IMG/VR virus record: IMGVR_UViG_3300046318_000188 | Coordinates: 32,001-96,000 of that record | DNA length: 64,000 nt | Source of the DNA: a virus | Reading direction: 5' to 3' (one strand) | Shown: piece by piece, positions 1 to 64,000 of the stretch | Layout: every line of letters begins with the position of its first letter | Position numbering within the stretch: the stretch's first letter is position 1 | The notes under the pieces: generated by a model | Seen by the model: the letters and a program-made list of their open reading frames with translations, nothing else | Database searches by the model: none | Told to the model about the DNA's origin: nothing | Made by a program: the position numbers and the translations under genes

Positions 1-1
1 G

Positions 2-379
2 GACATATTTGCACCAGGTAATAAGATTACTTACAACCCACTAAACATACATTTCTTGGTTGATGAGAAGTTACAGTCATGGCAAGAATTACACGCTTGG
101 TTCCGTTCCATCGCATCTCCAGAGAGTTTTGATGAGAGAAAAAGGTTGGGCACACTCCAGAACCAATACTCTTTAGGCGGAAAAAGACCACAGGCATATT
201 CTGATGCCACACTAACGGTATTATCATCCTTGAATAACCCTATTTTAAGGGTCAAATTCTACAATATGTTCCCAATTACACTTTCGGATATCATATTCGA
301 TTCCGCACAATCGGCAGATGATGTAATTTCAGCGGATGCGGTATTCATATTTGACTATTTTGATTTTGAATACGCTTGA
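2..379 (+). CDS. gp3: T4-like tail completion/tail tube terminator protein gp3 (5' truncated by window)
   Basis: Frame open from base 2; 'SDATLTVLSSLNNP..VKF..FP..LS' resembles gp3; gp3-uvsY-uvsW synteny of T4-like phages. Confidence 0.7.
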   Translation, partial: DIFAPGNKITYNPLNIHFLVDEKLQSWQELHAWFRSIASPESFDERKRLGTLQNQYSLGGKRPQAYSDATLTVLSSLNNPILRVKFYNMFPITLSDIIFDSAQSADDVISADAVFIFDYFDFEYA

Positions 380-404
380 CATTTAATTAATATTATGTTA
401 TATT
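376..404 (+). promoter_or_regulatory. sigma70-type promoter upstream of uvsY
   Basis: TTGACA-N17-TATATT. Confidence 0.6.
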
Positions 405-429
405 AAAGGTTTAGATACCTTTTTATATT

Positions 430-864
430 ATGGAAAACTTAGAACAAATACTGAAATTGTGGGAAAAAGATGCAGACATTGACCAGACAGAACCTGGTAA
501 AGAACTGCTGAAGATTCCAAAACTACACAACCAATATCTCTCCATTCTTACCAAACACAAGATTGCTTCCAAAAAGGCACATTTTGATTACTTGCGTATG
601 CGTAAAGTAAAACTCGACTATTATGCCGGAAGAATGGATCAAGAAGATTTAGAAAAATATGGATGGCAACCTTTTGCCTTTGTATTGAAGTCTGATATCA
701 ATGCCTACTTAGAAGGCGATTCGGACCTTATTAAATTATTAGAGAAAAAAGTATATCACGAAGAATCTGTTTCTGTTGTTGAATCAATCATGTCTGAATT
801 GAAACAGCGAACATGGCAGTTGCGTGATTTTATATCATGGGAAAAGTTCATTGGCGGACAGTAA
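430..864 (+). CDS. uvsY: Recombination mediator UvsY
   Basis: 144 aa helical protein, 'KIPKLHNQYL...YYAGR...YLEGDSDL...KQRTWQLRDFISWEKF'; between gp3 and uvsW. Confidence 0.85.
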   Translation: MENLEQILKLWEKDADIDQTEPGKELLKIPKLHNQYLSILTKHKIASKKAHFDYLRMRKVKLDYYAGRMDQEDLEKYGWQPFAFVLKSDINAYLEGDSDLIKLLEKKVYHEESVSVVESIMSELKQRTWQLRDFISWEKFIGGQ

Positions 865-2350
865 TTTAATAATATCCAAAAAAGATGAAGTATATGTAAA
901 GATAACCTGTGAGAAATCAATCGCAAAAGAGTTATCGGAGTTTTTCACATTCTTTGTTCCTGGTTATCAGTTTGTTCCGGCATTTAGAAACAGAGTTTGG
1001 GATGGAAAGATAAGACTCCTGAATTTACAGAGTTCCACTTTATATCGAGGACTTCTGTATTATGTGGAACAGTTCTGTAAAGAAAGAGGTTACACATTTG
1101 AGTATCAAGATGGAGTAGATACAGAAGATGAATACTCCAAATATCATGCAGAAAAGTTTATTAAAGAATTGGACATTCACGGCCGTGGAGAACCAATCGA
1201 AGTAAGAGAACATCAAATTGCGGCATACATTCATGCTATGCAAAAAAAGAGAGCCTTGTTGGTATCACCAACCGCATCAGGTAAATCTCTTATCATCTAT
1301 CTACTCTTTCAACAGTTATACAAATATCAAAATTTAAAAGGACTTGTAATTGTTCCAACCACATCTTTGGTTGAACAGTTATATTCCGACTTTGCCGATT
1401 ATAACAATGAAAATATGGAACCATTTCTTCATCGTATCTATCAAGGTAAAGAAAAAGACACAGACAAACCGTTGACAATATCCACTTGGCAGTCTTTGTA
1501 TAAAATGCCAAAAGAATATTTTGAACAGTTTGATTATATTATTGGTGACGAAGCACACCTATTCAAAGCACAATCTCTTACCACCATTCTTACCTCATGT
1601 ATCAATGCCAAGTATAGATTTGGATTGACAGGTACTTTAGATGGAACTAAAACACATAAACTGGTACTCGAAGGTTTGTTTGGTCCAGTTAAGAAAGTAA
1701 TTACCACAAAAGAACTGATAGACAAAGGTCAAGTATCCAATTTTGATATTAAATGTTTGTGCCTTAAACATGATGATAAGATATCTAAATTAATTAAAGA
1801 AAAAGCGACATACCAAGAAGAAATTGCTTATCTGATTTCCTGTGAGGCAAGAAATAAATTCATTAAGAATCTGGCGGTTAGCTTAGGTAAAAATACTTTG
1901 GTGTTGTACCAAATGGTTGACAAACATGGCAAAATACTGTATGATATGATTAAGAACACCAAGAACATTGGTGATAGAAAAATCTTCTTTGTGCATGGTG
2001 GAGTTGATGCTAATGATAGAGAAGAAATAAGAAGAATTATGGAGATTGAACAAGATGCAATTGTCGTTGCTAGTTTTGGCACTTTTAGTACTGGTATTAA
2101 TATTAGGAATTTGCATAACATTATATTTGCAATGCCAACTAAATCGAGCATACGAACTTTGCAATCAATTGGACGAGGCTTACGACAGAGTGAAGGCAAA
2201 GAAATTGCCACTCTCTACGACATCTCGGATGACCTCAGAGTAGGTAAACATATGAATCACACTTTAAAACATTTCGTGGAGAGGGTTCGTATATATACTG
2301 AGGAGAAGTTCCCATTTAAAATCTATAAGATAGGACTAAAAAATGGATAA
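851..2350 (+). CDS. uvsW: SF2 DNA helicase UvsW
   Basis: WDGKIRL, Walker A SPTASGKS, DEAH, QSIGRGLR; probable TTG start at 851 (ORF open from 824). Confidence 0.93.
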   Translation: MADSNLIISKKDEVYVKITCEKSIAKELSEFFTFFVPGYQFVPAFRNRVWDGKIRLLNLQSSTLYRGLLYYVEQFCKERGYTFEYQDGVDTEDEYSKYHAEKFIKELDIHGRGEPIEVREHQIAAYIHAMQKKRALLVSPTASGKSLIIYLLFQQLYKYQNLKGLVIVPTTSLVEQLYSDFADYNNENMEPFLHRIYQGKEKDTDKPLTISTWQSLYKMPKEYFEQFDYIIGDEAHLFKAQSLTTILTSCINAKYRFGLTGTLDGTKTHKLVLEGLFGPVKKVITTKELIDKGQVSNFDIKCLCLKHDDKISKLIKEKATYQEEIAYLISCEARNKFIKNLAVSLGKNTLVLYQMVDKHGKILYDMIKNTKNIGDRKIFFVHGGVDANDREEIRRIMEIEQDAIVVASFGTFSTGINIRNLHNIIFAMPTKSSIRTLQSIGRGLRQSEGKEIATLYDISDDLRVGKHMNHTLKHFVERVRIYTEEKFPFKIYKIGLKNG

Positions 2351-2720
2351 TATTAAAATAGTCAGATTAAAGAATGGTGAAGATATTGTTGGTCAATTAA
2401 CCAATGTCGATGATTCATACGATGTTGTTGAACCTATGACCGTGGATGTAGAGTATCGTGGTAAAGAACCTGGATTGGTAATGCGTCATTGGTTACCTAT
2501 TCAATTGGTAAAGTATAATGAGATTACTATTAAACAAACGGATGTTCTTTGTGTTTTGGAACCTTCAGAAGATTTTGCTGAGTATTATATGAATACTGTG
2601 GAAAAAGTTCACGACTTGCTTAAGGCAAGAAACCTCGTAGACGAACTTGATGATGATGAAGTAAATGATATTATGGATGCTTTAGATGAATTACAACAAC
2701 AAGGGAATACATTACATTAA
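2343..2720 (+). CDS. Conserved T4-like protein, Sm-like fold
   Basis: 'IKIVRLKNGEDIVG' N-terminus; usual position between uvsW and gp55. Confidence 0.65.
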   Translation: MDNIKIVRLKNGEDIVGQLTNVDDSYDVVEPMTVDVEYRGKEPGLVMRHWLPIQLVKYNEITIKQTDVLCVLEPSEDFAEYYMNTVEKVHDLLKARNLVDELDDDEVNDIMDALDELQQQGNTLH

Positions 2721-2757
2721 TGGTTCCTTATATTACTTTCAACCAAGGACATACTCG

Positions 2758-2786
2758 ACTATACACACTTGTCAAGCATATGTCAA
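2758..2786 (-). promoter_or_regulatory. Antisense sigma70-like promoter upstream of gp55
   Basis: Minus strand TTGACA(2786-2781)-N17-TATAGT(2763-2758). Confidence 0.45.
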
Positions 2787-2804
2787 CAACTAATTATGGT
2801 AAAT

Positions 2805-3362
2805 ATGATAACACCTACTCCTAAACCTCCTAAGAAACCTAAACAGTATGTTAATAATGGTGACTTTCTTGCTGCCTTGATTGACTACAAAGAAAAGTGT
2901 AAAGAGAATAAGAAGAACAAAGTAGAACCTCCTCCTATTCCTAATTACATTGGTGAGTGTTTTATGAAGATAGCAGAAGGTTTATCACACAAACCTAACT
3001 TCATTAACTATACCTATCGTGACGAAATGATATCGGATGGTATTGAAAACTGTATAATGTATTTCAATAACTTTAATCCAGAGAAGTCTAAAAACCCATT
3101 TGCTTACTTTACTCAAATCATTTACTATGCCTTTTTACGAAGAATACAAAAGGAAAAGAAACAGACTTATGTTAAGTACAAAGCCACAGAGATGATTGGT
3201 ATTCTTGATGAGTTTGAAATGCTTGAATTTGAAGATGGTACCACCAAACAGTTTGAACTCTATGATAACATTGGTGAATTTATTGAGAATTATGAAGAAG
3301 CTAAAGCAGCCAAAAAAGTGGTAAAGAAACCCAAAGGTATTGAAAAGTTCTTAGGAGAATGA
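2805..3362 (+). CDS. gp55: Late-transcription sigma factor gp55
   Basis: 'YVNN..FL', 'KPNFINYTYRDEMISDGIENC', 'NPFAYFTQIIYYAFLRRIQKEKKQ'; start uncertain (2796/2805). Confidence 0.93.
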   Translation: MITPTPKPPKKPKQYVNNGDFLAALIDYKEKCKENKKNKVEPPPIPNYIGECFMKIAEGLSHKPNFINYTYRDEMISDGIENCIMYFNNFNPEKSKNPFAYFTQIIYYAFLRRIQKEKKQTYVKYKATEMIGILDEFEMLEFEDGTTKQFELYDNIGEFIENYEEAKAAKKVVKKPKGIEKFLGE

Positions 3363-3366
3363 TATA

Positions 3367-3585
3367 ATGAGAGAAGCATTTAAAGTATTATTGTTTTTAG
3401 CTATATGTTTTATTGTGATTAAGGATGTGAATCAGTATGTAAATTATAGGCTTGATTCACAACTATATGAAATTATGGCTAAAAAATATAACTGTACATT
3501 TTTAACCCCTTCAGCCAGCAGAGCCGATGTTGGTATGTTTGACTGTGAAGGAAAGATTACATTTAAGAAATTAGAATCTGAATAA
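3367..3585 (+). CDS. Hypothetical protein with N-terminal hydrophobic segment
   Basis: AGGAG RBS; 72 aa. Confidence 0.55.
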   Translation: MREAFKVLLFLAICFIVIKDVNQYVNYRLDSQLYEIMAKKYNCTFLTPSASRADVGMFDCEGKITFKKLESE

Positions 3586-3586
3586 A

Positions 3587-3757
3587 ATGTATCGAGTGCA
3601 CTATTATAATACATCAGGAGAACTAAGAGAAAAAGATTTAGAATCTCTTGATGGTGTGTGGCAATTTGTTAATAAGTTACCAAAAGAATCAGTATCGGAA
3701 ATACAACATTATGAAAATAGCGATAATTACAGACCAACATTTTGGGGCGAGGAATGA
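3587..3757 (+). CDS. Small hypothetical protein (56 aa, MYRVHYYN...)
   Basis: Read manually; fills the gap before gp47 and overlaps its start. Confidence 0.5.
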   Translation: MYRVHYYNTSGELREKDLESLDGVWQFVNKLPKESVSEIQHYENSDNYRPTFWGEE

Positions 3758-4781
3758 TTCAATTCATTTCTTAGATTATTATGAAAAGTTCTACAAAGAT
3801 ACATTCTTTCCAACTATTGATAGCCACAATATTACTACTGTGCTTATTCTCGGTGATACTTTCGACCGTAGAAAATATGTAAACTTTTATTCCTTGAAAC
3901 GAACCAAGGAAATGTTTTTTGATGAGTTGGCCAAACGTGGTATTAAAGTACATATGTTGGCAGGTAATCATGATACTTATTTCAAAAATACCAATGATGT
4001 TAATTCGGTAGACCTATTGCTCCGTGAATATGATAACATTAATGTCATCGATAAACCCACAACAATCAATTTAGATAATATTCCAATCTGTATGATTCCA
4101 TGGATTTGTCCAGAGAATTATGGCGATTGTTTAAAAGAGATGGAAGATACAAACGCTGACCTTTGTATGGGTCATTTTGAAATTGCCGGATTTGCCATGC
4201 ATCGTGGTATGCCATCACTTGAAGGATTAAATCGTGATATCTTTAGACGCTTTGACCGTGTTTTCAGCGGTCATTACCATCATCGTTCTAGCTCTGATAA
4301 CATCACATACCTTGGAAATCCTTACGAACTCACCTGGCAAGATTATAATGATCCAAGGGGCTTTCATATTTTTGACCTTGACACTTATGATAATGAGTTC
4401 AATCCTAATCCTAATGTAATGTTCCACAGAGTTATCTATGATGACCGTGAAGAATCTATTACAGAAATTAATAATAAAGATTTAAGCAAGTATACCAATA
4501 CCTATGTTAAGGTTGTGGTAGTCAACAAAACTAATCCTTATCTGTTTGATAAGTTCATGAACCATTTATATGAAGTTAATCCAATCGATATTACCATTGC
4601 CGAAGATATGGTGGACTTGACAGAAGGTGTAGAAAATGATATGATTAATGAAGCTGAAGATACTATCACGATTATTAATAAATTTGTGGATGGTATTCAA
4701 GAAGAACATATTGATAATGATAAACTCAAAACAGTATTAAAAGAACTGTATGTTGAGGCACTTAACCTAGAACAGGCATGA
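3711..4781 (+). CDS. gp47: Recombination nuclease subunit gp47 (Mre11/SbcD-like)
   Basis: Metallophosphoesterase motifs ITDQHFG, GDTFD, GNHD, GHFE, SGHYH. Confidence 0.93.
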   Translation: MKIAIITDQHFGARNDSIHFLDYYEKFYKDTFFPTIDSHNITTVLILGDTFDRRKYVNFYSLKRTKEMFFDELAKRGIKVHMLAGNHDTYFKNTNDVNSVDLLLREYDNINVIDKPTTINLDNIPICMIPWICPENYGDCLKEMEDTNADLCMGHFEIAGFAMHRGMPSLEGLNRDIFRRFDRVFSGHYHHRSSSDNITYLGNPYELTWQDYNDPRGFHIFDLDTYDNEFNPNPNVMFHRVIYDDREESITEINNKDLSKYTNTYVKVVVVNKTNPYLFDKFMNHLYEVNPIDITIAEDMVDLTEGVENDMINEAEDTITIINKFVDGIQEEHIDNDKLKTVLKELYVEALNLEQA

Positions 4782-6493
4782 TTATATTCCAAAAGGTTCG
4801 TTGGAAGAATTTTCTTTCAACCGGGAACGCATTTACAGAAATTGATTTTCAAAGGTCACCAAACACACTCATCATTGGACATAATGGTGCAGGTAAATCC
4901 ACAATATTGGATGCCTTGTGTTTTGGTCTTTTTGGTAAACCATTTCGTAAGATTAACAAACCACAATTACTTAACTCCATCAATCAACAGGCCGCTGTTG
5001 TGGAGATTGAATTTGCAATTGGTAAAAAAGAATATAAAGTAATTCGTGGTATTAAACCAAACACATTTGAAGTTTATCTTGGAGATAAGTTACTTGACCA
5101 AGATGCCAAAGCAAAAGATTATCAAGAGTTCTTAGAGAAGTTTATTCTCAAATTAAATTATAAGTCATTTACTCAAGTTGTTATTTTAGGTTCAGCATCA
5201 TTTGTTCCATTTATGCAACTATCTCCGGCAGACCGTAGAGCAATCATTGAGGACCTACTAGACATTGGTATTTTCTCCTCAATGAATGGATTAGTTAAAG
5301 AGAAGATGTCTGAGATTAAAGACCTCAATACAAAAACCAAGTATGAAGTAGATTTGACCAATGAACGAATTAGTTTTCAAAAGCAAAGTATTGAAGAACA
5401 TAAGAATCGGTCTGATGCAGAGATTACAAAGAAACGAAAAGAGATTGCCGATTCTGTTGACCAAGTATTTACATTGGAAAGAGATATTGAATTAATCCAA
5501 AAACATATTGATGTATTACAAAGCAAAATTTCTGACCATATGTCGGTACAAAAGAAAAGTGCCAAACTATTACAGTTAGAAGCTAAGTTGGAATCTCGTA
5601 TTAAAAAGATTGATAAAGAGGTAACATTTTATGAAGAACACTCCGATTGTCCAACCTGTAAACAAGGAATTGGAGAAGAATTCCGAACTGGACAAGTTAC
5701 TACTCTCAATGGGACTAGGGGAGAAGTCACTACAGCCTTATCAGATATCGCTACTCAAATTGCTACAACAAGCAAACGATTCGAAGAAATTCAAAATGGT
5801 CTTAAACACATCACGGCACATAACAACGAGGTCGTCAAGCATAATTCAACAATATCTGCAATTAACAAATTCACTACAAAACTCCAAAGAGAAGTAGAAG
5901 AACTTCAAAACCATAAAGATACTTCTGAAGAAGATAATGAGAAGTTAAAAGAATTGCGGGAGCAGTTATCCGCACTCAGTACCAAGATGGAACAACTAGC
6001 AACCGAGAAACAATATTATGAATTTGCTGGTTCTTTACTGAAGGATACTGGTATCAAAACAAAGATTATTCGTCAGTACTTACCTATTATGAATAAGTTA
6101 ATTAATAAGTATTTGTCTGCAATGGACTTCTTTGTGAATTTTAATATTAATGAGAACTTTGAAGAAACAATTAAATCTCGACACCGTGATGAATTTGGTT
6201 ATGCCAATTTCTCTGAGGGTGAGAAGATGCGTATCGACTTGGCTTTGTTATTTACATGGCGACAGATTGCTAAGTTAAAGAATAGTACCAATACCAATTT
6301 ATTAATTTTGGATGAGGTGTTTGATTCCAGTTTAGATACTGTTGGTACAGAGGAGTTCTTGAAGTTGATTCATGAAATGGGAACAGATACAAATGTGTTT
6401 GTTATCTCACATAAAGGTGACCAATTGTTTGATAAGTTTAGGTCAATTATTAAATTTAAAAAGGTAAACAATTTTAGTCAGGTTGAAAAATGA
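4778..6493 (+). CDS. gp46: Recombination ATPase gp46 (Rad50/SbcC-like)
   Basis: GHNGAGKS, CPTC zinc hook, FSEGEK signature, LILDEVFD. Confidence 0.95.
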   Translation: MIIFQKVRWKNFLSTGNAFTEIDFQRSPNTLIIGHNGAGKSTILDALCFGLFGKPFRKINKPQLLNSINQQAAVVEIEFAIGKKEYKVIRGIKPNTFEVYLGDKLLDQDAKAKDYQEFLEKFILKLNYKSFTQVVILGSASFVPFMQLSPADRRAIIEDLLDIGIFSSMNGLVKEKMSEIKDLNTKTKYEVDLTNERISFQKQSIEEHKNRSDAEITKKRKEIADSVDQVFTLERDIELIQKHIDVLQSKISDHMSVQKKSAKLLQLEAKLESRIKKIDKEVTFYEEHSDCPTCKQGIGEEFRTGQVTTLNGTRGEVTTALSDIATQIATTSKRFEEIQNGLKHITAHNNEVVKHNSTISAINKFTTKLQREVEELQNHKDTSEEDNEKLKELREQLSALSTKMEQLATEKQYYEFAGSLLKDTGIKTKIIRQYLPIMNKLINKYLSAMDFFVNFNINENFEETIKSRHRDEFGYANFSEGEKMRIDLALLFTWRQIAKLKNSTNTNLLILDEVFDSSLDTVGTEEFLKLIHEMGTDTNVFVISHKGDQLFDKFRSIIKFKKVNNFSQVEK

Positions 6494-7059
6494 GTGAATT
6501 TATTACAATCAATACCACAGAAGCGGTAAAAGAAACTCCCAAGATTAGGCAAGAAACAATATTGCCTTTGGTACCAGAAAATCATACATTACTATCACAG
6601 GTAATGCCTCAATGGGACTTTAAAAATCCTCCGATGAATCCAATAGAACTGGCATCAAACCTTGTTGATACTTGCCGTAAAAACCACGGTTATGGATTAT
6701 CTGCCAATCAATGTGGATTACCATATCGTGTATTCGTAATGGGATATGACCAAGAGTTTGTGGCATTTTTTAATCCAAAGATTATTTCCACGGAAGGTGA
6801 ATGTCACATGATAGAAGGATGTTTATCTTTTCCATTTTTGGCATTAAGGATTACCAGACCAGAAATCATTAATGTGGAATACCAAGATTATGAAGGTAAT
6901 ACCAAAACATCTAAGTTTGCCGGTATTTCCGCAAGATGTTTTCAACATGAGCTTGACCATATGAATGGTATCGTGTATACTAGTAAAGTTAAACCTATGG
7001 CTATGCAAATGGGTATGCAGAAACGAAATAAAATTTTAAAGAAATTGAAACTTAAATAA
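6490..7059 (+). CDS. def: Peptide deformylase
   Basis: GYGLSANQ, EGCLS, QHELDHMNG motifs. Confidence 0.92.
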   Translation: MSEFITINTTEAVKETPKIRQETILPLVPENHTLLSQVMPQWDFKNPPMNPIELASNLVDTCRKNHGYGLSANQCGLPYRVFVMGYDQEFVAFFNPKIISTEGECHMIEGCLSFPFLALRITRPEIINVEYQDYEGNTKTSKFAGISARCFQHELDHMNGIVYTSKVKPMAMQMGMQKRNKILKKLKLK

Positions 7060-8324
7060 TGGCAACTCCAATTGAATTTGTAGAAGAACAATGGGAAAAA
7101 TGGTCAGAATCCAACCCTCCTTCTAAATTTGAACATATCGATGAAGGTCATATGAAAGAAGTCCTTATCAAGGATTTAACATATGCTTCACAAATGGATG
7201 TTCGTGAATATACTCTATACCAAAAATGGTGTGAAGTGAAAGAGAGATATCCTGTACATGAAGTTTCTACACTATTCGGACAAGATGTTCAGATGGTGGA
7301 TCCCGAACAAAGAAAATTGGTTGACAAGGTTAAGAAAAACTTTTGGATGCCAGAAAGTCCAGATGATTATGAGAAATTGAAACCTGTTATGGTTCTTTCA
7401 AATGGTACTGGTGCTGAAACTTGGAATGCCGTTCGTACCTTTTCTTCCACTATGAAGAACAATAGTAACATTGGCCGTAATCTGTTTTACATTCTTACCG
7501 ATGAAGTAACTGGCAAATATCTTGGAGTTATTTGTATCTCCTCAGACTTCCTGGACTTGACTCCAAGAGATAATGCAATAGGATGGTCGAGAGATATTAA
7601 AACACAGCAGCACATGATTAATCATACTGCAATTGGATCCACAATCGTTCCTCTACAACCACTCGGTTTTAATTACATGGGTGGTAAGTTATTGGCATTA
7701 ATGTGTTTATCTGATACAGTTCAGAAAGATTGGAAGCGACAATATGGTGATACATTGGTTGGAGTTACTACTACTTCTCTTTATGGCAATACTAAGTCTG
7801 GCGGTCTATCTCAATATGATGGACTAGAACATTGGAATAAAATGGGATTCTCCTCAGGTTCTGTGGCATTTGAACCGAGTAGAGCAACCAAAAAATTAGT
7901 ATTTGATTGGATTAAAGAGAATCACACTCGCAAATATTTTGAATGGTGGGAAGCAAAGAATCAACAAGGCCTTCCACTTAAGCGTGACCATAAAAATCGT
8001 TCTTTGAATTTTGCTTATTCTAAACTTGGTATTCCAAAAGAATTAATTCGTACAGAACATCAGCGTGGTATCTATTTTAGTCCGTTATACAATAACACTA
8101 ATGAATTTCTCCGTAAAGAAATTACAGATGAGCAGTTGGTAAAATCATTTGATACCAGCGAAGAAGCTTTATCTACTATTTGGAAAACAAAATATGCCAA
8201 AGGTAGAATCCGTCAATTACAGAAAAAGAATAATGTTTCATATGAAACTCTTTTCTATGACGATTTAATTGAATTATCTTGGGAAGAAACCAAGGCAAAG
8301 TATTTGCCACAAGTTGGCAGATAA
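7059..8324 (+). CDS. DUF4338 / Druantia DruA-like protein
   Basis: 'IVPLQPLGFNYMGGKLLA', 'TTTSLYG...SQYDG'; paralog at 32454. Confidence 0.6.
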   Translation: MATPIEFVEEQWEKWSESNPPSKFEHIDEGHMKEVLIKDLTYASQMDVREYTLYQKWCEVKERYPVHEVSTLFGQDVQMVDPEQRKLVDKVKKNFWMPESPDDYEKLKPVMVLSNGTGAETWNAVRTFSSTMKNNSNIGRNLFYILTDEVTGKYLGVICISSDFLDLTPRDNAIGWSRDIKTQQHMINHTAIGSTIVPLQPLGFNYMGGKLLALMCLSDTVQKDWKRQYGDTLVGVTTTSLYGNTKSGGLSQYDGLEHWNKMGFSSGSVAFEPSRATKKLVFDWIKENHTRKYFEWWEAKNQQGLPLKRDHKNRSLNFAYSKLGIPKELIRTEHQRGIYFSPLYNNTNEFLRKEITDEQLVKSFDTSEEALSTIWKTKYAKGRIRQLQKKNNVSYETLFYDDLIELSWEETKAKYLPQVGR

Positions 8325-8345
8325 TCAAGTATACCACACGAATAC

Positions 8346-8375
8346 TTGACAAACACACCTAGATAATGATATGAT
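8346..8375 (+). promoter_or_regulatory. sigma70-type promoter
   Basis: TTGACA-N18-TATGAT. Confidence 0.5.
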
Positions 8376-8428
8376 GTGTCCACTTGCATAACGCAAGGTT
8401 TTTTATTAACTTACTATGGAGTTTTACT

Positions 8429-8701
8429 ATGAAGAAGCAATTATCCGCTAAGCAAAAAATGTTGGCAACTTTGAAGAAATCAGAAGGTTACAATACTTTC
8501 ACAACTGCTCAAGCACAAAGCCGTTTCGGCATCACCAATGTTTCTGCTCGTATTGATGAATTGCGCCAAGAAGGCCATGTAATCTATACCAATAAACGCA
8601 CCCTAGAAGATGGTCGTAAGATTACTTACTACCGTATGGGAACACCAACTAAATCATTGGTACAAAAAGCACTCAAAGCTGGTTATTCATTTACTGCCTA
8701 A
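8429..8701 (+). CDS. Winged helix-turn-helix DNA-binding protein
   Basis: 'TTAQAQSRFGITNVSARIDELRQEGHVI' HTH pattern; GGAG RBS. Confidence 0.7.
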   Translation: MKKQLSAKQKMLATLKKSEGYNTFTTAQAQSRFGITNVSARIDELRQEGHVIYTNKRTLEDGRKITYYRMGTPTKSLVQKALKAGYSFTA

Positions 8702-8713
8702 TCTGTGTGTAGT

Positions 8714-8750
8714 AAGAGGGGTTCGCTGAGAGGCGATACTCCTCTTTTTT
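8714..8750 (+). terminator. Intrinsic terminator
   Basis: AAGAGGGGT..TCGC/GCGA..ACTCCTCTT hairpin followed by T tract. Confidence 0.75.
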
Positions 8751-8771
8751 ATTATTATTTTCGGAGAACAA

Positions 8772-9590
8772 ATGGAAATCACAATCAAAAAAGAAGAGCT
8801 ACAAAAGAAAAGCCTATTTGTTGCCACACCCATGTATGGTGGTGTAAACCACGGACTATACATGAAAGCTTGTTTAGATTTACAAGCAATTTGTATGGCA
8901 TACAATGTTCAAATCAAATTCTCATTCCTGTTTAATGAGTCCCTAATTACACGAGCAAGAAACTACCTTGCTGATGAGTTCATCCATCGTTCTGACTGCA
9001 CTCATATGCTGTTCTTAGATTCTGATGTTCATTTCAATCCACAAGATGTTATTGCTTTATTGGCCATGGACAAAGATGTATCTGGCGGTCCTTATCCAAA
9101 GAAAGCAATCAAATGGAAATCTGTTATCAAAGCAGTACAAAAGAATCCAGATATTGATGCCGGACAATTAGAAAAAGTTACTGGTGATTATGTGTTTAAT
9201 CCTGTTAAAGGTACAGCACAATTCTCCGTTACTGAACCCCTACAAGTTTTAGAAATTGGTACCGGCTTCATGATGATTAAGCGTGAAGTGTTTACCAAAA
9301 TGGCTGAAGCTTATCCCACAATTCGTTATAAACCTGACCATGTAGGCCAAGCAAACTTTGACGGCTCACGATATATTCATGCTTACTTTGATACAGTTAT
9401 TGACACTAAAGATTCAATTGTTGGTGGTGGTTCTGACCGTTACCTTTCAGAAGATTATATGTTCTGTCAAATGTGGCGTAAGATTGGTGGAGATATCTAC
9501 CTTTGCCCATGGATGAAAACATCACACATTGGTACATATCACTTCCAAGGAGATATGCCAGCTGTTGCTAATTTTGTCGGAGAAATGTAA
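8772..9590 (+). CDS. Glycosyltransferase-like (GT-A) protein
   Basis: 'VATPMYGG', 'ESLITRARN', 'FLDSD' DxD, 'GTGFMMIKR', 'SEDYMFC'. Confidence 0.7.
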   Translation: MEITIKKEELQKKSLFVATPMYGGVNHGLYMKACLDLQAICMAYNVQIKFSFLFNESLITRARNYLADEFIHRSDCTHMLFLDSDVHFNPQDVIALLAMDKDVSGGPYPKKAIKWKSVIKAVQKNPDIDAGQLEKVTGDYVFNPVKGTAQFSVTEPLQVLEIGTGFMMIKREVFTKMAEAYPTIRYKPDHVGQANFDGSRYIHAYFDTVIDTKDSIVGGGSDRYLSEDYMFCQMWRKIGGDIYLCPWMKTSHIGTYHFQGDMPAVANFVGEM

Positions 9591-9991
9591 TGTCAAATTT
9601 TGTTATGTCCGAATTGACCGAAAAAGAAAGAGCAATTGATAAATTGGTTTCAGAAGCACCTTATCATCCTGGTTATGAAGATGCAGCAATGGCGCCAAAA
9701 GAAGTTGGCCGTAAATTTGATGGTGGCAAACTAGAATATGGTTTGTTACCACCACTAGCATTAGAAGAAACAGTTAAAGTATTAACTTTTGGTGCTCAGA
9801 AATATGAAAGAGATAATTGGCAAAAAGTACCTGATGCCAAACGTAGGTATTTTGATGCGTTACAACGGCATGTTTGGGCATGGAAACAAGGTGAACAGAT
9901 TGACCAAGAATCTGGTATACATCACTTGGCACACGCAATGTGCTGCTTGATGTTTCTGTATGAACATGATATAATGTATTCTAAGTCGTAA
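9590..9991 (+). CDS. dATP/dGTP diphosphohydrolase-like (DUF5664)
   Basis: 'GRKFDGGKLEYGLLP...LTFGAQKY..DNW...RH...D.ESG..HLAHA'. Confidence 0.8.
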   Translation: MSNFVMSELTEKERAIDKLVSEAPYHPGYEDAAMAPKEVGRKFDGGKLEYGLLPPLALEETVKVLTFGAQKYERDNWQKVPDAKRRYFDALQRHVWAWKQGEQIDQESGIHHLAHAMCCLMFLYEHDIMYSKS

Positions 9992-10014
9992 ATTTTTACA
10001 TAATGGAGAAATAA

Positions 10015-10686
10015 ATGAAGTTATCAAATGAAACCCTAACAGTATTGAAGAACTTTTCCTCAATCAATCAAGGCCTTCAATTTAAACAAGGCAAAAGACT
10101 TACTACTGTTTCGGCTAGTAAGACGGTACTTGCTCAAGCAAATCTTAGTGATGAATTTCCAAAAGAATTCTGTATCTATGATTTAAATCAATTCTTGTCT
10201 GTTTACAATCTTAATAAAGATCCAGAACTTGATTTTACCGATTCTGATGTTGTCTTTAATAGTGGCAAAAAGAAAACAAACTATCGTATGACCGCACCTG
10301 ATATGATTGTTGTTCCACCAAATAAAGAAATTACATTACCTTCTGTTGATTGTGAATTTACTTTATCGGCTGAAGATTATGATTCCATTATGAAAGCGGC
10401 TTCGGTTCTTTCTTCACCACATATTGGTGTAAGGTCTGATGGTGAATCCGTTGAAATTGTTACCTTTGATGCCAATGATAATTCAGCACACACAAACTCA
10501 ACACAAGTTGGTGAAGGCAATGGTAAAAAGTATACAGTTGTTTTTAAAACTGAAAACATCAAGTTAATTCCTGGCAGTTATACAGTACAAATCTCATTTA
10601 AGGGTATTGGACATTTCCAAAATACTAAAGAAGATATTCAGTATTGGATTGCCTTTGAAGCCAAAGAATCGAAAGTGAGTGAATAA
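10015..10686 (+). CDS. gp45: Sliding clamp gp45
   Basis: 'MKLSNETLTVLKNFSSINQG', 'IYDLNQFL', 'YWIAFE'. Confidence 0.92.
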   Translation: MKLSNETLTVLKNFSSINQGLQFKQGKRLTTVSASKTVLAQANLSDEFPKEFCIYDLNQFLSVYNLNKDPELDFTDSDVVFNSGKKKTNYRMTAPDMIVVPPNKEITLPSVDCEFTLSAEDYDSIMKAASVLSSPHIGVRSDGESVEIVTFDANDNSAHTNSTQVGEGNGKKYTVVFKTENIKLIPGSYTVQISFKGIGHFQNTKEDIQYWIAFEAKESKVSE

Positions 10687-10871
10687 TGTTTTTAAAATTT
10701 ACAGAAACAAAATCAAATACAGTAATTGTTATTAATTTAAAACACATCGTAGCGGCATTTGAAGCAGCTGATGGTGAATTTGAAGGTAAGACTATTATCA
10801 ATTTGGTAAACGGTGCAGTAGCTGTTGAAGAATCTTTAGTTACGGTCATGGGCCAATTGGCGGCAGCATAA
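10686..10871 (+). CDS. Small hypothetical protein
   Basis: Translationally coupled to gp45. Confidence 0.6.
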   Translation: MFLKFTETKSNTVIVINLKHIVAAFEAADGEFEGKTIINLVNGAVAVEESLVTVMGQLAAA

Positions 10872-10872
10872 T

Positions 10873-11151
10873 ATGGCGACTGAAATTCAAACACTATACG
10901 GAACATACAATGAGGAACAATTAAAGGCACTCAAGTCTGTAATTGATGAAATCAATGTATCTCAGACCAAGATTGATTTTGAGAAACAGGTACAAAAAGA
11001 AATCATTGATGTTGCATTTGATAACTTTAAGATTCCAAAAAAGATTATTGCTAGAATGGCAAAAGTCAAATACAAACAAAACTTCTCAACGGAAGTTGCA
11101 GAACAGAAAGAGTTTGAAGCTCTATTTGAAGTTCTTAGTGAAGTAAAGTAA
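10873..11151 (+). CDS. T4 DsbA-like dsDNA-binding protein
   Basis: 'FKIPKKIIARMAKVKYKQNF..E.AE..EFEALFE' pattern. Confidence 0.6.
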   Translation: MATEIQTLYGTYNEEQLKALKSVIDEINVSQTKIDFEKQVQKEIIDVAFDNFKIPKKIIARMAKVKYKQNFSTEVAEQKEFEALFEVLSEVK

Positions 11152-11179
11152 GTATTATATTATATTATGGGAGTATGTG

Positions 11180-12112
11180 ATGGAACAATTATTATGGGTC
11201 GAGAAGTATCGACCACAAAAAGTGGAAGATTGTATCCTACCGGATGCAATCAAATCCACCTTCATGGAATATGTTGCTAGAAAAGAAATACCGAATCTAC
11301 TATTATCAGGTACAGCGGGTGTTGGTAAGACAACGATTGCTAAAGCCCTCTGTAATGAAGTTGGTTGTGACTATATTGTTATCAACGGCTCTGATGAATC
11401 TGGTATTGATGTTCTCCGAAATAAAATTAAAAACTATGCTTCGTCAATCAGTCTTGCGGGCGGCCGCAAAGTTGTAATCATTGATGAAGCGGACTATCTA
11501 AATCCTAATTCCACACAACCAGCGTTGCGTGGTGCCATTGAGGAGTTCTCCTCAAACTGTTCTTTTATCTTTACTTGTAATTTTAAGAACCGTATTATCG
11601 ATCCAATTCACTCACGGTGTTCCGTCATTGACTTTAAAATCAATGGCAGTAAGGCAAAGATGGCTGCGGCTTTCTTTAAACGTGTTGAGTGGATTCTTGA
11701 ACAAGAAAATGTTCAATATGATAAAGAAGTCGTTGCTGCTGTTATCACAAAACACTTTCCTGATAATCGTAGAGTTCTTAATGAACTACAGCGTTATTCG
11801 GTTTCTGGTGTAATCGATAAAGGTATTCTAGCTAATGTTGCTGATGTTCAACTTGGTGACCTCATTTCCGCATTAAAAAATAAAGATTTTGCCTCAACTC
11901 GTAAATGGGTTACCTCAAACCTAGACAACGATCCAGTAAAGATTTATCGTAAACTCTATGACGGTCTTTATGAAATATTGAAACCACAATCAGTCCCACA
12001 ATTGGTTCTCATTCTTGCCAAGTATCAATATCAGGCTGCCTTTGTGGCGGATCATGAGATTAATATGGTTGCCTGTTTGACCGAGATTATGGTGGATTGT
12101 GAGTTCAAATAA
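11180..12112 (+). CDS. gp44: Clamp loader large subunit gp44
   Basis: LWVEKYRP, GTAGVGKTT, DEAD, SRC motif. Confidence 0.95.
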   Translation: MEQLLWVEKYRPQKVEDCILPDAIKSTFMEYVARKEIPNLLLSGTAGVGKTTIAKALCNEVGCDYIVINGSDESGIDVLRNKIKNYASSISLAGGRKVVIIDEADYLNPNSTQPALRGAIEEFSSNCSFIFTCNFKNRIIDPIHSRCSVIDFKINGSKAKMAAAFFKRVEWILEQENVQYDKEVVAAVITKHFPDNRRVLNELQRYSVSGVIDKGILANVADVQLGDLISALKNKDFASTRKWVTSNLDNDPVKIYRKLYDGLYEILKPQSVPQLVLILAKYQYQAAFVADHEINMVACLTEIMVDCEFK

Positions 12113-12501
12113 TGCCGGATCTATTCAAAGAAATTGTACCTTCCATATTAGAAAAGAAAAAATCTGTCTTTCGTGACGAACTGGATTATAAGGATTACAA
12201 GCCCTTCCTTATCAACCGAGCCTTATCCTATCATATGGACTGTGTGTTATATGTCAATGAAATGAATATAAACAACAAGTTAGATGTGGATATGCAATAC
12301 CAATATCTTCTAAATACAATTAGGTCAATGAAACGGAAATTCCAACCGTGGCAGAAATCAGAGACCGATAAAGACATTGAGTGTGTGAAGCAGTATTTCG
12401 GTTATTCAAATGAAAAAGCCAAAGAAGCTCTGCGTATTCTTACTGATGAACAAGTCGCTGAAATAAAAGCAAAAATAACAAAAGGCGGAGTGAACAAGTA
12501 A
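12112..12501 (+). CDS. gp62: Clamp loader small subunit gp62
   Basis: 'YKPFLINRALSY', 'YFGYSNEKAKEALRIL'; synteny. Confidence 0.9.
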   Translation: MPDLFKEIVPSILEKKKSVFRDELDYKDYKPFLINRALSYHMDCVLYVNEMNINNKLDVDMQYQYLLNTIRSMKRKFQPWQKSETDKDIECVKQYFGYSNEKAKEALRILTDEQVAEIKAKITKGGVNK

Positions 12502-12908
12502 TGATTTCAATTATTGATTTAGTTGAGGTTACATTAAACGAAAGAGATGATTTCTTAAAGGTCAGAGAAACGCTTACCCGTATTGGTGTTGCTTCCAAAA
12601 AAGACAGAATATTATACCAATCTTGCCATATTCTACATAAGCAAGGTTTATATTATATCGTACATTTCAAAGAACTATTTGCTTTAGATGGTAAACCTAC
12701 TGATATCTCCGAAAACGATTTATCTCGTAGAAATGCCATTGTGAAACTGTTGTCAGATTGGGGACTGGTAACGATTGTTAATAAGTCTAAGGTCGAAACA
12801 CCACCTCCTATCTTCCTATCACAGATTAAGATTCTTTCCCATAAAGAGAAACATGATTGGGAATTAATGCCAAAATATAATATTGGTAAAAAACCACAGT
12901 CCTATTGA
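12501..12908 (+). CDS. regA: Translational repressor RegA
   Basis: 'DDFLKVRETLTRIGVAS', 'LYQSCHILHKQG.YYIVHFKELF'. Confidence 0.95.
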   Translation: MISIIDLVEVTLNERDDFLKVRETLTRIGVASKKDRILYQSCHILHKQGLYYIVHFKELFALDGKPTDISENDLSRRNAIVKLLSDWGLVTIVNKSKVETPPPIFLSQIKILSHKEKHDWELMPKYNIGKKPQSY

Positions 12909-12935
12909 CATTTCAGTAGGACTGTGTTATAAATA
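12905..12935 (+). promoter_or_regulatory. Composite early/late promoter of hsp20
   Basis: TTGACA at 12905, 17 bp before T4 late promoter TATAAATA (12928-12935). Confidence 0.6.
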
Positions 12936-13000
12936 TACTTGTAGTCGCCTAATGGGATTACATTTTTTGAAACTCGCTTAATACACAAGGAGAACTAAGC

Positions 13001-13456
13001 ATGAACACAACTATCAACGCATTATTTCCACAACTCAAAACTCTCAGCAAGTCTTTGGATCCATTCACCATCGGTTTCGATGATGTTTTGAGCCAGATTA
13101 ATGAACTCTCTGAATCCGTAACCAAGGCAGTTCCTGGTTTCCCTCCATACAATATCAAACAAGTTAAAGATAACAAATACGTTATCGAAATGGCAGTAGC
13201 TGGTTTTGCCAAAACTGATATTGAAGTAACTTTGGATGGTAACAAACTGGTTATCAAAGGTAACGCTTCAGAAGAAGAATTACCAGAAGATAATTACATT
13301 TTCAAAGGTATCGCAACTCGTAACTTTACTCGTCAATTCACATTGGCTGATAAGGTAGAGATTAAAGATGCCGAGATTGTAAATGGTATGTTAAAGGTTT
13401 GGTTGGAAAACTATGTTAAGGCACAAGATGCCGTCAAGAAAATTGCCATTAAGTAA
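13001..13456 (+). CDS. Small heat shock protein Hsp20 (IbpA-like)
   Basis: 'FPPYNI', 'IEMAVAGF', 'KGIATRNFTRQFTLAD', 'NGML'. Confidence 0.92.
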   Translation: MNTTINALFPQLKTLSKSLDPFTIGFDDVLSQINELSESVTKAVPGFPPYNIKQVKDNKYVIEMAVAGFAKTDIEVTLDGNKLVIKGNASEEELPEDNYIFKGIATRNFTRQFTLADKVEIKDAEIVNGMLKVWLENYVKAQDAVKKIAIK

Positions 13457-13470
13457 TTGGTAATATCAAT

Positions 13471-13508
13471 GGGGGTTGGTTGACAACCCCCTTCTTTTGA
13501 GTTATACT
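13471..13508 (+). terminator. Intrinsic terminator overlapping a sigma70 promoter
   Basis: GGGGGTTG/CAACCCCC hairpin + T tract; TTGACA(13480)-N17-TATACT(13503) embedded. Confidence 0.65.
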
Positions 13509-13515
13509 TTATATT

Positions 13516-13746
13516 ATGAAAAAAAATCTAAGACCCGGTTATGTTGCTGGTAATACTGGCGACAAATCTATACTGAAAAAGGTTCGTTCCAAAACGAATT
13601 CTGACATCTATTACACCTATTCAAATTGGGCAACCAACGAGATTGAAGGAATAACTTTTATTCCTGTGGTTAAAGAAGTACCCAATCAAACCAAAAATCA
13701 AGTAATTTTTTATATGCGTAAAGATAATGTGGAGTATGTGAAATGA
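13516..13746 (+). CDS. Hypothetical protein
   Basis: ORF after promoter, coupled to next gene. Confidence 0.6.
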   Translation: MKKNLRPGYVAGNTGDKSILKKVRSKTNSDIYYTYSNWATNEIEGITFIPVVKEVPNQTKNQVIFYMRKDNVEYVK

Positions 13747-13949
13747 ATAGATTAGAAACCTGGAATTTAAATCAACGCCGTTATTTCGAACCTAGTAGTA
13801 AAGATGATTTAAAAATGTTTCGTAAATATCTACACTCATTAAGTTGGGGTGATGGTGGTTGTCCCTTTTATTTGGAATGGCCATATTTGGATGTTCCATC
13901 AATGTTGAAAGATAAGATTACCAACTATACACTTAAAGGTGTAAAATGA
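13743..13949 (+). CDS. Hypothetical protein
   Basis: ATGA overlap; 'CPFYLEWPY'. Confidence 0.65.
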   Translation: MNRLETWNLNQRRYFEPSSKDDLKMFRKYLHSLSWGDGGCPFYLEWPYLDVPSMLKDKITNYTLKGVK

Positions 13950-14116
13950 ATTGGTTAAAACATTCTGGTTGTAACATTACTTTGAAATTAAATCCATTCC
14001 ATTGGAGATTTCATTGTGCTTATAATCAAACCAATGAAGCGTGGGAACAAGACGCTTTAGTATTAGAATTATTTCCTATTACCATTAGAGTATGGATTGA
14101 TGACGGAAGTTGGTAA
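13946..14116 (+). CDS. Small hypothetical protein (56 aa, MNWLKHSG...)
   Basis: Read manually; ATGA overlap with previous ORF. Confidence 0.55.
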   Translation: MNWLKHSGCNITLKLNPFHWRFHCAYNQTNEAWEQDALVLELFPITIRVWIDDGSW

Positions 14117-14219
14117 TCAATTTTATTGATAACTCAAATCAAAATATATCATAATTTAAATAATGAGTTTTTACAGTTTTTCATAATAGATACTACTATG
14201 ATTAACTTTTGGAGGATGT

Positions 14220-14669
14220 ATGAGTATTACAATTAAAAATCTTGAGGGTGCATTGGCTGGCGAATCCATGGCTCACATCAAGTATCGTTATTTCGCTAAG
14301 ATTGCTCGTGAAGAAGGATTTGAAGATGTTGCAAAACACTTTGAACATACAGCAGAACAAGAGATTCTCCATGCATGGGGACATCTTGAACTTTTAATTG
14401 GTAAACCTTCCACTAAAGAATGTTTAGAAAAAGCCATTGAAGGTGAAACATATGAATTTACCACAATGTATCCTGATTTTGAAAAAGAAGCAATCTTTGA
14501 AGGCAACAATGAAGCAGCTGCTGAAGCTCGTTTACAGGCAGAAGAATCAAAAGAACATGCTGAACAATTTATTCAAGTGTTACGAAAAGCCGAAAAACGA
14601 TTCAAAGCATTAAAAGGTGTTGAAGAACGCCATGCAAATGCCTATAAAAAAGTATTGGAGAACCTATAA
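14220..14669 (+). CDS. Rubrerythrin (di-iron domain)
   Basis: 'NLEGALAGESMA..KY..FA..A.EEG', 'E..HA', 'GETYE...MYP'. Confidence 0.9.
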   Translation: MSITIKNLEGALAGESMAHIKYRYFAKIAREEGFEDVAKHFEHTAEQEILHAWGHLELLIGKPSTKECLEKAIEGETYEFTTMYPDFEKEAIFEGNNEAAAEARLQAEESKEHAEQFIQVLRKAEKRFKALKGVEERHANAYKKVLENL

Positions 14670-14803
14670 TGGAACAAAGACACGTTTGTATTGTATGTGG
14701 TCATGTCCACGATGAAAAGACTGAAGGTAAATGGGAAGATTTACCAGACAATTTTGAGTGTCCTGAATGTGGTGTAAGTAAAGAAGATTACGTTACTGAA
14801 TGA
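14669..14803 (+). CDS. Rubredoxin (44 aa)
   Basis: Read manually: MEQRHVCIVCGHVHDEKTEGKWEDLPDNFECPECGVSKEDYVTE, two CxxCG motifs. Confidence 0.9.
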   Translation: MEQRHVCIVCGHVHDEKTEGKWEDLPDNFECPECGVSKEDYVTE

Positions 14804-15399
14804 TACCAAGAAAGTTAACTCCTTTCGACAAAGATAAACTCATTGACCACTTTATGCTTGATATTGTGGAAAATGATAGACGTTTGAGATTTGGTTATGA
14901 AGCACCAAATGATGCAGTCAAAAAATATATTGACGATTCACTACAAAATTATGGATATGTCAATATGTGGTTTGTTGTAGAAATTGATTCTTTTGACCGA
15001 TTTGATGGCAAAAAAATTATTGCTACTTGTCATGTGGCTATGAATAGAGAAACGAACACCGCCGAAATGGGTTGCACGGTTTCGCCTCAGTACCGTAACC
15101 AGAAACTGGGGCAAGAATTATTTAATCGTGGAATTACTTGGGCTAGAATGGCAGGTGCAGAAAATGTATTCATGCATTGCCTTTCTGAAAATAGAGCAAT
15201 TCAACATATCGCCAAGAAAGGTGGTATGACAGTTGTTACTATTGACCCATCTGAAAAAGAGTCCACGATTCAGATTAGACAGAATCGTTATGAAGCTGGT
15301 TTTAAAGATATGGTTATGGACCAGATTGCTGTTTATGACGCAGCAATCCGTCAACAGACATTCTTTGCTAAGAAGTTCTTGAAAGGTTTGGTAAAGTGA
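14800..15399 (+). CDS. GNAT family acetyltransferase
   Basis: 'AEMGCTVSPQYRNQKLGQELF' motif A; 'CLSENRAIQHIAKK.GM'. Confidence 0.8.
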   Translation: MIPRKLTPFDKDKLIDHFMLDIVENDRRLRFGYEAPNDAVKKYIDDSLQNYGYVNMWFVVEIDSFDRFDGKKIIATCHVAMNRETNTAEMGCTVSPQYRNQKLGQELFNRGITWARMAGAENVFMHCLSENRAIQHIAKKGGMTVVTIDPSEKESTIQIRQNRYEAGFKDMVMDQIAVYDAAIRQQTFFAKKFLKGLVK

Positions 15400-15842
15400 A
15401 AGTAAAATTTATTCCAATGTATATGGAGATTGCTGGCATTATCGCCAAACAATCTTCAGCCAAAAGATTACAGGTTGGTGCGATTGTCGTAAAAGAAGAT
15501 AGAGTAATCTCCATCGGTTATAATGGTATGCCTGCTGGTTGGACCAATGAATGTGAAGAAGTGGTAGAAGTTCATGAAGATGGTGGAATCGTCACCAAAA
15601 CCAAACCAGAGGTCATTCACGCAGAGGCTAATGCCATCGCTAAACTGGCCAAAGGCAATGAATCTGGAGATGGTTCCACGATGTTCCTGACCCACGCTCC
15701 ATGCCTAGACTGCGCTAAACAAATTTATACCGCCGGCATCAAAACGGTATATTTTAAAGATTATTATAAGAATGTTGATGGAATACAGTTCCTAGAACGG
15801 TGCCATGTAAAAATCAAGAGAATTTCACCTGGTGAAATCTAG
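15396..15842 (+). CDS. cd: dCMP deaminase
   Basis: 'IGYNG.P.G', HAEANA, PCLDC. Confidence 0.9.
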   Translation: MKVKFIPMYMEIAGIIAKQSSAKRLQVGAIVVKEDRVISIGYNGMPAGWTNECEEVVEVHEDGGIVTKTKPEVIHAEANAIAKLAKGNESGDGSTMFLTHAPCLDCAKQIYTAGIKTVYFKDYYKNVDGIQFLERCHVKIKRISPGEI

Positions 15843-15922
15843 GTGCTTGATAAATATTGGTAAGTGTGATATAATTTAATTCGAAATGTGCTTATTGGGT
15901 CAACTTATTAAGGAGAGACCTA

Positions 15923-16420
15923 ATGCAGTTAAGTATAGTCGGTTGTCCCGATAAAAAACATTTCCGCCCGTTTGTAAAAAGGGCTGCCTTATTTTACGCT
16001 TCCGAATTGATTAAACCTAAGATGTTAGAAAACATCTTTTTGAGAATTAAATTTAGTTCTAAGATTGAAGCTCATGGATATGCCTCTGTGATAGAGTTCA
16101 GTAGAAGTAATAAACCAAGACAGTTTGAAATTGAATTACATCCTGGTATCGGCGCAGCAGAAATATTAAAAACACTCAGTCATGAAATGGTGCATATTAA
16201 GCAATACATTTATGGTGATGTTAATTTAAATCTGACCAGATGGAAAGGCAGTAAAGTTTTAGAACCTGATTATTGGGTTCAACCATGGGAAATAGAAGCC
16301 TATGGTATGCAAGCAGGACTATTTACAAAGTTTGCAGTAAAAGAAAAATTATGGAATATATTTGATGATATGTGTGATCCTGATAGTCCGATAGAAATGA
16401 AACCATTAGGTTGGAAATAA
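15923..16420 (+). CDS. Zinc metallopeptidase-like protein
   Basis: HEMVH motif and 'PWEIEAY'; late-promoter-like GATAAATA upstream. Confidence 0.7.
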   Translation: MQLSIVGCPDKKHFRPFVKRAALFYASELIKPKMLENIFLRIKFSSKIEAHGYASVIEFSRSNKPRQFEIELHPGIGAAEILKTLSHEMVHIKQYIYGDVNLNLTRWKGSKVLEPDYWVQPWEIEAYGMQAGLFTKFAVKEKLWNIFDDMCDPDSPIEMKPLGWK

Positions 16421-16421
16421 A

Positions 16422-16494
16422 TGTTGCTAAAAAGCAACAGTATTTGGTAAATAATTACAAAGTTGTTGACAATTGAGCATATATACTATATCAT
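16422..16494 (+). promoter_or_regulatory. Promoter of tRNA-array leader with upstream TGTTG-N8-CAACA palindrome
   Basis: Palindrome 16422-16439; TTGACA(16466)-N17-TATCAT(16489). Confidence 0.7.
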
Positions 16495-16531
16495 ACACAG
16501 TATTGAATAAATTAATTAAGAAAGAAATAAA

Positions 16532-16633
16532 ATGTTGTTTGTAACGAAACCTTTATCCATGCAGTCAGAGTATCGCACACCGAGCAATTGGCCAGCGATT
16601 GGCTTTGACCATGCCTCAGGGGTTCGTGTATAG
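16532..16633 (+). CDS. Putative attenuator leader peptide (33 aa: MLFVTKPLSMQSEYRTPSNWPAIGFDHASGVRV)
   Basis: Read manually; final codons form the 5' arm of an antiterminator; 19 amino acids, 29 distinct codons. Confidence 0.65.
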   Translation: MLFVTKPLSMQSEYRTPSNWPAIGFDHASGVRV

Positions 16634-16694
16634 AACAAAAGTAATTTCCTTTCACACACGAACCCTAGTCTAAACAACTAGGGTTTTTTGTTTT
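16620..16694 (+). terminator. Attenuator: antiterminator 16620-16629/16656-16665 competing with terminator 16661-16669/16677-16685 + U tract
   Basis: GGGTTCGTGT/ACACGAACCC perfect 10 bp; AACCCTAGT/ACTAGGGTT 9 bp then TTTTGTTTT; the two share AACCC. Confidence 0.8.
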
Positions 16695-16705
16695 CCAGTT
16701 TCAAA

Positions 16706-16751
16706 TTACTAGACACTAAAATTTCAGTCTAGTAACGCTCTCTAAAAATTT
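16706..16751 (+). promoter_or_regulatory. boxB-like hairpin plus boxA-like antitermination element
   Basis: TTACTAGAC/GTCTAGTAA hairpin then CGCTCTCTAAAAATT (cf. rrn boxA TGCTCTTTAACA). Confidence 0.55.
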
Positions 16752-16764
16752 AAGTAGTAACTAT

Positions 16765-16838
16765 TGAGATATAGTGTAACGGTAGCACCACGCACTTTGA
16801 CTGCGTTAGCATAGGTTCAAATCCTATTATCTCTACCA
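16765..16838 (+). tRNA. tRNA-Gln(TTG)
   Basis: Cloverleaf, ACGCA-CTTTGAC-TGCGT, encoded CCA. Confidence 0.9.
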
Positions 16839-16840
16839 AT

Positions 16841-16934
16841 GGAAGGTAATGCAGCGGGGATGGTCCTGCGACTGGCCTTGAAAACCAGGTTCTGCCTAAA
16901 AGCGGATGGGGTTCGACTCCTCTGCCTTCCGCCA
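16841..16934 (+). tRNA. tRNA-Ser(TGA)
   Basis: Loop CTTGAAA, long variable arm, GCCA end. Confidence 0.9.
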
Positions 16935-17057
16935 TATTGAAGCATACTGCGGTGGTGTTACATATTATATCTAGTCAATATAATATGCCTATGCTAAGAG
17001 TATGATTAAATGTTCCGACAGCCTTAGACTAAGGTTCATTAGTGTGCTTCAATATGG
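16932..17057 (+). ncRNA. Stem-bounded RNA element 1 (RNase III-like stem)
   Basis: CCATATTGAAGCATACT ... AGTGTGCTTCAATATGG 17-bp stem. Confidence 0.6.
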
Positions 17058-17063
17058 TTTATT

Positions 17064-17150
17064 GGAAGATGTGTTGCAAGGTGCGACCGAAGTTTGCTAA
17101 ACTTCCGTTCAGAAATGGGCTGATAGGTTCGATTCCTATATCTTCCGCCA
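17064..17150 (+). tRNA. tRNA-Ser(GCT)
   Basis: GAAGT-TTGCTAA-ACTTC, long variable arm. Confidence 0.88.
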
Positions 17151-17152
17151 AT

Positions 17153-17227
17153 GGTGGTGTGACCGAATGGTGAGGTGACAGTCTGCAAAACTGGTCCAAG
17201 TAGGTTCGATTCCTATCACCACCTCCA
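17153..17227 (+). tRNA. tRNA-Cys(GCA)
   Basis: Loop CTGCAAA, U73, CCA. Confidence 0.9.
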
Positions 17228-17232
17228 GTATG

Positions 17233-17325
17233 TGTTGTACCAAAACAACAGTATCAAAAATAGTTCTTGTGGTATTTTTTGGTTCGTGTATAATAGTTGT
17301 TCTGTTGTAAAGTTCTTTAAAAATT
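17233..17325 (+). promoter_or_regulatory. Internal promoter with TGTTG-N8-CAACA box and boxA-like element
   Basis: Palindrome 17233-17250; TATAAT 17289-17294; GTTCTTTAAAAATT 17312-17325. Confidence 0.65.
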
Positions 17326-17338
17326 AAGTAGTAACAAT

Positions 17339-17413
17339 ACACCGTTCGTCTATCGGTTAGGACCCAAGGTTTTCAACCTTGTAAGAGGAGTTCAACTCTC
17401 CTACGGTGTACCA
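17339..17413 (+). tRNA. tRNA-Glu(TTC)
   Basis: CAAGG-TTTTCAA-CCTTG. Confidence 0.9.
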
Positions 17414-17527
17414 TATTGAAGCACATTTAAACCTTAACAGGTCGGTATTGGTAAGCCAAAACCTCTATTAGTAAGTTCGAGAATTTATTAGTAAGTTTAT
17501 TTCACCTTAATGTGTTTCAATATGGTA
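17409..17527 (+). ncRNA. Stem-bounded RNA element 2
   Basis: TACCATATTGAAGCACATT ... AATGTGTTTCAATATGGTA 19-bp stem. Confidence 0.6.
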
Positions 17528-17674
17528 AGTAATGGCAAAAAATATAATATTGTTCTTTTTAATCTTGCTAATATCGCGGTTAGTGGGTGACATAAGAAAA
17601 ATGTTAAACAAGTATGCGACCTAGAAGCGGGTGGACAAACGTGACTGTGGGCCACCAAGGTAGTCAACATTACA

Positions 17675-17753
17675 TACTATATTGAAACATATTAGATCAG
17701 TGACCGTTCCGACAGGTGCGGCGACATTAAAGTGAGTGTGTTTCAATATGGTA
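17675..17753 (+). ncRNA. Stem-bounded RNA element 3
   Basis: TACTATATTGAAACATATT ... AGTGTGTTTCAATATGGTA, three G-U pairs. Confidence 0.6.
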
Positions 17754-17754
17754 A

Positions 17755-17878
17755 TATCTGAAGCATAGCAAGTGATGCTAGAGGTAGGGGTAAGCATTGA
17801 ACTCGAGATAGGTGCTTATGAGTAACTCGACCGGTCTCACCCGGTGAAGCGTATTGCAACCATACGCCAGATACACCA
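17755..17878 (+). ncRNA. Multi-hairpin RNA ending in ACCA
   Basis: TATCTG/CAGATA closing stem with four internal hairpins, 3' CACCA. Confidence 0.5.
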
Positions 17879-17949
17879 TATTAAAACACACTTCAGGCGG
17901 GGAGGCTCCGCTCCAAATATCAAAGTGAGGTAGTGTGTTTCAATATGGT
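17875..17949 (+). ncRNA. Stem-bounded RNA element 4
   Basis: ACCATATTAAAACACACT ... AGTGTGTTTCAATATGGT. Confidence 0.6.
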
Positions 17950-18009
17950 ATGACTCTGCTGGGTATGAATCAGATTCTCCGGCGGGTAAGTTACTACCAT
18001 ATCAAATTT

Positions 18010-18084
18010 GGTTCGTTCATATAACGGTAATTATGCTGGACTGTCTATCCGGATACAGGAGTTCGATTCTCCTACGAACCGCCA
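18010..18084 (+). tRNA. tRNA-Asp(GTC)
   Basis: CTGGA-CTGTCTA-TCCGG, GCCA. Confidence 0.9.
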
Positions 18085-18092
18085 AGTTTTAT

Positions 18093-18170
18093 TGTCCGAG
18101 AGCAAGCAAGGTGTAGGCGCCTGACTGTTAATCAGGAATGAGTGAGGTTCGATTCCTCATCGGACAGCCA
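18093..18170 (+). tRNA. tRNA-Asn(GTT)
   Basis: CCTGA-CTGTTAA-TCAGG. Confidence 0.9.
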
Positions 18171-18179
18171 AGTTTCAAT

Positions 18180-18261
18180 GGTGTGGATGCTCTAATGGTA
18201 GGGCAGCGGGCTGTAAACCCGTGGCTTCGGCAAGTAGGTTCGATCCCTACCCACATCACCA
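18180..18261 (+). tRNA. tRNA-Tyr(GTA)
   Basis: GCGGG-CTGTAAA-CCCGT, variable arm. Confidence 0.9.
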
Positions 18262-18269
18262 AGTTTTAT

Positions 18270-18347
18270 CTCAGTATAGGCTAGCCTGGTCAAGTCACTC
18301 CGTTTGGGGCGGAGAGTGCGTAAGTTCGAATCTTACTACTGAGACCA
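18270..18347 (+). tRNA. tRNA-Pro(TGG)
   Basis: CTCCG-TTTGGGG-CGGAG. Confidence 0.9.
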
Positions 18348-18488
18348 TATTGTAGTTGTAACGATATTACTACGTTGCTAGAAGCGTAGTCTGACGGCTG
18401 GTTAAGGATACACGGTGTCCACGGAATAAGGGAACCAGAATTTCGAGTGCTGACAGGTAAGCTGTCATCTTTTTAAAGGAGAAGTAAA

Positions 18489-18671
18489 ATGAAACCAAGA
18501 AATATATTTGCCGTGTTGGCAAGTAAACGGAAGGCGGGCCCGCACCGCAAAAGCAATAAAGCTTTACGCAAGAAAGAAAAACAATCGGGGTATAATTCAA
18601 CGGCTAGAATATCCGGCTTTTACCCGGACTATCAGAGTTCGAATCTCTGTGCCTCGACCAGTTTATCTTAA
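18489..18671 (+). CDS. Small basic protein whose ORF runs into tRNA-Lys
   Basis: Strong AAAGGAG RBS; MKPRNIFAVLASKRKAGPHRKSNKALRKKEKQ, no stop before the tRNA. Confidence 0.6.
   Translation: MKPRNIFAVLASKRKAGPHRKSNKALRKKEKQSGYNSTARISGFYPDYQSSNLCASTSLS
18586..18660 (+). tRNA. tRNA-Lys(TTT)
   Basis: TCCGG-CTTTTAC-CCGGA. Confidence 0.9.
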
Positions 18672-18760
18672 AACATACTAACGCCAAAAACTGGCGGTCT
18701 AGCGTCAACTAGGCGAAACTGTATTTGACGATGCAGAGGATTAGTATGTTTCAAAATAAA
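18662..18760 (+). ncRNA. Stem-bounded RNA element 5 (possible pseudoknot)
   Basis: TTTATCTTAAAACATACTAA ... TTAGTATGTTTCAAAATAAA; loop CGTCAA complementary to downstream TTGACG. Confidence 0.55.
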
Positions 18761-18766
18761 TTGTAA

Positions 18767-18841
18767 GCTCTCAAAACATAAATGGTGATGTGCTGGTTTT
18801 GTAATCCAGATAACTTGGTTCGATTCCGAGTGAGAGCACCA
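18767..18841 (+). tRNA. tRNA-Thr(TGT)
   Basis: Loop TTTGTAA, GCTCTCA/TGAGAGC acceptor. Confidence 0.88.
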
Positions 18842-18846
18842 AATTT

Positions 18847-18918
18847 GGGCTGTGTGCAGGGGCACAAGGATGCTTTGCAAGCAACCTCTGGTCGGTTCGA
18901 TACCGACACGGTCCACCA
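18847..18918 (+). tRNA. tRNA-Ala(TGC), atypical short D arm
   Basis: Loop TTTGCAA; G3-U70 Ala identity pair. Confidence 0.75.
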
Positions 18919-18923
18919 AACAT

Positions 18924-18998
18924 GGTAGTGTAGCATAATGGTCGTGCGCCTCCTTCATACGGAGAAAAGTATAAGTTCGAATCTTATCACTACCACCA
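18924..18998 (+). tRNA. tRNA with CAT anticodon (probably elongator Met)
   Basis: CTCC-TTCATAC-GGAG. Confidence 0.82.
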
Positions 18999-19095
18999 GT
19001 TTGTTAAGTTAAGTGCAGTAACATGGGTTGAGTGATCCTCTCAGCCGATTAACAACGGAGTTGGCCGTACCGTCTGCATACGAGCCCCAAATTAT

Positions 19096-19172
19096 GGGTC
19101 ATTAACATCAAATGGAAGATGCCTGTCTTACGAAGTCAGAAGTTGGGAGTTCGAATCTCTCATGACCCTCCA
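19096..19172 (+). tRNA. tRNA-Arg(ACG)
   Basis: Loop TTACGAA. Confidence 0.85.
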
Positions 19173-19179
19173 GTTTTAC

Positions 19180-19253
19180 ACCTAGGTAGCTCAATGGTAG
19201 AGCAATCGGCTGATAACCGATAGACAGAAGTTCAATTCTTCTTCTAGGTACCA
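19180..19253 (+). tRNA. tRNA-Ile(GAT)
   Basis: ATCGG-CTGATAA-CCGAT. Confidence 0.92.
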
Positions 19254-19371
19254 GAGCAGACCCACAGGATCCGCAAGGCTGTCAAACTCTTAACCTGTTA
19301 AAATAAACAAGAGTGAGTTCCGCCAGTAACTTTCACAAGGAGATGAGTTGAATAAACTCACTGGCAACTAT

Positions 19372-19446
19372 TTCTCGGTGGTGTTAACGGTAGCACACTG
19401 GTCTCCAAAACCATAAGTTGCGGTTCGAATCCGTACCGGGAAGCCA
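19372..19446 (+). tRNA. tRNA-Trp(CCA)
   Basis: Loop CTCCAAA. Confidence 0.9.
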
Positions 19447-19466
19447 TAATAATAAAAGGAGTTAGC

Positions 19467-19943
19467 ATGAAAAAGTTAGATATAGTAGAAGTCAAAAGAT
19501 TCATTGAAGCACAATCTGAAGATACTAAAATCTATCTTGGTGCTGACTCTGAAAGATTTGAAATCAAAGGTGAATGGTATGCTGACTACACATTAGCAGT
19601 AGTTGTTCATATTGATGGATGTCATGGTTGTAAAATCTTTGGTGAAGTTATTCGTGAAAGAGATTATGACCAAAAGAAAAATAAACCTGCTTTAAGATTG
19701 ATGAATGAAGTTTACAAAGTTTCAGATTTATTTCAATCTCTTGCGGATGTATTAGAAGATAGGTACGTTGAGGTACATTTAGATATTAACCCAAATGAAT
19801 TATATGGTTCATCTTGTGTAGTTCAACAAGCGATTGGTTATATCAAAGGTACTTGTAATGTTATACCTATGGTTAAACCAAAAGCTTTTGCTGCTTCATA
19901 TGCGGCAGATAGATTAAAGTTTGTTTTAGCTGAAGCAGCTTAA
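19467..19943 (+). CDS. RNase H-like protein, YkuK/DUF458 family
   Basis: 'IYLGADS', 'RLMNEV', 'EVHLDIN', 'KPKAFAASYAAD'. Confidence 0.75.
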   Translation: MKKLDIVEVKRFIEAQSEDTKIYLGADSERFEIKGEWYADYTLAVVVHIDGCHGCKIFGEVIRERDYDQKKNKPALRLMNEVYKVSDLFQSLADVLEDRYVEVHLDINPNELYGSSCVVQQAIGYIKGTCNVIPMVKPKAFAASYAADRLKFVLAEAA

Positions 19944-19947
19944 CTAT

Positions 19948-20021
19948 GTGGCTCCTAGTGTAATGGTTGCACACTTGTCTGTGAAACAAGTAGAGAGGGT
20001 TCGATTCCCCGGTTCCACCCA
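19948..20021 (+). tRNA. tRNA-His(GTG)
   Basis: CTTGT-CTGTGAA-ACAAG; G-1:C73. Confidence 0.85.
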
Positions 20022-20030
20022 AAGGATATT

Positions 20031-20249
20031 ATGTATAGAGTAAAATGGATTAAAGATGTTTATGATAATGATGTAAAAGAATTTCATACTTTAGATGAAG
20101 CAATGAATTATGCAAAACAATTAGATATAACTGTTGAGATTAAAACTCCAGATTATACTGTTGTTGGTAAATTTGGAGTTGATTCAGTAGAAAATCTAAT
20201 TCTGCCGAATGGTGCAGAGTATGGATATGTAAAACGTAGATACAAGTAA
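20031..20249 (+). CDS. Hypothetical protein
   Basis: AAGGA RBS, 72 aa between tRNAs. Confidence 0.65.
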   Translation: MYRVKWIKDVYDNDVKEFHTLDEAMNYAKQLDITVEIKTPDYTVVGKFGVDSVENLILPNGAEYGYVKRRYK

Positions 20250-20252
20250 TAT

Positions 20253-20326
20253 GCCTCGGTAGTTTAATAGTAGAACACCGCTCTTACAAAGCGAAGACGG
20301 CGGAGCGTTACCGCAACGAGGTACCA
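20253..20326 (+). tRNA. tRNA-Val(TAC), non-canonical T loop
   Basis: Loop CTTACAA; T loop AGCGTTA. Confidence 0.78.
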
Positions 20327-20328
20327 AT

Positions 20329-20404
20329 GCAACTTTAGCTGATGTGGTCATAGCGGTGGTCTGAAGAGCCATTGAACCAAGTTCGATCCTTGGAGGTTGC
20401 ACCA
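20329..20404 (+). tRNA. tRNA-Phe(GAA)
   Basis: GTGGT-CTGAAGA-GCCAT. Confidence 0.88.
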
Positions 20405-20409
20405 GTTTT

Positions 20410-20483
20410 GCTCTTATAGTATAATGGCATTACACATCCTTGGTAAGGATGAAACACAAGTTCAATTCTTGTTAAGAGCACCA
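20410..20483 (+). tRNA. tRNA-Thr(GGT)
   Basis: CATCC-TTGGTAA-GGATG. Confidence 0.9.
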
Positions 20484-20485
20484 AT

Positions 20486-20562
20486 GCCCTTGTAGCGCAA
20501 TTGGTAGAGGCAATGGTCTTAGAAGCCATCAAGTGTCAGTTCGAATCTGACCAAGGGTACCA
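20486..20562 (+). tRNA. tRNA-Leu(TAG), short variable arm
   Basis: ATGGT-CTTAGAA-GCCAT. Confidence 0.88.
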
Positions 20563-20563
20563 A

Positions 20564-20640
20564 GCGGTTGTGATGGAAATGGTATACGTACCGGACTTAA
20601 AATTCGGGTTTTGTGGGTTCAAGTCCCACCTTCCGCACCA
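20564..20640 (+). tRNA. tRNA-Leu(TAA), short variable arm
   Basis: CCGGA-CTTAAAA-TTCGG. Confidence 0.85.
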
Positions 20641-20642
20641 AA

Positions 20643-20698
20643 TAACTTTACAATGATGTTGCTTTAACTTTACAATAGTGTTATAATAACTTTACAAT
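20643..20698 (+). repeat. Three 12-bp direct repeats at 22-bp period overlapping a promoter
   Basis: TAACTTTACAAT at 20643, 20665, 20687; TTGCTT(20659)-N17-TATAAT(20682) with extended -10 TG. Confidence 0.75.
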
Positions 20699-20701
20699 AA
20701 A

Positions 20702-20776
20702 CTGGCTATAGTATAATGGAGAATACAGAAGGCTTCTACCCTTTTAATGTGGGTTCGATTCCTGCTAGCCAGACCA
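20702..20776 (+). tRNA. tRNA-Arg(TCT)
   Basis: GAAGG-CTTCTAC-CCTTT. Confidence 0.9.
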
Positions 20777-20781
20777 AATTT

Positions 20782-20856
20782 GGGCCGTTAGCATATCGGT
20801 AGATGCCGGCGACTCATAATCGTCAGAAGAAAGTTCGACTCTTTCACGGCCCACCA
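20782..20856 (+). tRNA. tRNA-Ile2(CAT, lysidine type) probable
   Basis: GGCGA-CTCATAA-TCGTC anticodon arm like E. coli ileX. Confidence 0.75.
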
Positions 20857-20873
20857 AGTTTACCATAATGTTG

Positions 20874-20902
20874 TTGACAAAGTTGTATAAGTATAGTATA
20901 GT
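20874..20902 (+). promoter_or_regulatory. sigma70-type promoter inside tRNA array
   Basis: TTGACA-N17-TATAGT. Confidence 0.65.
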
Positions 20903-20921
20903 TACTACTTGAACGAAATAT

Positions 20922-20988
20922 GCGGTGTGTGATAGCACGATTCGAGATACCCTCTTGAATTATCTGAGCAAAGCAGACCACCGCTCCA
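20922..20988 (+). ncRNA. Degenerate tRNA-Gly-like RNA (ACC in loop)
   Basis: GCGGTG/CACCGC-TCCA acceptor with Gly identity; tiny D arm; T loop AGCAAAG. Confidence 0.55.
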
Positions 20989-20995
20989 AATTTAT

Positions 20996-21069
20996 GCGGG
21001 TATGATGTAAAGGTAACCTGAGTCCTTGCCAAGGACTATTTGAGAGTTCGATTCTCTCTGCCCGCTCCA
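20996..21069 (+). tRNA. tRNA-Gly(GCC)
   Basis: AGTCC-TTGCCAA-GGACT. Confidence 0.9.
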
Positions 21070-21084
21070 CTAAAAGGAATTGTT

Positions 21085-21288
21085 ATGGCTGCTGTAAAAT
21101 CTAAAAAGAAGAATCCAATGTTAACCAAGAATGGTAAACAGCGATTAGGTCCTTTGAACATTGAACAATTGTCTAAAATGTTAGATGGTGCTCGCAAGAA
21201 ACATATTCCTAAAATCAAGAAAGCCATTGCAAAGCGATTACAAACGCAACAGTTTGGCAAAGATGCAGAGCCAGTAGTTTCAGAATAA
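21085..21288 (+). CDS. Small basic hypothetical protein
   Basis: AAGGA RBS; MAAVKSKKKNPMLTKNGKQRLGPLN... Confidence 0.65.
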   Translation: MAAVKSKKKNPMLTKNGKQRLGPLNIEQLSKMLDGARKKHIPKIKKAIAKRLQTQQFGKDAEPVVSE

Positions 21289-21294
21289 AAATTT

Positions 21295-21368
21295 GCGGGA
21301 TTAGTTTAATGGTAAAACTAGAGGTTTCCAACCTTTCGTTGTCAGTTCGATTCTGTCATCCCGCTCCA
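21295..21368 (+). tRNA. tRNA-Gly(TCC)
   Basis: AGAGG-TTTCCAA-CCTTT. Confidence 0.9.
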
Positions 21369-21374
21369 GTTTGT

Positions 21375-21450
21375 TGGCATATAGCTCAGTTGGTAGAGCA
21401 CCGGACTGTTAATCCGTAGGTCCTTGGTTCGAGCCCAAGTTTGCCAGCCA
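21375..21450 (+). tRNA. tRNA-Asn(GTT), second copy
   Basis: Canonical D and T arms, loop CTGTTAA. Confidence 0.92.
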
Positions 21451-21495
21451 TATATAAGTGTTGTAATATGTTTATTTTATTAAGAAGGAATTGAA

Positions 21496-22272
21496 ATGAA
21501 AAAATCACTATTAGCAGTAATGTTGGTTGCATCAGGTGTAGTGTCAGCTGCAGAAGTATTTGATGGTAATCTTACAGGCAATATGACTTTAGCAAGTAAC
21601 TACGAATTTCGTGGTATTAGTTTAAGTCAAAATGGTCCTGCAATTCAAGGTGGTATCGACTACGCACATAGTTCAGGTATTTACATCGGTAACTGGAATT
21701 CCAGTATGCGTGGTGTTCCAAACATGAACAATGATGACATCGATAGTAATAGTGGTACACAATCAAATCTATATGCTGGTTGGCGTAAAGATGTTTACAA
21801 AGGCATTATTGTTGACTTAGGTACTATTAGTTACCTTTATCCTACCGCAACAGCCGGTGGTTCAAAAACAAATTACAGCACAAACGAAGTATATGCCGGT
21901 TTAGGTTATGGTCCTGTTTCTGTCAAGTTCAGCCAAACAACCTCAAATTACTTTGGTGTTAACAACAGTTCTGGCACACAATACTACCAAGCTGACATCA
22001 AACAAAGTTTAGGTGCTCTTGCATCACAACTCAAACCATTAAGTGTTGTTGCACATTATGGTCATACATCAATGGCTGGTAACGGCAACAGTAATTTGAA
22101 TTACAATGACATGAACATTGGTTTAGTATATTCATTCCCAGAGCAATGGGACTTAGGTGTTCGTTACTACACCAATTCATCTATGACAAGCACATTCCAA
22201 CAATATAATAGTTGGAATGGTACCAAGTTTTATGGTGATTCTGTTGTAGCAACATTGACAAAAACGTTTTAA
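21496..22272 (+). CDS. TorF-like (TIGR02001/Gcw_chp) outer-membrane beta-barrel
   Basis: Signal peptide; 'LASNYEFRGISLSQNGPAIQGGIDY.HSSG.Y.G.W.S'; terminal Phe. Confidence 0.8.
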   Translation: MKKSLLAVMLVASGVVSAAEVFDGNLTGNMTLASNYEFRGISLSQNGPAIQGGIDYAHSSGIYIGNWNSSMRGVPNMNNDDIDSNSGTQSNLYAGWRKDVYKGIIVDLGTISYLYPTATAGGSKTNYSTNEVYAGLGYGPVSVKFSQTTSNYFGVNNSSGTQYYQADIKQSLGALASQLKPLSVVAHYGHTSMAGNGNSNLNYNDMNIGLVYSFPEQWDLGVRYYTNSSMTSTFQQYNSWNGTKFYGDSVVATLTKTF

Positions 22273-22300
22273 GTATTAAACTGCTGGAGAAATCTCAGCA

Positions 22301-22507
22301 ATCATCATTGAGAATGTGAGCGTAAGAGTAAGCAATCCCAACTGTTAGGGAAATCACTATCCTTGAGGTATCCATCCGAGATCCGGAGATGACTGCTGGC
22401 TGAAGCAGTATGAAAGGTGTAATCAGGGAGAGGTCAGTACATAGGACGGGTTAAAGACCGCACCGGTGAGAACCTCTTAAACACAAAACAGTATTCTCAA
22501 TAATGAT
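22301..22507 (+). ncRNA. Large stem-bounded structured RNA (element 6)
   Basis: ATCATCATTGAGAATGT ... GTATTCTCAATAATGAT closing stem; GC-richer interior with several hairpins. Confidence 0.55.
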
Positions 22508-23543
22508 TAAGAAAATTAAAATCGCAATACTTGTACCATCATATAAAGAAGAAAAGGTAATTGATAAAACAATAGTTTCATTATTAAAAGCAGGATTCTT
22601 AAAAGAAGATATCTACATTGTTGATGATTGTTCTAAGGATGAAACGAGCAATATTGCTTTGAGTTATAATGTTAATGTTTTAACGCTTACAAAAAATTCA
22701 GGCAAAGCTGGAGCAACAAAATCTGGATTTGACCATTTCAATCTTATCAAAAGATATGATTGGGTTACGCTTGTTGACGGCGATTCAATTTTATCCAAAG
22801 ATTTCATTTCTGTATTAAAAACAGCAATTAAAAAAGATTCGAGTCCAGGTTTGTATGTTGGCCAAGTAGTCAGCATTAAAAACAATTCTATCTTTTCAAC
22901 TTATCGAGCATATGAATACACATATGGCCACGAAATTGTTAAGAAGGGACAAGATAACTTTGGCACAATCTTTGTAAGTCCTGGTTGTTGTAGTGTATAT
23001 CGTACCAATGTTTTAAAACAATTAGATATTTCAAGTGATACATTGGCTGAGGATATGGATTTAACCATACAGACACACCGATTAGGTTATCGTGTTCGAT
23101 ATTTACATGACCTTATTGCTTATACACAAGACCCAAATAATCTCAAAGATTTCTATAAACAGATTACTCGTTGGTACAGAGGATTCTGGCAGATTATGAA
23201 GAAGCATAAAGTGCTTTCTTTAACACAATGGAGTAAAGTAGATATATACTTAAAAATTATAACGATTGATGCAGTCATTTTTAATAGAATTTTCATGACT
23301 GTATTCGTTTTAGCGTTATTTGATTTAAAAGTATTGTTAATAGGCATGAGTATGGATTACTTACTCCTAGCAGCAATATCAATATACGCAGCAATTTTAG
23401 CCAAAAACTGGCGTATATTTTTTTATAGTCCAATATTTTATTTTATTGGATTGATGAATTCAACAGCATATTTGAAAGCATTTGTTGAGGTATTCATATT
23501 TGGTAAAATTGTATTAAGTTGGAATAAAGTTAAAAGATATTAA
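22503..23543 (+). CDS. Processive GT2 glycosyltransferase (PgaC/IcaA/cellulose synthase-like)
   Basis: DDCS, GKAGA, VDGD, AED, Q..RW motifs; C-terminal TM helices. Confidence 0.85.
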   Translation: MIKKIKIAILVPSYKEEKVIDKTIVSLLKAGFLKEDIYIVDDCSKDETSNIALSYNVNVLTLTKNSGKAGATKSGFDHFNLIKRYDWVTLVDGDSILSKDFISVLKTAIKKDSSPGLYVGQVVSIKNNSIFSTYRAYEYTYGHEIVKKGQDNFGTIFVSPGCCSVYRTNVLKQLDISSDTLAEDMDLTIQTHRLGYRVRYLHDLIAYTQDPNNLKDFYKQITRWYRGFWQIMKKHKVLSLTQWSKVDIYLKIITIDAVIFNRIFMTVFVLALFDLKVLLIGMSMDYLLLAAISIYAAILAKNWRIFFYSPIFYFIGLMNSTAYLKAFVEVFIFGKIVLSWNKVKRY

Positions 23544-23551
23544 CCAGTAAG

Positions 23552-23559
23552 TATAAATA
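23552..23559 (+). promoter_or_regulatory. T4-type late promoter
   Basis: TATAAATA. Confidence 0.6.
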
Positions 23560-23593
23560 CTTATATAACGTGTAAATTAATTATAGGAATAGT

Positions 23594-24130
23594 ATGAAAA
23601 AGATTATTTTAGCAGCATTAATAGGATTCGTAACAACGGCATACGCTGCGGATGAGATTCCTACAAAGGATTCAAAGTATACTCCTTCACCGGTTACTCA
23701 GGCAGAAGGCATGAATAGTTGGTTTAATGAGGCGAGTGCTGGTAGTGGCCCCATTGCAATGCCAGGATATTCTTGGGGATTTGCAGGAACACCAAGCACT
23801 TTTACAGCAGGAGCACCAAACAATGCTGTTGGATATTCTGCCAAAATTGAACAAGGTGTAGATTGGTTCGCTTTTGATGAAGATAAAAAGTGGAGATTCA
23901 ACACTTTTGTTAATGCTGTTATCAGCAAAGACACCAGTAATTATGCTTATACTTATGGTAACTTGTTTACTCCAGGTGTAGGTGCAAAGATTCGTAATGT
24001 ATATGATAGTGGCCTAATTGAAATTGGTGCACAATATGTAAAACAAAATAACTTAACTACATCATCAGCTAGTGGACAAGGCGTACAAGCCTTTGTTAGC
24101 TATTGGTTCGGTTGGGACTTAAAGAAATAA
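23594..24130 (+). CDS. Secreted, probable outer-membrane beta-barrel protein
   Basis: Signal peptide; alternating aromatic strands ending 'AFVSYWFGWDLKK'. Confidence 0.6.
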   Translation: MKKIILAALIGFVTTAYAADEIPTKDSKYTPSPVTQAEGMNSWFNEASAGSGPIAMPGYSWGFAGTPSTFTAGAPNNAVGYSAKIEQGVDWFAFDEDKKWRFNTFVNAVISKDTSNYAYTYGNLFTPGVGAKIRNVYDSGLIEIGAQYVKQNNLTTSSASGQGVQAFVSYWFGWDLKK

Positions 24131-24143
24131 TAGGAAAAATAAT

Positions 24144-24329
24144 ATGTCAGGTCCAGTCGCAAGCAATTCCTTGTTGTTCAATTTAGGTATGCGTTATCCA
24201 GTAGTTACTGCTGCAATTGCTACAGTTGCAACCGTAGCTACACTTAATGCACCATTAGAAATAGCACAAATTACACCACAACCAGCACCTACGGAGCTTC
24301 CAGTTTTACTTAAAACTATTGCAGGATAA
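24144..24329 (+). CDS. Small membrane protein
   Basis: AGGA RBS; hydrophobic Ala/Thr/Val stretch. Confidence 0.5.
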   Translation: MSGPVASNSLLFNLGMRYPVVTAAIATVATVATLNAPLEIAQITPQPAPTELPVLLKTIAG

Positions 24330-24338
24330 TTATTGATT

Positions 24339-24692
24339 ATGTTATTTGATGTGATTGTGAATGTGACTACTGCAATGATTTGTTTTACAGGACAATGTTA
24401 TCCTGTCCTTGTTGGAGATAATACTCCACTAGGTGAATATCAATTAACACCTTATCGTACTCCGATACCGGCTTATGGTGGTACTGTTTTAGCATTTAAA
24501 GAAACAGATAAGGTAGTATATGCTATTCATAGAACAATTGATGTTAAGGGACAAAATAGAGCCGTTAGGATTAAATCTCCTGATGTAAAACAAAGATTAC
24601 ATATCACCAATGGCTGTATTAATGTTGAACCTGAAGTATATCAAAAATTAATGAATTGTTGTTCTAAAAGTAAAGTGCAACTGATTAAATAA
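24339..24692 (+). CDS. L,D-transpeptidase-like (YkuD) protein
   Basis: 'TPLGEY', 'AIH...ITNGCINV' catalytic pattern. Confidence 0.6.
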   Translation: MLFDVIVNVTTAMICFTGQCYPVLVGDNTPLGEYQLTPYRTPIPAYGGTVLAFKETDKVVYAIHRTIDVKGQNRAVRIKSPDVKQRLHITNGCINVEPEVYQKLMNCCSKSKVQLIK

Positions 24693-24696
24693 TATT

Positions 24697-25089
24697 ATGA
24701 AAAATTTGTTGAGTATTCTTTTTATTATTTGTATGCCAGTATACGGCCAAACTTCTGGTATTGTAATTCACAATATTATGAGGTCACAGATTGCTCCAAA
24801 TGCCGGAGCACTATTCAATCTACAAGTTAAAGCTCCAGTAACTGAAGATGATTGGATTCAATTAAATAAAAATGTATCTGCATTACATAACGCAGCACAT
24901 TCTTTAAAAAAACTCAATACAAATACAGAATGGCAACAACGAGTAGATGCAATTGATATATTGTCCGAAATGTCAATCGAACAGGTTAAAGATAGAAATG
25001 TTCGAGGTCTATCGAACACAGGGAATGCACTATATAATTTATGTGAATCTTGTCATTATCAATTCTTTCCTAAAGGTAAGAATCTTTAG
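24697..25089 (+). CDS. Cytochrome c'-like protein
   Basis: Signal peptide, helical, C-terminal CESCH haem motif. Confidence 0.7.
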   Translation: MKNLLSILFIICMPVYGQTSGIVIHNIMRSQIAPNAGALFNLQVKAPVTEDDWIQLNKNVSALHNAAHSLKKLNTNTEWQQRVDAIDILSEMSIEQVKDRNVRGLSNTGNALYNLCESCHYQFFPKGKNL

Positions 25090-25100
25090 TATATAACAAT

Positions 25101-25175
25101 AGCGGTGTAGCTCAGTAGTAGAGCGCCGGACTCATAATCCGGATGTCGGTAGTGCGAATCTACCCACCGCAACCA
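25101..25175 (+). tRNA. tRNA-fMet-like (CAT)
   Basis: Unpaired 1:72 (A/A), CCGGA-CTCATAA-TCCGG. Confidence 0.8.
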
Positions 25176-25188
25176 ACAAGGAGATATT

Positions 25189-25344
25189 ATGTCAGAAGAT
25201 GATAAAAAATTTCATGAAGAACAATTAAAAAAGGTTCGAGATTTAAAACCTGTTGGCAAACCACAACAGAGGCCAGCATTAAAACCCAAACCAAATTTCG
25301 TACCTAAAAATACTGTAATGCGTAAAGCTGGCCGAGGTAGGTGA
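25189..25344 (+). CDS. Small basic hypothetical protein (51 aa)
   Basis: Read manually; AAGGAG RBS; MSEDDKKF...MRKAGRGR. Confidence 0.6.
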   Translation: MSEDDKKFHEEQLKKVRDLKPVGKPQQRPALKPKPNFVPKNTVMRKAGRGR

Positions 25345-25350
25345 TACAAC

Positions 25351-25644
25351 CTAACTTAAAGTATTTTGTCCCACAGCTAAAACACAACCCAATGATTTAT
25401 CCATTTCAATCAATGTCCATGATCCCGTTTCTTTATTGGAAAACATAACAATTTGAGTTTTTCTTTTGGTTATTTCATTTGAATAAAAGAAAACAGCGGA
25501 CTCTTTGAATTGAGTGTCAATCGTATAGAGAAGTATTTTGGTTGGAAAACATTGTACAGATTTGCTATAGAAATCGCCATCATTTTCTTTAGCAATTGTC
25601 ATTGAGGGTATCACAACAAGAAGCGCCAAAAGCAATTTTTTCAT
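25351..25644 (-). CDS. Secreted hypothetical protein
   Basis: AAGGA RBS on minus strand, signal peptide, 'N.ETGSWTLIE....GC'. Confidence 0.7.
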   Translation of the reverse strand: MKKLLLALLVVIPSMTIAKENDGDFYSKSVQCFPTKILLYTIDTQFKESAVFFYSNEITKRKTQIVMFSNKETGSWTLIEMDKSLGCVLAVGQNTLS

Positions 25645-25717
25645 CGGAATCCTTTTTTGGTATATAATTATATATGTCTTTACATTTGTATATTTTAGTA
25701 GTATAATGATTCATTAT

Positions 25718-25791
25718 GCGGGATTAGTTTAATGGTAAAACTAGAGATTTCCAATCTTTCGTCATCAGTTCGATTCTGATATCCCGCTCCA
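25718..25791 (+). tRNA. tRNA-Gly(TCC), second copy
   Basis: Near-duplicate of 21295-21368; promoter TTTACA-N17-TATAAT at 25679-25707. Confidence 0.9.
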
Positions 25792-25808
25792 CTTTATCAG
25801 GAGAAAAC

Positions 25809-26120
25809 ATGGAAGTATTAGCCCTTAAATTAATTACCGGTGAAGATTTACTTGGTGAACTAGAATCACAATCAGAAACCGAATTCGTTATTGTAAATCC
25901 TGTGGGTATTGCAGTAGTTCGTGGTAAAGATGGCACACCACAAGTTGGATTCTCACCATTCCCTATTCATGCGGAACAAAAATCAGGTGCAACTATTGCC
26001 TTGGCCAAGAAGAATGTAGTATACTCTTATACACCAGCAGAAGATTTTATTACAAACTATAGTTCAATCTTTGGTTCTGGTATTGTAGTTCCTCCACAAA
26101 AACAAATTATTACAGGTTAA
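25809..26120 (+). CDS. Conserved Sm-like fold protein upstream of gp43
   Basis: 'LKLITGEDLLGE', 'FGSGIVVP'. Confidence 0.7.
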   Translation: MEVLALKLITGEDLLGELESQSETEFVIVNPVGIAVVRGKDGTPQVGFSPFPIHAEQKSGATIALAKKNVVYSYTPAEDFITNYSSIFGSGIVVPPQKQIITG

Positions 26121-26121
26121 A

Positions 26122-28665
26122 TTGAGTAAATTCTATACTAATGTTCAATGTTTTGGTAACAACATTTTCTACCGTGGAGTTATAGACGGACAGAAAGTTA
26201 AACAAAAGATTGAATACTCACCATCTCTTTTTCTTCCATCACGGAAGAACCCACAAGGAATTTACAAATCTCTGACTGGTCTTCCATTAGACCAGAAAAT
26301 CTTTGGTACAATGCGTGAAGCAAGAGATTATGTAAAACAATTTGATGGTGTTCATGGTACTCCAATCATTTATGGTCAAACTCGTTTTGAATATGCCTTT
26401 ATTGCAGAACAACACAAAGGTATGGTCGATTATGATTATGACCATGTTTCTGTTGCCGTAATCGATATTGAGGTAGGTTCAGAGAATGGATTTCCTGACC
26501 CATATAAAGCAGAAGAACCCATTACAGCCATTTGTGTTAAGTTTCTAAATCAATCACCATTTGTATTTGCTTGTGGTGAATATGAAACACAAGGTAATGA
26601 AGTGTATATTCGTTGTAAAGATGAATATTCACTCTGTAAACAATTCATGCATTTCTGGAAAGACAAATATCCGGATGTCGTTACTGGTTGGAATACTAAG
26701 TTCTTTGATATACCATATCTTGTCAATCGTTTCAGAAAAATTCTTGGTGAAGATGAAGCTAAGAAATTATCTCCTTGGAATTATATTACAGAACGCAAAG
26801 CAAGAGTAAATAACCGTGAACTAATTGAATACAGTTTAGTTGGTATCTCATCACTTGATTATATTGAACTTTACAGATGGTATGCTCCTGGCGGTAAGTC
26901 ACAAGAATCATATCGTTTAGATGCCATTGCTCAAGTTGAATTGGGTGAAGGTAAAATCTCCTATGATGAGTATGATAATTTACATTCATTATATCGTTTG
27001 AACTTCCAAAAGTTTATTGAGTATAACATTAAAGACGTTGAGTTGATTGTTAAATTGGAAGATAAGTTGAAGTTGCTTGAATTGGCAGTAACTTTGGCAT
27101 ATGATACCAAATCAAACTTTGATGATGTATTTGCTCAAACCCGTATGTGGGATGCTCTGACTAATGCTTATTTGTTGGAGAAGAATATCATTGTACCACC
27201 TCGTATCGTTAAAGAAAAAGATGGTATGTTTGAAGGTGCATATGTTAAAGAAGTTCAGGTTGGTGCTCATGCTTGGGTTGCCTCATTTGACTTGAACTCT
27301 TTGTATCCACATTTGATGATGCAATATAATATCAGTCCAGAAACTCTCATTGAGCCGGCAGACTATACAGATGAAATGCGTGAGGTGCTTTCACAGGGTG
27401 TTTCTGTTGAGAAGATGTTAAACAAACAAATTGATACTTCAAATCTCAAAGATGTAACTATCACTCCTAATGGCCAATTCTTCCGTACGGACATCCAAGG
27501 TTTCTTACCTGGAATGATGGAAGAAATGTATAATGATAGAAGTAAGTTTAAAAAATTAATGCTTAAAGCAAAACAGGAATATGAAAATGAAAAAGACCCA
27601 AGTAAACTCTATGAAATCGAAAAACGAATTGCCAAATACAACAACATCCAGTTGGCGAAAAAAGTTTCTCTCAATTCTGCATACGGCGCTCTTGGTTCTC
27701 AGTATTTTCGTTTCTATGATTTGCGTATGGCTCTTGGCGTTACCACTGCGGGACAATTAAGCATTCGTTGGATTGAAGCCAAGATTAATGCTTGGATGAA
27801 TAAAATTTTGGAGACCAAAGATGTTGACTATGTTATTGCTTCTGATACTGATTCAATTTACCTACGAATGAGAGAATTGGTTGATAAATTTATTAAGGAT
27901 AAGTCCGATAAACAAAAAGTAATCTCTCTCATGGATAAAGTTTGTGAAGATAAGATACAACCTTATATCGATAAGTCTTATGATGAGTTGGCTGAATATG
28001 TTCACGCATATGGCCAGAAAATGCAGATGAAACGAGAAGGTCTATCTGATAAAGGTATTTGGACTGCCAAGAAGCGTTATATTCTGAATGTGTATAACAA
28101 TGAAGGTGTTCAATATAATGAACCACAGATGAAGGTGATGGGTTTGGAGATGATTAAGTCATCAACACCTGCCGTTATCCGTGAGAAGATGAAACAAGCA
28201 ATCACTATCATCATGAATGGTACTGAAGAAGATATTCATGAATTCATTAAAGAAGCCAAAAAAGATTTCATGGGATTACCACCGGAAGAAATCTCCTCAC
28301 CCCGTGGTTGTAACGGCTTGTCTAAATATTCGGACGCTTTATCAATGTATAAGTCTGGTACACCAATGCATGTCAAAGGTGCCATCTTATATAATCACTA
28401 TCTTAAAGAGAAAAAACTTACTAAAAAGTATCCACTCATACAAGAAGGCGAGAAACTAAAATATAGTTATCTCAAGATGCCTAATCCATTCAAAGATACC
28501 GTCATTTCATTCCCTGGTCGTTTACCTGTAGAATTTGGACTCAATGAATATATTGATTATGATGTTCAATTTGAAAAGGCCTTTGTTGAACCAATCAAAG
28601 TTATTCTAGATTGTATGAAGTGGTCAACTGAAAAAGTAAGTAGTTTGGAGGATTTCTTCTCATGA
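26122..28665 (+). CDS. gp43: Family B DNA polymerase gp43
   Basis: DIE exonuclease motif, SFDLNSLYP, K..LNSAYG, DTDS. Confidence 0.97.
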   Translation: MSKFYTNVQCFGNNIFYRGVIDGQKVKQKIEYSPSLFLPSRKNPQGIYKSLTGLPLDQKIFGTMREARDYVKQFDGVHGTPIIYGQTRFEYAFIAEQHKGMVDYDYDHVSVAVIDIEVGSENGFPDPYKAEEPITAICVKFLNQSPFVFACGEYETQGNEVYIRCKDEYSLCKQFMHFWKDKYPDVVTGWNTKFFDIPYLVNRFRKILGEDEAKKLSPWNYITERKARVNNRELIEYSLVGISSLDYIELYRWYAPGGKSQESYRLDAIAQVELGEGKISYDEYDNLHSLYRLNFQKFIEYNIKDVELIVKLEDKLKLLELAVTLAYDTKSNFDDVFAQTRMWDALTNAYLLEKNIIVPPRIVKEKDGMFEGAYVKEVQVGAHAWVASFDLNSLYPHLMMQYNISPETLIEPADYTDEMREVLSQGVSVEKMLNKQIDTSNLKDVTITPNGQFFRTDIQGFLPGMMEEMYNDRSKFKKLMLKAKQEYENEKDPSKLYEIEKRIAKYNNIQLAKKVSLNSAYGALGSQYFRFYDLRMALGVTTAGQLSIRWIEAKINAWMNKILETKDVDYVIASDTDSIYLRMRELVDKFIKDKSDKQKVISLMDKVCEDKIQPYIDKSYDELAEYVHAYGQKMQMKREGLSDKGIWTAKKRYILNVYNNEGVQYNEPQMKVMGLEMIKSSTPAVIREKMKQAITIIMNGTEEDIHEFIKEAKKDFMGLPPEEISSPRGCNGLSKYSDALSMYKSGTPMHVKGAILYNHYLKEKKLTKKYPLIQEGEKLKYSYLKMPNPFKDTVISFPGRLPVEFGLNEYIDYDVQFEKAFVEPIKVILDCMKWSTEKVSSLEDFFS

Positions 28666-29525
28666 TTTACTTTACATTCGCAGCAGCATTTCTATTATCT
28701 GTTATTGCTGGTTATTATTCAGTAATAGGTCTTGCTGCTATTTTTATGGGTGCATTTTGGCCAGTTATTATTATGGGTGGTTCCCTTGAATTTGCTAAGT
28801 TGGTTACCGCATCTTGGTTATATCGAAACTGGAAAAATGCACCTTTTTTATTACGGACATATTTGGTTATTGCCGTAATGTTGCTCATGCTCATTACTTC
28901 AATGGGTATTTTTGGTTTCTTGGCCAAAGCACATATAGATTCTACATTAGATGCTGGTGCAAATTCGGTAGAACTTAAAACTTTGAATCAGCAACAAAAA
29001 ATTGCTGATGAAAGATTGAACTACTTATTAGCAAGAGCCAAAGACCCATCAACGGCAAGTAATCAATTGGATAGACAGATTCAGAATACTCAAAAAGAAC
29101 TTACCGAAATTAATAAGAAACGATTGCCACTTCTCCGTGAAGAAAACAAACTTGTGGCAGATATTGGACCAATCAAGTATGTGGCAGATATGTTCTTTAA
29201 TGGTGATGGTGCCGTAGATAAGGCAGTCAGACTGGTAATCTTTATCATTATGCTTGTGTTTGACCCATTAGCTGTGTTATTATTAATAGCAGCGAATATC
29301 TCAATGAAGAAACCTGAAAGAGTGGAAAAGACTTGGGATGATTTCTTTAATAATGCACCAATACCAGAAGATTCTATTGAGATTGAAAAAGAGAATATTG
29401 CTGAGATTGAACCTGTTGCAGAAGAACTAAAAAAGAAACGTGGATTTCCCAATCGGAAATCTAAGATAGATAGTATGTATGTAGATGATGCTGAGTTGGC
29501 ATTTCGTAAAAAGGAAAATGAATGA
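28662..29525 (+). CDS. Membrane protein with coiled coil
   Basis: Several TM segments; 'VFDPLAVLLLIA'. Confidence 0.7.
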   Translation: MIYFTFAAAFLLSVIAGYYSVIGLAAIFMGAFWPVIIMGGSLEFAKLVTASWLYRNWKNAPFLLRTYLVIAVMLLMLITSMGIFGFLAKAHIDSTLDAGANSVELKTLNQQQKIADERLNYLLARAKDPSTASNQLDRQIQNTQKELTEINKKRLPLLREENKLVADIGPIKYVADMFFNGDGAVDKAVRLVIFIIMLVFDPLAVLLLIAANISMKKPERVEKTWDDFFNNAPIPEDSIEIEKENIAEIEPVAEELKKKRGFPNRKSKIDSMYVDDAELAFRKKENE

Positions 29526-30601
29526 GTATACTTGACAAAATTAAAAAGAATAGTAGCATTAAAGAGTCTGCTATTCTAGCAAAATCTAAATTCTTCACAC
29601 AGAAGGATATGATTCCTACTTCCGTGCCTATTATTAATGTGGCATTATCAGGTCGCCTTGATGGTGGTTTAACACCAGGTCTTACAATGTGGGCAGGTCC
29701 ATCCAAACATTTTAAGACAGCATTTTCATTATTGATGGCCAAATCTTACTTGGACAAATATCCTGATGCTGCGCTTCTTTTTTATGATTCTGAATTCGGT
29801 ACGCCACAATCTTATTTTGATTCTTTTGGTATTGATACTAATAGAGTATTACATACGCCACTCACCGACATAGAACAATTAAAAATTGACTTGATGCAAC
29901 AGTTAAATCAAGTTGAACGAGGTGAACATTTGATTGTTGTTGTTGATTCAATTGGTAACTTGGCATCCATTAAAGAAGTTAATGATGCACTTGATGGTAA
30001 AACTGTCGGTGATATGTCAAGAGCAAAAGCCGTTAAGTCTTTGTTTAGAATGGTTACACCACACTTATCACTTAAAGATATTCCGATGGTTGTTGTTAAT
30101 CATACTTACATGGAAATTGGAATGTTCCCTAAAGCAATTGTTGGTGGTGGTACAGGTTCTTACTATTCTGCTGATAACATTTTTGTGTTGGGTCGCCAAC
30201 AAGAAAAAGAAGGTACTGAAGTTGTGGGTTATAATTTTATTATTAATGTGGAGAAATCACGATATGTTAAAGAAAAATCTAAGATTCCTGTTTCCGTTTC
30301 TTTTGATGGAGGCATTTCTCGTTGGTCTGGTTTACTTGACATTGCACTCGATTCAGGATTGGTTATTAAACCATCTAACGGTTGGTATTCACGGGTTGAT
30401 GTAACAACTGGTGAAGTAGAAGATAAGAAATACCGTTTGAAAGAAACCGACACAAAAGATTTTTGGATGCCACTTATTACTAGTGAGAAGTTCCAAAGTT
30501 ATGTTAAAGACAAATATCAAATTGCTTCGGGTGCCATCATGCAAGGTGGTGAAGAAGAATTGTTTGATGAAGTTATTACTATGAATGGAACAGAAGAATG
30601 A
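29522..30601 (+). CDS. uvsX: RecA-like recombinase UvsX
   Basis: GPSKHFKT, YDSEFG, DSIGNLAS. Confidence 0.95.
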   Translation: MSILDKIKKNSSIKESAILAKSKFFTQKDMIPTSVPIINVALSGRLDGGLTPGLTMWAGPSKHFKTAFSLLMAKSYLDKYPDAALLFYDSEFGTPQSYFDSFGIDTNRVLHTPLTDIEQLKIDLMQQLNQVERGEHLIVVVDSIGNLASIKEVNDALDGKTVGDMSRAKAVKSLFRMVTPHLSLKDIPMVVVNHTYMEIGMFPKAIVGGGTGSYYSADNIFVLGRQQEKEGTEVVGYNFIINVEKSRYVKEKSKIPVSVSFDGGISRWSGLLDIALDSGLVIKPSNGWYSRVDVTTGEVEDKKYRLKETDTKDFWMPLITSEKFQSYVKDKYQIASGAIMQGGEEELFDEVITMNGTEE

Positions 30602-30915
30602 TAGAAGGTATTGACTATTGCTTCATCTATCCAAAAGAAGATGAAGCTGCGGTTCATATAAAATTACTTGATGGTCCTTACAAAGATACCACATACAAAT
30701 ATGGTAGAGTTAGTTTTGAGGAAAAAGATGAGCAGGTCTATTTACAATTCAAGTTTGATGTGATAGAATCCACCATCAAGACAAAAACATTGGAGAAAGA
30801 CCTTGATTTTAAAAATTACATTGGTGACTTGCTTGTTGAAATCATGTCATCTAACATTGAGCAGGAAATAATTGATGAAACTGGAACAATCGATTCTGAA
30901 GAATCTGGTCTATAA
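30598..30915 (+). CDS. gp40: gp40-like head assembly chaperone
   Basis: Position between uvsX and gp41; family assignment mostly by synteny. Confidence 0.5.
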   Translation: MIEGIDYCFIYPKEDEAAVHIKLLDGPYKDTTYKYGRVSFEEKDEQVYLQFKFDVIESTIKTKTLEKDLDFKNYIGDLLVEIMSSNIEQEIIDETGTIDSEESGL

Positions 30916-32257
30916 TGAGGACTACCTAAGAAAAGTTTTACCATTCTTAAAATCTGATTATTTCTCCGACAGAACGGAGAGAACACTCTACAATGAAATC
31001 ACCTCGTTTACTGAAACTTACAATACTCCGCCTACGATTGAAGCACTCTCAATTGCCGTCAAAGAGAGGAACAATCTTTCGGATGATGAAGTTAAGAACT
31101 GCGAAACTTATCTCGAAGAAATTGAGGCTCATAGCAAAGAGCAAACCGAGATACAATGGCTTGTTGACAAGACAGAAAAGTTTTGCCAAGAGAAGGCGAT
31201 ATACAATGCCGTATTGGGGGCAATTTCAATTCTCGATGGTAAGGACAAAGATAAAGACAAAGGTGCAATTCCCTCTATATTATCGGACGCCTTGGCCGTT
31301 TCATTTGATACAACAGTAGGACACGATTACTTACAGGACTCTGATGCTCGATTTGATTTCTATCATAGAAAAGAGGAACGAATTCCTTTCGACTTGGAAT
31401 TCTTCAACAAGATTACAAAGGGTGGTTTGCCAAGTAAAACTCTCAATATTGCTCTTGCGGGGACTGGTGTTGGTAAATCTCTTTTTATGTGTCATGTGGC
31501 AGCAGGCGCAATGGTCCAAGGCAAAAATGCTTTGTACATCACGATGGAAATGGCTGAAGAAAAGATTGCAGAACGTATTGATGCGAATCTTTTGAATGTT
31601 ACTTTAGATGACCTTATTGATTTACCAAAAGAAATGTATGACAAAAAGGTTGCTAGGGTTCGTGAGAAGTGTACCGGTAAACTTATTATTAAAGAATACC
31701 CAACCGCTTCGGCATCCGCAACTCATTTTAGGACTCTATTAAATGAACTTAATCTCAAGAAGTCTTTTATACCTGACATTATCTTTATTGATTACCTTAA
31801 TATCTGTTGTTCTTCTCGTATCAAGGCTGGTGCGAATATCAACTCTTACACTTACGTTAAGTCAATCGCAGAAGAACTTAGGGGTCTTGCGGTTGAATAT
31901 AATGTTCCTATTGTATCTGCTACTCAAACTACCAGAAGCGGATTCACATCGTCTGATCCAGGACTGGAGGATACGAGTGAGTCATTCGGGTTGCCTGCAA
32001 CCGCCGATTTAATGTTTGCTTTGATTACTTCTGATGAATTAGAAGAACTTGGCCAGATTATGGTTAAACAATTAAAGAATCGTTATAATGATCCCGGTTA
32101 TTATAAACGATTTACTATTGGTGTTGACCGTGCAAAGATGAAATTATTTGATATCGAACAATCAGCACAACAAGGTATTGCTGATGCTGGTAATCAAGTT
32201 GGTGCTCATAACAAAATTAAACATGATAAGAAATCGTTCGAAGGTTTTAAGGTATAA
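30875..32257 (+). CDS. gp41: Replicative helicase gp41
   Basis: AGTGVGKS, IKEYPT, IDYLNI, SATQTTRSG, ESFGLPATAD. Confidence 0.95.
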   Translation: MKLEQSILKNLVYNEDYLRKVLPFLKSDYFSDRTERTLYNEITSFTETYNTPPTIEALSIAVKERNNLSDDEVKNCETYLEEIEAHSKEQTEIQWLVDKTEKFCQEKAIYNAVLGAISILDGKDKDKDKGAIPSILSDALAVSFDTTVGHDYLQDSDARFDFYHRKEERIPFDLEFFNKITKGGLPSKTLNIALAGTGVGKSLFMCHVAAGAMVQGKNALYITMEMAEEKIAERIDANLLNVTLDDLIDLPKEMYDKKVARVREKCTGKLIIKEYPTASASATHFRTLLNELNLKKSFIPDIIFIDYLNICCSSRIKAGANINSYTYVKSIAEELRGLAVEYNVPIVSATQTTRSGFTSSDPGLEDTSESFGLPATADLMFALITSDELEELGQIMVKQLKNRYNDPGYYKRFTIGVDRAKMKLFDIEQSAQQGIADAGNQVGAHNKIKHDKKSFEGFKV

Positions 32258-32457
32258 TGGAAACTCAAAGTAGAACTTTGGTTAAAACTATAATATTTCG
32301 ATTGTGGGAATTAATATCAACTTATGTACTACTAAAATTTTTAGGTATAGAAACATCTGAAGCTATTAGTTCTGCTATTATTATGAATGTTGTGTGGACA
32401 GTAGGATATTATTTTTATGAAAGAATTTGGAACGTGATTAAATGGGGTAAAGTATGA
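32257..32457 (+). CDS. DUF2061-like small membrane protein
   Basis: 'RTLVKTIIFR...YYFYERIWN.IKWG'. Confidence 0.7.
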   Translation: METQSRTLVKTIIFRLWELISTYVLLKFLGIETSEAISSAIIMNVVWTVGYYFYERIWNVIKWGKV

Positions 32458-33563
32458 TGTTGGCTAGGGACCAAGCACTACATTGTGCTAAAGTATTTAA
32501 TGATTACTTCAGTAATATTGGAAGTACCGAAGAATACATGCGTGATGAGAAGTTAAAGAATCTCAGCAATATGCCTTCTTCTTTATTTCCAATTGAAGAT
32601 GATTTGTTTTCAGATTTCTCTATGCATCCCAATGATATGGATATTGAAGTCTGTGAAATTGATAGTACAACTTGGGAATCATTACTTTCGATTACCAGTT
32701 CACACATCAACAAAGCACCAGTTGGTAAGAATATACAATTGGCAGTTAAAGAGAGGAACTCAGGAAAGATTGTAGGATTCATTCGGTTGGGTTCACCAGT
32801 AATCTATATGAAACCTAGAAATGAACTCTTAGGACAGGTCTGGATCCAACAGGAAGATACTGCCAAACGATTCAATACAGCCTGTGTTATGGGGTTTGTA
32901 ATTGTACCAGCACAACCTTTTGGATATAATTACTTGGGTGGCAAACTTCTATCTGCAATTTGTACCAGTCATACCGTTAGGGAAATTTGTAATAAAAAGT
33001 ATGGTATGAATATATGTCTATTTGAAACTACCAGTTTATATGGTTCCACAAAATCAGTATCTCAATATGATGGCATGAAACCTTACATTCGATTTAGGGG
33101 TTTAACTGAATCCGACATTGTACCAATGATGCACGGAGATAGATATCATAACTTGAAAAACTATGTTGAGAATATTACTGGAGATTTGTTGGCGGGTGAT
33201 ACATCAACCACCAGTAGAAAATTAAGAACCTTCACCAAGATTATTGCCTTGACTAAGGCAGCACTCAAAGGAACACCAGAAGGTGATGCTTTCAATATAA
33301 CGATTGAGAACGCCAAAAAGTTGACAGAAAAGAAAAGATATTATACATCCGATTTTGGGTATAATAACTCGGTTGATTATATGAACTGTAAAACCGATGT
33401 GTTGGTTCCTGGTGAGAATTATGAGAAACATGAATTGAAGAACATTATTTCTTGGTGGAAACAAAAAGCATCGAATCGTTATGATACATTAAAATCTGAA
33501 GGTCGATTGAGAACAGAACTCGAAATCTGGACTTCAGGTAAAGACATTCAAATCATTAGATAA
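32454..33563 (+). CDS. DUF4338 / DruA-like protein, second paralog
   Basis: 'IVPAQPFGYNYLGGKLL', 'ETTSLYG...SQYDG'. Confidence 0.6.
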   Translation: MMLARDQALHCAKVFNDYFSNIGSTEEYMRDEKLKNLSNMPSSLFPIEDDLFSDFSMHPNDMDIEVCEIDSTTWESLLSITSSHINKAPVGKNIQLAVKERNSGKIVGFIRLGSPVIYMKPRNELLGQVWIQQEDTAKRFNTACVMGFVIVPAQPFGYNYLGGKLLSAICTSHTVREICNKKYGMNICLFETTSLYGSTKSVSQYDGMKPYIRFRGLTESDIVPMMHGDRYHNLKNYVENITGDLLAGDTSTTSRKLRTFTKIIALTKAALKGTPEGDAFNITIENAKKLTEKKRYYTSDFGYNNSVDYMNCKTDVLVPGENYEKHELKNIISWWKQKASNRYDTLKSEGRLRTELEIWTSGKDIQIIR

Positions 33564-33584
33564 ATATTTTCTTTTTAGGTAAAA

Positions 33585-34817
33585 ATGGCAGACCAAACAT
33601 CAAAACAAGAATCGGCTCAAGCATTATTTTGTGCTATGGCTGATTATCTTGGTGCCACTAAAGTATCTGAGATATTTGATTTAAAGAAATATCCAGATTA
33701 TAAATCTTTTAAAGATTATTGGAACAAAACTTATCCGACAACAAAAATAGAAACCTCCTTTAAATCTCATGTTAATGCTGATACAGACTTAAAAACTATT
33801 GAGGACTTTTTAATTAAAGATGTTTCGTGGTATCAATCTTCCTTATTAATTGCAAAGAAACTAATAATAGACATTGACGACATTTCTCAGAAATTCTCTT
33901 CCATCAAAAGACCTTCTTGGTCATCCATTTTTTATGTTCGTGGTGATAAAGAAATTATGAAAAATATAGAGATACTATTTGATGAAGCTAATAATATACA
34001 AAAAAACATCCAAAGTAAAGGCGCCAAAACTAAAGTAAATTTTGGAGATATTAACAAATGGTCTCCGGCTGATATATATTTGGCTTCACCCAAAGCAAAA
34101 AAACAGATTTCCGATATGGTAAAAAATAAAACAGGATTGACTTTCTCAAAATTAAATCTTTTTATTTTTGAAATGATAAAATCAGGAGAATTACTTCCAC
34201 TATCCCTAAAAAAACAAACAAAAGAAGTTAAAATACAAAAAGTAAATTTTAGTAGACCTGAAGAATTGAAAAAAATTAAAGCTTTAAAATTTTATGGATT
34301 GAGTGATTGGAAACCCAGGTCGAAACAATTAAATTCACCAAAACCTTCAGCTAGAGATTTAAAAGTTTATATATCACAAGATAAAAAAGATTATATTCAA
34401 TTTGAACATGGAGCTACTGCTGGTGCATTTAAAATTATTTATTTTTCTGATGAGATGGATGCTCGAGGTGGAGCCCTTTCTTCTCCCAAAACTTTTATCG
34501 ATTTAACTTTTTTGGTTGATAAAAGAAAAACTCTTAGTAGTTGGTTACAAAAATATAATACAGCAAATAAAAAATTTAAAGAAGAAGATAAAAAGTTACT
34601 TAATGGTAAACCAAAACCATCTAAAGATACTCCTGCAGGAAAAGAATATAGAAAAAAACGTGGAGACCTTAGTGGTACAGCGGTAACTGATGTCGTTATT
34701 CCCGATATCATGAAATATTTTAGTAATGAAGAATTGGCCACTAAAACTATACAATTATTGTATCAATATATAACATCAAGACTTGACAATTCAGCTGCAT
34801 TTGTTATAGCAAAATAA
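33585..34817 (+). CDS. Putative PD-(D/E)XK endonuclease-like protein
   Basis: 'NKWSPADIY...LLPLSLKK'; Lys-rich, AT-rich. Confidence 0.5.
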   Translation: MADQTSKQESAQALFCAMADYLGATKVSEIFDLKKYPDYKSFKDYWNKTYPTTKIETSFKSHVNADTDLKTIEDFLIKDVSWYQSSLLIAKKLIIDIDDISQKFSSIKRPSWSSIFYVRGDKEIMKNIEILFDEANNIQKNIQSKGAKTKVNFGDINKWSPADIYLASPKAKKQISDMVKNKTGLTFSKLNLFIFEMIKSGELLPLSLKKQTKEVKIQKVNFSRPEELKKIKALKFYGLSDWKPRSKQLNSPKPSARDLKVYISQDKKDYIQFEHGATAGAFKIIYFSDEMDARGGALSSPKTFIDLTFLVDKRKTLSSWLQKYNTANKKFKEEDKKLLNGKPKPSKDTPAGKEYRKKRGDLSGTAVTDVVIPDIMKYFSNEELATKTIQLLYQYITSRLDNSAAFVIAK

Positions 34818-34826
34818 GGATATATT

Positions 34827-35108
34827 ATGTCACTAATAGACTTTGATAAACTATCACAAGAATTTAATATTGATGATAATGACTTTGGGTTTTCTGCCGT
34901 TTCAGAAGAAGAATATAATTCAGTAATTAATAAAACAGCAGAAACGGCTGATGATTATAAAACTAGATTGAATGAATTGGAGAAGATGATTATTCCTTTC
35001 CTCACCAAATTACATTCGACTGGAGATAAAGAATATATATATTGGCCAAATCGTAAACCATCAATCGAAAAGCAAATAGAGAAAATATTGAAACTAACAA
35101 GAGGTTAA
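34827..35108 (+). CDS. Conserved phage protein
   Basis: 'DFGFSAV', 'KEYIYWPNR'. Confidence 0.7.
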   Translation: MSLIDFDKLSQEFNIDDNDFGFSAVSEEEYNSVINKTAETADDYKTRLNELEKMIIPFLTKLHSTGDKEYIYWPNRKPSIEKQIEKILKLTRG

Positions 35109-35110
35109 TT

Positions 35111-35713
35111 ATGGATTTTTATAATGATGTGAGAAGTAAACTTGGACATAGAATAAGTGGATTTGATTATATCTTCCAGTATTTTGTTGATGTTGATAAA
35201 CCCCTAATCGTAGAAACCGGTTGTGCCAGACAAATGGACAACTATGAAGGTGATGGTCAAAGTAGTTTACTCTTTGACAAGTTTATCAAACAATATGGTG
35301 GTGAATTCCATACAGTAGACATTTCGAAAGAAAGTACTGACTATTGTAAAAGTAGAATGACATCAAGCAATAGTGTTGTATATACAAACGACAGCATTAC
35401 TCAATTAAAAACCCTCAATCATAGATTTCAACAAGAAGATAGAAAAATTGATTTTCTTTATTTGGATTCTTTTGATGCTCCCCGTGATAAACCAGATGTA
35501 GTTTATCAAAGTGCTTTACATCACCTCTACGAATTACTCACAATTGCCCCATCAATTAAAGAAGGTGCCTTAATTGGCGTTGATGATAATTGGATTGAAC
35601 AAAGAGATGGCCAGAATATTTTAGCAGGTAAAGGCCAATTCGTTTATGACTATATGCAGAAAAGTGGCCGACCTCTTGTTCATGACGGCTATCAATTATT
35701 TTGGAAATGGTAA
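35111..35713 (+). CDS. Class I SAM-dependent methyltransferase
   Basis: 'IVETG', 'IDFLYLDS', 'GVDD'. Confidence 0.75.
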   Translation: MDFYNDVRSKLGHRISGFDYIFQYFVDVDKPLIVETGCARQMDNYEGDGQSSLLFDKFIKQYGGEFHTVDISKESTDYCKSRMTSSNSVVYTNDSITQLKTLNHRFQQEDRKIDFLYLDSFDAPRDKPDVVYQSALHHLYELLTIAPSIKEGALIGVDDNWIEQRDGQNILAGKGQFVYDYMQKSGRPLVHDGYQLFWKW

Positions 35714-36474
35714 TGAGTGCAACAGTAATTATTCCAACAACAGGTTCACCTGATTTGTTAACGGCAGTAAGAAGTGTATTGAATCAAACTTATCCAACAG
35801 ATTGTTATATTGTTATTGACGGCAAAGATAATGTAGTCAAAACAATAGAACTTCTAGGAGATTTGGTAGAAAATGATAAACTTCATACTGCAATTCTTCC
35901 TATCAATGTTGGTGCTAATGGTTTTTATGGGCATCGTGTCTATGCGGCATTCACTCATCTTGTTAATACTGATTATGTTTTATATCTTGACCAAGATAAT
36001 TGGTTAAAACCTAATCATGTGGAATCTTGTATTAAAACAATACAAGAAAATAATTTAAGTTGGTGTTATTCTCTCCGTGATATCTATGAAGATAATACCT
36101 TTATCTGTCATGACGATTGTGAATCGTTAGGTAAGTGGCAAACTTATCATGGTATTAATCATGTGGATACAAATAGTTATTGCCTTAAAACAGAAATTGC
36201 GATAAAATTAGCATCAGCGTGGCATGGTGGATGGGGACAAGACAGAGTGTTTTTACAGACCGTATCACAATACTTCCAAAAGTTCGATTGCACAAATGAA
36301 TATACAGTAAACTATCGAGTTGCTGGTAATGCAGGTTCAGTTACTAAAGAATTCTTTCTTAATGGTAACAGTATAATGAATAACAAATATAATGGAGATT
36401 TCCCATGGCGCAAAAAGACCTCATCATCGGTGCCTTCACCAACTATAACTATAACCAACTCAAACCTTGGGTAG
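35713..36474 (+). CDS. GT2 glycosyltransferase
   Basis: 'VIIPT', 'SVLNQTY', 'LDQDN'. Confidence 0.8.
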   Translation: MSATVIIPTTGSPDLLTAVRSVLNQTYPTDCYIVIDGKDNVVKTIELLGDLVENDKLHTAILPINVGANGFYGHRVYAAFTHLVNTDYVLYLDQDNWLKPNHVESCIKTIQENNLSWCYSLRDIYEDNTFICHDDCESLGKWQTYHGINHVDTNSYCLKTEIAIKLASAWHGGWGQDRVFLQTVSQYFQKFDCTNEYTVNYRVAGNAGSVTKEFFLNGNSIMNNKYNGDFPWRKKTSSSVPSPTITITNSNLG

Positions 36475-37262
36475 AATCAATTGATGAGTGTGGTTTTACT
36501 GGTGACAAAGTTATGGTCGTTGGTAATGCAGCACCAGAAACAATCGGTGAATTAATCAAACGTGATTTTATCATCGTGCCTATGCCACAGGCAAACATTC
36601 CAGTTCATGTATTACGATTCTTAGCTATCTATGAGTTCCTTAGAACCAATTGGAAGAATTATCGATATGTAATTACAACAGATGTTAAAGATGTTTACTT
36701 TCAAACTAATCCTTCAGAATGGCTGAAAGACCATATTGGATTACACTATAAGTTAGTTGCTGGTTCAGAAGGCATGAAATATAAAGATGAACCATGGGGT
36801 AATGAGAACCTGATGCAAACTTATGGACCATATGTTTATGACCATTTCAAAGATAACGAAATCTACAATGTAGGAACAATCGGTGGTGCATCAGAATATG
36901 TTAAAGATATGGTTTTCAACATCTTTACAAACGCAACCAACCGACCAATTCCTATTGTTGACCAAGCAGTATATAATGTATTGATTCAAACACAACCATT
37001 TAAAAATGTAATTAAATTTGCACAACAAAAAGATGGTTGGGCTTGTCAAGCAGGTACAACAGTAGACCCATCCAAGATTGAACGGTTTAGGCCATTCTTA
37101 ACCGAAGCAGAACCTACATTCAAAGATGGTATTGTATATACCTCGTTAGGTGAACCTTTCTGTCTTGTTCACCAATATGATAGAGTTCCTGAGTGGCGTA
37201 GTTATATCATGAATAAGTATAATCAGGAAGACCCAAATAATTATTTCGTTTATAGGACTTAA
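36405..37262 (+). CDS. Glycosyltransferase-like protein
   Basis: 'TDVKDVYFQ', 'DQAVYN', 'HQYDR'. Confidence 0.65.
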   Translation: MAQKDLIIGAFTNYNYNQLKPWVESIDECGFTGDKVMVVGNAAPETIGELIKRDFIIVPMPQANIPVHVLRFLAIYEFLRTNWKNYRYVITTDVKDVYFQTNPSEWLKDHIGLHYKLVAGSEGMKYKDEPWGNENLMQTYGPYVYDHFKDNEIYNVGTIGGASEYVKDMVFNIFTNATNRPIPIVDQAVYNVLIQTQPFKNVIKFAQQKDGWACQAGTTVDPSKIERFRPFLTEAEPTFKDGIVYTSLGEPFCLVHQYDRVPEWRSYIMNKYNQEDPNNYFVYRT

Positions 37263-37263
37263 A

Positions 37264-37791
37264 ATGAATTTTGAACAAGAATATCAAGATGCTTGTAATC
37301 GTTCAACCGATATCAATGAACATCTCCCCACACTTTCAGATTTAACTTCTGAGTGTAAACATGTTACCGAACTTGGAGTAGGTTGGGCTCAAAGTACTAG
37401 AGCTTTCCTCCGTCACGATATAGAAATGCATAGTTATGAATATATGCCTCAACCTGGAATTAAAGAGTTTTTTCAAGAAGCTAAAGATTCTGGTCGTAAT
37501 GTAACTCTACATATTGCGGATACTCGTAAGGTAGAAATTGAACTCACAGATTTATTGTTTGTGGATAGTTTACATATCTATGAACAAGTACAAAAGGAGT
37601 TGGAACTTCATGCAGATAAAGCTAAAAAATATATCGCATTTCACGATACCACATCATTTGAAAATAATGGCGAATTTGGCGGCCGTGGGATTTGGCCAGC
37701 AATTCAAGAATTTATGGATTCGCATCCGGAATGGCAGATGAAACATCGATATACCAACAACAATGGTCTAACGGTGTTGCATCGTGTCTAA
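37264..37791 (+). CDS. Methyltransferase (Methyltransf_24-like)
   Basis: 'ELGV', 'DLLFVDSLH', 'FHDT'. Confidence 0.75.
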   Translation: MNFEQEYQDACNRSTDINEHLPTLSDLTSECKHVTELGVGWAQSTRAFLRHDIEMHSYEYMPQPGIKEFFQEAKDSGRNVTLHIADTRKVEIELTDLLFVDSLHIYEQVQKELELHADKAKKYIAFHDTTSFENNGEFGGRGIWPAIQEFMDSHPEWQMKHRYTNNNGLTVLHRV

Positions 37792-38518
37792 TATATCTTT
37801 CTTCCATCTTGCTTCAGTTTACCCTAAAGCAACCATAGAAATAATTAAGAATGCAAGAATACATCATACTAATGATTATTATTTTTTAGGTGTTGATAAT
37901 ACTATTAGTTATCAGGATATTGCTGATGAATATAAAACAGATTACAAATATTATCATACCAAAGTTGGTGGACCAAAAGGTGATTATGGTTATCGTTTAG
38001 AAGGTACTTTGGAATTTCTTGCTAGGTTTAAAACGGCTTGCCTTTTGTCTAGGTCATCACATATAATTATGATGGAAGATGACGTGTTGATTGTTAAACC
38101 TATCACAGTTGATCCGGATTGGGAACATGCGTGTGCTGATACTAAAGTTGGCAACATCATTCCCGAATCAGTAATTACAATGATTGAAGAACATTCAGGT
38201 AAACGACCTACACTCACACAGTATGGTGCAGGTGGAGGTTCAATATTTAAAGTATCAACATTCTTAGAACATTATGATAGTAACATCGAATGGTTCAAGA
38301 AATACTTTGATATGATTCAAATGGTTTATCCAACAATCGGATATATTGATTGCTTTATGAATGTGTATTATTGGTTAGCAGGTAAAGATTATTCAGTTAA
38401 TACACACCGTGCAGATACACATAATCACAAACCAGGATTTGATTATGAATCATTTATAAGTAATCAACCACCCGAAATTGAAATAATTAATAATTATAAA
38501 AAGTATTATTACGAATGA
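37784..38518 (+). CDS. Glycosyltransferase-like protein
   Basis: 'MEDDVL' DxD-type motif; within glycan cluster. Confidence 0.55.
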   Translation: MSNISFFHLASVYPKATIEIIKNARIHHTNDYYFLGVDNTISYQDIADEYKTDYKYYHTKVGGPKGDYGYRLEGTLEFLARFKTACLLSRSSHIIMMEDDVLIVKPITVDPDWEHACADTKVGNIIPESVITMIEEHSGKRPTLTQYGAGGGSIFKVSTFLEHYDSNIEWFKKYFDMIQMVYPTIGYIDCFMNVYYWLAGKDYSVNTHRADTHNHKPGFDYESFISNQPPEIEIINNYKKYYYE

Positions 38519-39081
38519 CACTACTTGAACTTTATGAACAGAATCGTGCCAAATATTTGGACACCGATAAAGAATATCCAACACACCATTATATTAGTAA
38601 ATTTTATAATGAAAAGTTTGATAAGTTTAAAGATAAAAATTTAAACATATTGGAAATTGGTGTTGGTTCTGGTGGAAGCTTGTTGCTGTGGAATGATTTC
38701 TTTTCGTATGCTTTAATCTATGCTTTAGATATTGGCTCAAGTTTTGACCGTAGATTTGAACAATGTAAAGAGAATGTTAAGGATATGAAAAAGATATTCT
38801 TAACTGAATCGGATGCTTACCAGCAAAAAGTTGCCGACAGTTTACCAAAATTTGATATTATCATTGATGATGGCCCACATACTTTTGATAGTCATATTAA
38901 ATTCTTAGAATTGTATCTACCAAAATTGAATTCTGGTGGTATCTTAGTAATTGAAGATATTGATGACATCAATTGGACCGAAGAATACAAAAAATATGCT
39001 GGCGATTATAAACATTATATTGTTGACACCGACCGCAATTTAGAGTATAATAACCTTTTATTTGTAATAGAAAAATTATGA
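38515..39081 (+). CDS. Class I SAM-dependent methyltransferase
   Basis: 'ILEIGVGSGGS', 'DIIIDDGPH', 'GGILVIED'. Confidence 0.85.
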   Translation: MTLLELYEQNRAKYLDTDKEYPTHHYISKFYNEKFDKFKDKNLNILEIGVGSGGSLLLWNDFFSYALIYALDIGSSFDRRFEQCKENVKDMKKIFLTESDAYQQKVADSLPKFDIIIDDGPHTFDSHIKFLELYLPKLNSGGILVIEDIDDINWTEEYKKYAGDYKHYIVDTDRNLEYNNLLFVIEKL

Positions 39082-39881
39082 ACGATATTACTATTGTAAC
39101 AGCCTTCTTTGACATTGGTCGTGGAGAATGGAGTCCAGACAAAGGATTGCCACATTACTTACAAAGAACAAACGACACCTACTTAGAAAGATTTGGCCAC
39201 ATGGCTAAACTTGAAAATGATATGGTTGTCTACACATCTAAAGAATTTGTGGATGATATTAAGTCATTAAGACAAAATAGACCAACACAAATTTTCACGC
39301 TTGATTTTCCAAATAGTTTTGAAAAGCTTAGGAAAGAAGTTCAAAAGGTCCAAAAGGATCCTCAGTATCAAGCCAAAATCAATCCCATGCAAGTAAAAAA
39401 TCCAGAATACTGGAATGCTGACTATGTTGTTGTTAATGCTCTAAAATCTTCCTTTGTCAAAAAAGCAATTCAATCCAATACAATCGATACAGATTTGGTT
39501 GCTTGGTTAGACTTTGGTTATTGTCGTGATGAATCCACACTCAATGGCGTAAATTTCTGGCAGTATCCTTTTAATAAAGAAAAGATTCATTTATTTAATA
39601 TTAAAGATTGGGTTGAAGGTACATTCATTGAAGAAGTAATTGTAAACAATGATGTTCATATTACTGGTCCATGTATTGTCGCAGACAAAAAGATGTGGCC
39701 TGTTCTAGAAGCCTTAGTTTATCATTCCATTGAAGAATTACTTAAAAGTAAATTAATTGATGATGACCAAACATTATTGCTGATGTCTTATCTACAAAAA
39801 CCGGAGTTATTTGAATTACATCGAGTTAATGACCAAGATTGGTTTGTTGCATTTAGGAGTTTTAATGAAAATCAAGATTGA
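39078..39881 (+). CDS. HtrL/YibB (WlaTC) family protein
   Basis: 'ITIVTAFFDIGRG.W', 'AWLDFGY', 'DDDQTL'. Confidence 0.8.
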   Translation: MNDITIVTAFFDIGRGEWSPDKGLPHYLQRTNDTYLERFGHMAKLENDMVVYTSKEFVDDIKSLRQNRPTQIFTLDFPNSFEKLRKEVQKVQKDPQYQAKINPMQVKNPEYWNADYVVVNALKSSFVKKAIQSNTIDTDLVAWLDFGYCRDESTLNGVNFWQYPFNKEKIHLFNIKDWVEGTFIEEVIVNNDVHITGPCIVADKKMWPVLEALVYHSIEELLKSKLIDDDQTLLLMSYLQKPELFELHRVNDQDWFVAFRSFNENQD

Positions 39882-40596
39882 TTGTACTGCAAACTTAGGT
39901 GACTTTTGTAATGCCTTACCAGTAATCTCAGGTATTTCAAAATCTGTTGGACATAAAATTCATCTAATCATTAGACCAGAAATGCGTAAATTTAATGGCA
40001 TCAAAGAGTTTTTACAACATCAGAAGATGATTAAAGATGTGGACTTCTCAGATGACCTGCTTGTGTTTGGTGATATAATGACTTTGAGTTCTTGGACTCG
40101 TATGCAACAAGAAGATGCGGATAGACCGGTTGAAACTTGTCGTTATGAAAATTGGGTTCGTGATAATTATCAATTAGACTTTAGAGTTGATGATGACTTT
40201 GAAGTTCAAGTCGAACCGACACCCGTAGAAGATGTAACAGATAAAACAATTATTGGTGACAGATGGTCAGCTCAACAAGACCCAGCAGTTGATACAAGAA
40301 GAAATACTAATGTGGTTGAACATGGTGTAAATCCTGACCCAACAAAAGTATTCTATCTTGATTATACAAAACCAATCATGTATAATCTTAATCTTATTAA
40401 AAACAATCCTAATCCTTTTGTTACTACATTCACAGGCATTGGTATCATTGCTGACTTAATGAACAAAGAAACTATTGTTTGTTGGGATGAAGATATGAGA
40501 ACATGGGATGGTCATCCAGTAGGATTTGATTTTAAAAGACATTATTATGCAGACAGATATTCTAAATTAGTTTATGTTAAAGATTTAGTTCTATGA
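39865..40596 (+). CDS. Hypothetical, GT9-like N-terminus
   Basis: 'NLGDFCNALP' resembles heptosyltransferase start. Confidence 0.5.
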   Translation: MKIKIDCTANLGDFCNALPVISGISKSVGHKIHLIIRPEMRKFNGIKEFLQHQKMIKDVDFSDDLLVFGDIMTLSSWTRMQQEDADRPVETCRYENWVRDNYQLDFRVDDDFEVQVEPTPVEDVTDKTIIGDRWSAQQDPAVDTRRNTNVVEHGVNPDPTKVFYLDYTKPIMYNLNLIKNNPNPFVTTFTGIGIIADLMNKETIVCWDEDMRTWDGHPVGFDFKRHYYADRYSKLVYVKDLVL

Positions 40597-41294
40597 TACT
40601 CAATGTCAAAAAAGGTGTCTTTGGTGATTGCATTCGTAATGGTGATTTGGTTGCTGTTGCGAATGTAGTTGAATATCTCAGACAAGAAACTCCAGATTTA
40701 AAATTCTACATTTATCCTGATGCAATGGCTCAGGCAGAATATAATAGACAATTTTATTCTTGGATGTTACAAAATACTAATTACTTCTCCATTTCACCAG
40801 GTGAAATTGACTTAAATTGGTCAAGAATTAATCTTTGGGACTTTAGAGATATATCTGGAGATTTGGTTAAGATTCATAACCCATTAATACAAGAAAAGAA
40901 GATTGTTATTTGTCCTCTTTTCGATGCACCATATAATACTTACCGAAACTGGCCAAGACCTATTTTTGAAGATTTATTGGATTATTATGATAAGTCGTTA
41001 TTTGATGGTTACCAAAAAGTGATTCTTTCACCTAAACCAGAATACTTTAGAGAAGGATGGACACAAAGTATTGATTTTCTAAACAATTTACACCACATTA
41101 TGACTGCCGAAGTCTTTGTTGGTGGTGATACTGGAACCAGTCATTTCGCTTGGGCACTTGACAAATCACCTAAAACTATGATATACTTGAACTCCAGTAG
41201 AGGTTTGTTACATACTTTGCCGTTTTATTTATTGTACGGCAAAGGTACCACTAAAACCTATTGGTTGGATTTCGAAGGATCCAATTTTCAGTAG
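40593..41294 (+). CDS. GT9 (heptosyltransferase)-like protein
   Basis: 'AEVFVGGDTGTSHFAWAL'. Confidence 0.65.
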   Translation: MILNVKKGVFGDCIRNGDLVAVANVVEYLRQETPDLKFYIYPDAMAQAEYNRQFYSWMLQNTNYFSISPGEIDLNWSRINLWDFRDISGDLVKIHNPLIQEKKIVICPLFDAPYNTYRNWPRPIFEDLLDYYDKSLFDGYQKVILSPKPEYFREGWTQSIDFLNNLHHIMTAEVFVGGDTGTSHFAWALDKSPKTMIYLNSSRGLLHTLPFYLLYGKGTTKTYWLDFEGSNFQ

Positions 41295-41348
41295 ACTATG
41301 TATCGAACCCAATCTTTCTAGGTAATGGACCAGAAAGAATGGATGTTG

Positions 41349-41356
41349 TATAAATA
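41349..41356 (+). promoter_or_regulatory. T4-type late promoter
   Basis: TATAAATA upstream of the His-rich gene block. Confidence 0.7.
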
Positions 41357-41402
41357 ACCAAACCAAGGCAACCATAGTGTGTTGCAAGTCAGAAGGAAAA
41401 CA

Positions 41403-42593
41403 ATGAAATCGTTTATTAGCTTTTTAAAAGAAGAAACTGAGTCTAGCTCAGAACTTAAGCATATTCATCATGCTGAAGATAGACCATTAATGCATGGTCA
41501 CTCAGGTTTTGAACACGCACATGCCGCATTGTTGAAAGCCCACGAACATATGGTTGGTGGTCATAAGAACACCAATCTTACAATGAAATATGATGGTTCT
41601 CCATCAATCGTGTTTGGCCATCATCCTAAGAATGGTAAGTTCTTTGTAGCAACTAAATCTGCCTTCAATAAGAATCCAAAGATTAACCACACGGAAGCAG
41701 ACATCGATAAAAATCATGGCCATGCTCCTGGTTTAGCACACACACTCAAACACGCTTTAAAACACCTTCCAAAAGTAACACCAAAACATGGTGTATTCCA
41801 AGGTGACCTGATGCACCATGCTGACACAAAGACTTTACATGAAAGTTACATTGTAGAAGCGAAGGGTGATGTTTCCTTTACTCCAAATACAATTACCTAT
41901 ACTGCAAAAGGTAAAGAAGCAGAAAAGATTAAGAAGTCTAAAGTTGGTGTTGTGGTTCATCACCAATATAGTGATGATATGAAACACGCTTCACCTCATG
42001 TAGATACAAGTAAGTTCAAAGAACATCCAGATGTCCATATTCATGGTGCAGAACACGACACCAGCAAAGTAAAACATTCTCCTGAGAATGAGAAGTCTTT
42101 CCAGAAACATATGTCAGCCGCTAAAGAAATACATGATACACATGGTCATAAAATGTATGATTCTGTTCATCCAAAACATAGTGGAGAAGCGGGCCACCTG
42201 TCAACATACATAAACAAAACAGTAAGACATGATGAAGTGCCAAGTGTTAAAGGTTTCAAAGAACACCTACATGATGTACATGCCAAGTTAGCATCTAAAG
42301 TTTCAACTGAAAAATCCAAGTCTGAGAAAACTGGCGAAGGCAAGAAACAGATTGCTCATGTTGAAAAAAATAAAGAACATTATGGTAATTTATTCTCGAT
42401 GCATCATCATTTACACCAAGCTAAAAATGCTTTGGTTAAATCATTAGAAACACATGAAGGTCACTACCAACATCACATTGCTGGTAAGAAGTCTAAACCT
42501 GAGGGTTTTGTAGTCCATCATGATAATCAACCAACAAAATTGGTTAACCGTGCTGAATTTGCTAAACAAAATTTATTAAAGGTTAGAAAATGA
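41403..42593 (+). CDS. His-rich protein with ligase-like KxDG motif; probable internal head protein
   Basis: MKSFISFLKEE N-terminus; 'TMKYDGSPSIVFG', 'QGDL', 'PEGFV', 'KLVNR.EF'. Confidence 0.6.
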   Translation: MKSFISFLKEETESSSELKHIHHAEDRPLMHGHSGFEHAHAALLKAHEHMVGGHKNTNLTMKYDGSPSIVFGHHPKNGKFFVATKSAFNKNPKINHTEADIDKNHGHAPGLAHTLKHALKHLPKVTPKHGVFQGDLMHHADTKTLHESYIVEAKGDVSFTPNTITYTAKGKEAEKIKKSKVGVVVHHQYSDDMKHASPHVDTSKFKEHPDVHIHGAEHDTSKVKHSPENEKSFQKHMSAAKEIHDTHGHKMYDSVHPKHSGEAGHLSTYINKTVRHDEVPSVKGFKEHLHDVHAKLASKVSTEKSKSEKTGEGKKQIAHVEKNKEHYGNLFSMHHHLHQAKNALVKSLETHEGHYQHHIAGKKSKPEGFVVHHDNQPTKLVNRAEFAKQNLLKVRK

Positions 42594-43555
42594 AATCGTT
42601 TCGTGCTTATATTGTTGAAGGTCGTGGTACATTAACTGCATCTGGTGAAACCGGTGAGGACCATAAAAAGCGATATATTGATCCACATGTTGGATCAGAT
42701 AAACCGACTCACGTTTTGGCCAAAGAACATGATGACCTTCCAAAAGGTTCTGCTATTAAGATTCATAAAACTGAACATATTAATGGTAAAATCCATGTTC
42801 ATGCTGAAGATGAAACAGGTAATCATCATGTTATTCCTATTTCCAAATTACATAAACCCGGTGATGAACCTAAGAATAAAGGACATGAATATGAGTCCAA
42901 GTTCGTTGATAGGTTGAAGAAACATGGAATTATGCCTCACCACCTTTCTGGTGCCGGTTCAACAGGTGGTACAGACTTTTCTGTTGAGAATAAGAAAAAA
43001 GGTAAGTTTCATGCTGGTACTGTTTCTGGCCATCTACTTAACGGTGAAACAAAGAATGGTACAACGGCTGCAATGGGCCAGTTAACTATTCATCACAATA
43101 AAGAAAAAGGTTGGCACATCAAAGATTCACAAAGAGCGAAACGTCCAGAATATGCTAAACATATTGAGAAGTCTGGAATTCTTAAACATATGAATAAACA
43201 TCATCCTGATCCAGAAAAAGAACCAGCTACAGAATCGGGTCGTGCTAAAACCATCGAAATTAAACATCCAAATTTACATCCAGCTGAAGGTTATTTGAAA
43301 GACCATCATGTTCATGTTTTACAGGTTGGTGGCCATGGTACATACAAGGTTGGAGAAAAAGATGAAACTGGTCACGGATTGCCTTCAATTTCTGGCAAAG
43401 GAAAGTGGAGAATCCGTGAAAAACAAAAAGGTAATAAAAACGCAAGAACAGTAGCTTTTCATCCGGATGGTGTCAAAGGTTTAAATAAAAGTCACGTTGA
43501 TTTGGATAAAGATGAACATTTAGATGCATTTAAGAAAACATTGGGCCACAAATAA
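42590..43555 (+). CDS. His-rich protein; probable internal head protein
   Basis: MKSFRAYIVE N-terminus; possible D...ExK nuclease-like motif. Confidence 0.55.
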   Translation: MKSFRAYIVEGRGTLTASGETGEDHKKRYIDPHVGSDKPTHVLAKEHDDLPKGSAIKIHKTEHINGKIHVHAEDETGNHHVIPISKLHKPGDEPKNKGHEYESKFVDRLKKHGIMPHHLSGAGSTGGTDFSVENKKKGKFHAGTVSGHLLNGETKNGTTAAMGQLTIHHNKEKGWHIKDSQRAKRPEYAKHIEKSGILKHMNKHHPDPEKEPATESGRAKTIEIKHPNLHPAEGYLKDHHVHVLQVGGHGTYKVGEKDETGHGLPSISGKGKWRIREKQKGNKNARTVAFHPDGVKGLNKSHVDLDKDEHLDAFKKTLGHK

Positions 43556-43558
43556 AAT

Positions 43559-45451
43559 ATGAAAAGTTTTTTAGATATACTTGAAGAAGAAAAAAGTGGT
43601 GATAAACACCATGTGATGGCATTTGGCCGCATGAATCCTCCGACTACCGGTCACCTAAAGGTAATCGATAAGGTTAAAGAAGTTGCAAAAAAGAATAATG
43701 CGGAACATTCTGTTGTAACTTCTCATTCACAAGATTCAAAAAAGAATCCGTTAAGTGCCACACAGAAACTCAAACATCTACATCGTTATTCTCCAGACAC
43801 ACATTTTGTAGCATCTTCAAAAGAACATCCAACATTTTTACACCATGCAGCAGAATTACATAAAAAAGGTGTAACTCATCTTCACATGGTTGCTGGTTCT
43901 GACCGTGTCGCTGAATATAAAAAGAAATTGAATCAATATAACGGTACACATGAAGGTGCATTGTACAATTTCAAAAAGATTACTGTTCACTCCGCTGGTC
44001 ATAGAGATCCTGATTCAGAGGGTTCTGAAGGTATGTCCGGTACCAAGATGAGGGAACACGCAAAGAATAAAGATATTCATTCTTTCAAAAAAGGTGTTCC
44101 ATCTCATGTTTCACACGAACATGTAAAAGAATTGATGCATGATACTCGCAAGGGTATGGGTTTACATGAAGATACTAACCGTGGTATGTTCAAAGCAATC
44201 TTTGTAACGGGTGGTCCTGGTTCAGGTAAAGACATTATTATCCGTGAAGCTATTGCTGAAAGTCGTATTACAGAATTAAACTTCATTCAAGTGAGAGATT
44301 ATTTGGGTGACAAACAGAAGTTGTCCGAACAATCCAAAGACTTCCGTAGAGAAGCCATTAGAACTCGTAATCCATTAATCATTAATGGTCCAGCCGATGA
44401 TAATGAAAAGATTGCTCAGATTAAAGAAGAATTGGAAGAATTGGGTTATGAAACTCAAATGATTTTTGTTGACACTTCTGATGAGGCTTCAAAAGAAAGA
44501 AATTCATTATTGTCGAGAATGATGATGGAATCAGTCAGGCAAGACAAATGGGCCAAATCTCAGAGAAATACTAAATATTTCACAGAAGCCTTCAATAACT
44601 TTGTTCCTTTTGATAATACCGGTGACATTGGTAATAAAGAACAAGATATCCATGAAGTATATGAATTGACTAGAGATTTCTTGGATTCAAGAGTGACAAA
44701 TGAAACGGCTTTGGATTGGTTAGAAAGAAACCATAAGTCATATGTTAATTTTAAAATAGATACATTATTCAAGGAAAATAAAAATGTTCAAAGCACTAAT
44801 CGATTTCTTAAAATCAAAATTCGAAGCGTCCCCACAAAAGGTCCAGCCGACATTAAACCAGACAACAGAACCGTCAACACAAGCCCAGCCGCTGACGACC
44901 TCCAAGGAAACACCTTCCCAAGAAAAAATCCCAACGGAACAACCTACATCGGTGGCCAAGCTGCCGGAGTTTACGCCGAAAGTGAAACCAAGAACATCAA
45001 AGTCAAAGTCTACTCCGAGCCAAAAGAAACCAAGTTCAGTAAAGACAAAGACAAAGAAAAAAGGTTAAAATTTGGTGATAAGTCACTAAGTGCCAATCGT
45101 ATTGGAACTCCTACGGGATTAGGATCCGAATTTAGTACAAGAACTAATGGTACAGGTTTAACTGGTGGTGCAGGTTTAGGTAATCAAACTTATAGTGAAA
45201 GCCAAGAATATAGTAATTCTAGTCCGGCTAGTACAGCAATGCCTAGAGTAGTTTCACCAAATCCATTGAATGAGAAAAAACCATTTAATGGATTTAGAAA
45301 AATAATTAGAAAAGAAGCAATAGATGATCCGGGAGCCAATGATATGGGTGTCGGTGGAACTCTAGGTGGTGCAACCAATAAGGAACCATTGGTTACTCCT
45401 GCTGATAATAAGGTTCGAGTAGATAATCTTTTAAAAAAGAAAAAGAAATAA
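43559..45451 (+). CDS. HIGH-type nucleotidyltransferase fused to P-loop kinase
   Basis: 'FGRMNPPTTGH', 'SGTKMR', 'GGPGSGKD'; MKSFLDILEEE N-terminus. Confidence 0.7.
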   Translation: MKSFLDILEEEKSGDKHHVMAFGRMNPPTTGHLKVIDKVKEVAKKNNAEHSVVTSHSQDSKKNPLSATQKLKHLHRYSPDTHFVASSKEHPTFLHHAAELHKKGVTHLHMVAGSDRVAEYKKKLNQYNGTHEGALYNFKKITVHSAGHRDPDSEGSEGMSGTKMREHAKNKDIHSFKKGVPSHVSHEHVKELMHDTRKGMGLHEDTNRGMFKAIFVTGGPGSGKDIIIREAIAESRITELNFIQVRDYLGDKQKLSEQSKDFRREAIRTRNPLIINGPADDNEKIAQIKEELEELGYETQMIFVDTSDEASKERNSLLSRMMMESVRQDKWAKSQRNTKYFTEAFNNFVPFDNTGDIGNKEQDIHEVYELTRDFLDSRVTNETALDWLERNHKSYVNFKIDTLFKENKNVQSTNRFLKIKIRSVPTKGPADIKPDNRTVNTSPAADDLQGNTFPRKNPNGTTYIGGQAAGVYAESETKNIKVKVYSEPKETKFSKDKDKEKRLKFGDKSLSANRIGTPTGLGSEFSTRTNGTGLTGGAGLGNQTYSESQEYSNSSPASTAMPRVVSPNPLNEKKPFNGFRKIIRKEAIDDPGANDMGVGGTLGGATNKEPLVTPADNKVRVDNLLKKKKK

Positions 45452-45463
45452 ACGGAGAAAAAA

Positions 45464-46594
45464 ATGTTTACAAAGAGCAAAATAAGCCAATCAATGATTG
45501 ATGCTGTTAATAAAGTTTTAGAACACAACCAACCAGAACCTGAGCCGATTCCTAAGACTCCGGCAGAAGGTGGTAGAGTACCTTGGGTACCCAACACTAC
45601 TACATTGACAGAATCTTCAGAGAAAGTAACCACACCTACAGGAATGAAAGTATATGGTTCTTCTTATGGTAACTCCGCTAAAGCTCGTAAAGACCAAACT
45701 AAGTCTGCTGTTGATACACTCAAAGGTCCAAAAGACAAAGAGATGAAAGAAGAACTCAAAGGTGACCAAGATAAGATTGATGCTAATCACAATGGTAAAA
45801 TCGATGGCCAAGACTTTGATATTCTCCGTAAAAAGAAAAAAGTCAAAGAAGATATGCACTTTGCAAATAAACTTTTAGAAACAGTCCGTAAGTCTGATGT
45901 TCCTGCTTATCTCCGTAAAGCAAAAGGCGACACACCATTGACTGTTGCTGATGTTAAAGGTCCTAAGAAAGATTCAATCTCTGCTCCTGAGAACCTTGCA
46001 AAGAATCGCAATGAATGGAAAGAAGATACAGATTACAGCGAAGAACAACTTGACGAAATGTTAAATGAAGTTCTTGGTAAAGATGCTACTGCTGGTGATT
46101 GGATTCATGACTTTGTTCATTCAGACAATCCTAAGTTTGCTGGTAAATCTAAAGCAGAACGTAAGAAGATGGCTCTTGGTGCTTATTATGGTAAACAGAA
46201 TGAAGCAACCAATTATGAGCCAAGCGATGCAGCAGTTACAACAGATACATTAGCTGGTCGTATGGCTGGTGGTAAAATGAATTCATTTAAGTCTTACAAA
46301 TTAAGAGTTAAGCCTTTAGATAAAGAAGGTGAACCTAAACCAGGTGATGATACTCCTAAGACTATTCAACCACAAGATACTCCTGCAAGACGTTCACATG
46401 AAGTTAAAGAAGCGACTATTGCTGGTACTCCAGGTTGGAAAAAAATACCAAAAGAGGTTAAAGACAAATCTGGTGCAGTTCACACTCCAATGTCCCGTGC
46501 AAGAGATTTGGCTCGCTCTGCTTTCAAAAAAATCAAGAATGAAACAATGATGGGTAAAGCAGGTACTACATCTGAGAGCAAAAAGAAATGTTAA
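45464..46594 (+). CDS. Probable internal virion protein
   Basis: Many (L/V/M)xE sites; EF-hand-like 'DANHNGKIDGQD'. Confidence 0.55.
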   Translation: MFTKSKISQSMIDAVNKVLEHNQPEPEPIPKTPAEGGRVPWVPNTTTLTESSEKVTTPTGMKVYGSSYGNSAKARKDQTKSAVDTLKGPKDKEMKEELKGDQDKIDANHNGKIDGQDFDILRKKKKVKEDMHFANKLLETVRKSDVPAYLRKAKGDTPLTVADVKGPKKDSISAPENLAKNRNEWKEDTDYSEEQLDEMLNEVLGKDATAGDWIHDFVHSDNPKFAGKSKAERKKMALGAYYGKQNEATNYEPSDAAVTTDTLAGRMAGGKMNSFKSYKLRVKPLDKEGEPKPGDDTPKTIQPQDTPARRSHEVKEATIAGTPGWKKIPKEVKDKSGAVHTPMSRARDLARSAFKKIKNETMMGKAGTTSESKKKC

Positions 46595-48063
46595 AAAAAT
46601 TAAAAGCCGTTGTTAAGCAAAATCCAGAACCTGCAAGAGGTAAAGTGGGTACAAGTCCTATGGATCCTTGGGAAGCCAAATCAGGTATTGCTGAAGCTTC
46701 CGAAGAACAATTGTTACGTCAATATTTAAAGTCCCGTGGTATTAATCCAGAATTTGTTCCGGTAGACACCAAAATTTCACATTCAAAATCTGGCGAATAT
46801 CTAAAATGGCGTAGAGACCATCAATTCCGTGAATCATTAACTACTCAGCATACTCCATTTGAAAAAAGACAACACCTTCTCAAAAAAGCAGTACATATGA
46901 ATAAGGTTGCGAGCTCTGATGTTTCTTCTGGTGGTTTACATAAAGAAGAAATTGAAATCTTGGAAGCCGTTGATAAAGAAGATACTTTAACATTTGATAT
47001 TCCTTTAATGATCCGTATGCTAGAATTGGCAAGAGAAGATGTCAAAGATGATATGGAATTACACCGTATTACTGAAAGATTAATTTCTATTCGTAATAAA
47101 GGTATTTTGACAATGGATGATTATGAGTTCATTGCTGGTATCAAAAAACTCAAAGAAGAAATTGAAGAACTCACTGAGAAAAAAGACCCATGTTGGAAGG
47201 GTTATCAGATGGTTGGTATGAAAGACAAAGGCGGTAAGAAAGTTCCTAATTGTGTACCAGAAGAAAAAGAATTGGAAGAAGGCCGCATGAAAGATATTGC
47301 GACTAATGCTGATGAAACTAAACGTCTTAACAAGATGACAACACTTCAGAAATTCCGTACTGATGCTGCTGCTCGTGAAAAGAAACACGCCGATATTGCT
47401 AAAAATTCTGATGGTATGACTTCTGCTATTGACCGCTTAGAGAAGCATATGAACAAAGAAGAAGTTGAACAGATTGATGAAATCTCAAATACAACACTAT
47501 CTTCTTACAAAGATAAAGCAAGAACAAGTCTTAAAACTGCACAAACAAATCGTGATGCCGCTGAATCAGGTAAAGATATGTCAAAAGGTTTTGCAGACCT
47601 ACACACAAAATCGAATGCCATTGCAAAAAAACGTGTTAAGGGACTAATGGGTTATATGCAACGCAAACAAGGCATGAAACCTACCAGTGAAAACTCTTTG
47701 GATCCACAAGCATCAACACAAGCAGCTACAGGTCCAGGTGAATGTGATGATTCAACAGAAATGCAAAAACAAAGATCCAAGTCTGCTCGTATGATTAAGA
47801 GCCTCTACAAAAGTAAGAATATGAAAGAGGAAACTTACGATTGGGAAAAAGACGATAAAGCACAGTTGTATGGTAAGAAACCAAAGATTAAAGAACCAGG
47901 TGATGCGTCCAATATGGACCAACAGAAACCCGATGCCCGTATCGTGATGTCTGGCGGTACAACATTAACTGGTGAAAAAAGAGATGAAGTCATGGTTGAT
48001 CCATTGATGAAGAATGCCAAACCCGGAAGTCAGACGGTATTCGATAAGCCAAGTAAAAAATAA
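46588..48063 (+). CDS. Probable internal virion protein
   Basis: Repeated xEE sites; 'PCWKGY..VGMK.KGGK.VPNCVP' module. Confidence 0.55.
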   Translation: MLKKLKAVVKQNPEPARGKVGTSPMDPWEAKSGIAEASEEQLLRQYLKSRGINPEFVPVDTKISHSKSGEYLKWRRDHQFRESLTTQHTPFEKRQHLLKKAVHMNKVASSDVSSGGLHKEEIEILEAVDKEDTLTFDIPLMIRMLELAREDVKDDMELHRITERLISIRNKGILTMDDYEFIAGIKKLKEEIEELTEKKDPCWKGYQMVGMKDKGGKKVPNCVPEEKELEEGRMKDIATNADETKRLNKMTTLQKFRTDAAAREKKHADIAKNSDGMTSAIDRLEKHMNKEEVEQIDEISNTTLSSYKDKARTSLKTAQTNRDAAESGKDMSKGFADLHTKSNAIAKKRVKGLMGYMQRKQGMKPTSENSLDPQASTQAATGPGECDDSTEMQKQRSKSARMIKSLYKSKNMKEETYDWEKDDKAQLYGKKPKIKEPGDASNMDQQKPDARIVMSGGTTLTGEKRDEVMVDPLMKNAKPGSQTVFDKPSKK

Positions 48064-48104
48064 GATAAATAAGTAACATAACCCGAGGTTAAAAGGAGAA
48101 AAAG

Positions 48105-48776
48105 ATGCCATCATGGGGAAATAAAGACGCAGCCGCAAATGCACCATATTGGGCTGTTAATTCAACAATCGTTAATGCAACGAATGTAAAAGCTAACTAT
48201 GCCGGACCAACTGCAGCTAACGTAGCACGTTTGTATGCAAATACTACTGCTGATGTTTATACTGTTGGTGAAACAATCGGTTTGTTTGCCGTTGATACAC
48301 AAGAAGCCTCAGTAAGAGGAACAACTGGTTCTGGTTGGGTTTTAAAGACTACTGGTTCGGGTGGTCGTGCTGGCCGTGTTCAAGAAGAACTATTAGTTGC
48401 AATTTCTTCTTTCGTTAACGGTGACGGTGATGCACAAACTTATGCTAACGTTGCTATCACATTGGATGCATTAGGTTCTAAGTCTGTTGTTGCTGGTGGT
48501 GGAAACACTGCAATCTTCACAGAAACAGTAACCTTAACTGGTAATACATCTGCTGCCTTGGCTTACCAATGGCAAGTTAATAACGCTGGTACATGGGGTA
48601 ACGTTGCTAATGGCACACCTGCCAATACAACATATGCTGGTGCAACAACATCTGCATTGACAATTACACCAACTTATACAGATGCTAATGGATACAAGTA
48701 TCGTGTAATCGTAACTGCTGCTGACCAAGGCGTAACTGCAACATCAGCTAACGGTACATTGACTGTTACAATTTAA
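48105..48776 (+). CDS. Virion structural protein with Ig-like domain
   Basis: 'YQWQ...GATTSALTI...GYKYRVIV'; GATAAATA upstream. Confidence 0.7.
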   Translation: MPSWGNKDAAANAPYWAVNSTIVNATNVKANYAGPTAANVARLYANTTADVYTVGETIGLFAVDTQEASVRGTTGSGWVLKTTGSGGRAGRVQEELLVAISSFVNGDGDAQTYANVAITLDALGSKSVVAGGGNTAIFTETVTLTGNTSAALAYQWQVNNAGTWGNVANGTPANTTYAGATTSALTITPTYTDANGYKYRVIVTAADQGVTATSANGTLTVTI

Positions 48777-48779
48777 TAG

Positions 48780-49139
48780 ATGTTAAGTTTTAAGCAATTT
48801 TTCTCTGAGGAAAACGGGGGTTTAGATATCCCCGTTGTTTCTTTGGAAGAAAATGTCAAAGACAAAATTGACCTAATTAATGACCAGTTAGACCAAAGAT
48901 TGAATGAATGTGTAGTAAACCCATATATTGGATGGGTTAATGCTTCAAAGACACTATCAGAACATGGTATCACTTTACCAAAAGTAATGATGAAAGATGT
49001 AATGGAAGGTGTTGAAGTTGTAGCTTTAAATGAAGATTATTATTTTTATTATGAATATGGTTTTGTAAATGAAGGTTATCAAACATTTGCATCGATTGTT
49101 AACGAAACTGATTTAGAGAAGCTACTAGAAGAAGAATAA
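48780..49139 (+). CDS. Hypothetical protein with capsid-targeting-like N-terminus
   Basis: MLSFKQFFSEE. Confidence 0.6.
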   Translation: MLSFKQFFSEENGGLDIPVVSLEENVKDKIDLINDQLDQRLNECVVNPYIGWVNASKTLSEHGITLPKVMMKDVMEGVEVVALNEDYYFYYEYGFVNEGYQTFASIVNETDLEKLLEEE

Positions 49140-49146
49140 TATTATA

Positions 49147-49533
49147 ATGTTTGATGATTTAAATGATGAAAATTTTATGATGTATGCAATGAAGTGCTAT
49201 AATTCACCAAATTGTATTATGTCTGAGTTTGAAGGAGATATTAAGAGAACCAAATACCTAAAACGATTATTTCGTAGATACAAGGTTTCCAAATCTCTTA
49301 AAGAAAGATTGATATTAAATCATATCATTCTATTGAATAATGTTTTTGGGCCAGAAGTAACATCAAGAATATTATTTTATAGAATTGATGAACGAGATTA
49401 TGATATATTAAAAACATTTTTATTATATTTAAATTTGATGCCAGATATGGTTTATGGTATCAACGGTAATAATATAAGAACCTCGGAGATTCCGGTGGAT
49501 ATGAATATAGCAGAGATATTAAGGAAAATATAA
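49147..49533 (+). CDS. Conserved T4-like phage protein
   Basis: 'EFEGDIKR.KYLKRL', 'ERLILNHII.L.NVFG'. Confidence 0.75.
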   Translation: MFDDLNDENFMMYAMKCYNSPNCIMSEFEGDIKRTKYLKRLFRRYKVSKSLKERLILNHIILLNNVFGPEVTSRILFYRIDERDYDILKTFLLYLNLMPDMVYGINGNNIRTSEIPVDMNIAEILRKI

Positions 49534-50078
49534 TGAGTTATTTAGATACAGCTGGTTGCCATAGAGCATTTGAACACGGTTTAGATAAGATTGCAGAAAC
49601 CGCTCCAACAGAAGGTTGTTTTGTTGAAGTTGGAATTTATACAGGTGGCAGCGCATCACATTTAACAAAAATAGCTGAGAGTAGAAACCAAAAGATTTTT
49701 TTATATGATACATTTAGTGGTTTGCCATACAAAGATGCATCTGATAGACATCACGTTGGCGAATTTAATTATTCCGATTATGATTTTATAAAAAATGCTT
49801 TACCTTATGCTGAAGTTATTAAAGGAATATTTCCTGAGAGTGCTGTTGAAATGCCTTCAGTAGCATTTGCTCACTTGGATGTGGATCAATACAAATCATA
49901 TTATGATTGCATTACATATTTAAGACCAAAAATGGTACCTGGTGGAATTATGTTTTTTGATGATTATGAATTAGCTGGTGCCAAAAAGGCAATAGATGAA
50001 TTAATCGGCGAAGAAAATTTAAAGTTTGTTACCTTTGATTGGGCACCAGACGTAAGAAAAGTTTACACGATATTTTAA
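49533..50078 (+). CDS. TylF/MycF-like O-methyltransferase
   Basis: 'VEVGIYTGGS', 'DTFSGLP', 'HLDVD.Y', 'FDDY'. Confidence 0.8.
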   Translation: MSYLDTAGCHRAFEHGLDKIAETAPTEGCFVEVGIYTGGSASHLTKIAESRNQKIFLYDTFSGLPYKDASDRHHVGEFNYSDYDFIKNALPYAEVIKGIFPESAVEMPSVAFAHLDVDQYKSYYDCITYLRPKMVPGGIMFFDDYELAGAKKAIDELIGEENLKFVTFDWAPDVRKVYTIF

Positions 50079-50080
50079 AA

Positions 50081-50563
50081 ATGTTATCATTTAAACAATA
50101 CCTAGAAGAAAATTGCTGTTGTGTTACGGCTCTAGAAAAGGGCTTAAAGCAATTGGATAATCACAATTACGAATCAATTAATAAATTGATGATGAATATA
50201 TCCAAAAAAGGTAATACTACTGGTAAAGATTTACATGATGATTTCGTATCTAAACACGGTAAAACTCCTGATGAGTGGATTAAAGAACAGATAGAAGAAT
50301 CAGCTGCTTGGCAAAGAAAAGCAGGTAAAGATCCTAAAGGTGGATTAAACCGTAAAGGTATTGCTTCATATCGCAGAGAAAATCCAGGTTCTAAATTATC
50401 AATGGCGGTCACAACACCACCATCTAAATTGGATCCAGACAGTAAAGCAGCAAAACGCAGAAAATCATTTTGTGCTCGCATGGGTGGTATGGAAGGCCCA
50501 ATGAAGAAGCCAAATGGTGAACCAACTCGTAAAGCACTAGCACTAAGAAAGTGGAACTGTTAA
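50081..50563 (+). CDS. Conserved phage protein, probable internal head protein
   Basis: MLSFKQYLEE; 'AAWQRKAGKDPKGGLN...RRKSFCARM...ALRKWNC'. Confidence 0.7.
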   Translation: MLSFKQYLEENCCCVTALEKGLKQLDNHNYESINKLMMNISKKGNTTGKDLHDDFVSKHGKTPDEWIKEQIEESAAWQRKAGKDPKGGLNRKGIASYRRENPGSKLSMAVTTPPSKLDPDSKAAKRRKSFCARMGGMEGPMKKPNGEPTRKALALRKWNC

Positions 50564-50751
50564 TGAAAACCTTTAAAGAATACATCAATGAAGATGGTGA
50601 AGGTGGTGCTGTTGCTGCACCAACCAATGTTGTCGGTTCTGGAGCAATTGCTGGAACGGGTGGCAAAGGCGGCGAACCTGGTGTCAACTTGAAAAAGAAA
50701 AAGAATCCTGTTATTATTTCAATGACAAGAAGAAGTAGTCCTAAGTTTTAA
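50563..50751 (+). CDS. Small Gly-rich protein with capsid-targeting-like N-terminus
   Basis: MKTFKEYINED. Confidence 0.6.
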   Translation: MKTFKEYINEDGEGGAVAAPTNVVGSGAIAGTGGKGGEPGVNLKKKKNPVIISMTRRSSPKF

Positions 50752-50763
50752 TAGGATAAAATT

Positions 50764-51204
50764 ATGTGGATGCTAAATTTTCTACCTGATGCGTTCTTTC
50801 ATATACTTCTTGGTGTAAGTATAATAACATTTCTCGTCAGTACACTTTTTAGTAATATTCCTTTCCTTGGTGGTTATACAAAGTTAGTACAGATTATATC
50901 AATAGTTATTCTTGTATTCTCTGTGTGGATGGAAGGTGGCATTGCTAAAGATAATGAATACAAAGAAAAGATTAAAGCATTACAACAACAGATTGATAAA
51001 GCTAAAGTTGAATCTGATTCCTTGAATAATAAACTTTTCGAAGAAATGTTAAAACATCAAGAAGAAATTAAATCAATTAAAGATATCAATAAACTTAAAT
51101 TAAAAGACCAAGCAAGTTTATTGGATTCACAATGTAAAGTGAATCAAGATGTTATTAATATTTTAAATGATTCAGCACGCAACCGTAACGGAAGCAAAAA
51201 ATGA
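50764..51204 (+). CDS. Inner-membrane spanin (Rz-like)
   Basis: N-terminal TMs plus coiled coil, followed by lipoprotein. Confidence 0.65.
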   Translation: MWMLNFLPDAFFHILLGVSIITFLVSTLFSNIPFLGGYTKLVQIISIVILVFSVWMEGGIAKDNEYKEKIKALQQQIDKAKVESDSLNNKLFEEMLKHQEEIKSIKDINKLKLKDQASLLDSQCKVNQDVINILNDSARNRNGSKK

Positions 51205-51464
51205 AAAAAATATTAATCTTAATTTGTACAGTTGGTTTATTTGGATGTTCAGTTGTTCCTGTGGTACAAACTTTTCCTAAAGCAAATGATGCTTTAATGA
51301 AACCAGTACCAGAACTAAAAGAGATTCCTGATAATTCTTCAGCAAGCGAAGTGTTCGGCGTAGTAATTGAGAACTATGCAACATACAATCAAATTGCTGA
51401 CCAATTAAAGTCTTGGCAAAAGTGGTATACTGAACAAAAAAAGTTATTTGAGTCTGTAAAGTAA
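51201..51464 (+). CDS. Outer-membrane spanin lipoprotein (Rz1-like)
   Basis: Lipobox LFGC; Pro-rich segment. Confidence 0.7.
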   Translation: MKKILILICTVGLFGCSVVPVVQTFPKANDALMKPVPELKEIPDNSSASEVFGVVIENYATYNQIADQLKSWQKWYTEQKKLFESVK

Positions 51465-51465
51465 T

Positions 51466-52080
51466 ATGAGTTTTACTATTCAGCAATTCGTTAAGATGTT
51501 GCCGGGTAATACCAATGTAAAAAGTTGGTTTAACTCTTTTGCGCTATTTTTTCCCGATGCTGAATTAGATACGATTGAACGAATTGCTGCTTTTATTGCT
51601 GAATGTTCAGTTGAATCAGCAAACTTTACAAGATTGAGGGAAAATTTAAATTATAGTGCTGAAGGATTAGTGAGAACTTGGCCAAAAAGATTTCCTAATA
51701 TAGAGTTTGCTAATCTATATGCAAGGCAACCTGAAAAGATTGCTAATTATGTTTATGCCTATCGTATGGGCAATGGTGATGAAGAAAGTGGTGACGGATG
51801 GAAGTACATCGGTAGAGGAATTATACAATTAACCGGTAAAAATAATTATCAGTTGTTTGCCGACTACATTAATAAACCTATTGAAGAAGTTTGTGATTAT
51901 TTGTTAACAACCGATGGAGCTACACAATCAGCTTGTTGGTTTTGGAAAACAAATAATTTAAATCATTACCTTGAAACGGAAGGTATTGATAAAGTTAGTA
52001 GAGTTATTAATGGTGGTGACCACGCTTTAATGGAAAGAAGAGCAGCTTATAATCAAGCACTTTACATTTTACAAAATTAA
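51466..52080 (+). CDS. Glycoside hydrolase family 19 endolysin
   Basis: 'ES..F..L.ENLNYS', 'GRGIIQLTGKNNY', 'INGG'. Confidence 0.88.
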   Translation: MSFTIQQFVKMLPGNTNVKSWFNSFALFFPDAELDTIERIAAFIAECSVESANFTRLRENLNYSAEGLVRTWPKRFPNIEFANLYARQPEKIANYVYAYRMGNGDEESGDGWKYIGRGIIQLTGKNNYQLFADYINKPIEEVCDYLLTTDGATQSACWFWKTNNLNHYLETEGIDKVSRVINGGDHALMERRAAYNQALYILQN

Positions 52081-52449
52081 ATGACTAAACATAAAACTGA
52101 ATCTTTATATTCAAATGATTGGGTTTCAAGAAATTGGCGTCCATATATGGCTTGGGCTTTCTTGGCCATATGTCTATTTGATTTTATAATTGCACCAGTT
52201 GGTTGGACAATATTACAAGGTGAATATTCTGGCCATGTGTATACACAATGGGAACCAATGACACTTAGGGGTGGTGGATTATTTTATTTGGCTATGGGTG
52301 CAATACTAGGAATCTCATCTTATGGTAGAACAAAAGAAAAGATTGCTACTTTGGGATTTGGTGTTGGGATGGAAGGTGGATTTTCAGGCGGTAGTAGATT
52401 AGAAGAAAATACTACTGAAATACAAACAATACCAACGAGAAATCGTTAA
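52081..52449 (+). CDS. Holin (3TM family)
   Basis: 'WRPYMAW...', 'LGISSYGRTKEK'. Confidence 0.75.
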   Translation: MTKHKTESLYSNDWVSRNWRPYMAWAFLAICLFDFIIAPVGWTILQGEYSGHVYTQWEPMTLRGGGLFYLAMGAILGISSYGRTKEKIATLGFGVGMEGGFSGGSRLEENTTEIQTIPTRNR

Positions 52450-52476
52450 TAATTTCATAAATAAAAGAGAATAGTA

Positions 52477-52899
52477 ATGACTGACGATGTTACAGAACTA
52501 AAAGTGGATGTTGGGGTTTTAAAGACACAAGTTGTTACTTTGACCTCTCTTTGCCAAAAAATGGATCAGGTGATTGAAAAACTTGTTATGCAACAAGAAC
52601 GATACGCCACACAAATCTACAAAGAGATAGAACAAAAAAGAATGGAAAAGAATGCCGAAATTAAAGACATTCACGACCGCATCGATACTGTAATTGACAA
52701 AGTTCAAATTACCGAATTACGCATTATGGAAGAAATCAAAGAACTTAGAGCTGAGATTGCTGAAAATAACAAGTCTGAGAAGGATTCTCTAGATAAGATT
52801 AACCAATATAAGTGGATGCTTGCCGGTGGTATTATTGTACTTTCATGGTTGATTTCTCACGTCAATACTGATACAATAACCAAGTTACTGCATGGTTAA
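52477..52899 (+). CDS. Coiled-coil protein with C-terminal TM
   Basis: Heptad pattern, terminal hydrophobic helix. Confidence 0.6.
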   Translation: MTDDVTELKVDVGVLKTQVVTLTSLCQKMDQVIEKLVMQQERYATQIYKEIEQKRMEKNAEIKDIHDRIDTVIDKVQITELRIMEEIKELRAEIAENNKSEKDSLDKINQYKWMLAGGIIVLSWLISHVNTDTITKLLHG

Positions 52900-52934
52900 T
52901 TAGTTTTTTAATTTTTGATTGGTATTATAATATT

Positions 52935-53948
52935 ATGAGTGTTTTTATTGACAGGTCTTTCCTGTTACAAGTTTCGCCTAAATTACAAAGGTTTGCTCGA
53001 AAGAAAGATGACCTTTATAATTTTCGGTGTCCGCTCTGTGGCGACTCACAGAAAAATAAAACGAAGTCCCGTGGTTATATCTTTCGCAAGAAGAATGACT
53101 ACTTTTATATGTGCCATAACTGTGGCATATCCACAACTTTCTATAATTTCTTAAAACAAGTGGATCCAAACTTGTTAAAAGAGTATCAACTTGAAAGATA
53201 TAAAAATGGTGAAACGGGGAATAACAATTATCCGAAGCCCGATTTTGAGGAATTCAAAACGGAGAAACCAATCTTCAAAAAGTCATTGGACCTTCCATCA
53301 ATCGACTCGTTACCAGAGGGGCATTTCGCTAAGAGCTATGTCGAACAGAGGAAGATTCCGGAGAACCTTTATACAGAACTATACTATGCGGAAGATTTCG
53401 CAGCGTTCATACAGAGATTGGGTATTGAAAAAGAAGGACTCCATAAGGATGATAAGAGGTTGGTTATACCGTTCTATGATGCAGAAAAGAATCTCATGGC
53501 TGTGCAAGGGCGCTCTTTGGGTGAATCGAAACTACGATATATCACATTAAAGTTACATGACGATAATAAAAAAGTTTATGGTCTTGACAGGATAGATACG
53601 GATAAGTTAGTATATGTTGTAGAAGGTCCTATTGATTCAATGTTTATTGATAATTGTGTGGCGACAGCAGACAGTAACCTAGAATCAATTACCAACGTAT
53701 TGGACAAGTCCAAGGTGGTTTTAATCTTTGACAACGAGCCTCGTAACAAAGAGATTTGTAACAAGTTGGAACACGCAATAGATAATCATTTTAATGTGGT
53801 TATTTGGCCTGAAATGGTGGATTCAAAAGACGTTAATGATATGATTCTTGATGGTTTTTCACCAGATGAAATCCAAGAATTTATAGATAAAAATACCTTC
53901 TTGAATTTGAGAGCTAAAATGGAATTTGTGAATTGGAAAAAAATATAA
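52935..53948 (+). CDS. gp61: DNA primase gp61
   Basis: CPLCGDS...CHNC zinc finger, EGPIDS, DNEPRN. Confidence 0.93.
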   Translation: MSVFIDRSFLLQVSPKLQRFARKKDDLYNFRCPLCGDSQKNKTKSRGYIFRKKNDYFYMCHNCGISTTFYNFLKQVDPNLLKEYQLERYKNGETGNNNYPKPDFEEFKTEKPIFKKSLDLPSIDSLPEGHFAKSYVEQRKIPENLYTELYYAEDFAAFIQRLGIEKEGLHKDDKRLVIPFYDAEKNLMAVQGRSLGESKLRYITLKLHDDNKKVYGLDRIDTDKLVYVVEGPIDSMFIDNCVATADSNLESITNVLDKSKVVLIFDNEPRNKEICNKLEHAIDNHFNVVIWPEMVDSKDVNDMILDGFSPDEIQEFIDKNTFLNLRAKMEFVNWKKI

Positions 53949-53949
53949 T

Positions 53950-54600
53950 ATGAAGGTAGAATTAGTATCATACAGTCAGTCGGAATCTTATTTCGCTGAG
54001 AACATGACAGAATTGATTGCGTTCTGTGCAAGAGTATCAAATCCAGGCAATCAGACGAACCACGAAACGAGCGAGAAGTTAATTCGTTACCTCATTAAGA
54101 ACCAACATTGGTCACCACTTGAAATGGTGAGCATTTGTTTAGAAATCGAAACTACTAGAGATATTGCACGACAAATATTAAGACATCGTTCCTTTTCATT
54201 CCAAGAATTCTCACAAAGATATGCGGTAGCAGATTTGGGTATCGAATTCAAAGAAGCAAGGTTACAAGATACCAAAAATCGTCAGAACAGTATTGAAGTT
54301 GATGATATCAAGTTACAAACGAATTGGGAAACACAACAAGATTATGTAGCACATGCAGCACAAAAAGCATATCGTTGGGCTATTGAAAACGGTATTGCAA
54401 AAGAACAAGCTAGAGCAGTATTGCCTGAAGGTATGACAGTATCAAAGATGTATATGAATGGAACTCTGCGGTCTTGGGTTCACTATATACAGCTCCGTAG
54501 TGAGAAAGGAACTCAAAAAGAACATCGAGAAATTGCTCTTGCCTGCGCTAAAGCGATTGAACCAATCTTCCCGATGATTACAGAATTTGTATCAAAATAA
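53950..54600 (+). CDS. thyX: Flavin-dependent thymidylate synthase
   Basis: RHRSFSFQEFSQRY. Confidence 0.95.
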   Translation: MKVELVSYSQSESYFAENMTELIAFCARVSNPGNQTNHETSEKLIRYLIKNQHWSPLEMVSICLEIETTRDIARQILRHRSFSFQEFSQRYAVADLGIEFKEARLQDTKNRQNSIEVDDIKLQTNWETQQDYVAHAAQKAYRWAIENGIAKEQARAVLPEGMTVSKMYMNGTLRSWVHYIQLRSEKGTQKEHREIALACAKAIEPIFPMITEFVSK

Positions 54601-54628
54601 TAATAACTATAACAACAAGGCATAATAT

Positions 54629-56431
54629 ATGGAATACCTCGGCATCAATATTGATTTGGAAAGAGATAAACTTTTTGATGAACTCGGCATTAAGCGATTA
54701 CAAGAATCGTATATGAAAGAAGATGAAACATCCCCACAACACAGATTTGCATTTGTATCAAAATCATTCGGAACTAATCAAGAACATGCACAAAGATTAT
54801 ATGAATACAGCAGTAAGCATTGGCTCTCTTATTCTACTCCCATTCTTTCTTTTGGTCGCTCTAAGCGTGGTATGCCTATATCATGCTTCCTTAATTATAT
54901 TGAAGATACTGCGGAAGGATTAGTTGATAATCTCTCAGAAACTAATTGGCTTTCTATGCTTGGGGGTGGTGTTGGTATTGGTTTTGGTATTCGTTCAGCA
55001 GATGATAAATCTACTGGTGTTATGCCTCACCTCAAAATCTATGATGCAAGTTCTTTGGCATATCGCCAAGGTCGTACTCGCAGGGGTAGTTATGCTGCTT
55101 ATCTCGATATTTCTCATCCAGATATTATTGGTTTCTTAGAAATGCGTAAACCAACTGGTGATCCAAACCAGCGGTGTTTAAATCTTCATCATGGTATTAA
55201 TATCACAGATGACTTCATGCACATCATTGAACAGTCAATGTTGAATCCTGATTTTGATGATTCTTGGAATCTAGTTGACCCAGCATCCAAAGAAATTCGT
55301 GAAACCGTATCTGCCAAAATGTTATGGCAGATGATTTTAGAATTGCGTATGCATACTGGTGAACCCTACATCCATTACATTGATACAAGTAATCGTGAAC
55401 TACCATCTTTCTTAAAAGAAAAGGGATTAAAGGTTCACCAATCGAATCTTTGTTCTGAAATTATTTTGCCTACAAATGAACAAAGAACAGCAGTATGTTG
55501 TTTGTCCAGTTTAAATTTGGAGACTTATGATGAGTGGAAGAATGAGCCATTATTTCTTAAAGACGTTGCCGAAATGCTTGATAATGTCCTCAATTATTTC
55601 ATTGCTAATGCTCCTGATGCTATTGCTCGTGCAAAGTATAGTGCCGAAAGAGAACGTTCTATTGGTATCGGTGCTCTTGGGTTCCATGCTTATTTGCAAC
55701 GCAACGGTATTGCTTGGGAAGGTGTTATGGCCAAAGTTGCCAATAACAGAATCTTTAAATCAATCAGGGAGGGCCTAGATGTTGCAAATATTCAATTGGG
55801 TACCGAAAGGGGTGAAGCGCCTGATGCGGCCGGTACTGGTCGTAGGTTTAGTCATCTTATGGCTATCGCTCCCAATGCTTCTTCTTCCATTATCATGGGG
55901 AATACTTCTCCTTCTGTTGAACCTTATCGTGCCAATGCTTATCGCCAGGATACTTTATCAGGCTCTTTCTTAAATAAGAACCGTTGGTTGGATGCCGTTA
56001 TTCAAAATCATTTAACCAATGAATTGAATGAAATCAATTCTGATGAGTATAATGATATCTGGTCTTCCATTATTGCTAATGATGGTTCATGCCAACATTT
56101 GGATATTCTTACTCAAGCAGAAAAAGATGTATTCAAAACATCTATGGAGATTGACCAACGTTGGGTAATTGAATTGGCTTCAGATAGACAAGCGTATATC
56201 GACCAAGCACAATCACTCAATCTATTCTTTAGACCAGATGCACACATTAAGTATATTCACGCCATTCATTTTATGGCATGGAAAAAAGGACTGAAAACAC
56301 TTTACTATTGCCGTTCTGAAAAGATTGGTAAGGCAGATAAAGTATCTAAGAAGATTGAAAGAAATGTTATCAAAGAACTGGACATGACACAGATTGCTCA
56401 AGGTAACGATTGTATTGCTTGTGAAGGTTAA
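54629..56431 (+). CDS. nrdA: Class I ribonucleotide reductase alpha subunit
   Basis: [18 protein letters not shown]-terminal CIACEG. Confidence 0.95.
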
Positions 56432-56432
56432 A

Positions 56433-56759
56433 ATGGTTAAAGTAACCGACAATGCCTTCAGTAAAATTAGAGATTTAATTGTTGAAGAACCAAATAATCA
56501 TAATTTAGCATTAAGAATGTCAGTAAAAGGTGGAGGGTGCTCAGGTTTTCAATATGAATTCACCTTTGATGACAAACAAGAAGAAGATGATTTTGTGATT
56601 GAAAAGGATTCCATTAAAGTGTTTGTTGATTCAATGTCAGCTCAATATTTAATGGAGGCCACTTTGGACTATAAAGAAGAAAAATTCAATTCACAATTCG
56701 TTATAACAAATCCAGAAGTTAAAGGTACCTGCGGATGCGGTTCCTCATTTAGTGTATAG
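56433..56759 (+). CDS. erpA: A-type Fe-S carrier ErpA/IscA
   Basis: [16 protein letters not shown]. Confidence 0.88.
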
Positions 56760-56767
56760 AGAGAAGA

Positions 56768-57754
56768 ATGATTAAGAAAACAGAAACAAGGATGACCGAT
56801 GAACGGACATATTTTAAACCTTTTAATTATCCTTGGGCTTATGATGCATGGCTTAAGCATGAGCAATCACATTGGTTACATACTGAAGTGCCAATGCTCG
56901 AGGATGTTAAAGATTGGAAAAAGAAACTTAGTAAAGAAGAAAAACAATTTCTCACACACATTTTTAGATTCTTCACCCAAGGAGATATTGATGTTGCTGG
57001 TGGTTATGTTAACAATTATCTTCCTTATTTCCCTCAACCCGAAATACGCATGATGCTTCTTGGTTTCGCTGCCAGAGAAGCCTTACACGTTGCTGCTTAC
57101 TCACACCTTATTGAAACACTTGGTCTACCTGAAACCATGTATAATGAGTTCATGCAGTATCAGGAGATGAAGGAGAAACACGATTACATTTTAAATATCT
57201 CTGGTCAAAATACTACCAAAGAAAATACAGCGACACATATTGCAGTATTCTCCGCATTTACTGAAGGTATGCAGTTGTTCTCATCATTTATCATGTTGTT
57301 GAACTTCCCAAGACACGGTAAGATGAAGGGTATGGGTCAGATTGTAACTTGGTCAATTGTTGATGAAACTCAACATACCGAGAATATGATTAAATTATTC
57401 AGAACATACATAGAAGAAAATCGTGAGATTTGGAATGATGAACTCAAAGGTCGTTTATATACGATTGCTGAGAAGATGGTAGAATTGGAAGATAAGTTTA
57501 TTGACCTGGCTTTCGCTATGGGCGCCATGGAAGATTTATCTGCTGAAGATGTTAAGAAGTATATTCGTTATATTGCGGACCGTAGATTGATTTCTTTAGG
57601 ACTCAAAGGTCAGTTTAAAGTGAAACGTAATCCTTTACCATGGGTAGAGGAAATGATTAACGCACCAACACACACAAACTTCTTTGAGAATAGAGCAACC
57701 GATTATGCAAAAGGTGCCTTGTCTGGAGATTGGGGTGATGTATGGGCCAAATAA
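56768..57754 (+). CDS. nrdB: Ribonucleotide reductase beta subunit
   Basis: EALH, EG..LFSSF, DETQH, NFFE. Confidence 0.95.
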   Translation: MIKKTETRMTDERTYFKPFNYPWAYDAWLKHEQSHWLHTEVPMLEDVKDWKKKLSKEEKQFLTHIFRFFTQGDIDVAGGYVNNYLPYFPQPEIRMMLLGFAAREALHVAAYSHLIETLGLPETMYNEFMQYQEMKEKHDYILNISGQNTTKENTATHIAVFSAFTEGMQLFSSFIMLLNFPRHGKMKGMGQIVTWSIVDETQHTENMIKLFRTYIEENREIWNDELKGRLYTIAEKMVELEDKFIDLAFAMGAMEDLSAEDVKKYIRYIADRRLISLGLKGQFKVKRNPLPWVEEMINAPTHTNFFENRATDYAKGALSGDWGDVWAK

Positions 57755-57763
57755 GGACTTACA

Positions 57764-57952
57764 ATGACACAAAAACAATTAACGGGAGAATGTTTAAGTT
57801 GTGAATCAACTTATTCAGTTGCATATATGGAAGAAATGGTTTCTCAAGACTTACCTGAACATTGCCCATTCTGTGGTGAACAAATCGAAGAATTATCCGA
57901 AGATTATGTGGAAGATGATGAAGATGATTTAGACACCGGAGAATGGGACTAA
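57764..57952 (+). CDS. Zinc-ribbon protein
   Basis: CLSC...CPFCG, acidic tail. Confidence 0.75.
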   Translation: MTQKQLTGECLSCESTYSVAYMEEMVSQDLPEHCPFCGEQIEELSEDYVEDDEDDLDTGEWD

Positions 57953-58314
57953 ACTTTAAGTTTACACTTATCTCCGTGCCACTTACCGTAATTTAGATAA
58001 CCGATTGTTTTATCACAATGTGGACAAACCTTATCTAATTTACGGTTTTTATTCATTTTGGTAATCCAAGTTTGTTTCGTACCTCTATGTGAATCACCAA
58101 TCTTTTTCCTAGTTTCTTCACTAGGATTATATTGTTTCATTCTGATAATGGTTTCTTCTGTATGTTTAAGTCCTAACCAAGTTCCTGGTATTTTTTCTTC
58201 AGCCAATTTAATTGGTTTATAACTTGTTGGTGTATATTTAATATCGAAGATTTTTGATATATTGGAATTGAATCGTTCCCATTCTTCTTGGGATTCAAAC
58301 AGATAAATACTCAT
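57949..58314 (-). CDS. NUMOD3-containing homing-endonuclease-like DNA-binding protein
   Basis: 'GLKHTEET', 'SEETRKKIGDSHRG', 'CPHC...WHGDKC'; minus-strand TATAAATA at 58380-58373 and AAAGGA RBS. Confidence 0.7.
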   Translation of the reverse strand: MSIYLFESQEEWERFNSNISKIFDIKYTPTSYKPIKLAEEKIPGTWLGLKHTEETIIRMKQYNPSEETRKKIGDSHRGTKQTWITKMNKNRKLDKVCPHCDKTIGYLNYGKWHGDKCKLKV

Positions 58315-58390
58315 GCTGACACGGTCCTTTCGTATTAGAGTATGTGCGGATGCCAGTCCGGCGACATACAACTATTTATAAGAGAATAAT

Positions 58391-58627
58391 ATGCCGAAAA
58401 CATTCAAACAATTTGTGGAAGCAATAAACAAAAACAACCTATTCCGTAAACTACAAAAAGATTTACCAAAAGTCAATGATCCTAAAAACAAAGACGCCAA
58501 ACCAGTCAAATGGACTGGACCTGGCAAAGATGACTATGGTTACACGGGATATCAAGGTCATGGTATGCCGACCGATAAGGCAGAACGAGCTCGTATCGCT
58601 GCTGATAAGAAGAAAAACAATAAGTAA
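58391..58627 (+). CDS. Small protein with capsid-targeting-like N-terminus
   Basis: MPKTFKQFVEA. Confidence 0.55.
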   Translation: MPKTFKQFVEAINKNNLFRKLQKDLPKVNDPKNKDAKPVKWTGPGKDDYGYTGYQGHGMPTDKAERARIAADKKKNNK

Positions 58628-59067
58628 TGTATTGGCAACATGATGGTAAAGATTTTACTGAAGATTTGATTGGTAATAATTACGGGTTCGTGTATCAGAT
58701 AACTAATCTGACGAATGGTAGAAAATACATAGGCAAGAAATTCTTTTATTCTGCCAAAACCAAACAAGTCAAAGGTAAGAAGAAGAAGATTAAGGTATTC
58801 AGCGATTGGCAAACTTACTATGGAAGTAGTGCCGAATTGGCTAAAGATGTGTTATCATTAGGGAATGAAAACTTCACTAGAGAAATATTACATCTTTGCC
58901 AGTCAAAAGGTGAATGTGGTTATCTCGAAGCAAAAGAGCAATTTATTCGTGGTGTAATGGAATCGGAAGATTACTATAACTCATGGATAATGGTAAGAGT
59001 AAGAAAATCACACATCAAGGACTATAATGCTAGACTACTTAAAGGTACTCCAGGACAAGGAGCATGA
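58627..59067 (+). CDS. GIY-YIG family nuclease
   Basis: 'GFVY.ITN..NGRKYIGKK', 'YYGSS', 'YYN'. Confidence 0.8.
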   Translation: MYWQHDGKDFTEDLIGNNYGFVYQITNLTNGRKYIGKKFFYSAKTKQVKGKKKKIKVFSDWQTYYGSSAELAKDVLSLGNENFTREILHLCQSKGECGYLEAKEQFIRGVMESEDYYNSWIMVRVRKSHIKDYNARLLKGTPGQGA

Positions 59068-59368
59068 CGCTTTCTTTTTCCTTCCGGGACCAAAAGAAGA
59101 TACAATTCACCTAGAAGGTGCATCATATAAAGATGCGGGCGAAAACGTAGGACACTCAGCTATGGGTAACGCTTATCACGTTATTCTATTCAAAGAATCA
59201 GAAGATGGTGAGTTGGTAGATATTGATATGTTCGATGCCATTTTTATGGATCCATTGGAATATATGTCTGGTTTATTACCATTTGGTATTTTTGGTATCA
59301 TGGCCCGTAAGACCACCACATCAAATAACTTCATCCAAAAAACATTTGACAAATTACAGAAAGCATGA
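59027..59368 (+). CDS. Hypothetical protein
   Basis: AAGGA RBS; 113 aa. Confidence 0.6.
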   Translation: MLDYLKVLQDKEHDAFFFLPGPKEDTIHLEGASYKDAGENVGHSAMGNAYHVILFKESEDGELVDIDMFDAIFMDPLEYMSGLLPFGIFGIMARKTTTSNNFIQKTFDKLQKA

Positions 59369-59374
59369 TACAAT
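59346..59374 (+). promoter_or_regulatory. sigma70-type promoter
   Basis: TTGACA-N17-TACAAT. Confidence 0.6.
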
Positions 59375-59407
59375 AGTATCTTAATTGGAAACTATTGAAA
59401 GTTTATT

Positions 59408-60250
59408 ATGGTATTAGTAGATTTAAATCAAGTATTACTCGCAGGTCTCATGGCGCAAATTGCCAATCAAAAAGGTAAATTAGATGAGGACCTAATTCGT
59501 CACATGATTCTCAATATTATACGAACCCATGCTCGAAATTTTAAAGAGTATGGTGAAATTGTATTGTGTTGTGATAATCGTAAATACTGGCGAAAAGATT
59601 ATTTCCCATTCTATAAAGCTGGTCGTAAGAAAACCCGTGAAAAGTCCGATTTGGATTGGCATCTCATCTTTGATATGTTGGCAAAGTTTAAAGTCGAACT
59701 CAAGGAAAACTTCCCTTACAAAGTGATTGATGTTGAGGGTGCCGAAGCTGACGATATTATTGGTACCTTGGTTCCACGATTTGCACCACATCAACCAATT
59801 TTGATTCTATCAAGTGATGGTGACTTCTTGCAATTGCAGAACTATGGTAAGAATGTAAAACAATATAATCCATCACAGAAGAAATATATTGTATCTCCTA
59901 ATCCAATTATGGATTTAAAAGAGAAGATTATTCGTGGTGATAAAGGTGATGGCATTCCAAACATCTTCTCACCTGGTGATTGTTTTGTTCGTGACCTAAG
60001 GCAGAAACCAATCACCAAAGGTGTATTAGAGAAGTTGATGCGTGAGGCATATACTGACCAAGAAGAAACTATCCAGGCCAATTGGATGCGTAATGCAACA
60101 CTAATTGATTTGACTTTTATTCCGGTTGAGATTAAAGAGAAAATCATAAATACTTATGAAGAAACCGTTCCAGCAAAAAGGAACAAACTGCTGAATTATT
60201 TTATTGAGCATAAACTGAAGAACTTAATGGAAGTAATAGAGGATTTTTAA
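59408..60250 (+). CDS. rnh: T4 RNase H (5'-3' exonuclease)
   Basis: YWRK..FP.YK..R, EADDII, SSDGDFLQL, GDKGDGIPN. Confidence 0.93.
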   Translation: MVLVDLNQVLLAGLMAQIANQKGKLDEDLIRHMILNIIRTHARNFKEYGEIVLCCDNRKYWRKDYFPFYKAGRKKTREKSDLDWHLIFDMLAKFKVELKENFPYKVIDVEGAEADDIIGTLVPRFAPHQPILILSSDGDFLQLQNYGKNVKQYNPSQKKYIVSPNPIMDLKEKIIRGDKGDGIPNIFSPGDCFVRDLRQKPITKGVLEKLMREAYTDQEETIQANWMRNATLIDLTFIPVEIKEKIINTYEETVPAKRNKLLNYFIEHKLKNLMEVIEDF

Positions 60251-60678
60251 TGAAAAACATTTATGAGATTTTTGATGAATTTGAAGAAGCTGGTAACAAA
60301 AAAGAAAGAATGTTAGTAATTGAAAAGAACTTATCAAAGGTTCTTGTTCAAGTATTAGAGTTGGCATTTCATCCGAATCATCAATGGTTAATTAATGAAA
60401 TGCCGGCCGATTATAGAATTGATGTTGGTAATAAAGTACCAGGTTTAGCTAACTGTAACTTAACAACAGAAATTCGTAAGATGTACCTATTTCAAAAAGG
60501 TGACCAGTCGGCTGAAAAGTTATCTCAAGAAAAAAGACAACAATTATTATTGCAGTTATTGGAATCAATTGAACCCCGTGAAGCAGAAGTAGTCATGGGA
60601 ATTTTACAAAAAGACCTAGGCGTAAAAGGCTTAGATTATAAATTTGTTAAAGAGGCATTTCCAAACTTAATACCATAA
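60250..60678 (+). CDS. Conserved T4-like phage protein
   Basis: 'QLLES..PREAE', 'VKEAFP'. Confidence 0.7.
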   Translation: MKNIYEIFDEFEEAGNKKERMLVIEKNLSKVLVQVLELAFHPNHQWLINEMPADYRIDVGNKVPGLANCNLTTEIRKMYLFQKGDQSAEKLSQEKRQQLLLQLLESIEPREAEVVMGILQKDLGVKGLDYKFVKEAFPNLIP

Positions 60679-61049
60679 TGTTCGAAAAAGATAGAATAAT
60701 AATAACTTGTGGCATATATGATCCACTATCTGTCGAGGAATTAAAGTTCCTTAAAAAATGTAAAGCTAAGGGTGATTGGTTAGTTGTCGGCGTCCATTCT
60801 GATTGGTGGATGCAATGGTCAGAAGGTGGTTATGTACAAGAATATGAAACTCGCCGAGAAATTATATCAAATTTAAAGTGTGTCGATGAAATATTTTCAT
60901 TCAATGATTCTGATGGTACAATCATTCAATTATTAAAACTTGTAAAAATTTGTTATCCTCATTCCGATATTACCTATATTTCGGATGAAGATATGCATAA
61001 TATGCCTGAATCTAAAATTAAAGGCATAACTTTTGAAACTATGAAATAG
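60678..61049 (+). CDS. Cytidylyltransferase-like protein with degenerate HIGH motif
   Basis: 'GIYDPLSVEE' in place of FDxxHxGH; 'GDWLVVGVHSD', 'LKCVDEI'. Confidence 0.65.
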   Translation: MFEKDRIIITCGIYDPLSVEELKFLKKCKAKGDWLVVGVHSDWWMQWSEGGYVQEYETRREIISNLKCVDEIFSFNDSDGTIIQLLKLVKICYPHSDITYISDEDMHNMPESKIKGITFETMK

Positions 61050-61058
61050 GAGAAGTAA

Positions 61059-61241
61059 GTGACAAAATTTGTAGGTAAGTTCCGTAAGAACCAAGACTAT
61101 AATGACGATTACACATATGCAAAGAACTTTTTGCATAGTAAGAAAAGACAATCAGAACATCCAGAGGTCAAAAAGTATATCAAGAATACTGAAGATGTAT
61201 TTGAAGAAGAACTTGAAATTTCACCTGATGATAAAAACTAA
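61059..61241 (+). CDS. Small hypothetical protein
   Basis: AGGAG RBS, GTG start. Confidence 0.55.
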   Translation: MTKFVGKFRKNQDYNDDYTYAKNFLHSKKRQSEHPEVKKYIKNTEDVFEEELEISPDDKN

Positions 61242-61313
61242 GTATACCACTTAATTCTTGAAATTTCATCATAAGTAGGTATGTCCGCCTTTGAAATAAG
61301 GTATTGGTAATGT

Positions 61314-61366
61314 TGTTGTTTCCATACAACACTTTGCTTGACACCACCATCAAACTGTAATACAAT
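61314..61366 (+). promoter_or_regulatory. Promoter with TGTTG-N8-CAACA box
   Basis: Box 61314-61331; TTGACA(61338)-N17-TACAAT(61361). Confidence 0.7.
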
Positions 61367-61390
61367 GGTTCTTCAGTCACGGAGAATTAT

Positions 61391-61735
61391 ATGTTAATTT
61401 ACGGTTATATTCCAAAATCCAAGAAACGTAAAGTTTCTAAAGCCAAGAAATTACAGCACGAAGAATGGTTACTATCCATTAATTCGATGTCTACCAATTT
61501 CAGTAAAAATAAATCCACGAAGTTTTCCAAAGTAACTCCAATGTTTACCGTTCCGGCCGGTCGAGAATCTCCTAACATTGCGTCCTTGGATACTGGATTT
61601 ATTGCTTGTACAAAGAAATTCGGAAATTCATATACAGGTGACAAGATTAAAGGAATTGGTACGATGCATAAAAGTAATGCTGTGCCAGTATTTACCGACA
61701 ATGAAGCAAAAGAGATAGCGAGCATGAGAAGATGA
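61391..61735 (+). CDS. Conserved phage protein
   Basis: 'YTG..IKGIGTMHKSNAVPV...A.EIASMRR'. Confidence 0.75.
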   Translation: MLIYGYIPKSKKRKVSKAKKLQHEEWLLSINSMSTNFSKNKSTKFSKVTPMFTVPAGRESPNIASLDTGFIACTKKFGNSYTGDKIKGIGTMHKSNAVPVFTDNEAKEIASMRR

Positions 61736-61890
61736 GTATTACACAAGATGAATGGGAAGAATATGAAGATTATCTTTTCGAATTGACTGATGAAGAACTA
61801 AAAATTGAGTTACAATGGTTACAATCAGTAGGTAAAGCGAAGCAAAGAGGTAGTGTAGTGTCATCCGTTGAAAATTTTACTATACAATAA
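61732..61890 (+). CDS. Small acidic hypothetical protein (52 aa)
   Basis: Read manually; ATGA overlap. Confidence 0.55.
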   Translation: MSITQDEWEEYEDYLFELTDEELKIELQWLQSVGKAKQRGSVVSSVENFTIQ

Positions 61891-61897
61891 GGTTATT

Positions 61898-62086
61898 ATG
61901 TTAAGCAAACATGAAGAAAAAGACATTTTGAGAGGCATTGATGATATTATGTTCAATATGCGGCACATTCCAGCGCAGGATGTTGCATATTTTCTTGTAA
62001 AATTCAATCCGAATCTTGCCGAAGAATTGGCCAGCGCAATTGAGCAACAAATTTTTGATAAAAATGAAGGAAAAAATCATGGATAG
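61898..62086 (+). CDS. Hypothetical protein
   Basis: AAGG RBS before ATG 61898. Confidence 0.55.
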   Translation: MLSKHEEKDILRGIDDIMFNMRHIPAQDVAYFLVKFNPNLAEELASAIEQQIFDKNEGKNHG

Positions 62087-62270
62087 TAGTAAAATTGGTT
62101 TACAAGAGCAATTAGACAAGATTGATACGCAAATTTTTGCTTTGGCAGACAAATACGACTTCCAATCCTTGGATAATGTTGTTCGAGGTTGGGTTGCCTT
62201 GTCTGGATTCGAAAAAGACCAACAAAATTATGCAAATTTAGCGGATTTATACAATTTTAAATCAGTTTAA
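62079..62270 (+). CDS. Hypothetical protein
   Basis: AAGGA RBS before ATG 62079. Confidence 0.55.
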   Translation: MDSSKIGLQEQLDKIDTQIFALADKYDFQSLDNVVRGWVALSGFEKDQQNYANLADLYNFKSV

Positions 62271-62277
62271 TGAAATG

Positions 62278-62340
62278 TGTTGCTAAAAAACAACACCTTT
62301 ACAAAAAGCATTTGACGGTAAGCATTATTTGTAGTATAAT
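62278..62340 (+). promoter_or_regulatory. Promoter with TGTTG-N8-CAACA box
   Basis: Box 62278-62295; TTGACG(62312)-N17-TATAAT(62335). Confidence 0.7.
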
Positions 62341-62363
62341 GGTTTCATTAAATCGGAGAACTC

Positions 62364-64000
62364 ATGGAACTAATTGAATCAAAATCACTACTTGCCAAAT
62401 TAATGGCTACCGAAAACTTGACCATTGAACAGCGCAACGTACAAACTGCCGCTTTCGATGTAAAGAATCGTATTCTTACGGTTCCTATTCTTGATAAGAA
62501 TATTTCTGGTTACTTGTATGACCTTTTCATGGGTCATGAAGTTGGCCATGCTCTCTACACTCCGTTAGAAGGCATGACTAAGGCTTACGAAGAAAAGATT
62601 CCAATGGGCATTATGAATGTATTGGAAGATTCCCGTATTGAGCGTAAAGTCAAAAACAAATATCCTGGTATTCGTTCCTCTTTCATTCGTGCATACAAAG
62701 AATTAATCGATAAAGATTTCTTTGGTACTGCAGGTATTGATTTAAATGATTTAAACTTTATTGACCGTGTTAACCTTTACACCAAGGGTGGTGCATCACA
62801 AGGTATCAAATTTACCGATTTTGAGAAAACTTTGGTTGATAAAATTGAAAATACTCAATCTTATGATGATGTGATGGAAGTGGCCAGATTGGTGCAAGCA
62901 TATCTCAAAGAAGAAAACGAAAAACGCAAATCCGAAACACCAACATACGAAGAAACCAATGAAGAAGCGGATGGAGAAATTGATCCGTTTGGTTATGGTG
63001 ATATTGATGATGAGAATGATTGGGATGATGAAGAAACTCAATCCAAAAAATCTAATCAACCTTCTGATGAAGGCGAAAGTGAATCAGATAAAGAACCTAC
63101 CGAAGGTGAAGAATATGGAATGAATCCTGAGAATCCACACAATTCTTCTGCCGAAGATGGAATCCGTTCACACACCGATGATGCCTTCCGTAAAAATGAA
63201 TCCAAGTTGTTTGCTAATGATAAGCGAGCATTTTATTATGGTAATATCCCCGATATTAATTTGAGTGAAGCAATCTTCTCATACAAACAAACTTGGACCC
63301 GATATAAAGGTGATGTTCAGCGTATTAAAGATAGTTATAATTCTCCATACGAAAATACTTTCGGTGTTGATGTTGCTAAATTTACTAAGATGCGTAATGA
63401 TGCCAAGAAAGTTGTTGGTTACTTGTCCAAAGAATTTGAACTCCGTAAAAATGCCGAGCAAATGAAACGTGCATCAGTTGCTAAAACTGGTGAATTGAAT
63501 ATGTCCAAGATTTATGGTTATCAATTGATGGATGATATTTTCAAAAAGGTTACAGTTGTACCTAATGGTAAATCACATGGTCTTGTAATGTTCTTAGATT
63601 GGTCAGGTTCTATGCACCATCACATTGAGAACACCATGAAACAATTGATTAACTTGGTGATGTTCTGTAAGAAGGTAAACATTCCTTATGAAGTATATGC
63701 CTTTAGTTCAGAATTTGATGAACCATACACACCTAAAGTTGTAGTTGGTGATATTGTTATGCATGGTTTTAAATTGATTAATATCTTGTCCAGTAAAATG
63801 ACTGCTTCTGAATTTACATATGCTGGTTCAGCATTGGTTAATATGGCACAACAACGTGGTTGGAAACCAGGTTGGTTTCAGATGGGTGGAACTCCACTAA
63901 ATGAAACTGTTATTGCAGCAACTAAGATTATTCCAGAATTTCAGAAACAATATAAACTACAAGTGGTGAATACAGTATTCTTAACCGATGGTGAAGGCCA
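62364..64000 (+). CDS. CobT-like metallopeptidase/vWA protein (3' truncated by window)
   Basis: Read manually: MELIESKSLLAKLMATE..., HEVGH, acidic linker, MIDAS 'LDWSGSM', 'GGTPL', 'LTDGE'. Confidence 0.8.
   Translation, partial: MELIESKSLLAKLMATENLTIEQRNVQTAAFDVKNRILTVPILDKNISGYLYDLFMGHEVGHALYTPLEGMTKAYEEKIPMGIMNVLEDSRIERKVKNKYPGIRSSFIRAYKELIDKDFFGTAGIDLNDLNFIDRVNLYTKGGASQGIKFTDFEKTLVDKIENTQSYDDVMEVARLVQAYLKEENEKRKSETPTYEETNEEADGEIDPFGYGDIDDENDWDDEETQSKKSNQPSDEGESESDKEPTEGEEYGMNPENPHNSSAEDGIRSHTDDAFRKNESKLFANDKRAFYYGNIPDINLSEAIFSYKQTWTRYKGDVQRIKDSYNSPYENTFGVDVAKFTKMRNDAKKVVGYLSKEFELRKNAEQMKRASVAKTGELNMSKIYGYQLMDDIFKKVTVVPNGKSHGLVMFLDWSGSMHHHIENTMKQLINLVMFCKKVNIPYEVYAFSSEFDEPYTPKVVVGDIVMHGFKLINILSSKMTASEFTYAGSALVNMAQQRGWKPGWFQMGGTPLNETVIAATKIIPEFQKQYKLQVVNTVFLTDGEG

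Follow-up and report, generated by a model that had tools for sequence, protein, structure and literature searches.

The window analyzed here, a stretch of 64,000 nucleotides, is a piece of a 121.9-kb viral contig; it has a G+C content of 35% and carries nearly all of its genes on the + strand. The family-B DNA polymerase of this lake phage shows about 50% identity to the enzymes of T4-like cyanophages (cyanomyophages). A total of 27 tRNA genes were identified in the window with ARAGORN, 25 of which are located within positions 16765-21450, and additional tRNA-like matches beyond this set were obtained with Rfam at 16841-16930 and 20253-20323. The first of these matches is a long-arm tRNA that ARAGORN had omitted, as it had also, judged by eye, the first tRNA at the related locus L228. 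A search of the GenBank phage collection gave matches only to the tRNAs, and a relative of the leader described below was absent from it.

An earlier note on this DNA had placed a promoter, a 33-codon open reading frame (ORF), a 10-bp helix and a terminator in succession ahead of the tRNA-Gln gene, and all of them were found again at these positions (Table 1). Transcription is predicted to start near position 16501, downstream of the promoter, and the homologous leaders at L244 and L242 have the promoter sequence TTGACA-17-TATAAT in the equivalent position. The ribosome-binding site of the ORF had been described as weak, which was borne out by the comparison with the long ORFs of the window, 32 of 70 of which have a GGAG-type site. 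The interval from the terminator to the tRNA-Gln gene (16695-16764) contains no promoter-like site. At the related loci L236, L022 and L062, a promoter is located 3' of the terminator, and some arrays are thus independent of read-through. Contigs assembled from RNA libraries (4 of 13 runs, small shares of each run) include fragments across the tRNAs, among them one of 151 nt that is identical to 16706-16838, as well as a contig that spans 16476-16620 at a depth of 2; these contigs are sparse, their starts, ends and read-through are not readable, and DNA carry-over is possible.

Table 1. Features of the module ahead of the tRNA array and of its surroundings, with positions in the window.
Feature	Position	Strand	Remarks or basis
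7-bp hairpin, stem of a stem-loop-plus-promoter cassette	16422-16439	+	Directly 3' of the stop codon of the 165-aa gene
Sigma-70-type promoter, TTGACA-17-TATCAT	16466-16494	+	11 of 12 matches
Weak purine-rich ribosome-binding site, AAGAAAG	16518-16524	+	Sequence; kept in L011, L215 and L244
Leader ORF of 33 codons with a TAG stop; 19 amino-acid types, Cys lacking	16532-16633	+	Located 37 nt past the -10 box
Hairpin P within the ORF, approximately codons 9-28	16558-16613	+	Predicted folding energy
Antiterminator 5' arm, last codons of the ORF	16620-16629	+	Stop codon begins 1 nt past the arm
Antiterminator 3' arm	16656-16665	+	16663-16665, its final 3 nt, also open the terminator stem
Intrinsic terminator	16660-16694	+	Predicted stem 16660-16686, with its core at 16663-16669/16677-16683 and an A/U extension that begins at 16660; T run beginning at 16684
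Downstream leader of the tRNA transcript, 9-bp hairpin followed by an element that recurs at 17312-17335	16706-16761	+	Sequence
tRNA-Gln(TTG), first gene of the array	16765-16838	+	ARAGORN, Rfam
Long-arm tRNA, TGA anticodon (by eye), probably Ser	16841-16930	+	tRNA clan match, 38 bits; missed by ARAGORN

Related modules and the competing helix

Relatives of the module were collected with several types of searches. The 165-aa gene located upstream of the module led to 80 related viral loci, a scan with the terminator and its 5' flank to 19 stretches and a metagenome scan to 25, while a back-translated pattern of the peptide identified 6 loci and a 25-mer of the long-arm tRNA (16841-16930) identified 115 viral stretches. 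A loose pattern scan returned mostly unrelated sequences; L117 and L196 were its sole members, and the rest of L082-L200 was excluded from the counts. Since the collected sequences are related to each other, the P values given below overstate their independence.

The modules occur in a long and a short form. The long-form leaders have 32-41 codons (one has 57) and a 5' UTR that resembles the one in the window. The short-form leaders have 22-26 codons, and their ATG is located 5-6 nt 3' of the -10 box in 15 of 18 cases inspected by eye, so that by their sequence layout these look like leaderless mRNAs. The distance from the T run to the first tRNA is 76-129 nt in the window and in L011 and L215, and 4-11 nt in 16 of the 19 short-form modules. 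The latter gap has no room for a promoter, and the first tRNAs of those short forms can thus be transcribed only through the terminator.

In the window, the two arms of the competing helix are complementary to each other at all 10 positions. The incidence of such helices was estimated from an unbiased set that included each distinct terminator located at most 160 nt before a tRNA, irrespective of the upstream content (n = 47). To be counted, a helix needed 7 or more Watson-Crick pairs, or 9 or more pairs of which one was G-U, and its 3' arm had to overlap the terminator stem by 2-5 nt. By this rule, an overlapping alternative helix precedes 36 of the 47 terminators, as compared to 0 of 47 after shuffling of the upstream 98 nt. 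With a stricter rule that accepts only Watson-Crick pairs, the helix was found at 20 of 34 terminators that precede tRNAs versus 11 of the 148 that do not (Fisher P = 2e-10).

The relatives have at least 14 different arm pairs, and the complementarity is kept as the sequence varies. Changes in only one of the arms result in G-U pairs, and this exclusively on the + strand. The compensated arm variants and the strand-specific G-U pairs argue for selection on the transcript, and not on a protein-bound site in the DNA. Within the 16 closest relatives, the 8-bp core of the antiterminator is constant save for one G-C to G-U change, and these sequences are therefore uninformative on covariation, neither for nor against it. 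The covariation comes from more distant members that were gathered partly through a complementarity filter, a bias that does not affect the test with the 47 terminators. The terminator itself covaries at 2 of 9 pairs, with 100% of the cells paired and a score that was matched by 0 of 500 shuffles, and a further variant of its stem occurs in L244. The expectation that both the competing helix and the terminator would covary in relatives has thus held, with compensatory changes in both and an enrichment of the architecture ahead of tRNA genes.

The inner pairing of the antiterminator loop was no better than in shuffled sequences (P 0.08-0.84). For a helix of the 'region 1:2' type, 17 of 21 cases did not exceed the shuffled sequences (P = 0.68 in the window), and significance was reached in one subclade only. 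RNAalifold recovered the terminator alone from 13 short forms. An Rfam 15 cmscan of positions 15500-26500 with E up to 1, which covered T-box elements, riboswitches and known leaders, gave no match within 16422-16764.

When the hairpins were folded alone, the antiterminator (-13.3 to -15.9 kcal/mol) was slightly stronger than the terminator (-12.1 to -12.7 kcal/mol), and when the nascent RNA was folded from the ATG onward, the minimum-energy structure contained the antiterminator in 14 of 16 cases. In the complete free RNA, the terminator state was favored in 20 of 21 cases because of pairing between the upstream sequence and the 5' arm. For a ribosome footprint whose A site is placed at codons about 5-13, the antiterminator is predicted to be favored or equal in most members, and with the A site on the last codons or the stop codon the 5' arm is predicted to be covered. 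The modeled folding under a masking ribosome would correspond to the behavior of a classical attenuator, keeping in mind that these are equilibrium predictions in which the pairing of the upstream sequence is statistically unsupported.

The leader ORF, its amino acids and the tRNA array

The ORF is kept along with the helix in the homologous loci: a script identified it in 34 of the 36 helix-bearing modules, and the remaining two have GTG starts. The stop codon is located at most 5 nt past the 5' arm in 29 of the 34 modules and 13-17 nt past it in five. In an alignment of 13 short forms, the insertions and deletions within the ORF are 3, 6 or 9 nt long, as compared to 1-2 nt in the adjoining loop. 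L077, a distant long form, differs synonymously from the window at codons for Leu, Pro and Ser; one of these serine codons is altered at all three positions and still encodes serine. The pN/pS ratio of the leader is mostly 0.4-1.0 in pairwise comparisons. The presence and placement of the ORF and its stop codon, the frame-keeping indels, the synonymous changes and the pN/pS ratios together make it very probable that the leader is translated, and the constraint on the peptide is moderate only.

Residues that are conserved in the alignment of the long leaders include K-P, Q-x-E-Y-R-T, C-A-D, a Trp and a terminal G-[FV]-[CR]-V. Some of them (EYR...CAD) may reflect hairpin P in the RNA instead of the peptide. 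The predicted energy of this hairpin is -21.5 kcal/mol, versus -13.8 kcal/mol after shuffling (P = 0.013). Of 31 relatives, 30 have a hairpin with z < 0 at the equivalent position, and one compensatory change was seen between L251 and L324. It is possible, judging from these predictions, that hairpin P serves as a pause or structural hairpin. Searches of Pfam-A and PHROGs with four leader peptides and E up to 1 gave no family and a single weak PHROG match (E = 0.29).

The leader in the window contains 29 distinct codons for its 19 amino-acid types. In 40,000 random 33-codon windows taken from the 61 long ORFs of the window, at least 19 amino acids were obtained with P = 0.009 and at least 29 codons with P = 0.0006, while composition-matched shuffles of the ORF gave P = 0.017 for the amino acids and P = 0.084 for the codons. 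With the peptide and the codon usage of the genome fixed, 29 codons were obtained with P = 0.14. The high codon count noticed before is thus real when compared to random windows, but it is at chance level once the peptide is given.

The concept of a "pan-codon" leader has to be revised accordingly: it stands at the level of amino acids and not at the level of codons. All 20 amino acids are present in 12 of the 19 distinct long leaders and at least 19 in 18 of them, whereas 15-18 amino acids would be expected from the genes of the phage (P 0.0006-0.08 for each leader). The composition-matched shuffles gave P < 0.03 in 16 of the 19, and the breadth is therefore not explained by base composition. 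When the residues in common with the nearest non-identical relative were fixed, P < 0.07 was still obtained for 11 of the 19, which is modest for each leader taken singly. Furthermore, His, Arg and other residues shift position among the members and the amino-acid set stays complete. The coverage of all or nearly all amino acids holds as a family trait of the long leaders.

The sampling of isoacceptors that had been proposed could not be upheld, since, given the peptide, 16 of the 19 long leaders have no more distinct codons than chance would produce, and three reach P < 0.05. Nor does the switching between synonymous codons at repeated residues in the window exceed chance when the peptide is given (P = 0.14). 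The excess of G/C-ending codons is present, with a GC3 of 0.485 in the leader versus a gene mean of 0.269 (P = 0.032), but these codons lie mostly within the predicted hairpins. The amino-acid breadth does not extend to the short-form relatives, the leaders of which contain no Asp and no internal Met, are rich in Trp and have Asn, Thr and Ser at about twice the background.

The two forms also differ in the genes that follow. Where the array is located wholly within the locus, long leaders precede arrays of 16-25 tRNAs that cover 16-20 amino acids, and short leaders precede arrays of 3-14 tRNAs. A Leu-rich short leader in L240 is located ahead of tRNAs for Leu, Trp, Thr, Asn and Met, and the leader in L117 has two His and two Cys codons ahead of an array that opens with tRNA-His and contains tRNA-Cys. 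The match of leader to array was closer for the actual combinations than for permuted ones (P = 0.00095 and 0.0001) in a test that included those 12 of the 34 modules in which the array ends more than 1300 nt inside the locus; the same was seen among the 7 short forms (P = 0.009 and 0.029), with samples that are small and related. These results support a tracking of the array content by the leader content. There are exceptions, such as the lack of Cys in the window leader despite a tRNA-Cys in the array, and the lack of Glu in four short leaders (five modules) despite a tRNA-Glu in their arrays. No tandem runs of one codon were found in the leaders. The leader codons match the amino acids of the regulated genes in a modified sense, with 19-20 types in the long leaders and no single-codon runs.

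Proposed attenuation and its alternatives

Based on these sequence patterns, we consider it likely that the module is a ribosome-mediated, leader-peptide transcription attenuator of the phage tRNA array. In this model, the host RNA polymerase would initiate at the promoter and transcribe the leader ORF, the last codons of which would pair with the 3' arm and thereby take the first three bases of the terminator stem. Since the antiterminator uses these three bases, the two structures are mutually exclusive. A ribosome arriving at the end of the ORF would mask the 5' arm, so that the terminator forms and transcription halts ahead of tRNA-Gln. A ribosome that is delayed earlier in the ORF would leave the arm exposed, allowing the antiterminator to form and transcription to read through into the tRNA genes. 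With nearly all amino acids represented in the leader, a delay in decoding almost any one of them could open the switch, and in the short relatives with small arrays the leaders are enriched for the amino acids of those arrays. The phage would thus probably make its own tRNAs when ribosomes slow down. The translation of the leader, the direction of the switch and the nature of what is sensed are each things that we infer.

Other explanations of the same patterns have to be weighed against this model. One is an ordinary gene for a small protein that has a terminator of its own and the peptide of which acts in trans, with a helix that is incidental or stabilizes the mRNA and with tRNAs that are expressed by leaky read-through. 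The conserved frame, the conservation of some residues, the strong promoters and the arrangement in L236, where the module is followed by a separate promoter for the tRNAs, would all be in line with such a gene. Yet, it leaves the overlap between the helix and the terminator (36 of 47, as compared to 0 of 47 for the shuffles) unexplained, as well as the placement of the stop codon at the 5' arm (29 of 34), the coverage of 20 amino acids and the tracking of the array, and we regard it as unlikely. It could also be that the RNA switch is as we describe it, but that the leader is a sequence-specific arrest peptide, similar to TnaC or SecM, which responds to a single signal and not to the general speed of decoding. 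The conserved motifs of the long leaders and the pN/pS ratios are what one might expect from such a peptide, but the distance from the Trp to the stop codon ranges from 6 to 13 or more residues among the members, several of the conserved residues fall in the paired arms of hairpin P or the antiterminator, and the His and Arg positions shift while the full set is retained. Along with the lack of a match to a known Pfam or PHROGs family, this makes an arrest peptide quite unlikely in our opinion.

A different class of explanations does without a translated leader. The transcript could be a non-coding small RNA or the plain 5' leader of a tRNA precursor, for which the weak ribosome-binding site in the window and the strong structure of the transcript (z = -4.1) could be taken as indications. 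Furthermore, the T4 tRNA region has stable small RNAs. We nevertheless find this very unlikely, given that the indels in the ORF are multiples of three only, as opposed to those of 1-2 nt in the adjoining loop, that synonymous substitutions have accumulated, up to three in a single serine codon, and that the ATG in 15 of 18 short forms is placed 5-6 nt past the -10 box as in leaderless mRNAs; nor was there a match to an Rfam family. The least probable of the explanations, and a far-fetched one in our view, is that selection acts on the DNA, either on a recombination cassette with a terminator and a promoter of the PeSL type, which are known from T4-type phages (PMC4122927), or on an inverted repeat bound by a protein. 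It is true that the leader ends in a sequence similar to the spacer and -10 box of a promoter cassette found repeatedly ahead of internal tRNAs, and that the window has 7 occurrences of the 8-bp core versus 0.65 expected. However, four of the other copies of the core are located in regions covered by long ORFs and one is a promoter-like cassette at 17281, there is no promoter 3' of the terminator in the window, and the arms differ among clades with the complementarity kept and with strand-specific G-U pairs, which fits an RNA and not a protein site.

If the attenuator model is correct, a more far-reaching hypothesis can be put forward, albeit tentatively: the leader may gauge decoding capacity in general and co-evolve with the tRNA repertoire of the phage, with the loss of any of the corresponding host tRNAs opening the terminator. 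Each amino acid supplied by the array would be written in the leader, and a loss of host tRNAs, which could stem from host shut-off, starvation or an anticodon-nuclease defence, would turn on the replacement set. Such a gauge, if true, would amount to a demand-driven counter-defence circuit made from a single RNA switch of 200 nt.

Comparison with known systems

The classical leader-peptide attenuators of amino-acid operons are trpL, hisL, thrL and the leader of ilvGMEDA. Another attenuator of this kind is reported to be pheL (PMC3082878). Like the phage module, these have a promoter-proximal short ORF, an intrinsic terminator and a mutually exclusive antiterminator; the position of the ribosome sets the fold, as it is predicted to do in the phage RNA. 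Classical attenuators regulate enzymes, whereas the genes regulated in the phage module would be tRNAs, and the long phage leaders contain all or nearly all 20 amino acids once or twice, without the run of a single amino acid that is seen in classical leaders. Further differences are that a conserved 1:2 helix is unsupported in the phage module, that many of its short forms look leaderless and that it is phage-borne. In our judgment, the module is probably a variant of known control, a conserved putative leader-peptide attenuator ahead of phage tRNA arrays, and what would be novel as compared to the known attenuators is the tRNA targets, the all-amino-acid leader and the viral origin.

In its mode of action, the module would most closely resemble the uORF switch of whiB7/wblC in the Actinobacteria, in which stalling at the uORF, from a variety of causes, is believed to give antitermination (PMC10274678). 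According to that source, whiB7/wblC is activated by starvation for many amino acids and by inhibition of tRNA and synthetase genes, and the uORF's amino-acid make-up decides what is sensed (PMC10274678). It differs in that it regulates a transcription factor, has an alanine-enriched uORF, is unrelated in sequence and is cellular.

The long tRNA array (trn operon) of Anabaena has been reported to be induced by translational stress (PMC8421152, PMC10272220). As in the proposed phage switch, a set of extra tRNAs would by default be off and turned on when translation is impaired. Its control is attributed in the available text to a protein repressor, TrcR, and not to a leader peptide with a terminator (PMC10272220).

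Why phages carry tRNA genes is a long-standing question, and recent accounts tie phage tRNAs to the loss of host tRNAs and to defences that target tRNAs (PMC10264068, PMC11555353, PMC11464382). A built-in switch would mean that the phage itself measures decoding and supplies tRNAs on demand. The quantity read would be how far ribosomes advance along a leader that contains all 20 amino acids or, in phages with small arrays, those of the array. It would extend leader-peptide attenuation from genes for amino acids and synthetases to tRNA genes, and the module would be a compact and portable sensor of translation stress. No description of such a control of tRNA arrays was found in the literature covered, to which older subscription work on T4 and T5 does not belong, and the words attenuation, terminator and promoter are absent from a paper on phage tRNAs and defence.

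Finally, the surroundings of the module bear a likeness to the PeSL cassettes of T4-type phages, which are described as a stem-loop followed by an early promoter and as sites of recombination (PMC4122927, PMC2839356). Shared with the module are the T4-like phage background, the conserved stem-loop between genes that carries a T run, and the presence of sigma-70 promoters close by. The available text on these cassettes describes no ORF or competing helix (PMC4122927), whereas the order in the window is promoter, ORF, helix and terminator. A terminator followed by a promoter in the PeSL manner is seen in L022, L062 and L236 and is absent in the window. PeSL cassettes explain the neighboring units of a stem plus a promoter, but not the ORF or the competing helix. 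The hairpin at 16422-16439 belongs to such a unit and is terminator-like on either strand, with a weak T tail, and similar cassettes of a stem and a promoter are located at 17231-17296 and, in the relatives, ahead of internal tRNAs.

Recurrent elements around the leader ORF

A cassette in which a stem-loop is combined with a sigma-70 promoter whose spacer is conserved recurs upstream of internal tRNA genes, both in the window and in the related viral loci L002, L008, L204, L236 and L062 (see table). The spacer and -10 element of this cassette closely resemble the final codons and stop of the leader ORF in the window. This likeness may be the trace of recombination of the PeSL type, named after the stem-loop and early-promoter cassettes of T4-type phages that have been described as recombination sites. 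A different repeated element opens the first two tRNA transcription units, and a similar string lies 3' of the terminator in L077, another of the loci collected for comparison.

The minimum-energy fold predicted for the leader of the window pairs the purine-rich RBS region with pyrimidine-rich sequence from the antiterminator loop. Once transcription has terminated, such pairing could mask the RBS of the resulting leader RNA.

Features in and around the leader and the tRNA array
Feature	Window position	Remarks
165-aa gene	15923-16420	upstream of leader
Stem-loop and promoter cassette	16422-16494, 17231-17296
RBS region and loop stretch	16519-16527, 16645-16654	paired in predicted fold
Repeated element	16736-16761, 17312-17335
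tRNA, long variable arm	16841-16930	TGA anticodon (by eye); Rfam tRNA clan, 38 bits
Gcw_chp outer-membrane-type protein and family-2 glycosyltransferase genes	21496-23543
ORF, GIY-YIG homing-endonuclease-like motif at start region	58627-59067	by eye

Further modules of the same layout

A complementarity-filtered search yielded more modules of ORF, helix and terminator in L288, L299, L326, L348, L356, L323 and L344, with differing arm sequences and peptides of 38-48 residues. These may represent remoter members; they were left out of the module counts because the 160 nt that follow them contain no called tRNA.

Genes of the tRNA region

The second tRNA gene of the array, for which ARAGORN gave no call, is probably of the Ser type. 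An exact copy of a 25-mer from it is carried by 115 viral stretches, which derive from a variety of phage contigs. Directly past the main tRNA block, which ends at 21450, and ahead of the tRNAs at 25101 and 25718, the Gcw_chp and glycosyltransferase genes are uncommon cargo in a tRNA region. The 165-aa gene was without a match in a Pfam search; its translation contains an HExxH-like motif, and relatives of the gene are found in 426 viral stretches.

Follow-up and report, generated by a model that had tools for sequence, protein, structure and literature searches.

The role of the non-tRNA RNAs found in phage tRNA clusters is a question dating from the species 1 and species 2 RNAs of phage T4, which tRNA-processing enzymes cut out of a shared precursor; species 1 RNA is also cleaved by RNase III in vitro. 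Another described design is that of Y RNA and YrlA, in which the 5′- and 3′-ends form a long stem that carries a tRNA-like module and serves as a protein-binding handle. In this study, we analyzed hairpins with a long and nearly constant stem in the tRNA array of an uncultured T4-like phage. The analyzed stretch (the window) comprises 64,000 nt of a virus record of 121,872 b. An initial annotation had described here five elements with shared arms and unrelated interiors and had taken them as cassettes whose stem is processed by RNase III to release small RNAs from the tRNA precursor. The five hairpins are real, four being canonical and one divergent, and all are confined to the tRNA array. The array features considered are listed below.

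16841-16934, + strand, tRNA-like RNA with a long variable arm (sequence reading); its terminal CCA provides the first three bases of element 1
16932-17057, + strand, element 1, 17-bp canonical stem with a 92-nt cargo (direct reading and inverted-repeat search)
17339-17413, + strand, tRNA-Glu(UUC); its CCA begins element 2
17411-17525, stem extended 17409-17527, + strand, element 2 with an 81-nt cargo; inverted repeat of 95%
17528-17674, + strand, segment of 147 nt between elements 2 and 3; its flanks prolong the complementarity of the element 2 right arm and the element 3 left arm
17677-17751, stem extended 17675-17753, + strand, element 3 with three G-U pairs and a 41-nt cargo
17754-17875, + strand, structured segment of 122 nt with a 6-bp closing stem (global fold); ends with ACACCA and runs into element 4
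17876-17948, extended 17875-17949, + strand, element 4 with an A-C mismatch at stem position 8 and a 39-nt cargo
18586-18660, + strand, tRNA-Lys(UUU), directly preceding element 5
18659-18763, arms 18659-18681 and 18741-18763, + strand, element 5, the divergent member, with a 59-nt cargo
19467-19943, + strand, gene of an RNase H-like DUF458/YkuK protein (PF04308), a context gene inside the array linked to the hairpins by association only

The arms and the interiors of about 92, 81, 41, 39, and 59 nt given in the initial annotation were recovered by reading and repeat search. The motif GTTCCGACAG, noted there as common to element 1 (17012) and element 3 (17706), is present in the sequence, and the cargo of element 3 resembles by eye a family of 70-nt cargoes (L019:1393 and others). 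Most arm substitutions had been said to result in G-U pairs; in the window there are one such pair each in elements 1 and 2 and three in element 3, with one A-C in element 4. The stem of element 2 comprises 19 bp including an A-U pair formed by the discriminator, and by inverted-repeat search its right arm and the left arm of element 3 show an extended complementarity over 27 nt (89%). In element 5, the arms of 23 nt each are 87% complementary, the outer part being site-specific (GUUUAUCUU.. / ..AAAAUAAAUUG) and the inner part family-like. Three elements had been reported to start at the CCA of the preceding RNA, and this was found for element 1 (CCA of the tRNA-like RNA), element 2 (C74 of tRNA-Glu), and element 4 (ACACCA of a non-tRNA segment). 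Element 5 also starts inside a CCA, that of tRNA-Lys, but shifted by 4 nt. Reading of the letters makes the RNA at 16841-16934 a probable tRNA-Ser with the anticodon UGA; it reached 38 bits with the Rfam tRNA-Sec model, below the gathering score of 47, and was not called by ARAGORN. The segment at 17754-17875 yielded no tRNA call by ARAGORN and no Rfam match, and for the segment at 17528-17674 no homologue was present in the relatives' loci compared.

Matches to a 14-nt arm motif with up to three mismatches occur 19 times, compared to 11.5 expected (sd 3.0), and 0 of 100 shuffles reached 19. Between 16932 and 17948, all eight matches with up to two mismatches alternate between - and + strand, and in the whole virus record eight of nine matches with up to one mismatch are located inside the tRNA array. 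On the + strand, the minimum free energies of elements 1 to 5 are -42.9, -40.7, -31.8, -28.6, and -35.9 kcal/mol, with z-scores from -4.0 to -6.4 (element 1 -4.8, element 2 -6.1, element 4 -4.0, element 5 -6.4). The + strand fold is the more stable one in four of the five elements (element 3: -31.8 on + versus -18.7 on -), while element 4 folds better on the - strand because of its A-C mismatch at position 8. Arms of separate elements can cross-pair, and the global minimum free energy fold joins element 3 crosswise with element 4. Terminator-like calls were obtained for none of the five hairpins, and there is no T-run terminator. Promoter-like consensus sites numbered 20, all weak, versus a shuffle mean of 16.5; within elements they occur at 16957-16984 (+, element 1, 10/12) and 17943-17916 (-, element 4, 9/12), and the three sites with 11/12 are all located outside the elements.

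The hairpins of the window belong to a larger family. An arm-pattern scan of contigs from uncultured viruses recovered the stem consensus CCAUAUUGAARCACAYU / ARUGUGYUUCAAUAUGG in at least 119 of them. Elements entered the set by similarity of their arms, with up to three mismatches allowed in each. The first set contained at least 189 elements from at least 119 contigs, with 167 unique elements oriented by tRNA strand among the matches listed; addition of 80 loci of relatives enlarged it to at least 241 oriented elements from 120 sources, representing at least 204 unique sequences and at least 153 unrelated cargo clusters. As the phages are related, these counts do not represent independent events. 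The elements are 57-157 nt long. Among the matches listed, 181 of 189 elements have tRNA genes, all on one strand, within 1.5 kb, and no locus has mixed tRNA strands. Exact starts at C74 of a tRNA CCA were found for at least 74 elements (74/189 among the matches listed), and the 3′-end falls within the first two bases of the next tRNA in 22 of those listed. The phage of the window carries T4-type replication genes and the Gp23 capsid family is present in four of five other hairpin-bearing records; the carriers are a clade of uncultured freshwater T4-like phages.

The pairing pattern of the stem is informative on the level at which it is maintained. Over 17 stem positions of the 167 unique elements among the matches listed, we counted 2520 Watson-Crick pairs, 250 G-U, 38 A-C, and 31 others, and position 16 is U-G in 135 of these 167 elements. 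With one element per cargo cluster (140 rows among the matches listed), 97.4% of the cells are paired, compared to 28-55% in slid controls, and double changes are present at 14 of the 17 stem pairs (103 cells), a number reached in 0 of 500 shuffles. Collecting by arm similarity inflates the percentage paired, but neither the double changes nor the strand bias. Because G-U by far exceeds A-C, position 16 is kept as U-G, and the double changes are compensatory, selection on the stem acts, on this comparative evidence, at the level of RNA and on the tRNA strand; the covariation that the initial annotation had named as a check on RNA-level structure is thus present. Among the matches listed, an uninterrupted stem of 16-21 bp is found in 111/167 elements, and A-C at position 8 breaks 30. 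In listed elements abutting a tRNA, the base that follows the 3′-arm forms a pair with the discriminator, A-U in 45/68 and G-U in seven more cases; A/T flanking bases were also found in 62/99 of the other, non-abutting elements listed.

The comparison of loci shows stem and cargo evolving as separable modules, which are swapped, lost, and moved between tRNA sites. At orthologous sites of close relatives, either the arms are kept with a different cargo, or the hairpin is present, variant, or absent. At the site of element 1, three relatives (L129, L132, L134) have the same arms around another cargo of about 45 nt, the cargo of element 2 is homologous to one behind tRNA-Lys in L132, and element 5 has its outer arms with other cargoes in L129 and L132 and its cargo with other arms behind tRNA-Gly(UCC) in L134. 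In L134, tRNA-Glu and tRNA-Asp are one base apart without a hairpin, which argues that the stem is dispensable for tRNA maturation. At least nine cargo clusters occur behind more than one kind of tRNA (at least 204 unique elements in at least 153 clusters), and tRNA-Glu and tRNA-Lys are each trailed by at least 21 different clusters. By sequence, the cargoes are conserved structured modules: three cargo families contain compensatory pairs, and the 29-nt cargo of cluster 1 differs by one substitution over five loci with different arms and upstream tRNAs. A T-loop motif is present in 20/167 cargoes on the tRNA strand and in none on the opposite strand, with a shuffle mean of 1.5; in the enlarged set it is found in 22/204 unique elements and 17/153 clusters (all among the matches listed). 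As antisense candidates, the window cargoes had only matches of 10-16 nt to the 121,872 b of the phage itself (best E 0.05). The cassette idea of the initial annotation holds in its constant stem, its unrelated and exchangeable interiors, the RNA-level selection, and the coupling to tRNA 3′-ends.

This constant-stem RNA family is new to the databases and literature searched. With Rfam 15 at gathering threshold, the window gave 26 matches, all tRNA, and at E ≤5 (16400-21600) only chance-level mir-653 matches (E 0.18 and 1.7) were located over the hairpins. At 12 other hairpin loci, the best 150 of 187 matches at gathering threshold were tRNA, tmRNA, and group I intron; no hairpin of the window, and none at the other loci among those 150 matches, fell into a described family. 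In 50,697 records of deposited phages, element 4 hit nine by blastn in distant mode (E ≤10), all with E=9 and none with both arms, and megablast of the tRNA array against deposited phages matched only tRNA genes. The two-arm pattern, with a gap of 40-70 covering elements of about 70-100 nt only, had 0 matches in 185,579 cellular species genomes. The literature search, with most subscription journals beyond its reach, yielded no report of elements of this type. Two metatranscriptome runs and a third, doubtful one contain 5-9% of the sequence words. RNA-library contigs over 16400-21600 are from relatives and mostly cover tRNAs, leaving 17444-17965 uncovered. One RNA-library contig of a relative connects the tRNA-Ser-like gene with a variant arm (loose end at 16937); DNA carry-over is possible.

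Candidate partner genes were sought in the 73%-complete virus record, which contains no gene for RNase III (PF14622), TROVE (PF05731; Ro60), or RtcB. The DUF458 gene is present in 28 of the at least 119 hairpin loci, and 36 of 80 DUF458 loci have hairpins; the DUF458 proteins of hairpin-bearing phages are 60-94% identical, and no PDB relative was found by sequence. As a specific partner DUF458 was rejected, since Stenotrophomonas phage DLP_6 has the gene within its tRNA array without long-stem hairpins there. A small ORF at 18489, considered as ArfA-like, was dismissed for lack of a Pfam match at E ≤10.

On balance, we lean towards reading the elements as RNA-level cassettes within the tRNA precursor transcript from which they would be released as stem-capped small RNAs. 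Each element occupies a tRNA-gene slot of the array, with a 5′-strand that typically opens with the A-CCA of the upstream tRNA and a 3′-strand that stops a few bases before the next tRNA or in its first GG. The two strands form a sequence-conserved duplex of 17-18 bp clamping a small, independently folded RNA of one out of more than 150 unrelated kinds. Transcription would yield a single precursor of the array. In it, RNase P cleavage at the following tRNA would define the 3′-side of the element, and the CCA of the upstream tRNA would be released by a cut within the duplex or at its base. Host RNase III is the most likely candidate for this cut, presumably followed by 3′-trimming, and the cargo could persist as a small RNA capped by the stem and resistant to exonucleases. 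The nuclease that makes the cut, or a binding protein, may recognize the conserved sequence of the stem, and stem homology might, as a by-product, let cargoes recombine between sites and phages. That the cargoes are tRNA-related mimics or decoys is a guess.

The choice of RNase III needs some comment. A duplex of 17-18 bp should be at the short end for this enzyme and borderline if it does not stack on the acceptor or T helix of the tRNA, and RNase III is not known to require so much sequence identity. U-G wobbles are reported to be enriched in the distal box of RNase III sites (PMC11780869, in the part available), and these sites share no strong consensus according to the available part of PMC8708148. 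In the main text of Altuvia et al. 2018 (PMC6212723), the string 'WNAG', part of the consensus that the initial annotation had given, does not occur.

The constant duplex could also be explained by other means. One is that its top 7 bp (R-C-A-C-A-Y-U / A-R-U-G-U-G-Y) imitate an acceptor helix, while the lower 10 bp are a pairing of leader and trailer. RNase P would then cleave on the 5′-side of position 11, the 3′-end would be made by an RNase Z-type cut or by trimming after the base following the helix, and CCA would possibly be added. The products would share an acceptor end on variable bodies and be recognized by an end-reading protein, for instance a synthetase-like or transferase enzyme, a Ro/Y-RNA-like binder, or a tRNA-targeting defense nuclease for which the RNAs are decoys. 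In favor of this, among the matches listed, position 11 is a purine in 203/204 elements, the 3′-strand continues as U-UCA in 143/204, and the T-loop motif recurs in the 22 elements mentioned; in six listed elements of four clusters the T-loop lies exactly 4 nt before the 3′-arm as in tRNA (shuffles: mean 0.04, maximum 2), and these form 3-5 of the 5 T-stem pairs. The gap of 7 nt from CCA to position 11 is like the usual inter-tRNA spacer of 4-8 nt in these arrays, and T4 species 1 RNA (rnaC) from the T4 tRNA cluster has a T arm as well. However, a recognizable T arm is missing from about 90% of the elements, leader-trailer pairing normally hinders RNase P, and the acceptor sequence occurs in 0 of 2443 tRNA genes of the loci. 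The lack of TROVE/Ro60 and RtcB genes in the 73%-complete record and of a match of the Rfam YrlA model on the elements also argues against such a reader, and we regard tRNA mimicry by the stem as rather unlikely.

A role limited to protecting the upstream CCA end or timing its release, with an irrelevant filler as interior, agrees with the exact CCA starts in 74/189 elements and the discriminator pairing past the 3′-arm (45/68 A-U and seven G-U), both among the matches listed, and with the fast interior turnover between close relatives. It is highly doubtful, since cargo families are conserved with compensatory changes across phages differing in arms and flanks, and since L134 has the same junction without any hairpin. 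Only a minority of tRNAs would be served (92 unique abutting hairpins versus 1503 tRNA genes in the same sources), and 107/189 elements with tRNAs nearby abut no detected tRNA (both among the matches listed). The elements may instead act as DNA, as ends of miniature mobile elements, as recombination anchors like the promoter-early stem-loops (PeSLs), or as attC-like single-stranded hairpins, without any RNA function. The length range of 57-157 bp resembles that of attC sites, whose core sites R″/R′ read RYYYAAC / GTTRRRY, a core absent from the arm consensus. Cargo exchange and relocation are bordered by the arms, and T4-type phages shuffle modules via short conserved repeats, as described in the parts available of PMC4122927 and PMC2839356. 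Against this stand the 250 G-U versus 38 A-C pairs and the U-G at position 16 (135/167 listed), which are mismatches on the other strand, although G-T pairs could stabilize single-stranded DNA too. All listed elements are on the tRNA strand and within tRNA arrays, and the two-arm pattern, covering lengths of about 70-100 nt, had 0 matches in the cellular genomes. Target-site duplication is absent, as the bases on either side pair with each other (A...T, in some cases several more) and do not form direct repeats. With this, a single orientation, a restriction to tRNA arrays, and no match in cellular genomes at about 70-100 nt, the elements differ from a DNA-level MITE, which the initial annotation had named among the cases against its own proposal. 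A purely DNA-level nature is very improbable; recombination through the arms is probably real, as a by-product.

Beyond the preferred reading of released cassettes, we tentatively consider that the constant stem may be the universal 'handle' of a natural RNA display system, by which one factor processes, stabilizes, or loads exchangeable RNA effectors; this is conceivable and less than probable. A phage- or host-encoded factor would read the duplex, or an acceptor-like top with a conserved U6-G67-type wobble, and the effectors, including tRNA-arm mimics and decoys against tRNA-targeting defenses, would be traded through the handle by recombination. The hot spots that follow tRNA-Lys(UUU) and tRNA-Glu(UUC) could be in keeping with decoys. 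If true, such a system would parallel integron cassettes or anti-defense islands at the RNA level.

Phage tRNA arrays are commonly taken as plain series of tRNA genes. A sizeable part of the arrays studied here consists of a second kind of gene, namely a modular RNA with one fixed stem and more than 150 alternative bodies, widespread among freshwater T4-like phages. Should the cargoes be set free as small RNAs, phages would have in them a large and unexplored stock of RNA effectors whose tag for processing and stabilization is built in, and such a tag would be a useful design for small-RNA expression from tRNA-type transcripts. As the constant stem flags hundreds of candidates, the non-tRNA RNAs of phage tRNA clusters become accessible to comparative analysis.

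Compared to described systems, the elements share single traits with several. ROOL and GOLLD are also non-coding RNAs of phages and prophages, often near tRNA islands (PMC12286853, part available), but are large RNAs with class-specific conserved sequence and structure, in contrast to hairpins of 57-157 nt with variable interior. Theta (minimal HDV-like) ribozymes are likewise small structured RNAs beside phage tRNAs (bioRxiv 10.1101/2023.06.13.544163, part available); they have one catalytic core, whereas here a plain duplex is conserved around interiors without a common core, and no ribozyme family was matched in Rfam at the window or at the other hairpin loci (best 150 of 187 matches). PeSLs are short conserved repeats of T4-like phages at which homologous recombination exchanges unrelated modules (PMC4122927, part available). 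Unlike these composite terminator/promoter motifs flanking protein genes in hyperplastic regions, the elements lack a T-run terminator, are located in tRNA arrays, carry RNA cargoes, and have RNA-strand-specific wobbles. With YrlA (RF02553) and its partner Ro60 (Rsr) they have the long terminal stem in common, but this stem is perfect without the bulged helix typical of Ro-binding and the cargoes are mostly not tRNA-like; the YrlA model had no match over the elements and a sole weak one over tRNA genes (19112-19244, E 0.74). RNase III hairpins such as T7 R1.1 are located in polycistronic phage transcripts and form duplexes of about two helical turns, with U-G reported in the distal box (PMC11780869, part available), yet known sites share little sequence (PMC8708148, part available), whereas the stem here is nearly fixed across phages whose DUF458 proteins share only 60-94% identity. 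T4 species 1 and 2 (rnaC and rnaD) are, by annotation, non-tRNA small RNAs directly behind tRNA genes in a T4-type phage, and rnaC has a T arm, as do some cargoes here. They differ in being two fixed genes without exchangeable cargoes that fold without a long, sequence-constant terminal stem. Like them, the elements are putative non-tRNA RNAs of a T4-type tRNA cluster, located between tRNA genes.

The hairpins in the tRNA array are members of an RNA-level, modular, tRNA-coupled family, each with a 17-bp constant stem enclosing a variable interior (cargo). The source record is an IMG/VR virus of 121,872 b, estimated as 73% complete; the window spans its bases 32001-96000 and encodes T4-type replication proteins (UvsW-like helicase, SMC/gp46-like ATPase, family B polymerase, DnaB-like helicase and ribonucleotide reductase). 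ARAGORN detected 27 tRNA genes in the window, all on the + strand and 25 of them within 16765-21450. The five hairpins reported in the initial annotation were found inside this array, four with canonical arms (elements 1-4: 16932-17057, 17409-17527, 17675-17753 and 17875-17949) and the fifth (18659-18763) as a diverged copy; none is terminator-like. Across the whole record, eight of nine matches to the arm motif with at most one mismatch fall in the array, and the motif count in the window was above that of all 100 shuffles. As the initial annotation had suggested, Rfam was scanned, for the window at gathering scores and for the array at E up to 5; both scans returned tRNAs and nothing further, and the hairpins thus match no described Rfam family. 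The following features were recorded in the window:

7059-8324 (+), phage ORF, match to DruA, a protein family of Druantia defence (PF14236, E 3e-21)
16466-16494 (+), near-consensus promoter (TTGACA, 17 nt, TATCAT)
16660-16686, strong terminator-like hairpin with T run, ~170 nt past this promoter and just 5′ of the first tRNA
16745-16783 and 17319-17357, two copies of an A/T-rich leader (…AAAWTTAAGTAGTAAC…), before tRNA-Gln and tRNA-Glu, respectively
18345-18488 (+), arm-like start (CCATATTG…) immediately 3′ of tRNA-Pro, then diverging into other small hairpins
18489-18671 (+), small ORF preceded by a good ribosome-binding site (AAGGAG, 8 nt 5′), product a very basic peptide
19467-19943 (+), DUF458/YkuK RNase H-like gene (PF04308, phrog_11311), inside the tRNA array
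20253-20323 (+), additional tRNA by Rfam (37.2 bits), missed by ARAGORN
20643-20708, 22-nt repeat in three tandem copies (TAACTTTACAAT…), two of them promoter-like by score (TTTACA, 18 nt, TACAAT)
21496-22272 (+), array-closing ORF with a Gcw_chp match (PF09694, E 2.5e-41; in Pfam a bacterial protein of uncharacterised function)

The promoter and terminator unit (16466-16696) possibly encodes a separate small RNA, the A/T-rich leaders and tandem repeats may serve the phage as promoters or processing signals within the array, and 18345-18488 may be a decayed element. The reading frame of the 18489 ORF enters tRNA-Lys (18586-18660) ahead of any stop, so that an RNase P cut at the tRNA would yield a stop-less mRNA; relatives of its product were found by tblastn in 6 of 119 hairpin loci, and it has no Pfam match at E up to 10. 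The array sequence occurs in public sequencing runs, 24 of which are listed, all freshwater or aquatic metagenomes except one unlabelled. Rfam also detected group I introns inside tRNA arrays of related contigs (L109:4552-4748, L109:5921-6130, L052:13185-13378) and, on another (L019:13913-14302), a permuted tmRNA of betaproteobacterial type, which hints at a betaproteobacterial host group.

An exact scan of IMG/VR with a 15-nt arm returned at least 119 contigs. In the 119 listed loci and the window, a tolerant search (arms separated by 20-250 nt, each with at most 3 substitutions) identified 189 non-nested elements, 181 of them within 1.5 kb of tRNA genes, whose strand is uniform within every locus. 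In 74 of the 189, the first base of the element is precisely C74 in the encoded CCA of a tRNA, and 22 end within the initial two bases of the tRNA that follows. A second sampling, of the best 80 of 302 loci encoding a relative of the DUF458 protein of the window's array, added 59 elements in 36 of the 80 loci, which brought the merged set to 241 oriented elements (204 unique) from 120 sources. Four of five large element-carrying records contain a T4-type Gp23 capsid gene. A search of 50,697 deposited phage records did not detect the element at the sensitivity used, nor was the two-arm pattern detected in 185,579 cellular species genomes, and such elements are undescribed in the literature searched, which takes in few subscription journals.

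For analysis of the stem, elements were oriented by their neighbouring tRNAs and the 17 positions, counted from the 5′ end, were scored in 167 unique elements. This yielded 2520 Watson-Crick, 250 G-U, 38 A-C and 31 other pairs, 27 of the A-C pairs being a single variant at position 8. U-G occupies position 16 in 135 and G-U position 11 in 49 of the 167 elements; read on the opposite strand, such pairs would be mismatches. In an alignment of ungapped arms in which a single element represented each cargo cluster (140 rows, of which L129:3829, from a relative locus, is out of register because an inner pseudo-arm was taken as arm), 97.4% of pairs were standard, compared to 28-55% in slid controls, a percentage inflated by the choice of elements on arm similarity. 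Compensatory changes and strand bias are unaffected by this choice. Of the 17 pairs, 14 showed double changes (103 cells). None of 500 shuffles reached any of the five measures. The G-U excess and the double changes support the RNA-level reading proposed from the arm substitutions. Moreover, the upstream tRNA's discriminator faces the base 3′ of the 3′ arm as A-U in 45 and as G-U in 7 of 68 cases, so that the A-CCA of the tRNA forms the foot of the helix.

The stem is constant and its content is exchanged, which supports the cassette idea of the initial annotation: the interiors of the 204 unique elements form 153 clusters, and arms are kept at orthologous sites while the cargo differs. All four canonical window elements have singleton interiors at the clustering threshold. 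Behind the tRNA-Ser-like gene, the window carries a 92-nt cargo and the relative loci L129, L132 and L134 an unrelated one of ~45 nt, with identical arms. In the window, tRNA-Glu is followed by a 596-nt block with elements 2-4; at this site L129 has just one hairpin, with a different cargo and variant arms that are compensated, and L134 has none, tRNA-Asp starting one base later. The cargo of element 2 is found behind tRNA-Lys in L132 and that of element 5 behind tRNA-Gly(UCC) in L134, there in a variant stem that is shorter. More than one kind of tRNA precedes nine of the cargo clusters. The 92 abutting unique hairpins favour Glu(UUC) (23), Lys(UUU) (22), Leu(UAG) (11) and Gln(UUG) (6), include none at Asp, Asn, Cys, Trp or His tRNAs, and none abuts any of 138 tRNA-Met genes. 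Anticodon nucleases classically target Lys, Glu and Gln tRNAs with U34. Behind tRNA-Glu(UUC) and tRNA-Lys(UUU), 21 different cargo clusters each were counted; since the phages are related, these pile-ups represent hot spots rather than independent events, and common ancestry may explain part of the pattern. Cargoes are probably moved by arm-mediated recombination, of the kind described for PeSL motifs of T4-type phages (PMC4122927).

The cargoes themselves look functional. Compensatory changes preserve 4, 3 and 6 pairs of predicted cargo helices in three families of 3-4 sequences, and the 29-nt cluster 1 cargo varies at a single base across five loci in which arms and upstream tRNAs differ. 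Comparison of interiors with the phage's own genome, another suggested check, gave no meaningful complementarity. Between elements, the right arm of element 2 (17508-17534) is complementary to the left arm of element 3 (17668-17694) over 27 nt at 89%, exceeding both local stems, and a whole-block fold pairs elements 3 and 4 (17675-17949) crosswise through their arms; alternative or intermolecular pairing between elements is possible.

We favour release of small RNAs from the tRNA precursor, as proposed in the initial annotation, and in a stem-capped form. RNase P cutting at the next tRNA would set the 3′ side of the element, and the CCA of the upstream tRNA would be freed by a cut directed by the duplex, for which host RNase III is the likeliest enzyme. 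RNA-library contigs mapping to the array do not cover the elements. The RNase III distal box is reported to be enriched in U-G wobbles (PMC11780869). An uninterrupted duplex of 16-21 bp, which bears on RNase III cleavage, is present in 111 of 167 elements. Duplexes of 17-18 bp are short for RNase III. For this reason, and because RNase III sites have little sequence in common (PMC8708148), the near-fixed stem sequence is more likely due to a specific binder. The RNase III consensus cited in the initial annotation found no confirmation: its opening string WNAG does not occur in the main text of PMC6212723. Genes for a phage RNase III, Ro60 or RtcB were not found in the 73%-complete record.

The main rival is that the hairpin mimics a tRNA, RNase P and RNase Z acting at the acceptor-like top 7 bp of the stem. 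T-loop motifs are present in 20 of 167 cargoes (shuffles, mean 1.5; reverse strand, 0) and in 22 of the 204 merged elements; in six (four clusters; shuffles, mean 0.04) the motif precedes the 3′ arm by exactly 4 nt, as the T arm of a tRNA precedes its acceptor strand. These six elements argue for mimicry, as do the purine at the first of the 7 bp in 203 of 204 elements and its tRNA-like distance of 7 nt from the upstream CCA, the inter-tRNA spacer mode in the loci being 6 nt. The 3′ strand runs on as U-UCA in 143 of 204 elements, and the acceptor-like sequence occurs in none of the 2443 tRNA genes of the loci. That the hairpin is a pure spacer is unlikely, since the junction in L134 works without it and cargoes are conserved. 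An element acting only as DNA, such as the MITE considered in the initial annotation, is likewise unlikely given strand-specific wobbles, a single orientation, no target duplications and its absence from the cellular genomes searched.

The DUF458 gene is frequent near the hairpins, and its protein is a candidate tRNA-array nuclease. The gene was noted in the window and for loci L128, L210 and L211. DUF458 homologues occur in 76 deposited phage records, and recognised DUF458-bearing phages such as KVP40 are large and tRNA-rich. However, the gene also lies within the array of tRNA genes in Stenotrophomonas phage DLP_6, in which a search detected no long-stem hairpins, and adjoins a peptidyl-tRNA hydrolase gene in Ruegeria phage RpAliso, but a tail-fibre gene in KVP40. 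DUF458 has been placed in the RNase H1 clade (PMC3985635).

The elements are filed with the non-tRNA RNAs that lie inside tRNA clusters of phages, and we compared them with T4 species 1 and 2 RNAs, YrlA, theta ribozymes, ROOL/GOLLD RNAs and PeSLs; they are members of none. T4 species 1 and 2 RNAs occupy the same kind of genomic place, and T4 rnaC has a T arm as some cargoes do, but species 1 and 2 lack a constant terminal stem. Y RNA/YrlA likewise combines a terminal stem with a tRNA-like module; its model does not match the elements, and a Ro gene is absent from the 73%-complete record. Theta ribozymes also adjoin phage tRNAs but have a conserved catalytic core, which the elements do not, and ROOL and GOLLD RNAs lie near tRNA islands (PMC12286853). 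PeSLs of T4-type phages are among the nearest known things. What is new is a clamp of constant sequence, which starts in the CCA of a tRNA and carries a large set of exchangeable cargoes.
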